A stretch of DNA of 40,675 nucleotides, from IMG/VR virus record IMGVR_UViG_3300049000_000025, positions 1 to 40,675 of that record; one strand, written 5' to 3'. Below the pieces are notes generated by a model. That model did no database searches, was not told the DNA's origin, and was given only the letters and a program-made list of their open reading frames with translations. The stretch's first letter is position 1, and every line of letters begins with the position of its first letter. Of this stretch, positions 1 through 40,675 are shown one piece after another. This DNA is from a virus. Its lineage: Duplodnaviria; Caudoviricetes. The position numbers were made by a program, and so were the translations under genes.

Positions 1-145
1 GGGCTTTTCCTGCTAAAAGAAAAACCTTATCCCAAAACCTCGATTTACTATCCAACGACACCATCATGAGGCAGCAAAAGGATATAAAAAACGTCACTAA
101 GGTGAATATCGGTAGCGCTACTGCTAATTTTTGCCAGAATTCCAT
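1..145 (-). CDS. 5' part of a 68-aa two-TM membrane protein spanning the genome join (continues at 40668..40607)
   Basis: Manual translation across the 7-nt overlap: MEFWQKLAVALPIFTLVTFFISFCCLMMVSLDSKSRFWDKVFLLAGKA|LMVEIAFYGAVFGIIVWRAN*. Confidence 0.7.
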   Translation of the reverse strand, partial: MEFWQKLAVALPIFTLVTFFISFCCLMMVSLDSKSRFWDKVFLLAGKA

Positions 146-187
146 TTTGCTTCCTTCCCCGGCCTCAGCCGGAATAGATGTAGAGGG

Positions 188-388
188 TTAGAGGGCGCAG
201 ATAGCCAAGAAGTCTGGCTTAGCCAGTTCTTTCAACTTGTCCGACAACTCGCGGCTGGCAAATTCGTGCGTCCACAATGACTCGCCTGCCAGTTTACTTG
301 CATACTCCTGCATGTCTGAAAACGATCCGCACAGTATTCCTGTAAATACACCAATCACTGCTGCTTGTTCCTTAGTCAGTCTTTCCAT
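188..388 (-). CDS. Hypothetical phage protein, 66 aa
   Basis: Strong RBS AGGAGG; first gene after the leftward promoter. Confidence 0.8.
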   Translation of the reverse strand: MERLTKEQAAVIGVFTGILCGSFSDMQEYASKLAGESLWTHEFASRELSDKLKELAKPDFLAICAL

Positions 389-411
389 GTGTTGCCTCCT
401 GATGTTTTTTA

Positions 412-440
412 AATGTAGACCAGGTTGCTAATTTTTGCAA
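412..440 (-). promoter_or_regulatory. Sigma70-like leftward promoter
   Basis: TTGCAA (440-435), 17 bp, TACATT (417-412). Confidence 0.6.
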
Positions 441-464
441 GTGTAATATTTTCCACATTCGCAC

Positions 465-493
465 TTGACATATGACGCGGCTATTGCCATACT
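465..493 (+). promoter_or_regulatory. Sigma70-like rightward promoter
   Basis: TTGACA (465-470), 17 bp, CATACT (488-493). Confidence 0.7.
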
Positions 494-499
494 CAATTC

Positions 500-688
500 A
501 TGATTATTCGCAAGAACGAACTGCCCGACTACTTGAAAAAGAAATACGGGACTGCGGTACAGGTCTCTGAGGCGCTTGGAGTGAGCCGGAACAGCGCAAC
601 CCACCTGCTCGCTGGACGGTTTTTCCCATCCGACGATTCCCTGCGAAAGATCGGCTTTGAGATAGCAGCCGTGACGGTAGCAAAATGA
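500..688 (+). CDS. Cro/XRE-like HTH regulator
   Basis: AVQVSEALGVSRNSATHLLAGRFFPS HTH pattern; located at divergent promoters. Confidence 0.75.
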   Translation: MIIRKNELPDYLKKKYGTAVQVSEALGVSRNSATHLLAGRFFPSDDSLRKIGFEIAAVTVAK

Positions 689-801
689 CAGATATCGCAT
701 GTGCAGGTATGAGCGTAAGCATCGCCATAGCTTTGGGTGCGCTTTCTATAAGCTTAGCGCTTGGGCGCGTTGCCGCTGCAATAGAAAAGGGTTCCAAATG
801 A
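685..801 (+). CDS. 38-aa single-TM peptide
   Basis: MTDIACAGMSVSIAIALGALSISLALGRVAAAIEKGSK; ATGA overlaps at both ends. Confidence 0.55.
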   Translation: MTDIACAGMSVSIAIALGALSISLALGRVAAAIEKGSK

Positions 802-1016
802 CCACAACCGATCCGCAGTTCGCCAACATGCTCCGCGTACGCAAGCATTTGTTCGCAGCCGAGCACAACCGCCTCAGCGCCCTTGCCTGCGACGGAACAC
901 AACTTGACCGTGCGCTTTACCTGCGTCGCCAGCGTGACTTTACCTACCTCGCCAAGCGTGCAGCCCGTACGGTGCCTGAGATTTACGAGCTTTACCCAGA
1001 ACTGAAGGAGGCGTGA
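798..1016 (+). CDS. Hypothetical protein
   Basis: Start MTTTDPQF; coupled to both neighbours. Confidence 0.65.
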   Translation: MTTTDPQFANMLRVRKHLFAAEHNRLSALACDGTQLDRALYLRRQRDFTYLAKRAARTVPEIYELYPELKEA

Positions 1017-1222
1017 TGCGATATCGCGTGCAGACAATACACAAGGCCGACAACCAGTGGTATGCCGAACTTCTGCCGCAAGAAGAAATCCAGTATGTAG
1101 ATGCTGGCGATTATTATTCCGCAGATGTTTCCGTATCAGTGCCGGTGTTTTTCTCTCAGACTATTGGGATGAAGTCAGGGGACATCGTTGAGATGTCAGT
1201 AAACATGAGGAAGGTCGCATAA
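1013..1222 (+). CDS. Hypothetical protein
   Basis: RBS AAGGAGG, GTGA overlap. Confidence 0.65.
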   Translation: MMRYRVQTIHKADNQWYAELLPQEEIQYVDAGDYYSADVSVSVPVFFSQTIGMKSGDIVEMSVNMRKVA

Positions 1223-1599
1223 TGGAACGCGCAACCTGCTCTGACTGCAATCTCATCCTGGATGAGTGCAAATGCCCGCCGGATACGTTCTGCAAATGGT
1301 GTCAATATCCGATTGTGCAGGATGGAGAATTTTGGTCCAAGCCCGTCAATTCGGAAAATCGCTTTATTTGTCCGAAAAGCAGATATTTGATAACACACGA
1401 ACCGGAGTACATTCCAACATTCGAAGATAAGCTCCGCGAGGAGAACCAGGTAATGCGCGAACTGCTGGAGCGGTTCGTGAAGGCGGATGAGGAAGCCTTA
1501 GTAGTCGCTGCTACGCCTGACAAAATGCGTAGAGCTTTTTCCATTCTGTGCGATGACATTGTTGACGAAACCCGCGATTTTCTATACGCCACCAAGTAG
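1222..1599 (+). CDS. Cys-rich (Zn-binding) hypothetical protein with coiled coil
   Basis: CxxC motifs; TAATG coupling. Confidence 0.65.
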   Translation: MERATCSDCNLILDECKCPPDTFCKWCQYPIVQDGEFWSKPVNSENRFICPKSRYLITHEPEYIPTFEDKLREENQVMRELLERFVKADEEALVVAATPDKMRRAFSILCDDIVDETRDFLYATK

Positions 1600-1630
1600 T
1601 CCGACACTACCAACCAGAGGAGGCACAGAG

Positions 1631-2185
1631 ATGGGCAAGAGTATGAAGGGGCACCAGCCGCAAGCCAGTAAGACGACGAGCTGGGTTACCCCGCGCGCGA
1701 TCTTGAACGCCTTGGGAGAGTTCGATTTGGACCCCTGCACACCTGATGAGATGCCTTGGGATACTGCCGCAAAGCGCTACACGGTAGCGGACGACGGATT
1801 AGCGATGCCGTGGTTTGGAAGGGTTTGGTTGAATCCGCCGTTCGACAAAGCGAACCGCTGGAATTTCCTGAAACGCATGGCTGAGCACGGTAATGGAATC
1901 GCCTTGGTTGCGGCATCAACCGAAGTCAAATGGTTCAAGCAGTGGGTATGGGGTTATGCAACTTCGATCCTGTTCCTATCGGAAAGACCTTACTTCCATC
2001 ATCCGGACGGCACAAGAGGTACTGCGAATTCTGGATGTTCGATCTGCCTCGTCGCTTACGGACATAGAAATAGCCGGAGCCTAGCGTCTAGCGGTTTGGG
2101 ATTCCACCTACCGATACGCGCAGTTTTGGAAGATTGCCCCAGATGTGACGGCATTGGATGTAACGCATGTCGAGTAGTTCAGTAG
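1631..2185 (+). CDS. Phage DNA N6-adenine methyltransferase (Dam-like)
   Basis: WVTP, FDLDPC, DGL..PW.GRVWLNPPF motifs; RBS GAGGAGG. Confidence 0.9.
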   Translation: MGKSMKGHQPQASKTTSWVTPRAILNALGEFDLDPCTPDEMPWDTAAKRYTVADDGLAMPWFGRVWLNPPFDKANRWNFLKRMAEHGNGIALVAASTEVKWFKQWVWGYATSILFLSERPYFHHPDGTRGTANSGCSICLVAYGHRNSRSLASSGLGFHLPIRAVLEDCPRCDGIGCNACRVVQ

Positions 2186-2208
2186 CCCCACCCAGAGGAG
2201 AGAAGACG

Positions 2209-2409
2209 ATGGCCTGCGAACACGGCTCGAGCGGATTCAATGATGAGCACTTCGAAGACGCGATTACACTCACTTTCTATTCCGCCTGCGATTGCTGCGA
2301 TGGGCTCATGCACAAAGACACCCCGTACCAAATGCACTCCGATGGGCGAACGCTCTGCTTCGTTTGTCGAGATGAATCAGAACCAGAGACTTTACCGGCT
2401 GAGTGGTAG
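2209..2409 (+). CDS. Small Zn-finger-like protein
   Basis: CDCC..CFVC; RBS GAGGAG. Confidence 0.6.
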   Translation: MACEHGSSGFNDEHFEDAITLTFYSACDCCDGLMHKDTPYQMHSDGRTLCFVCRDESEPETLPAEW

Positions 2410-2442
2410 CCGTCTAGCGCACCAGAGAGAGCGAGGGTAGAG

Positions 2443-2823
2443 ATGGCGACATCATGTGAAGTAAGACTCGGAGGCTATGAAGGCGACGAGGACAACGATT
2501 TCAACTGCTGGACTCAGACAACGAAGTGCGGTCACAAGTGTTTTGAGTGCGGCAAAACGATTCCTGGCGGAATTGCCCATGAACGCGCTACATGGTACGA
2601 CGAAGACCGAAAGCAGCGAACCGTATTTACCTGTGCCGTGTGCGCCGAAATCGCATGGGCATTCTACGACTGCCGCCTATATGGGCACCTGTGGGACAGC
2701 ATGGACGAAGAGTTTGGCAAGGTCACCACGGGATGCTTCACGAAGCTGAGAACCCCTGCTGCGAAGGCAGAATTTCAGCGCCAATGGATGAAGTGGGCTG
2801 GACTTGTACCACAGGCAGTTTAG
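2443..2823 (+). CDS. Zn-binding hypothetical phage protein
   Basis: HKCFECGKTI..G..HE and TCAVC motifs. Confidence 0.7.
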   Translation: MATSCEVRLGGYEGDEDNDFNCWTQTTKCGHKCFECGKTIPGGIAHERATWYDEDRKQRTVFTCAVCAEIAWAFYDCRLYGHLWDSMDEEFGKVTTGCFTKLRTPAAKAEFQRQWMKWAGLVPQAV

Positions 2824-2841
2824 AGAGCGAGGGTAAGGAAG

Positions 2842-3159
2842 ATGATACGAAGATACGATTGGAACACGGGCAAGGAGACTCCGAGTGGCGAGCATGTAAT
2901 GTACTCCGATTATGCCGCGCTTGGGCTTCAACTGGAAGCAGCCCTCACCGGCACCTACAAAGCCGTTCAGATGGCCAAAGAGTCCTTTGACAAGCTACAG
3001 GCCACCTTCGATGAAGTCCTGGCGCAGAAGGAAGCGCTGGAGAAGGAGCTGGCGATTGCGAAGCGTTTGGTTGAAAGAGCGACTCACTTCATGGACGGAC
3101 GTTCGGCATGGACCAAGAACGCTAAATCCTTTCTGGAGGCACCCCATGAAGCCAAATGA
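2842..3159 (+). CDS. Coiled-coil hypothetical protein
   Basis: GEHVMYSDYAAL followed by heptad pattern; RBS AAGGA. Confidence 0.7.
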   Translation: MIRRYDWNTGKETPSGEHVMYSDYAALGLQLEAALTGTYKAVQMAKESFDKLQATFDEVLAQKEALEKELAIAKRLVERATHFMDGRSAWTKNAKSFLEAPHEAK

Positions 3160-3367
3160 GAAGAGGTTTTATACCTTCAGCAGCTTACAACTGTACGCAA
3201 TTGAGGCACTTGGTCAAGGCGCTCATGGGTTCCTTATACATCCACGGACTGCCAGATCCCTCGTTAGCCATAAGTTGATCGAGCCGAATGGCCCGATGGC
3301 ATATCGGCTCACCGAACGCGGAACGAAATTATTCAATGCCTTGGAGGTTCCAGTTGAAGCCAAATAA
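3146..3367 (+). CDS. Small winged-helix-like protein
   Basis: RTARSLVSHKLIE...YRLTERG; RBS GGAGG. Confidence 0.6.
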   Translation: MKPNEKRFYTFSSLQLYAIEALGQGAHGFLIHPRTARSLVSHKLIEPNGPMAYRLTERGTKLFNALEVPVEAK

Positions 3368-4118
3368 GCCCACGCAAGAGGAAGAAGAGCGCGCTGCGTT
3401 TGCCAGAGAGAACCGCGCAAAGTGGCCTAACAATTCCACCCAGCCCACGGTAGGCGAGCAGACCCACAAACCAGCGGTCGAAGGCTATGAAGATCATGTC
3501 TCTTATATCCGCTGCACCTGTGGACAGGAATTTCATTCTATGCCGGGTAAGGGACTAGATAATTACCGGTCGTTCGACCAGCACTGCAAACAAGGAAATG
3601 CCTCTCCCACTCCCATTCCGATAGGCGAGCAAGCCGAAGGAATAGTTACCTGCAAATGGTGCGGAACATCGGCTGACGCCCAAGTTTGCCCAGAATGCTT
3701 CGCAACCCTGAATGAGACCGGTGTGCAGATTCTCGATCCCTTGACCGCAGACGAAATTGCCGACCGGTTAGGAGAGATCCACAAATACGTGCAGCTACAA
3801 ATTAACGATAAGTGGGACTGGATGAGCGCGGCGTTCTACACCGAACAGCTCCGCACCTTGTCGAACATGGCGTCTCCCATACCTATTCCGGTGGGTGAGC
3901 AAGCGGAACCGTTTTGCCTTTGGTGCGGTGACGAACCTGACCATAAATGCGGAGATGGGCATTCATGTGGAACCTGCTGTGCGATCTGGGGAGGCCTGAC
4001 GCTCGAAGATCCGCATGCTTATAGCTGGCTAAGTGAGCGCGTGAGGCCGCGCATCGTTGCTGCCCTTGCTGAGGTCGAACGATTGAAAAGGGAGGTATCG
4101 AATGCAGAAGAAAACTGA
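3354..4118 (+). CDS. Modular Cys-rich protein with repeated P(I/V)GEQ linkers
   Basis: TTG start after GGAGG; three CxC/CxxC modules separated by repeated linkers. Confidence 0.65.
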   Translation: MKPNKPTQEEEERAAFARENRAKWPNNSTQPTVGEQTHKPAVEGYEDHVSYIRCTCGQEFHSMPGKGLDNYRSFDQHCKQGNASPTPIPIGEQAEGIVTCKWCGTSADAQVCPECFATLNETGVQILDPLTADEIADRLGEIHKYVQLQINDKWDWMSAAFYTEQLRTLSNMASPIPIPVGEQAEPFCLWCGDEPDHKCGDGHSCGTCCAIWGGLTLEDPHAYSWLSERVRPRIVAALAEVERLKREVSNAEEN

Positions 4119-4302
4119 TCCGGTAGGCGAGCAGAGAGTCAGCGACGAGGCCTTCGATACGTGGTATCGGGAAAACGGCGAGGAAACCATGACCAACATC
4201 TTGCGAACCTATCGGGAATCGGCCCGGATCGTTTGGGATGCAGCTTTATCCTCCCAGAGTGCTGCCGTAGCGGAAGAGAAGGCAAACCATGCCAAAGGTT
4301 AA
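4102..4302 (+). CDS. Hypothetical protein
   Basis: RBS GGAGGT; begins with the same PVGEQ motif. Confidence 0.6.
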   Translation: MQKKTDPVGEQRVSDEAFDTWYRENGEETMTNILRTYRESARIVWDAALSSQSAAVAEEKANHAKG

Positions 4303-4921
4303 GCCGCTGTCGGATACGCTAAAACCCGATGAACTGGAAATGCGATCCATGTTCGCAACGTCCGGAAGTGAGCGGGAACTCCGTGGCAAGATGCTGTTTT
4401 CTGTCTGTAGCCAGTCATACAGTCACTCAGGCCTCATCGAAGTTGAAGTTGGAGCGGATGGCCTAAACATTCGCTGGATGGGTGAAGAAGAATGGCAACC
4501 GGTCCTCTGGCATGACCTCGTGCTCTTCGCCGGATCTATAGACAAGGTGTGGAAAGAGAATCTTGAGTGGGAGCGGGAACGAGCCTACAACGAAATGGTG
4601 GTAGGACTGGCCATGGCTGAAGCAGCTCAGGCAGATTGGAACCGAGGGAAAATGAAAGTTATGGCAGGCCAGCAGGAAAACGCCGCTCCCGCTGCTGCCG
4701 TAGAAGATACCCGCACAGCCCTCGATTCCCTCGCTCAGGATGAAGTCAAAGATGGCCTGTATGACAAAATTCTGATCGCAGTGGAGGACGAGAAGTGTTC
4801 CTGCGGACATAATAGAAAGCACCACATGAACGAGAAAATGGATTTGTACGGGTATTGCGTAGCTTTAGACTGCAAATGCGCTTCATATAACCCGCCGTTA
4901 AATATCGGAGGCACTAAATGA
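4289..4921 (+). CDS. Hypothetical protein with C-terminal Cys/His motif
   Basis: 210-aa ORF; CSCGH..H..C..C.C. Confidence 0.65.
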   Translation: MPKVKPLSDTLKPDELEMRSMFATSGSERELRGKMLFSVCSQSYSHSGLIEVEVGADGLNIRWMGEEEWQPVLWHDLVLFAGSIDKVWKENLEWERERAYNEMVVGLAMAEAAQADWNRGKMKVMAGQQENAAPAAAVEDTRTALDSLAQDEVKDGLYDKILIAVEDEKCSCGHNRKHHMNEKMDLYGYCVALDCKCASYNPPLNIGGTK

Positions 4922-5070
4922 GAAACCTACTGCAATTCTTCCTCTACGCTTTCGCGTTTATCCAGGCTGCGCGGGAGATGGAATCATGGGAAGCCTACGA
5001 AGATGGGCGCTCGGTGAAGCTGGGCTATGTGGCTTCGGCTGCGGAGGCTGTTCATGAAGCGCATAGATAA
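4918..5070 (+). CDS. 50-aa hypothetical protein
   Basis: RBS GGAGG, ATGA overlap; manual translation. Confidence 0.5.
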   Translation: MRNLLQFFLYAFAFIQAAREMESWEAYEDGRSVKLGYVASAAEAVHEAHR

Positions 5071-5146
5071 CCCTGAATTCTGGTTCCGCGTGATGTTTGC
5101 GGGGATCTGCGCGGCTGTGGTGGTGCTGGTGGAGGTGTACCGATGA
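5054..5146 (+). CDS. 30-aa single-TM peptide
   Basis: MKRIDNPEFWFRVMFAGICAAVVVLVEVYR; RBS GGAGG. Confidence 0.5.
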   Translation: MKRIDNPEFWFRVMFAGICAAVVVLVEVYR

Positions 5147-5430
5147 AGAGATCACCTATCAAGAAAGTACGCGCTAAGCCTCGCCCTGGTCGCGTCAAGG
5201 GTGCAGAGATGGCCGCGCTGCGGGATGCAAGCTGGTTTCAGCATAAAGGGCTGTGTTGCTTTTGTGGACAGTACGTGCCGCATGAAACTTTCGTGCTTGC
5301 CCACATCCGCGCTAAGCGACGCCATGGAGATCATCTGGAGAACGTGGCCCCAGCCCATGGTTATTGTCACGTTTTATCTCACAATTGCGACGGAAAACCG
5401 TGTCCGGCAAAGGTGAAATACGATGCTTAG
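5143..5430 (+). CDS. HNH endonuclease-like protein
   Basis: CCFCG...AHI...GD..ENV...HGYCH...H. Confidence 0.75.
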   Translation: MKRSPIKKVRAKPRPGRVKGAEMAALRDASWFQHKGLCCFCGQYVPHETFVLAHIRAKRRHGDHLENVAPAHGYCHVLSHNCDGKPCPAKVKYDA

Positions 5431-5803
5431 GCTCTCTATTCCAGGGCATCCGCCTAGCGTTAACCATTACGTGAAACACATCGCTTTCGGCAGGTCGGTG
5501 AGGCACTACGTTACACCTGAGGGAGTCTCATACAAGCGCACTGTGGCTTATATCGCTGACGGACAGACGGTTGCTCCAGAAAGCGACAAGGAACGCAAGA
5601 AGACCCGCTACAGGCTCAAAGCAACAGTATTCTTAGGCACAAAGAAGCGAGGTGATGGGGATAATTTCTGGAAGTGTATTGGCGATGGCCTTAAAGAAGC
5701 TGGCGTGATCCATTCTGATGCTGCGGTGGATGAGTGGATCATGATAATTGACCGCAGTGAACGCGACAATCCCCGTACGGAAATAGAAGTTGAAAGGATT
5801 TGA
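5423..5803 (+). CDS. rusA: RusA-family Holliday junction resolvase
   Basis: PPSVNHY, DGDNFWKCIGDGL..AGVI.SDA.V, PRTEIEV. Confidence 0.88.
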   Translation: MLRLSIPGHPPSVNHYVKHIAFGRSVRHYVTPEGVSYKRTVAYIADGQTVAPESDKERKKTRYRLKATVFLGTKKRGDGDNFWKCIGDGLKEAGVIHSDAAVDEWIMIIDRSERDNPRTEIEVERI

Positions 5804-5805
5804 AA

Positions 5806-5940
5806 ATGCCAGCAACCGCGCATGGAATATCGCAAGAGACGTTCTACCAATGGCTGGCGATCTATGAGAAAGATCTTCCAGCCGACAAAGCACCCGCAGC
5901 ATGGCTGAAGTTCTGCCAATGGAACAAGTACGGTAACTAA
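5806..5940 (+). CDS. 44-aa hypothetical protein
   Basis: RBS AAGGA; manual translation MPATAHGISQETFYQW... Confidence 0.45.
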   Translation: MPATAHGISQETFYQWLAIYEKDLPADKAPAAWLKFCQWNKYGN

Positions 5941-5965
5941 ACGCTACAATCGCACAGGAGATCAT

Positions 5966-6181
5966 ATGAACCCAGAATTCGAAGTTCACATCTTAAACGA
6001 AGCAGGAATCGAGAAGGCAAAGGCAATCGCAGAGTCCTTTGACGAGCTTCTAACTCACCTTAAGGGCACACTTCCCCAGGGCCGTTACTTGTCCCTTGTC
6101 AGTACAAAGCTCGAAGAAGCATCATTCTTCGCAAAGAAGGCCATGGCATCATCCCCAGAAAATCAAAAGGAGAAGGCATGA
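5966..6181 (+). CDS. Acb2/Tad1-like helical-hairpin protein (candidate cyclic-nucleotide sponge)
   Basis: F..H..N..G..K...IA..F..L..........P.GR.LSL..TKLEEA.F.A.KA.A pattern; RBS AGGAG. Confidence 0.65.
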   Translation: MNPEFEVHILNEAGIEKAKAIAESFDELLTHLKGTLPQGRYLSLVSTKLEEASFFAKKAMASSPENQKEKA

Positions 6182-6771
6182 AACGAGCACTCGCAGGCTT
6201 GGCCCTGAGTCTCACGCTTATGACAGGATGCGCCCATAACGCTTCTGTCGGTTCGCCTACGTCCACAAGCACCCCGTACCAGAAGGCCGCTGTTGGCATG
6301 AGCAATTTTGCCAGCGACGTGCAGCAGGTACAGACCATCGAAATCAACCTGTACAAGGGCACAGCGGTGTCCGCAGACTTCCACCGTACGTTTCAGTCGT
6401 CCATGAAGCAGGTGAGTGTCTACGGGCCTCAGATCGATGCCCTGATTGCTGCTGGAGCTGCCCCTGCAACCATCCAAGCCAAGATCTCAACCGCGCTTGG
6501 CCTGGTATCGAATATCCTGCTTTCGACGAACACGCTTGACCCCAACACCGCCGCCCAGCTCAAGGTCGCGGTACAGGCACTCCAACTGCTTCTCAACAAT
6601 GTCTCGCTGTCACTGAACGCGACGACTTCGGAGGTAACACATGGATCCAGCACAGATCGCACTGCTTTTGGAACAGCTTATTTCTCTCGGGTTTACTATT
6701 TACCAGCAGGTCCAGGCACAAGATACGACTGGATCGGTAAAACCACTGGCGGATATCTTATCCGAGGCTGA
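6178..6771 (+). CDS. Predicted lipoprotein, helical
   Basis: MKR + hydrophobic stretch + MTGC lipobox. Confidence 0.75.
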   Translation: MKRALAGLALSLTLMTGCAHNASVGSPTSTSTPYQKAAVGMSNFASDVQQVQTIEINLYKGTAVSADFHRTFQSSMKQVSVYGPQIDALIAAGAAPATIQAKISTALGLVSNILLSTNTLDPNTAAQLKVAVQALQLLLNNVSLSLNATTSEVTHGSSTDRTAFGTAYFSRVYYLPAGPGTRYDWIGKTTGGYLIRG

Positions 6772-6841
6772 TGCCAAGTTCGCCCAGATCGGCGCAACGG
6801 CTGATTCGGAACTGGCCAAACTTCCATCAGAAAACGCCTGA
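6641..6841 (+). CDS. Small amphipathic helical protein overlapping the lipoprotein 3' end
   Basis: Strong RBS GGAGGT; 66 aa. Confidence 0.7.
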   Translation: MDPAQIALLLEQLISLGFTIYQQVQAQDTTGSVKPLADILSEADAKFAQIGATADSELAKLPSENA

Positions 6842-6885
6842 CCTAGAGCAGGGATGTAAGCAAATAACTGACTCCAGCCCCGCCC

Positions 6886-7092
6886 TCAGAAGCGGGGTTC
6901 TTTTCTGACCACAACAATCCCCACGGGAGGCGGCTTGAGGCACGAAAGTCTTTGCTTCTTTAGTATTTCTGCCTCTTTAGCTTTGCTATGTTTGAATAGC
7001 TTCATGGCTATAGCGTAATCTCTTGGCGAAAGCTTAGTGGAGCCATCCCACTCCCGTATGCGCTGCGATATGGTCGTTTTCTTTTTCCTCAT
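6886..7092 (-). CDS. Small, highly basic protein
   Basis: RBS AAAGGAG; K/R-rich 68 aa. Confidence 0.6.
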   Translation of the reverse strand: MRKKKTTISQRIREWDGSTKLSPRDYAIAMKLFKHSKAKEAEILKKQRLSCLKPPPVGIVVVRKEPRF

Positions 7093-7099
7093 AAATCTC

Positions 7100-7580
7100 C
7101 TTTAAGACGCACCCATTCCCTATGAGCAAAGCTCAGTCTTGGTACTTACGTAGGTAGAAGAAAGAGACTCTTGATCGGTAAACTCAGCTTAGTATGCCCC
7201 TTGCGGGTTTGCTCATAAGACCGGGACGTATGGGTTTTAGCATGATCGATTACATGCCCGGAGCCCGGTTTTCGCTGAATTACCCTTTCATGTGGTGCCT
7301 ATGCCACTAGTCTTTGCTGAAGCAAGCCGTTTTTTCGTCGGTAAAGGTTATTGTCTTGCGAACCAACCGCTCGATATTCTGAGTGATTTCTTCTACGTCA
7401 GCAAGACTATTGCAACATATCTGGCATCTCATGTAAAGTAGGAAGTGCGGGGATGCCAAGATTTCTGTCGGCGTCAGCACCCTCCTAAAATCTTGCAACC
7501 TCGGCACCCCGCACACTTTCCCTTCCCAAAACACAAGAGAAAACCCCAGCGTACCTTTCGGAAGAGGCTGGGGCCGTGTT
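7100..7580 (-). ncRNA. Candidate structured non-coding RNA / origin element A
   Basis: Stems 7544-7550/7567-7573, 7445-7452/7507-7514, 7457-7464/7488-7495, 7121-7130/7208-7217; downstream of an extended -10 promoter. Confidence 0.45.
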
Positions 7581-7586
7581 GGTATG

Positions 7587-7595
7587 ATTATATCA
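7587..7595 (-). promoter_or_regulatory. Consensus extended -10 element
   Basis: TGATATAAT on the minus strand. Confidence 0.6.
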
Positions 7596-7635
7596 TGACG
7601 CCTATAGGCTTCAGATGTTTCTACTGGTTGCCTTA

Positions 7636-7662
7636 AACACGAAAGCCCCTCGGACAAGGGGC
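7636..7662 (-). terminator. Probable intrinsic terminator of the lysis operon
   Basis: GCCCCT-tgtccg-AGGGGC followed by TTTCGTGTTT on the minus strand. Confidence 0.55.
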
Positions 7663-7866
7663 AAACGTGGAGTAGCAACATGGAGCAACAATGGTGAATA
7701 TACGATACCACATTTATATCTTGCCAATCTTCAATTCATGCGCCTATTGTGTCGCCATGACAAACGACGACTTCTACCCGCACGCAAAAGCATCCGTCCG
7801 CATGTGGCGCTCCTGCTTCATTACCGGCGCATTCTTCTACGCTATTCTGCTGGGCTGGCTGGTAAG

Positions 7867-7959
7867 TTAGGCATTCTCGTCCATGAACCAGATGAGCGCA
7901 AGCATGGAGAACACTGCTGCTACCACGCCCAGCACGGTCGCTATGGCGTGCCAGTTCAT
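7867..7959 (-). CDS. 30-aa single-TM peptide in the lysis cassette
   Basis: MNWHAIATVLGVVAAVFSMLALIWFMDENA; ATGA coupling. Confidence 0.5.
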   Translation of the reverse strand: MNWHAIATVLGVVAAVFSMLALIWFMDENA

Positions 7960-8246
7960 TTATCCACCACAGGTACTGCCTTGGGATCATCAGGAATCGC
8001 ATGAGCAGCCACCACCTGCGGTTCTGCAATGCCAGGTACCTTTGCCAGCACAGTGTCAGGGTCTTTCTGAATCGCGCCAATCCAGATCTTGCCCACCACC
8101 TGAAATGCGCCAAGCCAGAGAACATGTTTTGGTGCAATCAGCGAGTTGAGCGGAGGCGCGAGGAATGCGGCCGAAGTCGCCAAGGTTGTGGTAAGAATGC
8201 TGGATACGGTGGACTTCCAGCTTGCAAATGCGTTTTGTAAGCTCAT
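7956..8246 (-). CDS. Holin-like membrane protein
   Basis: SWKST..., two hydrophobic segments; coupled to the lysozyme; RBS GGAGG. Confidence 0.6.
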   Translation of the reverse strand: MSLQNAFASWKSTVSSILTTTLATSAAFLAPPLNSLIAPKHVLWLGAFQVVGKIWIGAIQKDPDTVLAKVPGIAEPQVVAAHAIPDDPKAVPVVDK

Positions 8247-8674
8247 ACGGCCTCCAGAAATAGCGCTTTCTCTTTCCCTCTGCGATTCAACAGGCCCTGG
8301 CTGATATTGTTTCCAGACCAGATCCATTGCAAGAACTGAAACGCCGCGCTTTCGGTAGCACCCTCGTTCAGCAGGTGGAGCAGCGTGGATTTCGCCAAAG
8401 CATTGACGCCAACATTGTAGGTAAACGATACGAGCGCGTCGAACTGGTTCTGGTTGATAGGCACTTTGACGAGAGCATTTACCGCTTCCTCAGAGTGCTG
8501 CAAGTCGGCCTTGAGCAGGTCTTCTGCCTCTTCCATGGTGATGTGCTGGCCCATCTTTACGCCGTACGTGGTGCCGTATCCTATAGTAGGTATGCCTGCG
8601 CTGTCCTTGTACGCGTCGGCGCGGAAGCCTTCGAAGCTGCGAACGAGGGCTATGCCCTTCTCAGAGATGTTCAC
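8243..8674 (-). CDS. Endolysin, GH24 phage lysozyme
   Basis: FEG...AYKDSAGIPTIGYG (E-D-T triad), QFDALVSFTYNVG, GLLNRR..E. Confidence 0.95.
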   Translation of the reverse strand: MNISEKGIALVRSFEGFRADAYKDSAGIPTIGYGTTYGVKMGQHITMEEAEDLLKADLQHSEEAVNALVKVPINQNQFDALVSFTYNVGVNALAKSTLLHLLNEGATESAAFQFLQWIWSGNNISQGLLNRRGKEKALFLEAV

Positions 8675-9006
8675 CTCTTAAACAGCCCGAGAGCCTCAAG
8701 GGTACCCACGATGCCGAGGCCGATATAGACGTACGTTGCTATCTTGTCTTGCTTATCTGAGATTTTCCCTTGATTCAACTCGATCTTGTCCAAGGTTTTC
8801 GTATTCTCTTTATGTTTTTCGTCGATCTCGTGGCGCATGTCCACTAAATCCTGCTTAGCGTTTCTCTCTTTATGCGTATCTCGCATGTCGATGTATGCCC
8901 TTAGCCGTTCTTCAAGCGGGGGCTTACCGTTTCCAAGGATGGCATGTTCCAGCCTCTTCACCGTGTCATTCACGCGGAACCAATCCTCGTCACGAATCTC
9001 AGCCAC
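8671..9006 (-). CDS. Coiled-coil protein with C-terminal TM (lysis-associated)
   Basis: Heptad pattern then YVYIGLGIVGTLEALGLF; directly upstream of the lysozyme. Confidence 0.7.
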   Translation of the reverse strand: MAEIRDEDWFRVNDTVKRLEHAILGNGKPPLEERLRAYIDMRDTHKERNAKQDLVDMRHEIDEKHKENTKTLDKIELNQGKISDKQDKIATYVYIGLGIVGTLEALGLFKR

Positions 9007-9123
9007 TTACCGCTCCGAACATGGGATAAATTTCTTTTCACTCGCACTTGCTACCTTTAAGTGCATTATTTTCAACGCCAAGACAAGACCAATCATGAGC
9101 AGCAAAAGTAGAGGGCGACGCAT
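9007..9123 (-). CDS. 38-aa peptide with signal-peptide-like N-terminus
   Basis: MRRPLLLLLMIGLVLALKIMHLKVASA-SEKKFIPCSER; RBS GGAGG/GGAG. Confidence 0.55.
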   Translation of the reverse strand: MRRPLLLLLMIGLVLALKIMHLKVASASEKKFIPCSER

Positions 9124-9215
9124 CTCCAAGCCTCCACGAAATTTAGAATCAGCCCTTCCCGATTTTACGGCGCGATTACTGCACTTTCCGGGCTGCACTA
9201 TCGTACCATTTCGGC

Positions 9216-9716
9216 ATGACATTCGTAGAGATTTTGAATACTGTGGCCAACCTATTGCTGTTCGGCCTTATGATCTGGAGGAAGCCGCGACTCCCCACGC
9301 TTTGGGTGTGGCAGATCGCTTCCATTCTGTTGATCGTTGCGCTCGACTGCTCCCGGAATACGTCCGACTACGCAACGGTATGGTGGGGCGCGGCGCTACT
9401 TGGGATGATACTGGAATTTGGTACGCTCGTGGAGCTTTTAGAGTCGCGCTTCTCCTGGGTGAACGAAGGCGCAATCATCCTAATGATTCTTCATCTCTTC
9501 TTCAAAGGTGCAGAGCATTACTTCTGGCGTGATGATGAAGCATTCGCATGGCAACTACGTCATATAGCCGTTGTGCTAAACGAGATTCTCGGGGGATACT
9601 TGTGCTTGCTCGTCTATTTACATCCCAAAGGAGAAACGTATGTCCTGCGAAGACAAAAAGCCACAGGAACCGAAGTTGCCAAAGCCTACCGAACCAGTAA
9701 TTCGCCCGCTCACTGA
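9216..9716 (+). CDS. Polytopic membrane protein (about 5 TM)
   Basis: Alternating hydrophobic segments; opposite strand to flanking operons. Confidence 0.75.
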   Translation: MTFVEILNTVANLLLFGLMIWRKPRLPTLWVWQIASILLIVALDCSRNTSDYATVWWGAALLGMILEFGTLVELLESRFSWVNEGAIILMILHLFFKGAEHYFWRDDEAFAWQLRHIAVVLNEILGGYLCLLVYLHPKGETYVLRRQKATGTEVAKAYRTSNSPAH

Positions 9717-9765
9717 CCTGGATCCTCCCCCACCCAAGGGCGGACACCCCGTCAATAACGGGTAA
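9640..9765 (+). CDS. 41-aa proline-rich peptide
   Basis: RBS AAAGGAG; MSCEDKKPQEPKLPKPTEPVIRPLTDLDPPPPKGGHPVNNG. Confidence 0.65.
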   Translation: MSCEDKKPQEPKLPKPTEPVIRPLTDLDPPPPKGGHPVNNG

Positions 9766-9770
9766 TAGCA

Positions 9771-9792
9771 AGCGCCGCCGGTATGGGGCGCT
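9771..9792. terminator. Hairpin between convergent genes
   Basis: AGCGCC...GGCGCT stem. Confidence 0.35.
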
Positions 9793-9794
9793 GC

Positions 9795-10928
9795 TTATTT
9801 GTTGGAGGTTTTGCTCAAGAATGTGGCCTTATCCATCATGTACTGGTTGGCCAGCCCGCCGAGCTTGAAGGATTTGGAACCTTGCACCACATTCCATTGC
9901 GTTGTGCCATCAAATGAGACCGGCATCGAGTCTGCTGTCACATAAAGCGCACATTTACCGCCCGACGTGGCATCGTAGGTTCCGCCATTGACTTTGACTC
10001 CTGTAGCCGCTCCTTCTACCGTGATCGAGCATCCAGATACGTTGCTTACGGTCTCGCGCGTATAGGTGGCTCCGGTGCCTCCTTTGCCGTCCAACCCGTT
10101 GATTAACGTCCCGCCCGTTCCCATTGCGAGATTGAAGATCTTGTCATCGTGCGCTGTACCGTTGACGCCGATCTGTAAGCCAAAGCCGCGCCCATCGTGG
10201 ATGGAGTTGTAGGCAGCATCGTCGTTCGGGCAGATGGCCGTGATGCCGCCCTCATTGTTCGAAACGTTGTTCTTGTAGAAACCGTTCTTCGAGCAAGTTG
10301 CGTTATAGTACCCGCGATCCTGAATACCCATCTGAGTGACGGTCTGAACCGTGTTCCCCTGAACGAGAGCGCCGGTGAGACCTCCCAGCTGGATACCAGC
10401 TTCGTTATAGTCAAGACCTACCGTGTCATCGATACGGCCGATGTAGTTATTGGTGATCTGCACGCCGGTGATCTGCGGGGCACCCACGTAATTGCAGGCG
10501 AGGACACTTATTCCAGAGTATCCAGTGTGATCGATGATGACGTGATCGATGATAAGCCCGTTCGGATTGACAGTTTTCGAACAAACTGCGGAGATTCCCG
10601 GTCCGGTGGATTTGGTGACGTAGATGTAGGAGATCTTTACATTCTGGTGATTGCCGACAACGATGCCACCCACGATCGTGGGAGATGAGCTACCGGAGCG
10701 CGTGAACGTGCAAGAGTCGCAGGGGACGATAAGCGGTGTGAACCAACTGCTTTTGCCATCCAGGATGAGCGTGTCGCCCTTTTTCATTGCAGAGGTAGCC
10801 TTCACGAGCGAAGCGAACGGCTTGGCAGTATCTGTACCTGCATTGAGGTCGGAACCACTGTTGCTGACATAATAGGTAGCGCAATAGAGAGGTGCGCTGG
10901 CAAGAAGAAGAAGAGCAAGTTTACGCAT
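9795..10928 (-). CDS. Right-handed beta-helix (pectate-lyase-like) protein with signal peptide
   Basis: ATYYVSNSGSD.NAGT..KPFASL.KA..GDT N-cap, Asn/Gly-rich rungs; MRKLALLLLASAPLYC leader. Confidence 0.8.
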   Translation of the reverse strand: MRKLALLLLASAPLYCATYYVSNSGSDLNAGTDTAKPFASLVKATSAMKKGDTLILDGKSSWFTPLIVPCDSCTFTRSGSSSPTIVGGIVVGNHQNVKISYIYVTKSTGPGISAVCSKTVNPNGLIIDHVIIDHTGYSGISVLACNYVGAPQITGVQITNNYIGRIDDTVGLDYNEAGIQLGGLTGALVQGNTVQTVTQMGIQDRGYYNATCSKNGFYKNNVSNNEGGITAICPNDDAAYNSIHDGRGFGLQIGVNGTAHDDKIFNLAMGTGGTLINGLDGKGGTGATYTRETVSNVSGCSITVEGAATGVKVNGGTYDATSGGKCALYVTADSMPVSFDGTTQWNVVQGSKSFKLGGLANQYMMDKATFLSKTSNK

Positions 10929-10934
10929 AGAACC

Positions 10935-11453
10935 TCACTGAATAACTCTAACGTTGTATGTTCCGCTCGCTGGAGTTCCTGCAATCAGAGCGGATATGCG
11001 AACAGTCGCCACGCCTGTAGTGAGTACCGCGCAGTCAATATTGAGGCCAACTGGCAGAAAAGTACCGTCAGCGCGTGTAGCAACGCAATTAGACCCCACA
11101 GAAGCTCCGGTCACCGCTGCTGTACTGGTTATGCTCGTTCCAAGGACAACCAAAGCCCCTCCGAAACTTGCTGTAGACCCAAGGATTGGGGAGAGGAGGT
11201 GATCCCAAGACCATGAACCGACCGAATTATCGCAGATCCAGAGACGGCCATTCGTCGCATCGGTCTGGATGTAAGCAACACCTGCAAGATTCGTAAGGCT
11301 GCACGTTTTTGTTGGCGCTCCCGTGCCGAAATACAGCGGAGCGGCTAGACCTGTGGTGGCGTCCTGTGCCGCCACTGCATGCTCGTCGTGCGCAATCGCA
11401 AGCATGATGACTGCGAGAACCAGAATCGCCAAACCACCGATAAATCTCCGCAT
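10935..11453 (-). CDS. Fibre-like protein with signal peptide
   Basis: GTGAP....G.AYIQTD....LWIC....W fibre motif; MRR + hydrophobic leader; RBS GGGAGG. Confidence 0.7.
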   Translation of the reverse strand: MRRFIGGLAILVLAVIMLAIAHDEHAVAAQDATTGLAAPLYFGTGAPTKTCSLTNLAGVAYIQTDATNGRLWICDNSVGSWSWDHLLSPILGSTASFGGALVVLGTSITSTAAVTGASVGSNCVATRADGTFLPVGLNIDCAVLTTGVATVRISALIAGTPASGTYNVRVIQ

Positions 11454-11467
11454 AGTGCCTCCCTGTT

Positions 11468-14400
11468 CTATTTCGCGTACCAGAGTGTTCCATCGTAAGT
11501 AAAGGTGTACTGAACGCCAGCCACCGCCGTCATTGCCGCTGCGATATTTCCACCGGTTACAGTTGTCCATGCTCCATCCGCGATGAGCGTAAGAGATCCA
11601 ACAAATCCAGCATAGGGTGGAGTTATGGTGGAAATGCTCGATGTTCCCGTAACGTGCGTTACCGATGCAGTCGGAGCAATCGTGGAAGCTGAAGGTATAG
11701 CGGTACCGAGGCTATTCGTTGGTACCGCGCGATAGGTGTATGTGCTCTGCCAGGAACATCCTCCGGTCGAAGCACTTGTGAGCACCACTTTGAAATATCC
11801 TGTGGCCCCGGGAGCTACCAGGGTTCCTCCCGATATTGCTTCAGAGTTGATTCCCGCCATGGTTATGGTGAAGGCTGTCGGATTCTGAACGCGGTACACG
11901 TAGCCGGTAAGTCCTAAGCATTCCGGAAGGCTCCATGTCGCTGCGGCGGTGACCGCCGCTGTCGTGAAGTTGTCGGCCGAGGTAAGGGCCTGGGTGGCCG
12001 AAGTATAGACCCCCGGGGATGTCGCTGTGGTTCCGTCAGCCGATAGGATAGCGCGGGCGAATGTAGGGCCATACGTGCCCGTCTGGAGTGCGGCTGAGGG
12101 ATGAACGCCATCAGGGAAGTTGGTGGTATTCGCTGCTGCTCCGTCTGCCCCAAGGACAGGGTTGGCCGCAATATCAATCAAGTTGTAACTCGCTGCGGAG
12201 GTACTGGCCCTAACCAGTGCGTTGTATTGATTTTTGAGAGAGTCGCACGTAGAGCCAGAATTAACTCCGGCTCCATTTCCAGTGCGGGAAAGCATGGTTC
12301 CAAGGAATACTTGATTCGCTCCCAGCTTTTTCAAGGTGCGGACACCGGCAAGAACGTTCTGCCAAGCTACGGCCAGCGTGAAAGAAGAACCGGACTGGCA
12401 GAGATCATTTGTTGCCGCCGACCCCATGTACCCATAGATCCTTCCTGAAGAGTTATCGAAATACTTCTGGTAGGGCTGGAGACCGGTTGCGATCCAAGCG
12501 GCCATAGTAGATCCGCCGATAGCAGGAATCAGGGGAATGTAGGTCGCGGACGATAGTCCTGTATTTGCCGTCGTGCAAGGTGGCTGGTTGGAATTGACGC
12601 CTGCTTCGATGGACGTTATCCCGCAGAGGATGCGGACGGTGGCGGAAGTGTAGTTGTTGACGAATGAACCGATCTGGAAACCCTTGTTCGTGACGACGTT
12701 ATTCCAAGCCAAGGCATTCTTATTAATTAAGGCGGTCATGTTGGTCTGCGAGGTTGGCTGCGTAGAGTAGACCGCGAATCCCAAGAGGGTGCCGTTCTTC
12801 ATGGCGCAGGTGCCGAGTGTGGTGCAGCTCGTACCCTGAGATCCGAAGACAGCAAAGGGAGCACCCGTTGGCATGGTAACGGAACCTAGGCTGGTCGCCC
12901 CCACGATGGTGGTCAATTGCTGCGTGTTCACATAAGCCCATGTGTTGGTTGTGCCGCCTGAGAAAGTCAGTACTTGCACCTGATCTCCGAGGAGAGCAAG
13001 AGCCTTTAGGGCGGACGCGCCATGGTAATTGAAGATCTCAGCGCCGAGCGTGTTCACTACAGTCTGATCGCCAGCAAGCCAAAAGGAAGAACCGCCAGTT
13101 GGTACGGAACCCAGACCGGCGAATACCCGCCCACCCGTGGAAGTCGCGGCGGCGGCGTTTACCGAAGAGACGACCTGGAAGGTAACGGGGGTGGTAATGG
13201 TCGGGCAGGAGATGTAACCGGTGTTGGTGTTACCGGCGAGGAGGGTCTTACCCACCCATGCCGGATCGGTGGAGGCGGAACCGGTGATATTGCATACCGT
13301 TCCGTTGATGATTCCGGTAAGGGTGGTGCCAGAACCTTCGTGGAGGTCGAACACGTCCACCAGAGTTGCGTCCGTGTTATCGAATGTAGGAAGGGATTGA
13401 CCTGAGTCCGCCAGGCCATTCCCCGCCGGATTGAAAATGGCGACGTTGCCCGCAGTTCCTGAAATGCTGCCCGCAGTGGAAAGTATGTAGTTCGTTCCAT
13501 TCCACGTGTAGCTGGAGGAAGGAAGGGTGTTTTCATCTATCACGGGCACGGAAATGGCTCCCCCGGTGACTGCCGAAATGGTGTCGGTGGGGGTAATGGC
13601 CTTGGGGACGATGACGCGACCACCGCCATTGGCAACACAAGCTGTTACGGCCTTCTGTATGGAGTCGTAAGGAGCGGTAAGGGATGCCGAGGAAACCACG
13701 TAGCAGGTGGTGTTCTGCTGGCGCACATCCATTCTGCCAGTTCCAGAATTGAGCTTCCACGTACTAAGAGAAGAGCTGTTGGACGTAGCAATAGTTCCAG
13801 CCAAAGTAAGATTACCGTCGATTCCGACGTCAGAACCAAAACGAGATGGAAGGCTAAAGAATGCTCCATATGCGGTCTGTACCGAAGCAGTGCCATAGGC
13901 GATTGTGCTGGCGTTCGAGATGTTATAGACCGGAGCGATGGTGGATACGCGGGCAGATGTCTCCATATAGCCCCAGATAATAGCCCCAACAGTTTTGGCG
14001 GATGCGGTTGTTCCGTAGAATCCGCGAGTCAGGCCAAGGAGGTGTGTAGCGTCGATAGAAGACCAGCAAAATGACTCAGCAAAACCAGAAAGAGCGACGT
14101 ATCCGCAGCCGCTGGACGGGAAGCCCGTAGTGGAGGTTACCGTGAAGGAAGTATCAGAGGCAGTAGCAGAAGCCGAAAGAGATAAGGAGGAAGCTGTGGC
14201 GAATAAGTAATTCGTTTGGGAGGCGCATGCAGATCCGGCACAGTAGGGGTTCGCACCGCCTACAAGAATGGTTTGGCCAAGCGCATTTGTGCCCAGCAGC
14301 GGAGCGGAGACGGGCACTGCAAGGCCATTGATCGCCGTGGCATTGGCTGCGGTGGTTGCATTGGCTACTGTGCCTGATGGAATCACATAATCCGTACCGG

Positions 14401-14560
14401 CAGCAGCAGGAGTGCACCCGCCCGCGCCGTCACCCTTCTGGAGGCCAGATCCTGTGGTGATGCAACCCGTTCCACCGCCGCCACCGCCGTTGAGCGGTCC
14501 GCCACCGATCTGCGCAATCAACGGAGAAGCCAGAAAGAGAAGTGCAAACATAAATTTCAT
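11468..14560 (-). CDS. Large tail-fibre/receptor-binding-like protein with SGNH-hydrolase-like domain and signal peptide
   Basis: T/S/G-rich; TSI, ATND and DGVHP SGNH-like blocks; MKFMFALLFLASPLIA-Q leader; RBS AAGGAG. Confidence 0.75.
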   Translation of the reverse strand: MKFMFALLFLASPLIAQIGGGPLNGGGGGGTGCITTGSGLQKGDGAGGCTPAAAGTDYVIPSGTVANATTAANATAINGLAVPVSAPLLGTNALGQTILVGGANPYCAGSACASQTNYLFATASSLSLSASATASDTSFTVTSTTGFPSSGCGYVALSGFAESFCWSSIDATHLLGLTRGFYGTTASAKTVGAIIWGYMETSARVSTIAPVYNISNASTIAYGTASVQTAYGAFFSLPSRFGSDVGIDGNLTLAGTIATSNSSSLSTWKLNSGTGRMDVRQQNTTCYVVSSASLTAPYDSIQKAVTACVANGGGRVIVPKAITPTDTISAVTGGAISVPVIDENTLPSSSYTWNGTNYILSTAGSISGTAGNVAIFNPAGNGLADSGQSLPTFDNTDATLVDVFDLHEGSGTTLTGIINGTVCNITGSASTDPAWVGKTLLAGNTNTGYISCPTITTPVTFQVVSSVNAAAATSTGGRVFAGLGSVPTGGSSFWLAGDQTVVNTLGAEIFNYHGASALKALALLGDQVQVLTFSGGTTNTWAYVNTQQLTTIVGATSLGSVTMPTGAPFAVFGSQGTSCTTLGTCAMKNGTLLGFAVYSTQPTSQTNMTALINKNALAWNNVVTNKGFQIGSFVNNYTSATVRILCGITSIEAGVNSNQPPCTTANTGLSSATYIPLIPAIGGSTMAAWIATGLQPYQKYFDNSSGRIYGYMGSAATNDLCQSGSSFTLAVAWQNVLAGVRTLKKLGANQVFLGTMLSRTGNGAGVNSGSTCDSLKNQYNALVRASTSAASYNLIDIAANPVLGADGAAANTTNFPDGVHPSAALQTGTYGPTFARAILSADGTTATSPGVYTSATQALTSADNFTTAAVTAAATWSLPECLGLTGYVYRVQNPTAFTITMAGINSEAISGGTLVAPGATGYFKVVLTSASTGGCSWQSTYTYRAVPTNSLGTAIPSASTIAPTASVTHVTGTSSISTITPPYAGFVGSLTLIADGAWTTVTGGNIAAAMTAVAGVQYTFTYDGTLWYAK

Positions 14561-14574
14561 AGTGCTCCTTTGAT

Positions 14575-15288
14575 TTACCAAGTGGCCATCGCTACGCGGA
14601 CCCAGGTGTTTGTTGCAATCGCATAGCAGTGGTATGCAATTCCGGAAATGACACTTTCTCGTATTTCACCCGTCACGCCAGTTGCTGTACTGGTGGTCGG
14701 ACAAGGCAGAGAAAATCTAAGCGCCCTGATGGTAGTACTGCCATCATCATTGAGAGATCGAGACAGATTAGGAGCCAACATGCTCCACGATTCAGGGCAA
14801 TTCCCTGGCCCAGAACCCGAGAATCCCCCAAACTCTAAATGCAAACTGTTGTCCTGGATGAAGACTCCGGAACCAGAACCTCCGCAGTAATATCCTTGCA
14901 AATGAGGGGTTATTCGCCATTGCTGATAGGCCGAAGGGAATCCGGAGGCAATACCTCCCACGGAAGCCATCCTGAATCCGCGTGAAACGATGTACGACTC
15001 GCTTCCCATGGGTGTGCCAACGGTTCCATTGCCTACTACCAGGTCAAACCCACCGTTATTGTAGTTGCTGGTCAACCCTCCTGTTAATCCGGCATCTCCT
15101 GATTGGTTGACCGGCGTATAGGGAGCGGCAACGATTTCACGGCTACCATTGGTACCGACGAAGGAAATGGCCTGCGCGGTAGGCTGGCTCACATTACCCG
15201 TACCCGTTCCCTGGTAAAGCGTAGTGGTATTGATCTGCCCATGAGCCATTGATGCAATACCAAAACAAAGAAGTAATAATTTTCTCAT
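14575..15288 (-). CDS. Fibre-like protein with signal peptide
   Basis: C-terminal PTTSTATGVTGEI....Y.C.A.ATNTWVRVAMATW fibre motif; MRKLLLLCFGIASMAHG-Q leader. Confidence 0.72.
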   Translation of the reverse strand: MRKLLLLCFGIASMAHGQINTTTLYQGTGTGNVSQPTAQAISFVGTNGSREIVAAPYTPVNQSGDAGLTGGLTSNYNNGGFDLVVGNGTVGTPMGSESYIVSRGFRMASVGGIASGFPSAYQQWRITPHLQGYYCGGSGSGVFIQDNSLHLEFGGFSGSGPGNCPESWSMLAPNLSRSLNDDGSTTIRALRFSLPCPTTSTATGVTGEIRESVISGIAYHCYAIATNTWVRVAMATW

Positions 15289-16217
15289 TAGTGCCCCTTA
15301 GCTTCCCAGCAAGCATGTACAACGTTGGTGATATTGCTTGCGCCGCCACCGCCGATAAGCACCGGGCATGTGAAATTGACCGTAAATCCGTTCACCGATA
15401 TCGCGGAGGCATGGCACTCGATGGGATAGATCGTGGAACCATCAGGATTATTGTCGGGTGTGCAAGTAACGCTTGGAGCCACCGTAAAAGCGCCGCCAGG
15501 AAACGTCACGGACACCGCAGATTCGGATACTCCCGTAGGCGAAGCAGCGCTTACTCCCCATTTCATCTTTGTGCCATCGGGGAAAGTCAGCGAAGATCCG
15601 TTGCTATCGTCCACGCGAGCAGGAAATGTTGCTCCATTGCTTGCGGAGGTCAGTCTGCCCAACGCATCGACGGTGACCGTAGCCGAAGTGTAGGTGCCTG
15701 CGGTAACGCCTGAAGGCCCAAGACCCACCACGGTAGCCGGAATGGTGGCATCGTCCGTAATCACGAAAGGCGATAGGAAGTTCAACGAGGGTCGCTGCGT
15801 TTGCGCTGTACCTGCCGCGTCCACTTCCTGATAGAAGAACTTCGTCTTCGGATTGACATCGACCACAATGCGGCTTAGCGGGTAATCGGGAAGGTTACCA
15901 AGCGGAATCGTGCCAGTGATGTCGCCCGCGCTGATCGTGGTTATGCCCGATATCTGGTCTGCCGTCCACTGGATAACCCCATTCGCGTCTTCAAGCACGA
16001 ACTTGTAAACGAGATTCCCCAAGAATAATGCAGCTTGACCATTTTCATCCAACACGATTGGATTCGTCTGCGCGGTGCCGCCGCCAGCATCGGTATACGT
16101 AGCCTGCGGGATGAGCGTTCCTGCTGCATAAGTGAATAGCTGACCGCCAACGAGTGGCAGGCCGTCATTGTCGGTAGCCTTGAAAACTGGATCGTAAAAC
16201 GGAATCAAAAGGCTCAT
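15288..16217 (-). CDS. Short tail fibre/tailspike anchor protein (virion-binding N-terminus)
   Basis: D.DG.PL.GG.LFTYAAGT..P.ATYTD..G...TNPIVLD..G.A head-binding motif; C-terminal WG..VTFP..AF domain. Confidence 0.8.
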   Translation of the reverse strand: MSLLIPFYDPVFKATDNDGLPLVGGQLFTYAAGTLIPQATYTDAGGGTAQTNPIVLDENGQAALFLGNLVYKFVLEDANGVIQWTADQISGITTISAGDITGTIPLGNLPDYPLSRIVVDVNPKTKFFYQEVDAAGTAQTQRPSLNFLSPFVITDDATIPATVVGLGPSGVTAGTYTSATVTVDALGRLTSASNGATFPARVDDSNGSSLTFPDGTKMKWGVSAASPTGVSESAVSVTFPGGAFTVAPSVTCTPDNNPDGSTIYPIECHASAISVNGFTVNFTCPVLIGGGGASNITNVVHACWEAKGH

Positions 16218-17635
16218 CGCTTGCTCCTCAGCCAATCTTCTAGTCGCATGCCTGCGCTGGACATCGCCTTACCACCACGATACAGGCCTGTAGCGACGGC
16301 AGTCTTTGCGGGTAGACTATCAGCCGCCAATCCTAGCCCGCCGCCTACCACGGTGCCCAATCCTGGCCCACCGATAGCACTTCCGAGAGCCGCACCTGCG
16401 CCAGCAGCCAAACTCTGCTCTTTGAAGTTTGTTAGCGGCGCTGAACCTGTCGAGGCGCGGAGTTGCGCACGCTTGCGAAGGTTTATCAAGTCACCATAAG
16501 CACGGTTCAATTCCTTTACGCCAGGAACTGCGTCATCGAGAATACTGCTGATCGCGCTATATTGGGCTTCGCGTACATTATTCAGTTTGGTCTCAAGGTC
16601 GCTTGTTGATTTCCAGTTTATGTTCTTTGTCAGTTTCTGTTTCAAATCAAACAATTCCTTGGGTGTAAATCCACCGCGCGCCGAAGCTTTGTCCAATTCG
16701 GGGGCGAGACGATTCGCATAGTCTACAAGTGGGCCAGTATTTCCGCTTCCCCCAAACCCCGCCTCTAGATCATGAGCGTTCTTAAGCGGGGCCGCGATAG
16801 CATCGAATACTGCTTGTACCGGTATGCGAGGCTTGGCTACTGCACCCGGCAAAGAATTTTGCGCTCCGGGGCCAATCTGTGGCTGGTGGTATTGACCTTC
16901 AGGCGGGTTTACAGGAGTATTTTCGCTTGCCTTCTCGTAGGCCTCGCCTATACGCTTGCCTACATCCGAAATTGCGTTGTCCGCCTTCGTAGCAATCGAA
17001 TCCATGGACGCCGAAGCGCCAAATCCCGACTTCAGGTACTGCCTTCCAGGGTTTGCTCCATGCTCGAAATCCTTTTGTAGTGAACCAACGGTCTTGTTGA
17101 TCCTTTTTACTGCAAAATCTTGCGCACCTTCGCCCGCCGTCTGGAGAGCAGAAGAGGTCTTTGTAGCAGCCGATTCAACCAAAGCAGGTGCCGCTTCCTT
17201 CAACTCGAAAGCAGCCTTTGGCCCCGCTATTCCTGCCACGGTACCAAGCAAAGTTCCTATTGCACCCGAGGTATTACCTGCGTCCTGCTGCTCCTGAGCC
17301 GCAGCCAAGCCGGGGCCTAGGATCGGCACTGCCTTACCCAACTTGCGGCGCGTTTCGAGCGTCAATCCATCTTTAGCCACGGCGCTGGCCGCGTCCTTTA
17401 CGTTCTGAACTGATTGCTTTCCAAATTGCACCAATCCCTGCCCCATTTGTAGGGCATTGTCGATAGGGTGAGGGTTAGACAGCATGGAACCCAAGCCCGA
17501 AATACCGGAAGCATCTGCGAATGAGCCTAAAAGTCCTCTATCCGGTTGACGTGCCTGCTGAGCGAGAGCGGAATAATCCACACCTGAACGCGCTTGATCC
17601 GCAAGAGCAGCGTAATCGACCGGGGCGGTACTCAC
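16214..17635 (-). CDS. DNA ejection / internal virion protein
   Basis: A/G-rich helical protein, third in the ejection cluster; Gly-zipper C-terminus. Confidence 0.65.
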   Translation of the reverse strand: MSTAPVDYAALADQARSGVDYSALAQQARQPDRGLLGSFADASGISGLGSMLSNPHPIDNALQMGQGLVQFGKQSVQNVKDAASAVAKDGLTLETRRKLGKAVPILGPGLAAAQEQQDAGNTSGAIGTLLGTVAGIAGPKAAFELKEAAPALVESAATKTSSALQTAGEGAQDFAVKRINKTVGSLQKDFEHGANPGRQYLKSGFGASASMDSIATKADNAISDVGKRIGEAYEKASENTPVNPPEGQYHQPQIGPGAQNSLPGAVAKPRIPVQAVFDAIAAPLKNAHDLEAGFGGSGNTGPLVDYANRLAPELDKASARGGFTPKELFDLKQKLTKNINWKSTSDLETKLNNVREAQYSAISSILDDAVPGVKELNRAYGDLINLRKRAQLRASTGSAPLTNFKEQSLAAGAGAALGSAIGGPGLGTVVGGGLGLAADSLPAKTAVATGLYRGGKAMSSAGMRLEDWLRSKR

Positions 17636-19110
17636 TTGATGCCTGCTAACTTCTTGAAGTGGTCAGCCTGCGCCTGGGAGTCGAAGGGATGCACGGAGCC
17701 GTCTGGCGCAGCGACAGAAATCTTTCCGCCCGAAGCTTCCCCAGATCTACCACCAACAAAGCTACGCAAAGATTCCTGCGCATTCTTTACGGTGTTCGGG
17801 AGTTGCGACTCGTAAACCTTGCTGGGTGCGGCATCCTTCCATTGCTGCTCGAAGGTATCCAGCTTATCAAGCATAGACCCCGCCTGCGTCTTGATCGCAA
17901 TGTCGCGGTTAAAAGTCGCGTTGAGTGTCGCCTTTAGATCCTTGATGGAAGTGTCTGTCGTGTGACCATAGAAACCAGCCAATTCAGGCGCAAGGGTATC
18001 TACCTTGTTCTGGTATGCTTGATGCGCCGCACTTCCGGGGATTCGGCTTGCCACAGTATTAAGTGCAGCCAACTCCTGCAAGTGTTTCGCTACCGTTGCG
18101 CCAGAGTTAAGCTGCTGGCCTTCTTTGCCGCCACCCTCAATTGTCTTGACGAGAGCCGTGTACGCATCAATTTTGCTCGTATCGAAATCAGGGTACTTCT
18201 GCGCAACGGCGGAGATGAGTCCAGGATTCTTGGTAAGAATACGCGAAAGATTGCCCGCATTGATGCGCCCGCTTCCGATGGCATCCACAACGGGAAGCGG
18301 TTGACCATCGTCTCCCAGCCCAGCTTGGTTTTTCTGGAACTGTAGCCGACCATTTTCGATGGCTATCTTCTGCCTGTCCCGAGCATCAGTCAAATTTTGC
18401 CCACGTCTGGTGGTTGCATCCGACTGCGCACGGGCACTCAATTCTCCTTGCTTGTACATGGCATCAGCAGCATTCCGGCTGGCTTGTTGCGCAAGATCGA
18501 CAGACTTTTGGTTTTGGTCTATCTGCTTTGCTTGCAAATCCATCACTTCTTTTGCCTTTAGTGCTTGACTTTGCACTCCGACCAGCGCTTGCGGGTCGAA
18601 CTGTTCAGGAAGCTCCGTAGGATCAGAAAGCTTGCTTTGAATCGCATATTGTCGAAGTTGCTGGTAAACCTGCGGCTGCAACTCTTTCGGAGCGGATAGA
18701 ACTCGAGTAGCGAAACCGCTCATCAGATCAACATGCTTCCCGAGGTTTTCGAGCGCAGTTTTTTGTTGATCCAGCATATCCTTCTGTTTCGTAAGATCCT
18801 GCTTTTGCCATTCCTGCTGCAACCCAAAGGCAGCATTTCCTTGTTTGGATTCCTGCAATTTTTGCAGCACAAGAGCACGATTCAATGTCGGAAGACCTGT
18901 GTCCTTATCAATCGTAAGTCCGGTCGTCATGGCATCGTTGACGGCGGAAGCAGTCTCTTGCTGCTTCTGGATTCCCTGGATCTCGAGATCGCGCACCTGC
19001 CGCTGCTGTGCTGCGTCCTTCAACTGCGCGGCAACCTGATACTGACGATACGGGTCTGCGGGCTGGTCAACAGGCTTGACGCCGAGGATGATAGACGGGT
19101 CGAGGGCCAT
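17632..19110 (-). CDS. DNA ejection / internal virion protein
   Basis: MALDPSIILG N-terminus, Q/A-rich coiled coils. Confidence 0.7.
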   Translation of the reverse strand: MALDPSIILGVKPVDQPADPYRQYQVAAQLKDAAQQRQVRDLEIQGIQKQQETASAVNDAMTTGLTIDKDTGLPTLNRALVLQKLQESKQGNAAFGLQQEWQKQDLTKQKDMLDQQKTALENLGKHVDLMSGFATRVLSAPKELQPQVYQQLRQYAIQSKLSDPTELPEQFDPQALVGVQSQALKAKEVMDLQAKQIDQNQKSVDLAQQASRNAADAMYKQGELSARAQSDATTRRGQNLTDARDRQKIAIENGRLQFQKNQAGLGDDGQPLPVVDAIGSGRINAGNLSRILTKNPGLISAVAQKYPDFDTSKIDAYTALVKTIEGGGKEGQQLNSGATVAKHLQELAALNTVASRIPGSAAHQAYQNKVDTLAPELAGFYGHTTDTSIKDLKATLNATFNRDIAIKTQAGSMLDKLDTFEQQWKDAAPSKVYESQLPNTVKNAQESLRSFVGGRSGEASGGKISVAAPDGSVHPFDSQAQADHFKKLAGIK

Positions 19111-19841
19111 TACAGGGTCATCCCGTACGCCGTCAGTGGGTTCGTCTTCATGCTGTTATTGAAACTGTACTGATTGGCGGCTCCGGAGACTCCATTGATG
19201 ATGCCGTTATAGGCATTCTGCTGGCCGATGATCCCTGCCGCCTGCGCGTTTCCTGCCTGCGTCTGAAGATTCGCAACACCCGAAGCCGTGCCCAGATCCG
19301 CGCTCGATGCGCTATTCGTAGCATTCAAGCCGAGACCGGCTACGCCAGCAAGCTGGTTGTAATTCTGTTGCGAGGTGGCAAGATAGCGATTGTAAGCATC
19401 GCCGTACGTCGTATTTGCCAATCCAGTTGCATACTGAGTCTGCGCCTTGAGTGTTCCGCCTGAAAGTGCATTCCCCTTTGCGGCGGCGCTGGAATTGATC
19501 GCGTTCTGGCCCTGCTGAAGCGTGAACTGATATCCCGGATCGCTCATGAAGTCGCTCATGTTGAAAGCGGTGGGATTGGTTACACTGCTGGTCAGCTTGC
19601 TAAGCGCCGAAGTTCCCGCCGCTTGGTAGGGCTGGTAGTTCTGCTGGACGCCTTGGTTGGCAGTATTGAGGGTATTCTGCGCATTCTGTGAGGCGTTTTG
19701 CTGCGCTGTAGCAGCGTCAGATGCGGCCCCGGCACCCATAATGCCGCCGATGGTACTTCCGATAGCTCCGACCACGCTGCCGAGCTTCATCCGCGCGTGC
19801 TGGCGATAGCGTCGGTCGTCGTATACCCAGGTTTCCATCAT
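19110..19841 (-). CDS. DNA transfer protein (P22 gp7-like)
   Basis: Gly-rich N-terminus, PY..AG..AL, DPGYQF...QG..AI..SAAA.G..LSG.TLKA. Confidence 0.8.
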   Translation of the reverse strand: MMETWVYDDRRYRQHARMKLGSVVGAIGSTIGGIMGAGAASDAATAQQNASQNAQNTLNTANQGVQQNYQPYQAAGTSALSKLTSSVTNPTAFNMSDFMSDPGYQFTLQQGQNAINSSAAAKGNALSGGTLKAQTQYATGLANTTYGDAYNRYLATSQQNYNQLAGVAGLGLNATNSASSADLGTASGVANLQTQAGNAQAAGIIGQQNAYNGIINGVSGAANQYSFNNSMKTNPLTAYGMTL

Positions 19842-19874
19842 GCTATGACCTTCTCACGGTTGCCCAAGCCATAT

Positions 19875-20324
19875 TTACTCCAAAGTTCGGCAAAATGTTC
19901 TTTCCACTTCATGATAACCAATTCTCAAGAAGAGTGAGGATAAATTCTTATCCTTCTTGCAGCCGACGTACAAATTCTTCACTCCAATGCTTTTCAACGA
20001 TGCCTCCGTTGCTCGAAATAGGTTCACGCCTGACCACCCTTTGCGGTGTTCTGGAAGCATAAAGAAGAATGTCGTCGAAGCAACCACGCTGTCTTTGGAA
20101 TGAATATGTGGGCGAATGATGCACATTTGATAGCCCACGATCTTTTTATCTTCCCGCGCCACAATGAAGTGAACCGCCCCCATGTTTTCAAGTTCCGCAT
20201 AGGTGAGCCAATCAAAGCCGAGGCAGATCCCTTCAAAGTCTGGAGTGACGTCCTGCCAATGCGCCCTAAATATCGGCTCTAGCTCTGCGCGATTCTCCAT
20301 CAGGCCTTCGCGGGAGAATGTCAT
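19875..20324 (-). CDS. GNAT acetyltransferase
   Basis: FFMLPEHRKGWSGVNL acetyl-CoA motif; position before ejection genes. Confidence 0.8.
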   Translation of the reverse strand: MTFSREGLMENRAELEPIFRAHWQDVTPDFEGICLGFDWLTYAELENMGAVHFIVAREDKKIVGYQMCIIRPHIHSKDSVVASTTFFFMLPEHRKGWSGVNLFRATEASLKSIGVKNLYVGCKKDKNLSSLFLRIGYHEVERTFCRTLE

Positions 20325-20662
20325 TGGATCAATAGGGCGCTCCCCTGCGCGACGATGGAGCCTGACTGATCGGCTACCGCCTGGATGGTCGAATTCGAGG
20401 GGAGAATGTGGCCCTCCGCCGGGTAGCATTCGTAAGTTTCCCCCGGAGCCAGCGTTCTGGACTTCACAAGAGCGGTCGAATCATCCACCGGCTGGCTTGG
20501 ATTCAGGAGATAGACCGAAATGTTCCTCGCCGTACCTGTAGGATTCGCAAAAGTCATCTTGGAGATGCGCATGCTGGAGTTTGCGGGAACCGTATAAAGC
20601 GTCGTCGCCGCTGAGCCTACCTGCTGTGCGCGAAAGATCTGCGTGGGCGTAATCGTTGCCAT
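20321..20662 (-). CDS. Small beta-rich virion protein
   Basis: TTLYTVPAN..., TLAPGETYEC motifs; within tail operon. Confidence 0.65.
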   Translation of the reverse strand: MATITPTQIFRAQQVGSAATTLYTVPANSSMRISKMTFANPTGTARNISVYLLNPSQPVDDSTALVKSRTLAPGETYECYPAEGHILPSNSTIQAVADQSGSIVAQGSALLIQ

Positions 20663-21286
20663 TTATTCTCCGTTCGCATGCCAAAAGGCTTGCACTGATG
20701 CAGGATGCACTACTGAGGAAACGAAATTTGCCGTGAATCCCGTCGCTGTTACGGCTGATGGATAGCAAGTACTATCTGCGGTATTGGCGACGCAAACTAC
20801 GGTCGGAACATTGGTAAACGGTACCGGGAAAATCACAGCAACGGCACCGATACCCAGAGGCTGCTCCGCGGACGTGCCCCATTCGATCTTCGTCCCATCG
20901 CCAAACGCCAAAGATTCGCCATTGCTATTCGATACCTTAGACGGACCACCATTCGAAGCCGCTGTAACCCTTCCATACTGGTCTACAGTGACGTTTGCGG
21001 ATGTGTACGGCCCCGGAACTACGGAAGTGGCCTCTAAGCCGCGTGGCGTGTCAGTAAACAGGGCACCCAAATAGGGTAATGACTGGGTAACGTCCAGAGT
21101 TCCGCTGACGCCCTGCTGCTCACTGTCCAGGAGTAAGGATTCGAAGTCGGCCGACGTTCCACCGCCACCCGTAGATCGGCCAATCACAGAGAACACGTTC
21201 TGAAAGAATAGCGCCCACGGCCTAGTTATCAAGCCCGTGTTCGGGTCTACTACAGCATTCTGGATAGGTGGGATAAAACCTGCCAT
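20663..21286 (-). CDS. Tail needle/fibre-like protein
   Basis: VDPNTGLITRPWALFF N-terminus after the gp10-like gene; VTVD.YGRVTAASNG repeat. Confidence 0.65.
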   Translation of the reverse strand: MAGFIPPIQNAVVDPNTGLITRPWALFFQNVFSVIGRSTGGGGTSADFESLLLDSEQQGVSGTLDVTQSLPYLGALFTDTPRGLEATSVVPGPYTSANVTVDQYGRVTAASNGGPSKVSNSNGESLAFGDGTKIEWGTSAEQPLGIGAVAVIFPVPFTNVPTVVCVANTADSTCYPSAVTATGFTANFVSSVVHPASVQAFWHANGE

Positions 21287-22699
21287 TTAGCGGTCACCTG
21301 ATAAATCAAGGTACGCATTGCTGATGAAGCAGCGCACTGGATCTGTCACCTTCAGCTCAAATACACGGTTTCGCGCCTGTCCTAGCCGACGATAGATGAC
21401 GCGCTTCGTGCCTTCACCGATTTTTCCCATGGAAGCGTACTTTTCATTGCTCCACGTCTTGCCTGAATCATCGGAAAATCGCAGGATAGCTTGCGGATCG
21501 GTCACACCATCTCCAAGCCCGGTCTCCATATCAATTTCGATGGAATGAAAGGTAATGCGCGTATTCTCACTGTTGATGACTGGTGCTCTGCGGAGGCGCG
21601 TGATTGCGTTTCCAGCGTCCGTGTAAACATCCGGCGTCATTTCATAGATATTTCCGTCCGCATAGGAACCCACAAGGTGCTTGCCAAAGCCGAAGCAGTG
21701 ATTGCGCGGCAACGCCTGCTCCAGCACTCCATCTCCCGTGTATGCCCGCTCGTGCCACATGCCTGTTATCGCGTCAAAGGCCCACGTTTTCCCCGCTGAG
21801 GGAAAGTTCAGGACGTAGAACGAGTGCCCGTCTTGCTGATACGTCCAGGCTTCGGCGTCACTGATCTTTGGATAACGCTGTATTTCCTGCTCCATGGCGT
21901 GCGTTGAGACGCGAACCGGCGCATATCCTTGCGCACGAAGGACAACACCTTGCCCATATTCATCCTTTGCCAACCAAAATACCGTGTTTTCGAGCAATTT
22001 AGGGCTGAACTTAGCTGCGCAGCCACGCTTGATGAAAGCACCCTGAATTCTCTGAAAGGGGAAATTCGGGTCTCCAGAGTCGTACCAAACCTCTGTACTC
22101 GTATCCCCGAACAGCCAAACGTTTTGACCATCGGAGAGCAGCGATATGAGCTTATCGGGTGAACCTTCTGCGGCGGCAAACGCCAAACCGTCAATATCCG
22201 GTGTATAAAGGCCAGTGATCCAGAAATCCTGTGTTCCAGGCTGATTGAAGATGAAATACCCATCCTGAAAAGCTACCGTATCGCCGCCATGGAAGTCTTC
22301 ATCCAGAATTCGCGCGAATGCTCCCGTCGTCAGGTCATACGTGTAGCCGTTTGGCCCATCCACAATGAAGAGCACAAGTCCGTTATCCGCTATGGACACA
22401 ATTCCATCATGCGTTAGCAGAGAACCCAACTGCGTGTTCGTGTAGTCCGCATGCAGCTCTACCAGCGTATTGCCGGAAACTTCGAAAACCCTACCCAGAG
22501 ACGATGCGTAGAAGCAGCGACTTGGATTTGTGCCATTGATGTTGGTGAGCAGCTTCAAACCCGGCGTACCGATGTACGTAATTGCTGCTTTCCCCGCTCC
22601 AGATTCGTCCTGCTGCGGGATAAGGTTGATGCACCTCTGGCAGTCCGCGCTCACGCTCTGGAGGGAGTAAGTGCTCGAAACGAAGCCCTTGTACAACAT
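21287..22699 (-). CDS. Packaged-DNA stabilisation / tail hub protein (P22 gp10-like)
   Basis: 470 aa beta-rich; DGYFIF, AEGSPD, G..STEVW, SDD.G.TWS, RRLG..R.RVFEL. Confidence 0.85.
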   Translation of the reverse strand: MLYKGFVSSTYSLQSVSADCQRCINLIPQQDESGAGKAAITYIGTPGLKLLTNINGTNPSRCFYASSLGRVFEVSGNTLVELHADYTNTQLGSLLTHDGIVSIADNGLVLFIVDGPNGYTYDLTTGAFARILDEDFHGGDTVAFQDGYFIFNQPGTQDFWITGLYTPDIDGLAFAAAEGSPDKLISLLSDGQNVWLFGDTSTEVWYDSGDPNFPFQRIQGAFIKRGCAAKFSPKLLENTVFWLAKDEYGQGVVLRAQGYAPVRVSTHAMEQEIQRYPKISDAEAWTYQQDGHSFYVLNFPSAGKTWAFDAITGMWHERAYTGDGVLEQALPRNHCFGFGKHLVGSYADGNIYEMTPDVYTDAGNAITRLRRAPVINSENTRITFHSIEIDMETGLGDGVTDPQAILRFSDDSGKTWSNEKYASMGKIGEGTKRVIYRRLGQARNRVFELKVTDPVRCFISNAYLDLSGDR

Positions 22700-23409
22700 C
22701 AGCCAACCTCGCCAGTGATTCTATTGAACGATCCGCCGGGCAAGCCAACATCGCAAACCAGCGTGATATCGGTAGCGTTCAGGCGCTGGATATTTTCCTT
22801 CGACTGCTGCGCGATTGCTACTACGGAAGCTGAAGCATCTTTGCCGTACTCCGGGGCCAACTCAATCGCGAGGTTGTAACGAAATGCCCTCTCATACCCC
22901 GGAGCGAGCACAAGCGTCTGGTTGATGCTTGGCACCTGGTCGAGCAAATCTGAGGTGTAAAAGCGAATCCTCGTACCAGCCTGCGGCACCGGGTACACAA
23001 ACAGTTGGTAAAGCTCAATGCCGGGATTCAGAAAGTACCCCTGCGGAATCGGCGTTTGGTAGCCAATCACTGCGATGGAGGAATACTGATCCAGACTCAA
23101 TCCATATAGCGGCAAGAACACGTCCTGAGGCGCATTCTGATAGGCCACAGAGAAGTCGGTGATCGCGGTAGGTCGTGGGATATCAATATCGCCACCCGGC
23201 CCGATGGTATAGACCTGCTTAGCCGTTGTGAGGGTGATGATGCGCTCAGTCACTCCCATTACGGACAGGCTCTCCGTGCTCCACGATTCGATCATGGAGT
23301 TAAAAGAAGCTAAGGCGTCCTGCGCTCCGGATGCGCTTACCGCCTCACCTTCAGCCAAGACGCCCAGCAGCCGCAAACTTCCATTGATGAGACCGCGAGC
23401 AGTTGCCAT
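22699..23409 (-). CDS. Head-tail adaptor (P22 gp4-like)
   Basis: TAR.LI..SLRLLGVLA.GE...DAL..N.M..SW; YNLAIELAPEYG. Confidence 0.8.
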   Translation of the reverse strand: MATARGLINGSLRLLGVLAEGEAVSASGAQDALASFNSMIESWSTESLSVMGVTERIITLTTAKQVYTIGPGGDIDIPRPTAITDFSVAYQNAPQDVFLPLYGLSLDQYSSIAVIGYQTPIPQGYFLNPGIELYQLFVYPVPQAGTRIRFYTSDLLDQVPSINQTLVLAPGYERAFRYNLAIELAPEYGKDASASVVAIAQQSKENIQRLNATDITLVCDVGLPGGSFNRITGEVG

Positions 23410-23418
23410 GCGCTTATC

Positions 23419-23694
23419 TTACTTCGTCTTCTTCGCTACTGCTACCTTTTCGACACCATGCACAGGTTCCGCTCCGAACTTGGAATCCGCGCCAGTCTTC
23501 TCATTTGCGTGAATATCCTGCACGGGCACCTTGGCTTCAGCGACTTCGCCCGTCGCCTCGTACTCGATTGCCTTTACGGGCTTCTCGTGCCAGCCTTTGC
23601 CAAGCGCGTCCTGCTCATCCTGGTTATGAACGGTTACCGGCTTATCGTGGCCATGATAGAGCATTTTCGGGAATTCGTGATGTTTGGTAGTCAT
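23419..23694 (-). CDS. Small head-associated hypothetical protein
   Basis: EFPKMLYH...V....E..ALG.GW...P; follows coat gene; RBS GAGGT. Confidence 0.7.
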   Translation of the reverse strand: MTTKHHEFPKMLYHGHDKPVTVHNQDEQDALGKGWHEKPVKAIEYEATGEVAEAKVPVQDIHANEKTGADSKFGAEPVHGVEKVAVAKKTK

Positions 23695-23707
23695 ATATCA
23701 CCTCAAA

Positions 23708-23736
23708 GAAAATAAGGGCCAGCCGAAGCCAGCCCT
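23708..23736 (-). terminator. Intrinsic terminator after the coat gene
   Basis: GGGCTGGC-TTCG-GCTGGCCC-TTATTTT on the minus strand. Confidence 0.75.
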
Positions 23737-23747
23737 TTTTTTACGGT

Positions 23748-24965
23748 TTATGCCCAGACTCTTACGCCAGCTTCTGGGCGCGTCACAGCGAAACCCCACA
23801 AAATGTCGAAGCGAGAGAGCCAGACATCGTTGGTGGAATCGTAGTCGCGGACGAAGCGCATGCGCACGCCGGAGTCAGGATCTGATGCCTGATACGCCAT
23901 ATCGACGCCGTTCGGAACCTCAAGAGGAACCGAAGCGAAGGTATAAGCATCAGGGTTGAAGACCAGATTCTGGGGAGACTGCAAGCCAGCAGCAGCGAAG
24001 AATGCCAGAGCAGCGCCGTTTGCAGGCGAGTTTGTCACATTCTGGTAGTTGCCGGTGGACACAATGGCAGGAGAGATCGGGATGGTAGCAGCTCCCGTTC
24101 CGTCCGAAGAGACTGCCGCAGTGACCGTGAACTGCTGAAGCTGTCCCGTGCTGAGCTTGTTCATCGGATTGACAGAGAACACACCCGCAACCGTGAACAC
24201 ATCACCCTGGTTGAGGCGAAGCGCAGCAGCAGCCGTCCAGCCGTTCGTGACGAGCGTAGAGCCGGTCTGGTTGGCTCCATTGACGAGAGGCGTACCACCC
24301 AGAGGCCCAAAGGTCTGCGTCGGCATGTTCTGATCCATGCCCCAAGACATACCGAGAGTACCCTGCGACACATCACCGGTGAGGTACTGGTCGCTAATCG
24401 TCTTGCCGGGATTGAAGAGCCCTTTGAGGTTATCCACGAGAGACGCATTGGTCAGCGGGTCCATGACAACCGTACGGCCAGCACGAGGAACAGCAAGCTT
24501 GTCCAGCTTAGCCATCGCATTCACGAAAGGCGTAAGGCCAGTGGGAGTGGTGCCGGGAGTTCCAACGGAGTTGGCGGTACCCGAAACTGCCAGAGCAACG
24601 GCCTGAGCATCCACGAGATTCGCCAGCGTGCTCATCGCATTTACGAGATAACGCTTGCGGAAATCGGTAATGGTAAGGGCGAAGTCGGCCGAAGTGAACT
24701 GGAAGGCGATGTGATTCTGGTTCAGAATCGACATCACGGTATTCTGTTCGGTCACATCCTGAATGAAGGCCACGCGGCCATTCGCGCCGACGAACTGTAC
24801 CGGCTTGCGAATCAGCACCGTGTTGCCCGGCTTGTTGCCGTTGTAGGTGCCGTCGAAGTCCGACTGGTAATCCTTGTTGACGTGGCGGATGAACGCCAGG
24901 TTGTTGAGGTAAAGCTCAAGGGCATCGCGAGCGATGATCTGGGGGGTGAGAAGGGTATTCGCCAC
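23748..24965 (-). CDS. Major capsid protein (P22 coat gp5 family)
   Basis: MANTLLTP.II.R.AL..., G.TV.IRKP, GDVFTVAGV, RFDILWG...RPE. Confidence 0.9.
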   Translation of the reverse strand: MANTLLTPQIIARDALELYLNNLAFIRHVNKDYQSDFDGTYNGNKPGNTVLIRKPVQFVGANGRVAFIQDVTEQNTVMSILNQNHIAFQFTSADFALTITDFRKRYLVNAMSTLANLVDAQAVALAVSGTANSVGTPGTTPTGLTPFVNAMAKLDKLAVPRAGRTVVMDPLTNASLVDNLKGLFNPGKTISDQYLTGDVSQGTLGMSWGMDQNMPTQTFGPLGGTPLVNGANQTGSTLVTNGWTAAAALRLNQGDVFTVAGVFSVNPMNKLSTGQLQQFTVTAAVSSDGTGAATIPISPAIVSTGNYQNVTNSPANGAALAFFAAAGLQSPQNLVFNPDAYTFASVPLEVPNGVDMAYQASDPDSGVRMRFVRDYDSTNDVWLSRFDILWGFAVTRPEAGVRVWA

Positions 24966-24977
24966 TTTTTACGCTCC

Positions 24978-25766
24978 TTAGCGTGTCGTGAGAGCCCTCC
25001 GCTGCCTGAAGTATTCCGCGTCGTCATCAATCTTGCCGAGATTTGCGATGGCCTGACGTGATGCTGCTACGGGTTTGATCGGGGCGGGAGTAGGCGTGAT
25101 CGGTGCCTGCTTCTTAGCAGGGGCGGACGTGAGCCGCGCCTCGATCTTGGCAACTTCCCGCGCTACTTTACGAGAATCGGTCATCTCCGCAATGCGGTTG
25201 GCCTCATCCGGGTTTTTTGCGAAGTGATAGAGCAGTGCTGGCCCCATATCACTCTCCTGAAGTTCCTGAATCATGAGAGGCGTGCTCTGAAATGCAGCAT
25301 CCTCCATGACTTCATCGAAATCAGGCTGTACCGCACGAAACGCTGCGATATCCGCTTGAACCTTTTTCTGTAGCGACGACTGAGACTGCTTGGCTTCTTC
25401 CGCTTGGCGAGTTTCCCGCTCGGTCTTTGAGCGCTGCTCGTATTTCCAGTCGGCTAGAGCTTCTACAAACTCAGAGGCGGTTGCAAAATCATCTTCCTTT
25501 GGCTTGCCTTCCGTATTCGGCTTTACTGTGCGCGCTTCCTCGGCTTTCTTCTGCTCAAGTTCTACGCGAAGGCGCTCTGTTTCACGACGGGCCTCAGCTG
25601 CTTCCCATGTAAGACGAGCGATTCGTTTCTCAGCACGATCCGGTTTGGCTACTTCAGGAATAGGGGCGGTTTCGTCCGGCGCTGACGCGGACTCTACGGG
25701 CTGCTCGGCTTCGGCAGGTGCAGCGATCTCTTCGGTTGTTTCGACTGGCTGTAGATCTTCAGGCAT
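24978..25766 (-). CDS. Scaffolding protein
   Basis: Acidic N-terminus, KRI..LT, PDFDEV, GP.L.Y..AKNP.EA.RIA; precedes coat gene. Confidence 0.8.
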   Translation of the reverse strand: MPEDLQPVETTEEIAAPAEAEQPVESASAPDETAPIPEVAKPDRAEKRIARLTWEAAEARRETERLRVELEQKKAEEARTVKPNTEGKPKEDDFATASEFVEALADWKYEQRSKTERETRQAEEAKQSQSSLQKKVQADIAAFRAVQPDFDEVMEDAAFQSTPLMIQELQESDMGPALLYHFAKNPDEANRIAEMTDSRKVAREVAKIEARLTSAPAKKQAPITPTPAPIKPVAASRQAIANLGKIDDDAEYFRQRRALTTR

Positions 25767-25821
25767 TTTATTGTCCTTTGCGCGATTAACGTTCGCGTTG
25801 ACGGTAATGAGAATACATTAT

Positions 25822-25853
25822 CACGAGCAGCCACCATGAGATAGCTGCTCGTG
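25822..25853. terminator. 10-bp perfect hairpin between genes (terminator or processing site)
   Basis: CACGAGCAGC-N12-GCTGCTCGTG; no clear U-tract. Confidence 0.45.
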
Positions 25854-25862
25854 CAGGAAAAA

Positions 25863-26093
25863 CTAAACGGTGGGTTCAGCCGCGGTAACAGGTGCGTCTG
25901 GCTGAAGGTCATCAATCGCCTGGAGCTTGGCCTGGATTGCCGTCGCCTTGGCAATTGCGCCAGTCAAATCCACGTCGGAACCCTCGTTCGCTGCCTTCAG
26001 TTCATCGATCAAAGTCTGCTGTTCGGTTGCAATCTTGTCGATCTCGGTTCCGATTGCGTCGAGTGATGCGTTCAAATCGTCGATAGCTGCCAT
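25863..26093 (-). CDS. Small acidic coiled-coil protein
   Basis: MAAIDDLNASLDAI..., RBS GGAG; an in-frame upstream start at 26219 would add a TM segment. Confidence 0.7.
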   Translation of the reverse strand: MAAIDDLNASLDAIGTEIDKIATEQQTLIDELKAANEGSDVDLTGAIAKATAIQAKLQAIDDLQPDAPVTAAEPTV

Positions 26094-26194
26094 ATTTTCT
26101 CCATGAAATTTACGGATTTTACTGCGTTGAAGGAAGTAGAGCGCAATCTGTACTACGCCCAAAAGAAAGAGAGAATCTGAGGTCGTCAGCCCTG

Positions 26195-26584
26195 TCAAAT
26201 GCACTGAGTTTTCTTCCATTCCCGATAAAGGCGAGGACCTGGACCCATCAATTTATCGTTCTGGTGATAAAGGATTAAATACAAATAACTCGATAGGGGG
26301 CTTTTGTGCCCCCAAGTAAGAGAGTTTTCAACCACAGTGCGCCACATGATGAATGCATAACGATATAAGGTGCGGTACGCATGTGCCGTGTATGGGCTTT
26401 GCCGATTTCTCTTACCTACCAAAAGATCGCTCTGTAGATTGAAAAAGGCTACCCGTAGCCTCTCGATTAGAGGCTCTGCGGCTCTCTTCCTGGCCCAGCG
26501 CTCCTCTGATTGCCTAACCTGTTTACGATACGCAATCTTCTCAGGAGTCTCTTCCATGTACGCTTCCATCGGTTTTAGATTCAC
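26195..26584 (-). CDS. Hypothetical basic protein
   Basis: Coupled to the portal stop; 129 aa. Confidence 0.5.
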   Translation of the reverse strand: MNLKPMEAYMEETPEKIAYRKQVRQSEERWARKRAAEPLIERLRVAFFNLQSDLLVGKRNRQSPYTAHAYRTLYRYAFIMWRTVVENSLTWGHKSPLSSYLYLILYHQNDKLMGPGPRLYREWKKTQCI

Positions 26585-28695
26585 TGTACGGGCTCCTGTG
26601 GCTGCTGCATCTGTTGATTTTGCTCATGCTGCACCGCGTTCATGCCTAATTCGTGAGCACGACCGATCTCGTCCGAAATGAACTGCATCTCGCGCTCTGC
26701 GTCGGACTGCGCCAACTCTGCTTTTGCAGCCAGTTCCGCGTTGATAATCGATGCCTGTACCTTCTCGCGATCGAGTTCCATCTGCCCAAAAGCAATTCGC
26801 TCTTTGGACTCCAGTTCCATCTGCTGCTTCTGGATGCCGTACTTCGCCTCTTCCGCTGCCGCCTGCGCTGCTTGCTGGGCCTGCTGCAACTGCGTTTGAA
26901 GTTGAACGATCATCTGCTGCGCTTCAGGCGGGATATTGGCCTGCTTCTGATCCATCGCGGCAATCGCAGGAGGAAGCATTGTCTTCAACCTATCTGCAAT
27001 CTCGCGCGAGCCAGGGATGTCCATATTGCCCACCACGAGATCCCCAATGACCGACCAGAGATTCGGATCTGTTTTCAGCAACTGAAGCTGCGTATCCACT
27101 GCTTCCTGACGCTTGGTCTGATAGCTCGGCCCGGTGCTCACTGTGACATCATACTTGCCCGTAGTTAGATCGTAAATGTTCTCCACCCCCGGAGGTAGAT
27201 TACCTGCTTCGTCGGGCTTCGCATTGACCGTTACATTATCCTGCGTGCCATCCTCGCCAATAATCCGTATCACGCGGTTGGGTGTGTTGTAGATGAAGGG
27301 AATGATGTCGATCAAGATTCGCCCGACCTGGCGCTTGGCACGCTGAAGGTTGTCTCCGAAGTGGAATGCAGAGATTTGGGACTGCTGCTGACGGGCGAGT
27401 ATAGCTTTGCCGCTGACATCATTCGCCCCAGCACCCAAAGCGGCGTCGTAGATGCCTGCGGTGCTCTTGAGATCGTCCGAAGCCTGCCGAACGGCAAGCA
27501 TCATTGCCTGGATCGGTGGTTCTGCGGTCTGGCGCTGTGGCAATCCACCCGGCATCGCAGGATCTGGATTGACCATGAGATACGCTCGGTTCGCTGTGTT
27601 CATGGAACCCCACTGCTTTTCGTAGCCTTGGAACATCTTTGGCGTACCTATGAACGGAGCCTTCGGAGCCAGCGCAATCGCCTCAGTTGCCGCTGTCTCC
27701 ATGAAGTTCAATTGCTGCTGCGGGTCACGCGCATCGCGAACGATTCCTTTGTACACTCGCTCGCCGTTGATGTTGGTCATCTGGCCGATCACGCGAACGA
27801 TGGGAATCCACTTTCCTGCCCATTCCTGCTCTTCCAGCACCTCATCATTGTTGATGAGTGCCCACTTCACAAACGGCACGCTGGTTTTGCGCTTCTGAAT
27901 GATCGTGATGCCTACGGGTAGCATCAATTCACCATTCGGCAACTTGGGAATTACCTTTTTCAGGTAAACCTGCCCATCCGAGGTCTGCACAATCTCTTCT
28001 TCGCGCGATTCACGATAAAAATACTCGGCCACGCGAATGGAATCCTTCTGCATCCATGAATCACCCGTGCTCACCCAATTGATAGTGTCGCCTGCATATT
28101 TGGAGTTCGGAAACTTGTCCTTGTACTGCTCTTTCGTGTAATCGCAGACCACAAAGCCCCATTCTGAGTCGCTTGCGTCGCCCTCGTTCCCACCTGGGTC
28201 TAGGTATACTGAGAATGGATTCTCAACTTTCTTGATGTAGATCTCTTGCTCAAAGCTCAATTCGTCGGCATAATCCGTGGTAACCCGAACAAATCCCCAT
28301 CCACCCTTGACCGCGTAGTCGAATGCGTTGGAATAGGCTTCGTCCGCGTTGCTTTGGTTCTCGATGTGGCGCACAAGGCCCTGGAGTACGTCGGCCGTGT
28401 CCTTGTCGGCCCCGCTACCTACCGGATTGATCTGCAATGATGTAGGGTTTTGGCGCTCTTCGTTCGTGATGTGCTGCACAAACTGCGGAATACGGTTGAT
28501 CGTGAGGCAAGGACGGCCATCCAATTGGCGACGCTGCTTCATCTCGGGTGGCCACTGATCTCCCTCGGCAAAGCGTATGTCTTCCAGCGCCTTCGACCGC
28601 TGCTCAGCTTCAGCAGAGTCAGCGATCTTCCAGCGCTTCTTTGCTGTCTCCAGAAGTGTGTCGATGCGCTTATCGCTTGCCGATTTGTCTGCCAT
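26581..28695 (-). CDS. Portal protein (P22-like)
   Basis: F..GDQW....R...GRPCLTINRI, GIVRDARDPQ...N, SG.AILARQQQ, G.YDVTV.TGPSY.T.RQE; Q-rich barrel C-terminus. Confidence 0.93.
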   Translation of the reverse strand: MADKSASDKRIDTLLETAKKRWKIADSAEAEQRSKALEDIRFAEGDQWPPEMKQRRQLDGRPCLTINRIPQFVQHITNEERQNPTSLQINPVGSGADKDTADVLQGLVRHIENQSNADEAYSNAFDYAVKGGWGFVRVTTDYADELSFEQEIYIKKVENPFSVYLDPGGNEGDASDSEWGFVVCDYTKEQYKDKFPNSKYAGDTINWVSTGDSWMQKDSIRVAEYFYRESREEEIVQTSDGQVYLKKVIPKLPNGELMLPVGITIIQKRKTSVPFVKWALINNDEVLEEQEWAGKWIPIVRVIGQMTNINGERVYKGIVRDARDPQQQLNFMETAATEAIALAPKAPFIGTPKMFQGYEKQWGSMNTANRAYLMVNPDPAMPGGLPQRQTAEPPIQAMMLAVRQASDDLKSTAGIYDAALGAGANDVSGKAILARQQQSQISAFHFGDNLQRAKRQVGRILIDIIPFIYNTPNRVIRIIGEDGTQDNVTVNAKPDEAGNLPPGVENIYDLTTGKYDVTVSTGPSYQTKRQEAVDTQLQLLKTDPNLWSVIGDLVVGNMDIPGSREIADRLKTMLPPAIAAMDQKQANIPPEAQQMIVQLQTQLQQAQQAAQAAAEEAKYGIQKQQMELESKERIAFGQMELDREKVQASIINAELAAKAELAQSDAEREMQFISDEIGRAHELGMNAVQHEQNQQMQQPQEPVQ

Positions 28696-28917
28696 ACCTC
28701 ATCCTATCTACAGCGGTATTCCGCGAAGGAGAACCAAATTGTCCCAGATCCCCGCTCAGCTCGTTTCCAAATCGGCGAACCTGCCGAACAACCCATCCAT
28801 CGATCCGCAGTATCCTGCGGCTTTCAACACCATCAACGCAAACAACCCGACCGAGAGCACCGCTGTCAGCATCGTTACGCTCGCCGACCAGCAAGTTCTT
28901 CGCCCCACCGTACCACG

Positions 28918-29325
28918 CTAATAGATCGCATAGAACACCTGTATTTGTGCAGCTGTCGGTGCCGAGGAAAGATAAAGGTAAACGCCTTGATTCCTTAATA
29001 CTGGTAGCTGCACATCTGCGTTGGGCTGAAGGTTATAGACGTCGAAATAGCTCGCATGCCCTGTCCAGAGTGGCGACAGATTGGTCACTGGCGAAGTTGT
29101 GCATGTGCTTTCCGTGCACCCCATCAAGCGATAGTTGGCAGGAGTTGCCGATTGCGTTACGCCTGTGTAGACCGCGCATATATGGATGTCACCGTTGCCA
29201 GGAGGTGGCGCTGGGAGCACCAGATTGTAGCCCGATGTCGTGATGCTAACGCCAATATGTGAGGTGCAGCGCTGGGCGAATGCCGGAGCCGCGAGAATAA
29301 GCAGGAGAAGCGCGAGTTTCTTCAT
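28918..29325 (-). CDS. Secreted beta-rich protein, paralog 2
   Basis: MKKLALLLLILAAPAFA-Q signal; 4 Cys. Confidence 0.75.
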   Translation of the reverse strand: MKKLALLLLILAAPAFAQRCTSHIGVSITTSGYNLVLPAPPPGNGDIHICAVYTGVTQSATPANYRLMGCTESTCTTSPVTNLSPLWTGHASYFDVYNLQPNADVQLPVLRNQGVYLYLSSAPTAAQIQVFYAIY

Positions 29326-29522
29326 AAGTAGGCCTTTTCTGTAAAGACTGGATTTTCCGGCGGATAAATCAAGAGAGCAGAGTCAATATACCGATCTGTC
29401 CCCACTATGCATCTACCGCCAGCACGGGAGACTCCTTCAGGCGTAGCCAGCCTCTTCGACTTCACCATCTCATCGCTAGCCGCGTCGTAGCATTCCCACT
29501 CAAAAACCAGTTCCTTGTCCAT
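29322..29522 (-). CDS. Hypothetical protein
   Basis: Coupled at both ends. Confidence 0.6.
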   Translation of the reverse strand: MDKELVFEWECYDAASDEMVKSKRLATPEGVSRAGGRCIVGTDRYIDSALLIYPPENPVFTEKAYL

Positions 29523-29932
29523 CAGTAGGCCCCGTAAATGACTTGCGCCACTGCCGTAGCAGCACCGCTCAGCGTGAGGTACAGCCCGTACCCCTTGCGC
29601 AACACGATCTGCGCACTCGGATTAGGTGGAAGGTTATAGGTGTCGTACAGGTTGGCATGGCCGGGGAGAAGTGGCGTAACTGGGTAGAAATCAGAGCAAG
29701 CCGCTGTCCTGCATGCTAGAAGCTGGTAATTCGCGGGTGTTGAACCCTGCGTCACCTGCACCGTGATCGAGCATAGGAGAATCGTCTGGTCGCCACTGTT
29801 GCCCACGATGCCGACATTCCCCGATGCGCTGGTAGATGCCGTTGCTGGTGTATTACATACCGGCGTCGGCACACCCTGCGCGTGCGCGGATGCTGCCCAG
29901 AGAATCATTGCAACCCAGAAGATGTGCTTCAT
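29522..29932 (-). CDS. Secreted beta-rich protein, paralog 1
   Basis: MKHIFWVAMILWAASAHA-Q signal; 4 Cys. Confidence 0.75.
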   Translation of the reverse strand: MKHIFWVAMILWAASAHAQGVPTPVCNTPATASTSASGNVGIVGNSGDQTILLCSITVQVTQGSTPANYQLLACRTAACSDFYPVTPLLPGHANLYDTYNLPPNPSAQIVLRKGYGLYLTLSGAATAVAQVIYGAY

Positions 29933-30111
29933 GCCGTAATCCTTTTAGCAAAAGACCACGATCTATTCCAATCCAATTCGGGCACACCGCCAAAGAAAAG
30001 CATCTCGCAAGTCTGAGAAAATGTGGGATACCAGCCATCTCTGTACTGATATGGGCTGTAGAGCTTCACCGCAAGCTGAATAGTCTTATACAGTTTCATT
30101 AGCTTCATCAT
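29929..30111 (-). CDS. Hypothetical protein
   Basis: ATGA coupling to terminase and to next gene. Confidence 0.5.
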   Translation of the reverse strand: MMKLMKLYKTIQLAVKLYSPYQYRDGWYPTFSQTCEMLFFGGVPELDWNRSWSFAKRITA

Positions 30112-31391
30112 CCCATCCAACCTCCGGAGCGCCCGCGCGTGGGGAACTCGTCTTCCTCGGTATCTGGCCCAAGCCTAACATCCTCTACGCCCATTGCGAA
30201 AGTTCTAAATGCGTCTGCCGGATGAGAAGACCAATCATGTATTGGCTCTCTGGTGGGCGTGATGTGCCCCTGACTACTCAGCGCCTTGATCTCACCATAA
30301 CGATAATGGCGCAGCGCCTGGATACCATCTCCACACTTGCCGATATCGAAATAGCACGTTGGAAACTTCGCACGAACCGCATCAATCCCCGCGTGAACCT
30401 GATTTTGCTTCACCACGAAGACATCGCGCCCAAGCTCACTCATCACCATCTGAACACTTTTTCCTGTAGCCATACGCCCTGACGATGCCGCATCCCACGG
30501 TAAATAGTCAGTTCCCCAAACGTACGGCCTCGTCTGCAATTCGCGCACAAACGAGGTCACATCGCGCTTGTTGCCCTCGATATAGTCGATAAACCGCCAC
30601 TCAAACGGTGCAGACTGGAACATCCAAATGGACACCATATCGCCCCAGCCCAGATCCCATGCGGTGTGCACCGGGCGGGTTGGGTCATACGGCAATTGCA
30701 TGATGCGGCCAGATTCATCCGCTTTTTTGAGTTCAGCCGAATAAATGCCACCCACCACAGCACGGCGAGGTTGACCCAGCCAGATATGTGCATACTCGTC
30801 AGGAGAATCAATCTCCAATTGCTCGCGCTCGGCCCTCAGCACCTCAGAAGACCACGGATTATCTGAGAAATTCATCGTCAGATCCATGCAGTCAGGCGGT
30901 GGATTCACTACGAACCTACGCCAGGTGTCATCTGTCTCCAATTCTGGATTCCACGTCAACCAGATCTCAGAGCCAGGACGCCGAACCGTTGGGATGGACT
31001 TATCCCACGAGTCCTTGGATACAGACTGCGCTTCCTCCACCCATAGCTTGGTGGCACCCTCCAGCGACTTGATGGCATCTGGATTGTGGCGCAGGCCCTT
31101 GAACACGAATTCCGTGTTTGTCCACCTGTGACGGATACGGGCCTTCTCGATGTCCCACTGGTCCTGCATGCCCAGATCTGCGATGCGGTTGCTAATGAGG
31201 CGATGGCAGGAATCCGCAATGGAATTCATGTTTTCGCGAGCGCAAACTATAAATTCTTGCTGGTTTGCTCCCAATTCCAGAAGCGCTGTGGCCACAGACC
31301 AACTCTTAGCACCGTCTCGTCCACCTCGCACGCTCTTGAACCGGTGATGCTCGAATAGCGGCTTGAGGCGCTCAGGAAACTCGACAATCAT
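30108..31391 (-). CDS. terL: Terminase large subunit
   Basis: GGRDGAKS Walker A, WVEEA Walker B, TWNP, WDLGWGD nuclease, SHPADAFR. Confidence 0.95.
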   Translation of the reverse strand: MIVEFPERLKPLFEHHRFKSVRGGRDGAKSWSVATALLELGANQQEFIVCARENMNSIADSCHRLISNRIADLGMQDQWDIEKARIRHRWTNTEFVFKGLRHNPDAIKSLEGATKLWVEEAQSVSKDSWDKSIPTVRRPGSEIWLTWNPELETDDTWRRFVVNPPPDCMDLTMNFSDNPWSSEVLRAEREQLEIDSPDEYAHIWLGQPRRAVVGGIYSAELKKADESGRIMQLPYDPTRPVHTAWDLGWGDMVSIWMFQSAPFEWRFIDYIEGNKRDVTSFVRELQTRPYVWGTDYLPWDAASSGRMATGKSVQMVMSELGRDVFVVKQNQVHAGIDAVRAKFPTCYFDIGKCGDGIQALRHYRYGEIKALSSQGHITPTREPIHDWSSHPADAFRTFAMGVEDVRLGPDTEEDEFPTRGRSGGWMG

Positions 31392-31687
31392 CGCTTGATA
31401 TCCGCAGCGCTGAGAAACATAATGCGGTGCTCGGACTGCACTGGTCCACCGTCAGCGCCTGTCAGTGCAACGGACTGGTGAGCCTTCCCATACATCTTAT
31501 CCGTGAGGTAGCAGAGAGCCTTGAGCCTGATTTGCTCATCAGAAGAGTTCAAAAGCTCACGCCAGGTTGATTCTTGGACATCGAGCGTAAAGAAGCCCGC
31601 CACAGCTTTCGCGTGTGCTTGAGCGTCTAAAAGCAATTCTGCCTTAGATTTACGCCCTGCTCCGGTTCTTGCTCCACCCTTTGGCAT
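31388..31687 (-). CDS. terS: Terminase small subunit
   Basis: KGGARTGAGRK N-terminus, YGKA.Q...TGADGGPV C-terminus; directly upstream of terL. Confidence 0.8.
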   Translation of the reverse strand: MPKGGARTGAGRKSKAELLLDAQAHAKAVAGFFTLDVQESTWRELLNSSDEQIRLKALCYLTDKMYGKAHQSVALTGADGGPVQSEHRIMFLSAADIKR

Positions 31688-31838
31688 GGGATTCTGAATT
31701 CCTCTGAAATAAGCATAAATCAAAAGGGTATTGGGAACCGCTAAACATCACTGAAACGATGGGCGGCGATGTCACCTGCCACAGCTTCAGGAAGATCGCT
31801 TTTGCTCTTTCCATCAGCATACAGGTTCGTGTCAATAC

Positions 31839-31935
31839 CCCAAGATGTTGTGGTAGCCATTGGTAATGCAACACTACATGATGTATATGCACAAGATGTT
31901 GTGGTTAATATTTGTGCTCCACAAGATGTAGTGTT
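31839..31935. promoter_or_regulatory. Four NrdR-box-like 16-mers
   Basis: CCCAAGATGTTGTGGT 31839, AACACTACATGATGTA 31870 (inverted), CACAAGATGTTGTGGT 31890, CACAAGATGTAGTGTT 31920. Confidence 0.6.
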
Positions 31936-31966
31936 TTAGGGAAAAGATTACTTTGCGTCAAGAGAA

Positions 31967-32317
31967 CTACACTGGTTTGCGGATTTTTATGGGGCTACCC
32001 TGATTTTTCAATTCGCCGATCTTACCCCACAGAGTATCCCTCGTGAACATTGCGCTTACGAAGCTACCCATCATCTTCTGGCGCATTTTGTACTCAGGTG
32101 TAGCCTCGTATTCTGCCCGTTTTGCGTATTGTTCGGGAGTCTCTGGTCTCCATTGTTCACTGGACCAGTTATTCTCGCTAAGCACGCAAAAACCATCAGA
32201 AAAGTCGACATCTCCGATGCTGTAATCATCTTCGCCGCCGTAATCATTGAAGGAATATGCCTTAACATCGCAGTCCGGCATATCCAGCAGCATTTTTGCG
32301 AGCGTGTGCGATCTCAT
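31967..32317 (-). CDS. Hypothetical protein
   Basis: Start MRSHTLAKMLL after GAGGAG. Confidence 0.6.
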   Translation of the reverse strand: MRSHTLAKMLLDMPDCDVKAYSFNDYGGEDDYSIGDVDFSDGFCVLSENNWSSEQWRPETPEQYAKRAEYEATPEYKMRQKMMGSFVSAMFTRDTLWGKIGELKNQGSPIKIRKPV

Positions 32318-32428
32318 CCTAGTCTCCTCTGAGCCCATATAGCACCGCATAACATGCCTGCGATCTGAAGCATCACGGCGTAGTACACGGGTATATCTGT
32401 ACACATGAAATGAATCATTTTATTTCCC

Positions 32429-32563
32429 TCATTTCCACTCCGTGCCGCACTTGGGGCAAGGATAATAGTCACAACATCTGCCTTTATCCGTGTAAATTAC
32501 ACCAAGCGAATTGCATGTATGGCATCCAAAATACCTGCACCACCATCTTTTGAGGCTATTCAT
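32429..32563 (-). CDS. 44-aa Cys-rich peptide
   Basis: MNSLKRWWCRYFGCHTC...CPKCGTEWK; RBS GGAGG. Confidence 0.5.
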   Translation of the reverse strand: MNSLKRWWCRYFGCHTCNSLGVIYTDKGRCCDYYPCPKCGTEWK

Positions 32564-32715
32564 GAAGTGCCTCCGAAGTGAACGATCTTGCCAACTTCCC
32601 ATGCCGTAGACCAGTCAATCGAGTCAAATGGTTCCCAGTTCTTTGGCATTTGGTAGATATTCCAGATCCGCAATGCTAATTCAAATGCGTGGTAATAATC
32701 GGCCAGCTTGCTCAT
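32560..32715 (-). CDS. 51-aa hypothetical protein
   Basis: MSKLADYYHAFEL...; ATGA coupling, RBS AAGGAG. Confidence 0.55.
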   Translation of the reverse strand: MSKLADYYHAFELALRIWNIYQMPKNWEPFDSIDWSTAWEVGKIVHFGGTS

Positions 32716-33041
32716 GCCTGCTCCTTCGCTTTGCGCTCGGCCAAACGCTTTGCATCAGCCTTCTCCAATTTATTTGCGTTCAACTCTGTCATAGACAAGC
32801 ACCATGCCACGTTTTTAGCTGGATCTCTATGACGCAGCATGCTCTCAAACTCTTCGCGCATCTGGGCGATAGTGTTATTTCTGGCCGTACTGCTCACTTG
32901 GATCGCATATCCTCCCATACGGGAAAACCTATATTTGCATTGACAAGGCCCCATTAAAACCTTTTGCCCGCAATAGGCACACAGGTTATACGCCGACTCA
33001 ATATCCATCCCGACTGGTGCAATTCTGGTTGTCTCACTCAT
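32712..33041 (-). CDS. Hypothetical Zn-binding protein
   Basis: CAYC..CQC; coupled. Confidence 0.6.
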   Translation of the reverse strand: MSETTRIAPVGMDIESAYNLCAYCGQKVLMGPCQCKYRFSRMGGYAIQVSSTARNNTIAQMREEFESMLRHRDPAKNVAWCLSMTELNANKLEKADAKRLAERKAKEQA

Positions 33042-33206
33042 AGCGCCTCAAGCTCCTTCGCTTTGCGCTCGACCAAAACGTCTACCATATCTTTCGCGCA
33101 CTCACACATGGGGCACCTACCTTCTAACAACAATTCCCTTTGGTGCCAACGGTAGTAGCAGATTGAATTTACTAGACCTGTCTCACTCATAGCGCCTCAA
33201 GCTCCT
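33030..33206 (+). repeat. 28-bp direct repeat at gene junctions
   Basis: TGTCTCACTCATAGCGCCTCAAGCTCCT at 33030-33057 and 33179-33206. Confidence 0.9.
33038..33190 (-). CDS. 50-aa hypothetical protein
   Basis: MSETGLVNSIC...CPMCEC...ERKAKELEAL. Confidence 0.55.
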   Translation of the reverse strand: MSETGLVNSICYYRWHQRELLLEGRCPMCECAKDMVDVLVERKAKELEAL

Positions 33207-33302
33207 CTATATAAGTTCATAATTACCATTGAGATAAAGATAATTCCAACAATTACAGCTGCCGAAAAGAAGGCCATACCTGCCCACCACCACAGAGGAT
33301 TC

Positions 33303-33563
33303 TCATACGTGCTCCTCTCGTTTCAGGTCAGCAGAAAGGCATTTGTGTACACGAACTGCCGCAGACCCCATGGTTTTACCGCAGGTATTGCAAGTGAAAA
33401 GCTTGGCTGGACGGCCTACAGGATTTGGACCCTCTTGCCCGTTTACCCGGTGCTTCCTGATACCGTATTGGCAGATGTTTCTCCCCGTACCGTCCGCTAG
33501 GGTATATCTACGGTTGGACTGGACATAGAAGACCTTTTCGCCGCAATTATCGCATCGGCCCAT
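33303..33563 (-). CDS. Zn-finger protein
   Basis: CDNC and CNTCGK..HKC; start one base after the upstream stop. Confidence 0.55.
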   Translation of the reverse strand: MGRCDNCGEKVFYVQSNRRYTLADGTGRNICQYGIRKHRVNGQEGPNPVGRPAKLFTCNTCGKTMGSAAVRVHKCLSADLKREEHV

Positions 33564-33564
33564 T

Positions 33565-33657
33565 CTAGTAGTGGATCTCAATGCGGGAAACTGCCGTTGC
33601 TGCGAAAACCAGGTAACCAAGTGCGATTGTGATTCCGACTGCGATCAAAGCTTTCAT
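33565..33657 (-). CDS. 30-aa single-TM peptide
   Basis: MKALIAVGITIALGYLVFAATAVSRIEIHY; RBS GGAGG; first gene after a promoter. Confidence 0.6.
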   Translation of the reverse strand: MKALIAVGITIALGYLVFAATAVSRIEIHY

Positions 33658-33678
33658 ATGTGTTGCCTCCATGTGTTT

Positions 33679-33707
33679 AATATATGTCATTTAATCATGG
33701 AAGTCAA
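33679..33707 (-). promoter_or_regulatory. Sigma70-like promoter
   Basis: TTGACT, 17 bp, TATATT. Confidence 0.7.
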
Positions 33708-33714
33708 GCCTTAT

Positions 33715-33861
33715 CTACGAATATTCCGAATAAATCTCCTCCCGCCGAAGATGCGCACCGGAGCACTTGCAGCTTGGGCACTGTTTAGGCGTTGCGCACT
33801 CGCCGCGATGGGCGCAGGAATGGTGGCAGGCAAGGCAATAGAAGCGCAGCCAGAGGGTCAT
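33715..33861 (-). CDS. 48-aa Cys-rich Zn-ribbon peptide
   Basis: CLAC...CPSC; ATGA coupling. Confidence 0.5.
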   Translation of the reverse strand: MTLWLRFYCLACHHSCAHRGECATPKQCPSCKCSGAHLRREEIYSEYS

Positions 33862-34430
33862 AGCGATCCCCATTGATCCGCAAAGGCATCCGCAACCCCT
33901 TGGAATGTTTCGGAACGATCACGCTTACGTGTAGGACTCGGTGCCATTTTCCAGACCCTCTGCTCGCGCCCATCGACGATTTTTGTAGGCTTCAATTCCG
34001 GAAGGTTATGAAGGCGAAGGCCGGTCTTCTTTGTTTCCCCATGTCCGAACTGCCATGGTTGGACATACTGAGGCTTGCCAATGACGTTCCAGAGGACGGA
34101 CACAGGGTTCTCAAAACAGCAGCCGATACGCGCCTGACCTTTTGCGTTTTCCCAGATATTCATCGAAGTTTGTAGTGCCTGAAGCCGCTTGTAATAAAGC
34201 GGCATACCTCGTCCATACCATCGGTTTCCACTGACAGCCATAGCCGTGCAGTCATAGTGGATTAGAATAATGTCCCACGGTCCACGGTCCATAGCGCAAC
34301 GTACATCCATCTGAAGATGCGGCCCTCCGTGACGCGCAGGTATGAGGTCATTAGACCAGGCATCGTGGCCCCGCTTCAGGAATGCGTCACGCACTTTCCC
34401 GCTTTCCTCACATCCCACTAAAATTCTCAT
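33858..34430 (-). CDS. Short phage C5-cytosine methyltransferase-like protein
   Basis: LVGCEESG.VRDAF...GHDAWS.DL, ENPV, QPWQFGHGETK.T, RS.TF.G.A.A.A.QWG. Confidence 0.8.
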   Translation of the reverse strand: MRILVGCEESGKVRDAFLKRGHDAWSNDLIPARHGGPHLQMDVRCAMDRGPWDIILIHYDCTAMAVSGNRWYGRGMPLYYKRLQALQTSMNIWENAKGQARIGCCFENPVSVLWNVIGKPQYVQPWQFGHGETKKTGLRLHNLPELKPTKIVDGREQRVWKMAPSPTRKRDRSETFQGVADAFADQWGSL

Positions 34431-34444
34431 GTCATCTCCCTGTG

Positions 34445-34865
34445 AAGCGTAGTAAATAAAGAACTTGTAACCGTTGTCAGGTAAAGCTACGGAAGCCTAC
34501 CCAGTCAATCACATCAACGTTGCTTTTCAACCGAATGCTTGGAATCTCAGCGGATACACGGGGACGCAGCTATGGTTTTAGTGCTGTGACCCGTGTTCAA
34601 TTCGTGAGAGAGGCATTCTATGCGTGAGCCGCCTACCAGGGATGCAAGCCTCAAGTAGTCAACGTCCGTCACTCTGTCCCGATCTGGCGTTGATCCCCAC
34701 CAGCCACCGCGTTTTCGCCGGATCGCTAGTTGCCTAACGGGGAAAGCGGCCAAAACCAGCAAAAACCATTTGTCCGCCTCTCTGTTGAATTGTTTCCGAG
34801 GCGTGAATATGCGCTGGATTTTTCGTGACGAATTGTCGAGAAAGGCATTTTCATACGTATCGGCA
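34445..34865 (-). ncRNA. Candidate structured non-coding RNA / origin element B
   Basis: Stems 34556-34562/34590-34596, 34598-34605/34828-34835, 34607-34614/34776-34783; no credible ORF. Confidence 0.45.
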
Positions 34866-34870
34866 GTTGA

Positions 34871-34900
34871 AGATTAGCATCAGTTATGGGAAAATTGCAA
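34871..34900 (-). promoter_or_regulatory. Promoter candidate for element B
   Basis: TTGCAA, 18 bp, TAATCT with extended TG. Confidence 0.45.
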
Positions 34901-34949
34901 TGGGCGGGAGTGCTTCCTCACTCTCATTTTCATCTACGTCTCGGCGGAC

Positions 34950-35513
34950 TCAAGATGGCACTCCCGCTTCCAACCCAATCGCTTCCGCAATTTCCTTCCC
35001 CACGAACTGAGCCGTGATGTCTTTCGGGATCATGCGCGTGCTGTAGCACTCCACCCAGGGCGCTCCGGGCCAGTATTGCAGGAGTCTTTCATGCCTTAGG
35101 CGGGCAAAGTGTAGGGAGCGGTGCCAAAGACGCGCTACGGGCTTCCCTGACAGTAGGAGGTGGAAGAGGATTGCAGCTACCCGCTCCCACTTTCGCGTCT
35201 CATCTACCCAGTAGCGGATATTCTTGGCTTCCTGCTTCTCGATGCGCTCACGCTTGGCTACCTTGGCGCGGTGCAGCGCCATTGCCTGCGGGTTCCATTC
35301 GCCATCGAATAGGTCTTTGTAGGTCAGGCCCACAGCTTTTAGAACATCGCGAGTATCGCAGCCACTAGACATACAGCGCATCAGAACGCCGCGCTTTCCC
35401 TCTGCGATTGACAATGATGGCTTCCTGTCCGGGTGTGAGGGACAAATAGCCACATACTTGCCTTTGCCGATGCGTTTTGCATTGAACACCTGGGCGATTT
35501 CTTTTACGGTCAA
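34950..35513 (-). CDS. Primase-type CHC2 zinc-finger protein without TOPRIM domain
   Basis: CPSHPDRKPSLSI......C...GC...DV..A.GL...DLF. Confidence 0.8.
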   Translation of the reverse strand: MTVKEIAQVFNAKRIGKGKYVAICPSHPDRKPSLSIAEGKRGVLMRCMSSGCDTRDVLKAVGLTYKDLFDGEWNPQAMALHRAKVAKRERIEKQEAKNIRYWVDETRKWERVAAILFHLLLSGKPVARLWHRSLHFARLRHERLLQYWPGAPWVECYSTRMIPKDITAQFVGKEIAEAIGLEAGVPS

Positions 35514-37066
35514 ACTGCCACCGCCTGCTTCGCTTCCTTCTCTTTACCCTTGATCCATTTAATCATCTGGCTGCGGCACCAGCGATCTGTCTCCATTGAG
35601 GGCGACTGAGGTGCAACTTTGCCCGCAGGATAGACACCGAATTTCTCCTTGGCCTTAAAATAGGCCCATCCAGGCTTCTTGCCGTGAATTTCGCAGTACC
35701 CCAGAAGCTCAGCGTAGAACTGGCGCTTTTCCTCGATGGTCGCTTCTTTCTTCGCACTCTTCTTCTTTGGCTTGGCGTCGGTCCCCCAGAGCACCAGATC
35801 GCCTTCGGCATGCTCCACGTCTGTTGCGGCTACTTCCACGTGTCCACACTTGCACGAACGTGTTCCCGGATCCATCAGCACATGGCAGTTGGGGCATTTC
35901 TTTGGAGGCTTTGGCTTCTGGTCTTTGTCGTAGGTTTCGCCCTTGTCTCCGGGCTTGTGCGCATCCAGGTGATCGTGATGGATGTCGAAGAAGAATCCCA
36001 AGCGCTGATTGTTACCCGCTTGGTCGATGTAGATGAGGTGTTCTTTACCGGGGGCCGTGCGGATGCCGCGTCCGCCCTTTTGCACGTGCGTGATCTCAGA
36101 TTTACATAGTTGGGCATCGATAATGCAGCGAACGTCCTTGTCGATACCGGTCGTTAGACATCCAACAGAGGCGATGCCACGGATGTATCCCCTGTCGTAC
36201 TCCTCAAACAGTTCTTTGCGCTCTTCTGGAGTCGAGAAACCGTCGATGTAACCCCAAGGGATGCCAGAGGCGATGAAAGCCTGCTGTAGCACCTCTGCGT
36301 GCTTACGGTTCATAGCAAACAGGAACGTATGATCGGGTGCACCGAAGCGCAGCCACATATCGACCGTGTTCCCGACGATCTCATCCTGTGACATAATCTT
36401 CGCGCCTTGCTCCTGGTCGAAGTCAGTCTCGCCAAATTCGTTACGCTTTGACTTGAGTCCGGAAATGTTCGGCTCGAATCGCTTTTCTGGGCCATAGCCG
36501 ATAGTGGGCGTCAACCAACCTTCCGTGATGAGTTCTTTGGTAGTCGCTGCGACCACAAGCTCCGTCCACCTAAGGCCCATACCGCGAGACCACGGCGTAG
36601 CTGTCAGCCCAACGATGATGACATCCTTCCATTCATCGGAGTCGATCATGTCGTTAAACTTCTTCCACGAGTTGTGCGCCTCATCTACAAGCATGATGTC
36701 GGCTTTGGGTATGCCCCTTCGAATGAGCGTCTGGATCGATCCAACTTGCGTGCGGGCATAGAGATTCGTTCGCGGGTGATTGGCCTGTATGACGCCAATG
36801 TCTGTGATGCCCTGATTTTCCAGCGATGCCACCGTCTGGTTTATCAAGGCAATAGCCGGAGCGCAGAAGATTGGCTTCTTGCCCTTGTCCAATGCGCCCG
36901 CGATGATGTGCGAAGCCAGCACGGTCTTACCGAATCCGGTAGGTGCCTGCACAATGATGCGCTTGTGGCCTTCGCGAATAGCCTGACGCAATCCCAGGAT
37001 CGCAGCTTCCTGGCGCGGGCGTAATGGCTTGAGTGTGCGTTCAATGGTGCCCTCGAATAAAGTCAC
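35510..37066 (-). CDS. SF2 DEAH helicase with C-terminal Zn finger
   Basis: LRPRQ, APTGFGKT, DEAH, GLTATP, TTGID, Q..GRG.R, CPNC..CKCG. Confidence 0.92.
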   Translation of the reverse strand: MTLFEGTIERTLKPLRPRQEAAILGLRQAIREGHKRIIVQAPTGFGKTVLASHIIAGALDKGKKPIFCAPAIALINQTVASLENQGITDIGVIQANHPRTNLYARTQVGSIQTLIRRGIPKADIMLVDEAHNSWKKFNDMIDSDEWKDVIIVGLTATPWSRGMGLRWTELVVAATTKELITEGWLTPTIGYGPEKRFEPNISGLKSKRNEFGETDFDQEQGAKIMSQDEIVGNTVDMWLRFGAPDHTFLFAMNRKHAEVLQQAFIASGIPWGYIDGFSTPEERKELFEEYDRGYIRGIASVGCLTTGIDKDVRCIIDAQLCKSEITHVQKGGRGIRTAPGKEHLIYIDQAGNNQRLGFFFDIHHDHLDAHKPGDKGETYDKDQKPKPPKKCPNCHVLMDPGTRSCKCGHVEVAATDVEHAEGDLVLWGTDAKPKKKSAKKEATIEEKRQFYAELLGYCEIHGKKPGWAYFKAKEKFGVYPAGKVAPQSPSMETDRWCRSQMIKWIKGKEKEAKQAVAV

Positions 37067-37245
37067 GATGCACGCTCCACATACAGACCGGTCACTCTGT
37101 TGGCCAAGTACCCACGCCGCACGGCTTCTTTGACGGCTTCTTTGGTGAACTCGGAATCGCGGCCATTCTCTTTCATGGCGGGCAAAACGAGTTCATTCCA
37201 TTCTGATAATTGGGGCACGTGAGCAAAAACTTCTTTGTAATTCAC
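37063..37245 (-). CDS. Hypothetical protein
   Basis: GTG start after AAGGA; coupled to helicase. Confidence 0.5.
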   Translation of the reverse strand: MNYKEVFAHVPQLSEWNELVLPAMKENGRDSEFTKEAVKEAVRRGYLANRVTGLYVERAS

Positions 37246-37467
37246 AGGTAATCCTTTCCTCAAGTAAGGAAGAGTGCGAGAACTTGAGGATTCTCGCACT
37301 CACTGCGTCGGTAGCGAACCAACGTTTATCCAGGTTAGTTATTGGGAGGCAACAACTGCCTTCCAGTGTATAGCAAAATAGCGTAAAGCGCGTTATCGGC
37401 TTCTACAAAAGCATAAAGCGGATGCGCTTTGGCTATATGCAGCGTTGTATAGCAGGGAGAGGGAAAG

Positions 37468-37674
37468 TTAGCGAGAAATAGGAGGTTCGTTCTGTCGATA
37501 TACACAACTCTCAGTGGGTTTTTCTGGAGCACGCAGATCCGGGGAGAACTTTCCATGACCAGCAAGAGGAACTTTCCTGTATGGATCCCAGATGGTTCCG
37601 CAGAAGCAGCAGATTTCGCCCTTGTCTGAGTTCCCAAACGACATCCCAGCTTTGTGCCAGCAGTGCTTACTCAT
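37468..37674 (-). CDS. Small Cys/His protein
   Basis: HCWH, CCFCG; RBS GAGG. Confidence 0.55.
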   Translation of the reverse strand: MSKHCWHKAGMSFGNSDKGEICCFCGTIWDPYRKVPLAGHGKFSPDLRAPEKPTESCVYRQNEPPISR

Positions 37675-37846
37675 CGCTCACCGCCTCTTCTAGAGAAACT
37701 AGCGGCTGCTTCTGGTAGAGCCTATGAATAAAGTCTGACATGTTCAGCATCTTCTCGTACAGAGATACGCCGTAAATGTCGCCGCGCTCTAGTGCCTCTT
37801 CGCGAGCCTTCAAAAGCCTTTCGATGCCTTCATTGTATTTTTTCAT
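37667..37846 (-). CDS. 59-aa hypothetical protein
   Basis: MKKYNEGIERLL...; RBS AGGAGGT. Confidence 0.55.
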   Translation of the reverse strand: MKKYNEGIERLLKAREEALERGDIYGVSLYEKMLNMSDFIHRLYQKQPLVSLEEAVSDE

Positions 37847-37992
37847 TCTCGTACCTCCTTCTCTATCGGTAAAGCGGGGGAAAGCAAATATTTCAAGGTT
37901 TCATAAATTTCATCCGCTCGCTTCCACTTTCCGTCCTTCTGTAAGCGGACGAGTTCCATTTTTAGTTCCGCGATCTGCTCTTGCTTGGTCAT
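37843..37992 (-). CDS. 49-aa hypothetical protein
   Basis: MTKQEQIAELK...; RBS GGAGG, coupled. Confidence 0.55.
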   Translation of the reverse strand: MTKQEQIAELKMELVRLQKDGKWKRADEIYETLKYLLSPALPIEKEVRE

Positions 37993-38234
37993 GATGCCTC
38001 CGGGGGTGCGGGTAAGTATTGCCAGTGCGTTACTTCCCATGGGGAAATACGCCCATTCCATTCGAATCGTGGAGCACGAGATTTAGCAGTATTGCCACAA
38101 TCCGATTGCGCATAAGACATGGCGATAACCTGCTTTGACGATGTGCAGCAAATAACATTTACGCTTCCGAAGCTAAGGCCTACTCGCCTCTCTATTACTG
38201 GCATACGGTCGCTACACTTAATCCATTCGCTCAT
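37989..38234 (-). CDS. DUF551-family protein
   Basis: MSEWIKCSDRMP...VTHWQYLPAPP. Confidence 0.85.
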   Translation of the reverse strand: MSEWIKCSDRMPVIERRVGLSFGSVNVICCTSSKQVIAMSYAQSDCGNTAKSRAPRFEWNGRISPWEVTHWQYLPAPPEAS

Positions 38235-38509
38235 GCGATCACCACCTCAATCTCCATCAATTTACGTTCGTCTTCAACCATGGTTTCGGCAATAGTGCAG
38301 ATCTCCGAAACCGTTGTCTCGTAAGCCTGCGCGAAGCTAGTCAAGCTGTGCAGTGAGGGTATCGCATAGCCCAACTCGATCCGGCTGATGTAGTTCTCCC
38401 AGAATCCGGTTGCAATAACCAGGTCCAGCCTCCGCATCTTGTGGTGCTTGCGGAGTGCTCGCAGGGCTGGGCCGATCTTGCATTCAAATGCGGTGCGGGG
38501 TTCGTTCAT
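38231..38509 (-). CDS. XRE-family HTH regulator
   Basis: IG.ALR.LR......DL...TG...YISRIE.G...PSL..L. Confidence 0.85.
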   Translation of the reverse strand: MNEPRTAFECKIGPALRALRKHHKMRRLDLVIATGFWENYISRIELGYAIPSLHSLTSFAQAYETTVSEICTIAETMVEDERKLMEIEVVIA

Positions 38510-38718
38510 TAGTTTACCGTCGCATCTGGCATTACTTCATCTGCCATAACGCTGATTTCGTGCTTGTGCGTTACCTCGCCCATTGGAAGTTCATTCTCAA
38601 ACATTGCTGCGTGCTCCAAAACATTAGTGTTGGCTTCTTCTTCGGTATCTGCACTGGTCCGTACCCACCGACCGTTAGTGGTTGTAGTTATTACGTATGC
38701 GCTCCACATTTTACTCAT
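38509..38718 (-). CDS. Hypothetical protein
   Basis: Coupled at both ends; RBS GGAGG. Confidence 0.6.
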   Translation of the reverse strand: MSKMWSAYVITTTTNGRWVRTSADTEEEANTNVLEHAAMFENELPMGEVTHKHEISVMADEVMPDATVN

Positions 38719-39446
38719 GCTTTCCTCCCAAACACCGCGTCCAGTTCGGCATCGCTCAGGAAGTCTTCAGGGTGCTCAATCTCCTGCGCCGCCTCTGCGA
38801 TCTCCGGGTTGCGGGCGTTTAACTCTGCTATGAGGGCATCGACTTCGGACAGGAATTGAATTACCCCAGCTTCCATCTCAGCTATCCGGGCATCGTCGCG
38901 CTCTACGCGCTTCACAAATAACTGATGCCGCAAAGGTAGACGGGGATCAAAGCTCACAAAGTCCGCAAACTTGCGCTCAGTGCAGGCAAGTTGCCATTGT
39001 ACCTGCGGCTCGTAATCGGGCGGTAGCCGATCTTCCAGCATATATTTCAAATGCGTGTCCGTCTTAGGAGCTTTTATTTCGATAACGCCATCCACGCCTA
39101 GAAGCGAATCTGGACTGGCTCCTGCCCGTTCAATGGTGGGGTGGTAGACAAACCCTACCTGAGAAGTAAGAACGTCGTAGCGGGCCTCGTATGCGGCGCG
39201 TGCATACTGCTCCTGCTCGGTTCCCCACTGCATGTAGGGGTTCAGGTAGCCATCCATCATTGGCATATGGCTAAGCGTCTCGGCAACGATCTGGGCGCGG
39301 TAGTCGGCCCGCGCTGCCAACTCTTTACCCTTCTTTTCCCCGATCTTACCGAAAGCCAGCACCGCAGCAACTTTAGAAGCGGTAACTTTGCCAGCCCTCG
39401 CCTGAAACCAGCCAGAACTACCTTGAGATGAATTGTCTACAATCAT
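38715..39446 (-). CDS. YqaJ / lambda-exonuclease family protein
   Basis: QGS..W...R.GKVTAS, M.WG.EQE..AR, GASPD, EIKAP, QVQWQL, DFVSFDPR. Confidence 0.92.
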   Translation of the reverse strand: MIVDNSSQGSSGWFQARAGKVTASKVAAVLAFGKIGEKKGKELAARADYRAQIVAETLSHMPMMDGYLNPYMQWGTEQEQYARAAYEARYDVLTSQVGFVYHPTIERAGASPDSLLGVDGVIEIKAPKTDTHLKYMLEDRLPPDYEPQVQWQLACTERKFADFVSFDPRLPLRHQLFVKRVERDDARIAEMEAGVIQFLSEVDALIAELNARNPEIAEAAQEIEHPEDFLSDAELDAVFGRKA

Positions 39447-40168
39447 TCCGCCACCAAGTCTTTCTGGCGCTGGTTCTTAGCCTTGATGATGTCCGCAATC
39501 GCAGACTTATCTCCAAAGGTCTCCGCAGCCCGCTTGTATCCGGTACTATACGTCTTCTTCAGTTCAGTTTCGTTGGCGCTTGCGCGGATGTTATCCAAAT
39601 GCGTAACCAGTTCAGACTCCGGCATGCCTTCCTTGGAACCCTTGCCACCATCGTCATCAGTGCCAGACGCTGCCAGCCCTGTTGCCGCCAGAAGCGTGTA
39701 GCGCTGGAGGTAAGTTACCGTCGAGCCAATCGCCTGGATTGCATTCTTGCTACCGCTGGAGTCTGCCGGGCCAACCAGTGTGGTCGATTCACTATGACCC
39801 ATATCGTGCGACAGGATACAAGTCACTGACACTGTGCCGCCATCCTGCTTCGTTTCCCACCGGTGCCGAACGCCTACCTTGCTCAGAGCTGGAGTTATCG
39901 TCTCCACAACATTATCAATCGAAGCATAGTGCAGGTCGATACTTCCAGCTTTCTTGCTAATGTTTTTATTGATTCGCGGAGGGTCGGCTTTGAACTGCGC
40001 CATAGATGCGTTGAACGCTTTTCGGGCCTCATCCGCCTCCACTCGGAGCTTGAGGTCAAATAATTGCGCCATCATCTCCACGCTGGCACCCTGCGCCGCT
40101 GCACGCTGAATCAGCGCCATCGGTGTAACTTCCTGCTCTTGCTCCACTACTGCCAGTTCGTTGCTCAT
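39443..40168 (-). CDS. erf: ERF-family single-strand annealing protein
   Basis: YA....V...I.P.L...G, H..GHSE, QAIGS.VTY.QRY.L.A.TGLA...DDDG. Confidence 0.9.
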   Translation of the reverse strand: MSNELAVVEQEQEVTPMALIQRAAAQGASVEMMAQLFDLKLRVEADEARKAFNASMAQFKADPPRINKNISKKAGSIDLHYASIDNVVETITPALSKVGVRHRWETKQDGGTVSVTCILSHDMGHSESTTLVGPADSSGSKNAIQAIGSTVTYLQRYTLLAATGLAASGTDDDGGKGSKEGMPESELVTHLDNIRASANETELKKTYSTGYKRAAETFGDKSAIADIIKAKNQRQKDLVAE

Positions 40169-40374
40169 GCTGCCTCCGGTTTCGGTTCATATTGCTTGAT
40201 TCGATAATCCCAAAATGGTGCAAAATTTTCATGTGCTGCAAGCAGGCCCTCCGCAGCTGGTCTACCTACGCATGCCACCAGAGGAAACCACCTTTCTGCG
40301 CCCGGAGTGCGCTGCTCAATTACCCATACTCCCTTGGTCACCTGCTGCCTGCTTTCGTTCGCATCTGTATCCAA
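40165..40374 (-). CDS. Hypothetical protein
   Basis: ATGA coupling to erf; start uncertain. Confidence 0.5.
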   Translation of the reverse strand: MDTDANESRQQVTKGVWVIEQRTPGAERWFPLVACVGRPAAEGLLAAHENFAPFWDYRIKQYEPKPEAA

Positions 40375-40607
40375 GCAATCCCGCTAATGTTGCAGATTGC
40401 GGTCATGATCCACCACGGCAAGCTACCGAATTCCGTAATGAGCGCAGATGCCAGGCATATGAAGAACACGCTGGCAAAGAAGAACCTCCAAACCTTGCGC
40501 CTGCGGTCGAACTCGCGCATGTCGTGCTTGAAGTCCCAGGTATAAGGGCTGTTACCAAGAGGTTCTTCAGGGTAAAGCGCACGATATTCTTTTTCATTCA
40601 ATGCCAT
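40338..40607 (-). CDS. Two-TM membrane protein
   Basis: RRRK followed by two hydrophobic segments; RBS GGAGG. Confidence 0.6.
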   Translation of the reverse strand: MALNEKEYRALYPEEPLGNSPYTWDFKHDMREFDRRRKVWRFFFASVFFICLASALITEFGSLPWWIMTAICNISGIAWIQMRTKAGSR

Positions 40608-40675
40608 TAGTTTGCCCTCCATACAATAATTCCAAATACTGCTCCATAAAATGCAATTTCAACCATCAGGGCTTT
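40607..40675 (-). CDS. 3' part of the junction-spanning two-TM protein (starts at 145)
   Basis: In frame after the 7-nt overlap; TAATG coupling to the next gene. Confidence 0.7.
   Translation of the reverse strand, partial: KALMVEIAFYGAVFGIIVWRAN

What the first reader, a model, noticed from the sequence alone, without database searches (positions are those of the whole stretch)
9007..9765. Membrane protein flanked by two tiny peptide genes at the head of the lysis operon: candidate peptide-sensing module
Seen: a counter-oriented island encodes an approximately 5-TM protein (9216..9716) and an overlapping 41-aa Pro-rich peptide with a strong RBS (9640..9765, ...DLDPPPPKGGHPVNNG). Divergently, a 38-aa peptide (9123..9007) has a signal-like leader ending ASA that would release SEKKFIPCSER; its stop abuts the first lysis gene. 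The TM protein (LMIWRK..P..W...Y..WWG...IL.F..L.E) resembles, from memory only, uncharacterised acidobacterial membrane proteins found beside Pro-rich peptides. Inference: a receptor/peptide pair unrelated to arbitrium (no TPR receptor here) that tunes lysis timing or excludes superinfection.
Basis: partly seen in the sequence, partly recalled or inferred. Interest (0 to 1): 0.75.

Follow-up and report, generated by a model that had tools for sequence, protein, structure and literature searches.

The report
Phage mini-receptor cassette beside lysis genes
This soil phage and two otherwise unrelated phage lineages, one of them grown in culture on an Acidobacterium, carry the same backwards-facing two-gene unit at their cell-bursting genes: a five-helix membrane protein that is likely a cut-down host receptor and a tiny proline-rich protein, which together likely help set when the infected cell bursts.

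Summary
The coordinates are right, but the unit has two genes, not three. The 166-aa five-helix protein (9216-9716) and the overlapping 41-aa Pro-rich ORF (9640-9765) belong together. In two homologues the protein tail is not conserved while the +1 frame is (0 and 1 of 1000 shuffles). The same counter-oriented pair, with a leaderless -10 box and an AAGGAG-type internal start, sits at the lysis genes of cultured Acidobacteriota podoviruses Tunturi 1/2 (gp19, peptide fused in frame, also ending KGGH) and of IMG/VR phage G002. No integrase was found in any of the four genomes. Helices 1-3 weakly match an uncharacterised acidobacterial seven-helix family, which this scan found earlier on other DNA; helices 4-5 likely equal its helices 6-7. 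The 38-aa ORF has no homologue and no fixed place, so its role as secreted ligand is unsupported. Best reading (0.35): an early-expressed membrane sensor with a cytoplasmic microprotein partner that tunes lysis timing. Binding and function are untested. Tunturi 2 on Tunturiibacter makes this directly testable.

The parts
9204..9209 (+). Predicted -10 box (TACCAT) 6 nt before the ATG; leaderless start of the cassette
   Evidence: TAnnnT lies 6, 7 and 7 nt before the TM start in the window, Tunturi 2 and G002, none with an SD. Background is 20 of 1402, 26 of 1921 and 42 of 1780 ATGs. The consensus scan did not list it.
9216..9716 (+). Five-helix membrane protein, 166 aa; residues after about 139 are an overprinted tail; likely a host seven-helix protein lacking helices 4-5
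9628..9633 (+). Shine-Dalgarno AAGGAG of the microprotein (reads PKG in the TM frame)
   Evidence: Same AAGGAG + 6 nt + ATG in Tunturi 2; AAGGGG in G002
9640..9765 (+). 41-aa Pro-rich microprotein, no signal peptide, ends DPPPPKGGHPVNNG
   Evidence: +1 frame conserved in P0002 and P0004; matches the Tunturi 2 gp19 tail, 0 of 1000 shuffles, shared KGGH; 44-aa Pro-rich ORF in the same frame in G002
9767..9795 (.). Hairpin (-17.0 kcal/mol) followed by TATTTGTT, between converging genes; predicted terminator
   Evidence: A like hairpin follows the peptide in G002 (-18.9). Not flagged by the consensus scan.
9007..9123 (-). 38-aa one-helix ORF with SD, coupled to the next gene; likely a late-strand accessory, not part of the conserved cassette
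   Evidence: no homologue; no counterpart in G002
8671..9006 (-). 111-aa gene with C-terminal hydrophobic helix, first gene of the lysis cluster (context; holin-like role is inferred)
   Evidence: Overlaps the endolysin start; weak match to Tunturi 2 gp20, 6 of 1000 shuffles; no Pfam family over cut-off
8243..8674 (-). Endolysin (context)
   Evidence: PF00959, E 1.3e-45
9795..10928 (-). Last upstream late gene, beta-helix protein, converging on the cassette (context)
   Evidence: PF13229, E 1.2e-6

Best explanation
The unit is a two-gene cassette, a five-helix membrane protein plus an overlapping proline-rich microprotein, that sits backwards at the lysis genes of three phage lineages and likely acts as a sensor, derived from a host receptor-like family, that delays or tunes lysis. 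Shown: the pair, its overlap and internal start, the leaderless -10 pattern, the orientation and place, and no detectable integrase. Inferred: (1) the host polymerase makes a leaderless transcript early, before the late transcript reaches the lysis genes; (2) the protein inserts N-out, C-in (positive-inside rule) and is a host seven-helix protein that lost helices 4-5; (3) the microprotein has no export signal, stays in the cytoplasm and binds or gates the membrane protein, as its in-frame fusion to the C-tail in Tunturi suggests; (4) a periplasm-side cue, such as a host peptide or superinfection, changes the complex so that it holds back the holin step, like lysis inhibition but with unrelated proteins. 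Steps 3 and 4 have no direct evidence.
For: Place: Tunturi 2 gp19 came from a whole-genome search (rank 2 of 2658 ORFs, E 0.014) and starts 430 bp from the endolysin start in a 63-kb genome. In G002 the TM gene lies inside the lysis cluster, 22 bp from the endolysin start, with back-to-back -10 boxes. G002 shares only the endolysin with the window (1 of 74 ORFs), and Tunturi 2 shares the endolysin and one weak ORF. No tyrosine integrase in 4 of 4 carrier genomes while Tunturi 3, which lacks the cassette, has one; no large serine recombinase either. Homology to the seven-helix family: the A2 profile ranks its three members 1, 2 and 4 of 7734 ORFs, and their profile ranks P0001 and P0004 2 and 3 behind a member; sole hit in the 309-kb Tunturi 5 genome, E 0.003. 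G002 helices 4-5 match Tunturi 5 helices 6-7 (1 of 1000 shuffles) and not helices 4-5 (707 of 1000). Polar residues N12, Q33, E67, E73, H93, K97, E100, R115 and N122 are invariant in four sequences.
Against: No experiment, no expression data and no known family. The seven-helix homology is weak (E 0.003-1.5; hhalign probability 34-58%, and 0.8% against one sequence), and most decoy ORFs are not membrane proteins. That the parent family is a receptor is itself only this scan's earlier inference. G002's place beside an endolysin is partly built into the search (loci); its TM scored E 2.7 (rank 3 of 12981) and 63 of 1000 shuffles against the window protein. The region between tail and lysis genes is a common landing site for accessory genes (own knowledge), and the cassette may travel with the endolysin. 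The full seven-helix cassette of Tunturi 5 lies between a gene annotated as ADP-ribosyltransferase and a NUDIX gene, with no lysis gene among the 5 annotated neighbours. The window is rated 71% complete, so an integrase could be missing from it. The genomic places of P0002 and P0004 could not be seen.
Confidence: 0.35

Rival explanations
1. Jammer of host peptide signalling: the cut-down protein is a decoy or dominant-negative copy of the host seven-helix receptor and the microprotein blocks its partner; the place at the lysis genes is incidental.
For: Descent from the host family with loss of two helices. Tunturi 5 carries a full host-type precursor plus seven-helix gene away from lysis genes. 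Early leaderless start.
Against: Same place and orientation in three lineages, and promoter overlap with the endolysin in G002.
Confidence: 0.2
2. Superinfection exclusion or a membrane toxin-antitoxin pair: the membrane protein blocks DNA entry or depolarises the cell, and the microprotein restrains it. P22 SieB with its internally started Esc is the recalled model.
For: Small multi-helix protein with buried polar residues and a co-translated partner made from an internal start. Early expression pattern.
Against: No PADLOC match for 5 of 6 proteins and only a partial Csx19 hit at E 0.009 for P0004. No integrase in the carriers, so no lysogen to protect, although lytic phages also exclude.
Confidence: 0.2
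3. Lysate signal: the microprotein is a ligand that lost its signal peptide, is released only when the cell bursts, and is read by the membrane protein of neighbouring infected cells, which then delay lysis.
For: The parent cassettes have secreted Pro-containing precursors upstream. The peptides differ between phages. The G002 peptide repeats VGPKPP twice, which by eye resembles AVGGGAPRP and AVGGTNPRP in the plasmid precursors (untested).
Against: In Tunturi the peptide is fused to the inferred cytoplasmic tail. Peptides do not match the Tunturi 5 precursor above chance (101 and 822 of 1000 shuffles). A 41-46-aa peptide would have to cross the outer membrane.
Confidence: 0.12
4. One reading: the 38-aa ORF is a secreted propeptide whose C-terminal 11 residues bind the membrane protein.
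For: SD and hydrophobic leader. Divergent from the TM gene, and Tunturi gp18 is also about 40 aa with one helix and PC near the end.
Against: No homologue among proteins of 22-70 aa; gp18 match not significant (181 of 1000) and on the other side of the cassette; nothing equivalent beside the cassette in G002; many late genes of this phage begin with similar leaders.
Confidence: 0.07

Closest known systems
Acidobacterial secreted-peptide / seven-helix / one-helix-partner cassette
   Same: Weak homology over helices 1-3 and probably 6-7; a Pro-rich small gene next door; Acidobacteriota context.
   Different: Five helices; peptide lies downstream and overlaps, with no signal peptide; leaderless start instead of an SD; no one-helix partner downstream; sits at phage lysis genes.
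Tunturi 1/2 gp19 (XOB79171.1, XOB77093.1; PMC11924767, 'unknown function', No_PHROG in Table S3)
   Same: True counterpart: 37 of 132 aligned residues identical, same place and orientation, peptide ending KGGH.
   Different: Peptide is in frame with the TM protein; it is not annotated as a separate product and no function is proposed.
Lysis inhibition by antiholins: T4 RI/RIII with holin T (PMC11413866, PMC8385771) and ICP1 (PMC7182436); abstract starts seen only
   Same: Proposed role: an envelope sensor plus a small cytoplasmic helper that hold back lysis in a lytic phage.
   Different: No sequence or family link found; RI is a soluble periplasmic protein; holin binding is not tested here.
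DUF6338 operon with Pro-rich small proteins of Pseudomonas stutzeri (PMC10433244, passages read)
   Same: Membrane-protein gene followed by Pro-rich microproteins; those were detected by proteomics, so such ORFs can be real.
   Different: No DUF6338 domain in the window; one peptide; function unknown in both.
Arbitrium / RRNPP peptide systems (PMC10075063, passages read)
   Same: Phage-borne, adjacent small ORF and putative receptor.
   Different: No TPR, 166 aa, membrane-embedded, peptide not Sec-type, no integrase found.

Membership tests
RRNPP / arbitrium | Receptor of 250-500 aa | tested here: not met
   166 aa; criterion from PMC10075063
RRNPP / arbitrium | Receptor with TPR repeats | tested here: not met
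   No Pfam family at E<=1; five hydrophobic helices
RRNPP / arbitrium | Sec-exported propeptide | tested here: inconclusive
   41-aa ORF has no hydrophobic leader (sequence); the 38-aa ORF has one, but no predictor was available and it is not conserved
RRNPP / arbitrium | Small ORF directly adjacent to the receptor gene | tested here: met
Acidobacterial peptide-7TM cassette (unpublished) | Sequence homology to the seven-helix family | tested here: met
   Weak but reciprocal; only three family members were in hand
Acidobacterial peptide-7TM cassette (unpublished) | Seven membrane helices | tested here: not met
   Five; likely helices 1-3 plus 6-7
Acidobacterial peptide-7TM cassette (unpublished) | Co-oriented secreted precursor upstream | tested here: not met
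   Upstream lies a 92-bp gap and a divergent ORF; none upstream in Tunturi 2 or G002
Acidobacterial peptide-7TM cassette (unpublished) | One-helix partner gene downstream | tested here: not met
   Downstream is the soluble Pro-rich ORF, then a hairpin
Acidobacterial peptide-7TM cassette (unpublished) | GPCR-like fold | tested here: inconclusive
   No Foldseek match at E<=0.001; VIA top Z 11.8 among generic helical bundles, several GPCRs at Z 9-10.5
DUF6338 plus Pro-rich microproteins | DUF6338 (PF19865) domain | tested here: not met
DUF6338 plus Pro-rich microproteins | Pro-rich small ORF behind the membrane gene | tested here: met
Two-component spanin (Rz/Rz1) | Single-helix inner-membrane subunit with periplasmic domain (recalled) | tested here: not met
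   Five helices, short loops
Two-component spanin (Rz/Rz1) | Overlapping Pro-rich subunit is a lipoprotein with a signal peptide (recalled) | tested here: not met
   Cys3 has no hydrophobic leader; the Tunturi and G002 peptides have no N-terminal Cys
Lysis-inhibition antiholins | Binds the holin and delays lysis after superinfection | not testable with these tools
   Needs phage genetics

The most novel reading that the evidence does not exclude
Lytic Acidobacteriota phages have cut a host GPCR-like peptide receptor down to five helices and paired it with a signal-less copy of the ligand that escapes only when the cell bursts. Infected neighbours read it as 'lysis happened nearby' and delay their own lysis: phage-to-phage signalling through a membrane receptor in a two-membrane host, with no lysogeny involved.
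Probability: 0.12. Interest if true: 0.92.

Novelty: new variant of a known kind. Interest (0 to 1): 0.68.

Why it matters
Control of lysis timing by sensing is known from few phages, and peptide signalling by phages from Bacillota TPR systems. A conserved sensor-like cassette at the lysis genes of phages of Acidobacteriota, abundant and little-studied soil bacteria, would add a new mechanism. It would also give the first experimental handle on the host seven-helix family. Cultured phage-host pairs exist: Tunturi 1/2 carry the short form and Tunturi 5 the full form, all on Tunturiibacter psychrotolerans.

Tried and rejected
Family scans: no Pfam or PHROG family for the TM protein or either peptide; no Pfam family over cut-off for 8 relatives. 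Locus searches with the TM protein or its alignments found no true relative: viral contigs, metagenome contigs, genomes (two 24-residue Enterocloster hits, L001/L002, dropped as chance), phage and plasmid records. P0003, a spider repeat protein, was dropped as chance. Searches for phage relatives by the 111-aa gene and the capsid, and for more seven-helix members in viral contigs, found nothing. Of 80 endolysin-bearing viral records, 50 were searched whole; 1 of 50 matched, G002, which was in the profile. Yersinia phage hits at E 9 were dropped. Fold searches were uninformative. Atlas feature hits were under 0.9; its structure hits to two Acidobacteriota clusters (TM 0.66) served as a lead only. 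No RNA holder listed. Run X2 holds 151-base contigs identical to parts of the cassette; same study, not independent. Spanin, arbitrium and DUF6338 membership were rejected (see table). The 71-aa extension of the 38-aa ORF (ATG 9222) and the 248-aa ORF 8786-9532 were set aside because the SD favours 9123 and nothing supports the latter. Literature searches for a description of this cassette (open-access library only) found none; bioRxiv supplements could not be seen.

Full report
Setting. The window is one virus record, rated 71% complete, from a soil metagenome. It encodes portal, terminase, scaffold, capsid, head-closure and ejection proteins; the best portal matches are P22-like, at 35-41% identity. 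Late genes run on the minus strand down to a beta-helix gene (10928-9795) and continue with a lysis cluster (9006-7956) that holds a phage lysozyme. The finding lies between them.

Observation. All three ORFs are as described. The 166-aa protein has five hydrophobic helices in a moderate model (pLDDT 66.5) and no Pfam or PHROG family. It has no SD. The 41-aa ORF has AAGGAG 6 nt before its ATG. The 38-aa ORF has GGAGG, and its stop abuts the next start.

The 41-aa ORF is under selection. Protein searches gave two true homologues, P0002 (53%) and P0004 (58%); their DNA could not be fetched. Over residues 1-139 they share 77 and 81 of 139 residues with the window protein; in register beyond that, 1 of 27 and 5 of 18. 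Back-translating their tails, the +1 frame fits the window peptide better than 1000 of 1000 and 999 of 1000 tail shuffles, and better than all 110 and 122 body windows. The +2 frame gave 649 and 9 of 1000, so the P0004 test is the weaker one. The tail is thus a by-product of the overlapping gene, and PKG/PKE likely encodes its SD.

Where the membrane protein comes from. The Atlas gave two Acidobacteriota clusters as nearest models (TM 0.66), and earlier notes of this scan describe an acidobacterial peptide plus seven-helix cassette. I took 1.59 Mb of Acidobacteriota plasmid DNA; the three-sequence profile ranked a seven-helix gene of Acidisarcina pACPOL3 first of 7732 ORFs, at E 1.5. That gene and a frameshifted copy on pACPOL1 lie between a secreted-looking ORF and a one-helix gene. 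It led to gp204 of phage Tunturi 5 (E 0.08). With these three members the ranks are reciprocal: members at 1, 2 and 4 of 7734; P0001, P0004 and P0002 at 2, 3 and 13 in the reverse search. gp204 is the sole hit in its 309-kb genome (E 0.003, residues 6-76). Profile-profile probability is 34-58% and 0.8% against a single sequence. The link is therefore likely but weak. Window helices 4-5 matched nothing directly, but the G002 member's helices 4-5 match gp204 helices 6-7 (1 of 1000) and not 4-5 (707 of 1000). This suggests loss of the middle hairpin, on one pair of sequences.

The same cassette in other phages. Scanning Tunturi 2-5 whole, the second hit of 2658 ORFs (E 0.014) was Tunturi 2 gp19. 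The order there is virion protein gp17, 44-aa gp18, gp19 reversed, gp20, endolysin gp21, gp22, as in the window. gp19 aligns over all five helices (37 of 132 identical; 3 of 1000 shuffles; helices 4-5 alone 129 of 1000). It ends in a 46-aa Pro-rich stretch behind AAGGAG-6 nt-ATG that matches the window peptide (0 of 1000) and ends KGGH. Tunturi 1 is 99.5% identical and counts as the same lineage. The paper lists gp19 as unknown function (PMC11924767; passages and three rows of Table S3 seen). The four-member profile then ranked an ORF of locus L004 third of 12981 (E 2.7). There, in the complete 44.9-kb phage G002, a 146-aa gene lies reversed between a 123-aa gene and the endolysin. It has a 44-aa ORF with 16 Pro in the +1 frame, and a hairpin follows. 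Its sequence match is weak (63 of 1000) and its place beside an endolysin is partly built into, so I count it by architecture. G002's host is not known; it shares four ORFs with Tunturi phages and one with the window. In all three lineages a TAnnnT box lies 6-7 nt before the TM start, with no SD, against 1.4-2.4% of ATGs. In G002 the endolysin has its own TATAAT 6 nt before its ATG, back to back with that box. In G002 and Tunturi 2 the peptide is the only SD-bearing Pro-rich ORF of 30-60 aa (1 of 2 and 1 of 5 such ORFs); in the window it is 1 of 2 among 3. No integrase family was found in the four carriers; Tunturi 3 has one and lacks the cassette. The window's host is inferred to be Acidobacteriota from these links only.

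The 38-aa ORF. No homologue was found (22-70 aa only). G002 has 22 bp at that place. Tunturi gp18 is alike in size and ends near PC, but lies on the other side and scores 181 of 1000. It is more likely a one-helix late accessory coupled to the lysis cluster.

Mechanism. Topology is inferred from basic residues in loop 1 and the tail: N out, C in. The Tunturi fusion then places the peptide in the cytoplasm, and no version has an export signal. Buried polar residues are kept in four sequences. With early-type leaderless expression, lytic carriers and a fixed place at the lysis genes, I favour a sensor plus cytoplasmic partner that tunes lysis (0.35). No interaction was predicted or measured.

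Comparison and novelty. It fails RRNPP criteria (PMC10075063, passages), and is neither a spanin pair (features recalled) nor DUF6338 (PMC10433244, passages). It would work like lysis inhibition (abstract starts only) without being a member. SieB/Esc is recalled, from no call. Seven literature searches found no description of the cassette; the library lacks most subscription papers and bioRxiv supplements. The scan's notes held the host cassette on other genomes but nothing on this sequence or genome. Verdict: a real, undescribed, conserved two-gene cassette with an untested function and cultured carriers; interest 0.68.

Noticed in passing
L173:2164-2475 and 2507-3367 (Tunturi 5, PP885688, around 143.4-144.6 kb): An unannotated 103-aa ORF with a signal-like leader and a Pro/Thr/Asp-rich body ending PNPDGIIEPVPGRRW lies directly upstream of seven-helix gp204: a cultured jumbo phage with the full host-type peptide and seven-helix cassette. 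The annotated gp204 start (2438) is likely too early.
   Followed up: partly
L004:7956-7994 (G002): Back-to-back -10 boxes (TATAAT and TATACT) give leaderless starts to both the endolysin and the reversed TM gene, 22 bp apart, so the two promoters would compete.
   Followed up: partly
window 9179-9199; L179 about 3498-3516: Short direct repeats upstream of the TM gene (CTGCACT twice, 14 bp apart, in the window; TGGCCCA twice, 11 bp apart, in Tunturi 2), possible regulator sites; seen by eye.
   Followed up: no
L172:1438-2252 (Acidisarcina pACPOL1): The seven-helix gene is frameshifted near its 5' end; upstream precursor has core AAVGGTNPRP, against AVGGGAPRP on pACPOL3 (L145).
   Followed up: partly
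window 6178-6841 (+): A 197-aa ORF with a lipoprotein-like leader (LMTGC) and a 66-aa ORF end the plus-strand arm facing the lysis cluster; no spanin was recognised in the lysis cluster itself.
   Followed up: no
window 7691-8246 (-): Behind the endolysin lie three small hydrophobic ORFs (about 96, 30 and 59 aa); Tunturi 2 also has a run of small membrane ORFs there (gp22-gp24), without significant similarity for the first (595 of 1000).
   Followed up: partly
window 28918-29932 (-): Two similar ORFs of 135 and 136 aa with signal-like leaders lie between terminase and portal; many late genes here and in G002 start with such leaders.
   Followed up: no
window 11468-14581 (-): The C-terminal quarter of the 1037-aa tail-region protein matches a Tunturi 5 protein (35% over 256 aa, E 3e-23).
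   Followed up: no

Follow-up and report, generated by a model that had tools for sequence, protein, structure and literature searches.

The usual view of tailed phages is that their particles are finished before the cell lyses. To our knowledge, the known P22-type tailspikes begin at the head-binding domain, carry no leader and fold in the cytoplasm. KP32 gp37/gp38, G7C, CBA120 and the T4 long fibre halves are adaptor-plus-spike receptor-binding systems, and the secondary spikes of such systems are cytoplasmic and leaderless. Virion proteins with Sec leaders are known from the filamentous phages (pIII and pVIII), and the receptor-binding domains of pIII contain periplasmic disulfides; inoviruses are assembled at the membrane without lysis. 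In P22-type podophages attachment of the tailspike is the last assembly step; for P22, mixing of heads and purified protein suffices, as stated in the accessible part of bioRxiv 10.1101/2021.09.20.461090.

The phage studied here (the window, i.e. the whole stretch of 40,675 nucleotides that was analysed) has the portal/gp4/gp10/ejection gene order of the P22-type podophages, and one of its genes (16217-15288) encodes the docking domain of the tailspikes P22 gp9 (1LKT), Sf6 gp14, Pam1 (7EEQ) and Pan3 (9VYG). Unlike the P22-type tailspikes, the putative spikes encoded downstream in the window and the head-binding protein of its relatives have Sec leaders and paired cysteines. As in the KP32-type systems, a particle-anchored protein is followed by candidate anchorless spikes, and the best structural alignment of the tip of the third one is that with KP32gp38 (Z 7.2, rmsd 2.4, 79 residues); a branching domain as in the adaptor-plus-spike systems was not identified in the window. 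With pIII and pVIII the window shares the Sec leaders, but its phage is tailed and lytic, and the capsid is cytoplasmic.

Two further systems are close in one feature each. According to the accessible sections of PMC7949094, Pantoea stewartii WceF carries an export signal ahead of a head domain like that of P22, has a trimeric tailspike fold and acts on exopolysaccharide (EPS). It differs in being encoded in a chromosomal EPS operon, in its Tat signal and in not being part of a virion, whereas the leaders of the window are short and Sec-type and belong to the late operon of a phage. Leaders of signal peptidase I that leave Gln at +1, as in the window, are described in the accessible part of PMC10367356 for Porphyromonas phage proteins, which are there without assigned function and are read as envelope modifiers, not as fibres. 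This Q-rule is a feature of Bacteroidetes signal peptides (PMC5837995); the word Acidobacteria is absent from the main text of that paper. A literature search at the level of listings and the first lines of abstracts, mostly outside subscription papers, turned up no description of Sec leaders on the fibres of tailed phages.

Four leader genes in the late operon of a P22-like phage

The phage is P22-like, with a likely host among the soil Acidobacteria. Its P22-type core (19110..28695, minus strand) comprises portal, scaffold, coat, gp4-like adaptor, gp10-like hub, acetyltransferase and gp7-like ejection protein (PF16510, PF11651, PF11650; phrog_578, phrog_598), all of them leaderless. The window phage and an Edaphobacter prophage form one gp10 clade (SH-aLRT 99) in a quick version of the tree, the label-shuffle test of which had leader-bearing phages under both labels. 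The tail-needle slot is occupied by a leaderless gene (20663..21286, minus strand) whose tip is paralogous to that of the anchor protein (43-45%).

The receptor-binding slot of the late operon contains four co-oriented, tightly packed genes on the minus strand (15288-9795), described in the earlier note as consecutive fibre- or depolymerase-like genes with Sec leaders. All four reading frames are intact and were recovered as claimed, as were their leaders with a rule-based detector. The best starts are at 15288 (237 aa), 14560 (1030 aa), 11453 (172 aa) and 10928 (377 aa). The start of gene 1 overlaps the stop codon of the anchor gene, and genes 2-4 begin 6-14 nt past the preceding stop, behind SD-like motifs. 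The lysis cassette (7645..9006, minus strand) consists of a membrane protein, a leaderless lysozyme and a holin-like gene. The strongest minus-strand terminator-like site (7662-7645) lies in the region of this cassette, and the late transcript with the four leader genes likely ends there.

Two further leader-bearing genes, paralogs at 29932-29522 and 29325-28918 on the minus strand, are located between terminase and portal. Their products have 4 Cys each and Gln at +1, and their structural look-alikes in the Atlas are unnamed viral clusters (TM 0.76-0.78). They are possibly exported capsid decoration proteins. Scans of viral contigs with the single protein 29932-29522 gave no match.

Detection and conservation of the leaders

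The leaders were called by our own detector (basic n-region, hydrophobic h-region, small residues at -3/-1), not by SignalP, and all four genes have these features of a Sec/SPase I leader. Among the minus-strand ORFs of at least 90 aa in the window only genes 1-4 and the two paralogs were flagged, and in a control set of 78 phage loci a single one had a leader, either on its anchor protein or on a gene of at least 150 aa downstream; the four leaders are therefore not due to chance. In homologs of genes 1-3 the leader is conserved while its sequence varies, and the diverging leaders retain the n/h/c anatomy and the Gln at +1. The cleavage sites of the earlier note were kept except for the third leader, which likelier ends one residue later; Gln then stands at +1, where most members of the gene 3 family have it.

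In a count independent of the predicted cut, [AGS]-Q follows the hydrophobic stretch in 49/59 leader proteins compared with 14% of background segments, and the same was seen in 10/15 host proteins. Another count, Gln at +1 in 52/59, was discarded because the cut rule itself favoured Gln.

An even number of cysteines was found in 54 of 59 hand-picked leader-bearing proteins versus 57 of 113 leaderless tailspikes, and in 29/34 cluster representatives of the leader proteins (p 2e-5). The set of 59 omits Tunturi_5 gp339/gp340, the lipoprotein-type P0011, truncated ORFs, the post-coat leader proteins of L018, L040, L043 and L148, and the downstream leader proteins of a Bdellovibrionota-associated clade (L004, L007, L010, L022, L146), whose leader proteins have Cys counts of 7, 1 and 0 and thus weaker pairing. 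The parity, together with conserved cysteine pairs, suggests that disulfides form in the periplasm.

Domains of the leader proteins

A recount gave the same mature Cys numbers as the earlier note (4, 18, 4 and 8), and the SGNH-like domain and beta-helix that it had seen correspond to SGNH blocks in gene 2 and PF13229 in gene 4. None of the four proteins has a whole-protein match in PHROGs, and neither gene 1 nor gene 4 matched any of 50,697 phage records (tblastn).

Gene 1 (sp1; 14575..15288, minus strand) encodes a short fibre-like protein with a predicted Sec leader of 17 aa, Gln at +1 and 4 mature Cys. Its last 52 aa match the tail protein phrog_17312 (E 4.9e-4). From seven non-self matches six were fetched, three of which (P0138, P0139, P0142) have a leader; two leaderless ones resemble gene 1 in no more than the C-terminal 45 aa, and the sixth match is an artefact of a repeat.

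Gene 2 (sp2; 11468..14560, minus strand; predicted leader 16 aa, Gln at +1, 18 mature Cys) continues after the leader with a Gly/Thr-rich shaft, a candidate LamG-like domain (about 385-650), an SGNH esterase-like domain (about 645-830) and a C-terminal module, which is also present in the leaderless tailspike P0016. The SGNH match (PF13472, E 7.5e-4) is under the Pfam cut-off, which homologs exceed, and Ser650, Asn718, Asp817 and His820 fall in what we take to be SGNH-type blocks, including Asp-x-x-His. Thirteen of 15 homologs have Sec-type leaders, one has a lipoprotein-type leader and one is leaderless. The sole match in a cultured phage is the 'tail fiber protein' gp342 of Tunturi_5 (35% over residues 715-961), which contains PF13385 and PF13472.

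Gene 3 (sp3; 10935..11453, minus strand) has a predicted leader of 29 aa with a long polar c-region, found in 11/11 homologs, and 4 mature Cys. The leader begins M-R-R, with an Arg pair that its family does not conserve. The mature part consists of a small N domain and a fibre-tip/H-lectin-like beta-sandwich with two conserved Cys pairs (51/74 and 123/141), and the tip resembles tailspike and pyocin-fibre tips at a moderate level (Z 5-7). Trimer prediction had been proposed in the earlier note as a check. Modelled as a homotrimer, gene 3 scored 0.79 against 0.00 for the best control, above a mark that is reached by 20/30 solved pairs and 1/23 single chains; at least 78% of contacts agree between runs and pLDDT is at least 84. 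This result may stem from likeness to solved lectin-tip trimers.

Gene 4 (sp4; 9795..10928, minus strand) has a predicted leader of 16 aa with Cys at -1 and no Gln at +1, and 8 mature Cys. Its right-handed beta-helix passes the cut-off of PF13229 (E 1.2e-6), and from its sequence the protein is likely a polysaccharide lyase or hydrolase. The mature N-terminus weakly matches tail-fibre PHROGs (E 1.7e-4).

The anchor protein and its relatives

The gene directly upstream (15288..16217, minus strand) encodes a leaderless protein of 309 aa, a candidate docking adaptor with a head-binding domain (residues 1-95), a short shaft and, at residues 205-309, an H-lectin/gp53-like tip (PF09458, E 0.008). 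This tip contains 4 Cys, so that even numbers occur outside exported proteins as well. The head-binding domain matches Pam1 7EEQ (E 1.1e-15) and Pan3 9VYG in profile searches and Pan3, Pam1 and P22 1LKT in Foldseek. A missed leader on this protein was excluded: the start and the preceding stop codon overlap, and what would be encoded further upstream in the same frame lacks hydrophobic character. The four leader proteins gave neither a PHROG match to a head-binding or anchor domain nor a BLAST match to the anchor; judged by this they would not be P22-type tailspikes but at most anchorless secondary spikes.

In related phages the leader is found on the head-binding protein itself. Five complete related records were compared: four have a single head-binding-domain protein with a leader directly before the domain (the start is uncertain in G406), and the fifth is without head-binding domain. 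Among 120 long anchor homologs 113 are leaderless and 6 have the leader, with the cleavage site at the domain start; a seventh that was flagged, P0097, was dropped because its start is likely mis-called. Another anchor family, phrog_1640, which is unrelated to the first, was found behind a leader in a protein ending with the gene 3 tip (L192). In L179 it forms a short adaptor without leader, and a fibre with a leader comes next, the same arrangement as in the window.

The Edaphobacter prophage has four leader genes in the equivalent slot ahead of the lysozyme, and its anchor ortholog carries a leader. A search of 401 Acidobacteriota genomes with the head-binding profile gave no match beyond the seed genome, so that such prophages are rare in this sample. 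Scans of viral contigs with the anchor as a single protein gave no match.

Proposed assembly and alternatives

Export and oxidative folding of the leader proteins are well supported at the sequence level by the conserved leaders, the Gln at +1 and the cysteine parity, and the predicted export signals conserved in relatives make it likely that host-recognition parts fold outside the cytoplasm. The earlier note had joined to this the docking of the exported parts on the particle. For the lineage, docking is supported by the leader before the sole head-binding domain in the four complete relatives; for the window's own four proteins, on which no docking surface was identified, we infer it.

We lean towards exported, disulfide-bonded appendages that dock on finished particles at lysis. 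The co-oriented, tightly packed late genes encode conserved hydrophobic leaders, which are predicted to be cleaved by signal peptidase I after Sec export, mostly leaving Gln as in host proteins. Disulfides would form in the periplasm, and trimers at least for gene 3; head, hub and leaderless anchor would assemble in the cytoplasm. Once holin and lysozyme act, the exported parts would bind the particle via the anchor tip or each other. In the variant of the relatives the head-binding-domain protein itself would be exported. Gene 4 may work in part, or even entirely, as a free enzyme that degrades the capsule.

It seems somewhat probable that in an Acidobacteriota tailed-phage lineage virion production is split between two compartments. 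The capsid and the core of the tail would be made in the cytoplasm, whereas the fibres and spikes, and perhaps also capsid decorations, would be made in the periplasm via Sec, signal peptidase and Dsb, with lysis as the final, infectivity-giving step. If true, a compartment-mixing step would be added to tailed-phage assembly, and infectivity would depend on the Sec and Dsb functions of the host and perhaps on its glutaminyl cyclase. Disulfide-braced appendages would become possible, co-infecting phages or prophages could swap spikes at lysis, and module exchange with host EPS loci would be accounted for.

A more tentative reading is that the exported proteins stay off the virion as late periplasmic or released glycan enzymes and lectins. 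They might thin or deacetylate the capsule and ease release, or mask receptors against progeny re-adsorbing to the lysing cell. The leaderless anchor would then be the real fibre, and it could be the sole receptor-binding one since it has its own lectin-like tip. The missing anchor domain in the four proteins fits this reading, and so do host EPS loci with leader-bearing tailspike-like proteins that contain modules of the window proteins, e.g. an 866-aa PF12708 protein adjoining Wzc/Wza-like genes. The single gene 4 match in 201 family genomes is chromosomal, and WceF is a precedent for a P22-like head domain behind an export signal, there Tat, in a bacterial EPS enzyme (accessible part of PMC7949094). 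Matches of genes 2 and 3 in Acidobacteriaceae genomes (n=13, assigned partly by eye) fell into 4 phage-like loci, 3 polysaccharide/glycosyltransferase loci and 6 other or unclear ones. Evidence against an off-virion role is that the only head-binding-domain protein of the relatives bears the leader and that genes 1-3 have modules in common with tail proteins. The genes are also embedded in the structural operon, with 7 promoter-like sites around them versus 9.2 expected (sigma-70 scan; the model may not fit this host) and a GC content (0.51-0.56) similar to that of their neighbours. These values, together with the tight packing, also bear on a lysogenic-conversion moron, which would have its own promoter and terminator and an atypical composition. 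Secreted glycan-modifying proteins, the alternative given in the earlier note, are nevertheless still a live explanation, above all for gene 4.

It is improbable that the leaders do not serve export of the virion form but act as uncleaved membrane tethers or chaperone-like propeptides, or are bypassed by an internal-start leaderless isoform packed in the cytoplasm. A Met is present inside the leader of genes 1 and 3, but near the cleavage site there is none in genes 2 and 4 or in the majority of homologs. The accessible part of PMC10367356 mentions capsid proteins with predicted signal peptides thought to be cut by phage proteases; here, the n/h/c anatomy and the Gln are kept despite divergence and the cysteine parity suits an oxidising compartment. 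Recent capture of host secretome genes without phage role, or an artefact of leader prediction, is very unlikely and largely refuted by conservation: homologous modules do occur on host chromosomes, but slot and leader trait recur in podoviruses, myoviruses, a prophage and cultured isolates, only that one control locus was positive, and four frames are intact.

Leader genes in cultured Tunturiibacter phages

Leader-bearing tail-locus genes in runs of 5 and 6, like those of the window, were found in the cultured Tunturiibacter phages Tunturi_1 and Tunturi_5 (PMC11924767), whose head-tail modules are unrelated to those of the window. The genes concerned are gp12, 13, 14, 16 and 17 of Tunturi_1 (PP887698) and gp337-342 of Tunturi_5 (PP885688). 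No head-binding domain was found among 85 Tunturi phage genes examined. Virion proteomics of these phages was not found in the literature, in a search that covered the main text of PMC11924767; the word 'signal' occurs twice in that text, at least once in the title of a reference. Tunturi_3 (0/24 genes examined) and Tunturi_4 (0/17) are leaderless and have the same host genus, so that export is not required for infecting it. Tunturiibacter thus has two cultured phages with the trait and two without, and the presence of the trait in Tunturi_1 and Tunturi_5 makes it testable now.

Leader-bearing genes in the late operon

The virus record is linear, comprises 40,675 bases and is 71% complete according to CheckV. 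A late module of the P22 type lies on the minus strand, with terminase, portal (PF16510), scaffold, coat (PF11651), a gp4-like adaptor, a gp10-like hub, an acetyltransferase and ejection proteins. These are followed by the gene for a 309-aa protein (16217–15288), here called the anchor, by genes 1 to 4 (14575–15288, 11468–14560, 10935–11453 and 9795–10928) and by the lysis cassette. Genes 1–4 are tightly packed within the late operon and have ordinary GC content; promoter-like sites are not in excess (7 vs. 9.2 in shuffled sequences), and the strongest terminator-like site of the minus strand lies after the lysis genes.

The earlier note had described these four open reading frames as starting with Sec-type signal peptides (leaders) and as encoding 4, 18, 4, and 8 cysteines in their mature parts, and re-examination bore this out. 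The rule-based detector used for calling leaders flagged six minus-strand reading frames in the window, namely genes 1–4 and a pair of paralogs located between the terminase and portal genes (29932–29522 and 29325–28918; 135 aa and four cysteines each). The look-alikes of the paralogs in the Atlas are unnamed viral clusters; the paralogs themselves possibly encode an exported capsid decoration. By the same rule-based calls the leaders are kept in homologs of three of the genes: in all 11 homologs of gene 3, in 13 of 15 of gene 2 (one further leader being of the lipoprotein type and one homolog leaderless) and in three of the six matches fetched for gene 1. In related P22-like phages a leader-bearing gene directly follows the coat gene (L018:8023-8499, L040:7800-8705, L043:7937-8701, L091:3445-4188, and L148:7100-8041); in L091 a second one is situated immediately after gp10.

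Domain structure of the four proteins

The fibre motifs, SGNH-like domain and beta-helix noted previously were found again. The product of gene 1 is short and fibre-like, and its final 52 residues match a tail-protein family; gene 4 encodes a beta-helix protein. Gene 2 encodes a low-complexity shaft, a LamG-like region (a lead only, as few features are shared despite an Atlas score of 0.91), an SGNH domain retaining its catalytic residues, and a C-terminal module also present in a leaderless tailspike. Its sole match in 50,697 phage records is gp342 of the cultured Tunturiibacter phage Tunturi_5, annotated "tail fiber protein".

Gene 3 ends in a beta-sandwich with tailspike tips, H-type lectins and pyocin fibre tips as top structural matches (moderate, Z 5–7). 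It was predicted to form a homotrimer, with a score of 0.79 vs. 0.00 for the best control, contact agreement of at least 78% and pLDDT of at least 84. In calibration, the mark was reached by 20 of the 30 solved pairs tried and by 1 of the 23 single chains; the result for gene 3 possibly arises through likeness to solved trimers. Cys51 and Cys74 are invariant across the alignment, and Cys123 and Cys141 occur in 11 of 12 rows, the row without both carrying another pair.

Even counts of mature cysteines were found in 54 of 59 leader-bearing proteins of a hand-picked set and in 29 of its 34 cluster representatives (p 2e-5); the figure for leaderless tailspikes is 57 of 113. Pairing looks weaker in a Bdellovibrionota-associated clade. 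In 49 of the 59 proteins, vs. 319 of 2,234 background segments, a small residue and then Gln come just past the hydrophobic stretch; among host proteins taken from Acidobacteriaceae loci the number is 10 of 15. This pattern, in phage and host proteins alike, resembles the Q-rule described for Bacteroidetes (PMC5837995).

The anchor and its relatives

Residues 1–95 of the anchor form a tailspike head-binding domain with profile matches to the Pam1 and Pan3 spikes (E 1e-15) and Foldseek matches to Pan3, Pam1, P22, and Sf6. The window's anchor is leaderless and has a lectin-like tip of its own at its end; leaders are frequent on the corresponding protein of relatives. Five complete related records were searched; four contain a single head-binding domain, in each case preceded by a leader (start uncertain in genome G406), and one contains none. 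In the Edaphobacter prophage leaders are present on the anchor ortholog and the next three genes, before the lysozyme gene. Among the 120 long homologs listed (of 127), six have a leader ending at the start of the head-binding domain; one further flagged homolog was dropped as a likely mis-start. Of 80 viral loci taken as a broad control, an anchor reading frame could be called in 78, and one of these loci had leaders; the trait is therefore lineage-restricted. A second anchor family, phrog_1640, lies directly behind a leader in locus L192 and is a leaderless adaptor followed by a leader-bearing fibre in L179.

The anchor (15288-16217, minus strand) and the needle-slot protein (20663-21286, minus strand) have shaft repeat and tip in common (43–45%). 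The anchor has the look of a fusion in which a head-binding domain was joined to a needle-slot protein copy. Its four cysteines may reflect loss of a leader. In a second clade (L004, L007, L010, and L146), which includes a Bdellovibrionales contig, two leaderless head-binding proteins precede leader-bearing fibres.

Leaders also occur in cultured Tunturiibacter phages, being found on 5 of 25 genes examined in Tunturi_1 (gp12, 13, 14, 16, and 17, with gp14 counted from its second Met) and flagged on 7 of 19 in Tunturi_5 (the six consecutive genes gp337–342 and a doubtful one). None was found among 24 genes examined in Tunturi_3 and 17 in Tunturi_4. The portions consulted of the paper describing these phages give morphology and no virion proteomics (PMC11924767).

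Proposed docking at lysis or free secretion

We considered two explanations for the leaders. According to the first, the proteins of genes 1–4 would be exported late in infection and would undergo cleavage and disulfide bonding in the periplasm; they would attach to the particle when the inner membrane is opened by holin and lysozyme. We regard this as the most likely reading, with modest confidence, and are fairly confident of the same docking for the lineage's leader-bearing head-binding proteins. Addition of the P22 tailspike is described as the last step of assembly, and one that takes place when purified protein and heads are simply mixed (bioRxiv 10.1101/2021.09.20.461090), so that docking at lysis would need no cytoplasmic factor for this type of head-binding domain. 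For the window's four proteins the docking reading is weaker because none has a detectable anchor domain and no docking surface was found on them.

Second, the four proteins could be free secreted glycan modifiers. We consider this rather unlikely, and most plausible for gene 4; it stays the main rival because of host homologs, the precedent of the Pantoea stewartii EPS enzyme WceF, and the possibility that the anchor alone is a complete fibre. Acidobacteriaceae chromosomes hold leader-bearing proteins with the same modules as genes 2 and 3: with 301 genomes searched for each, the gene 3 family matched in 8 and gene 2 in 5. By locus, four of these 13 matches are phage-like, three lie in polysaccharide or glycosyltransferase loci and six elsewhere or in unclear settings. 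WceF shows that a protein with an export signal ahead of a P22-like head domain can be an EPS enzyme outside the virion, and this enzyme is among the nearest precedents (PMC7949094), as are Q-rule proteins reported for Porphyromonas phages (PMC10367356).

A literature search found no description of Sec leaders on fibres or spikes of tailed phages. Coat proteins of filamentous phages are a further near precedent for Sec leaders on phage proteins. As tested, the leader-bearing proteins are a variant of known receptor-binding proteins, new in the kind of variant; if they do associate with the virion, tailed phages would have a new route of assembly.

Tailspike-like proteins in host polysaccharide loci (L180:7594-10194, L178:8480-10141, and L187:6720-10151; leaders seen on the first two) have tip modules in common with genes 2 and 3 and are candidate WceF-like proteins of Acidobacteriota. 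A recurrent phage- or GTA-like locus in Acidobacteriaceae chromosomes (L177, L183, and L184, in genomes G442, G090, and G001) contains terminase, portal, a leader-bearing fibre-like gene of 884–1540 aa and a HipA-like kinase. L183 and L184 additionally contain head-tail-like genes and adjoin apparent purK/purE. This locus is possibly a domesticated element.

Probable host

The top gp10 match in GTDB genomes (53%) is the prophage on a 554-kb Edaphobacter contig. In a quick gp10 tree the window and this prophage form one group (SH-aLRT 99), and a Bryobacteraceae contig falls in a neighbouring clade; these sequence relationships make an Acidobacteriota host likely. Two contigs of a Bathyarchaeota MAG (L149 and L150), placed among bacterial-type podophages in the gp10 tree, are likely misbinned phage contigs.

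Two plus-strand regions lie opposite the late operon. One of them, 9216-9716, separates gene 4 from the lysis cassette and encodes a 166-aa multi-pass membrane protein with no family match, a possible exclusion or moron gene. At 6178-6841 a gene with a lipoprotein-type leader and a small downstream gene, with no PHROG match, form a possible spanin pair.
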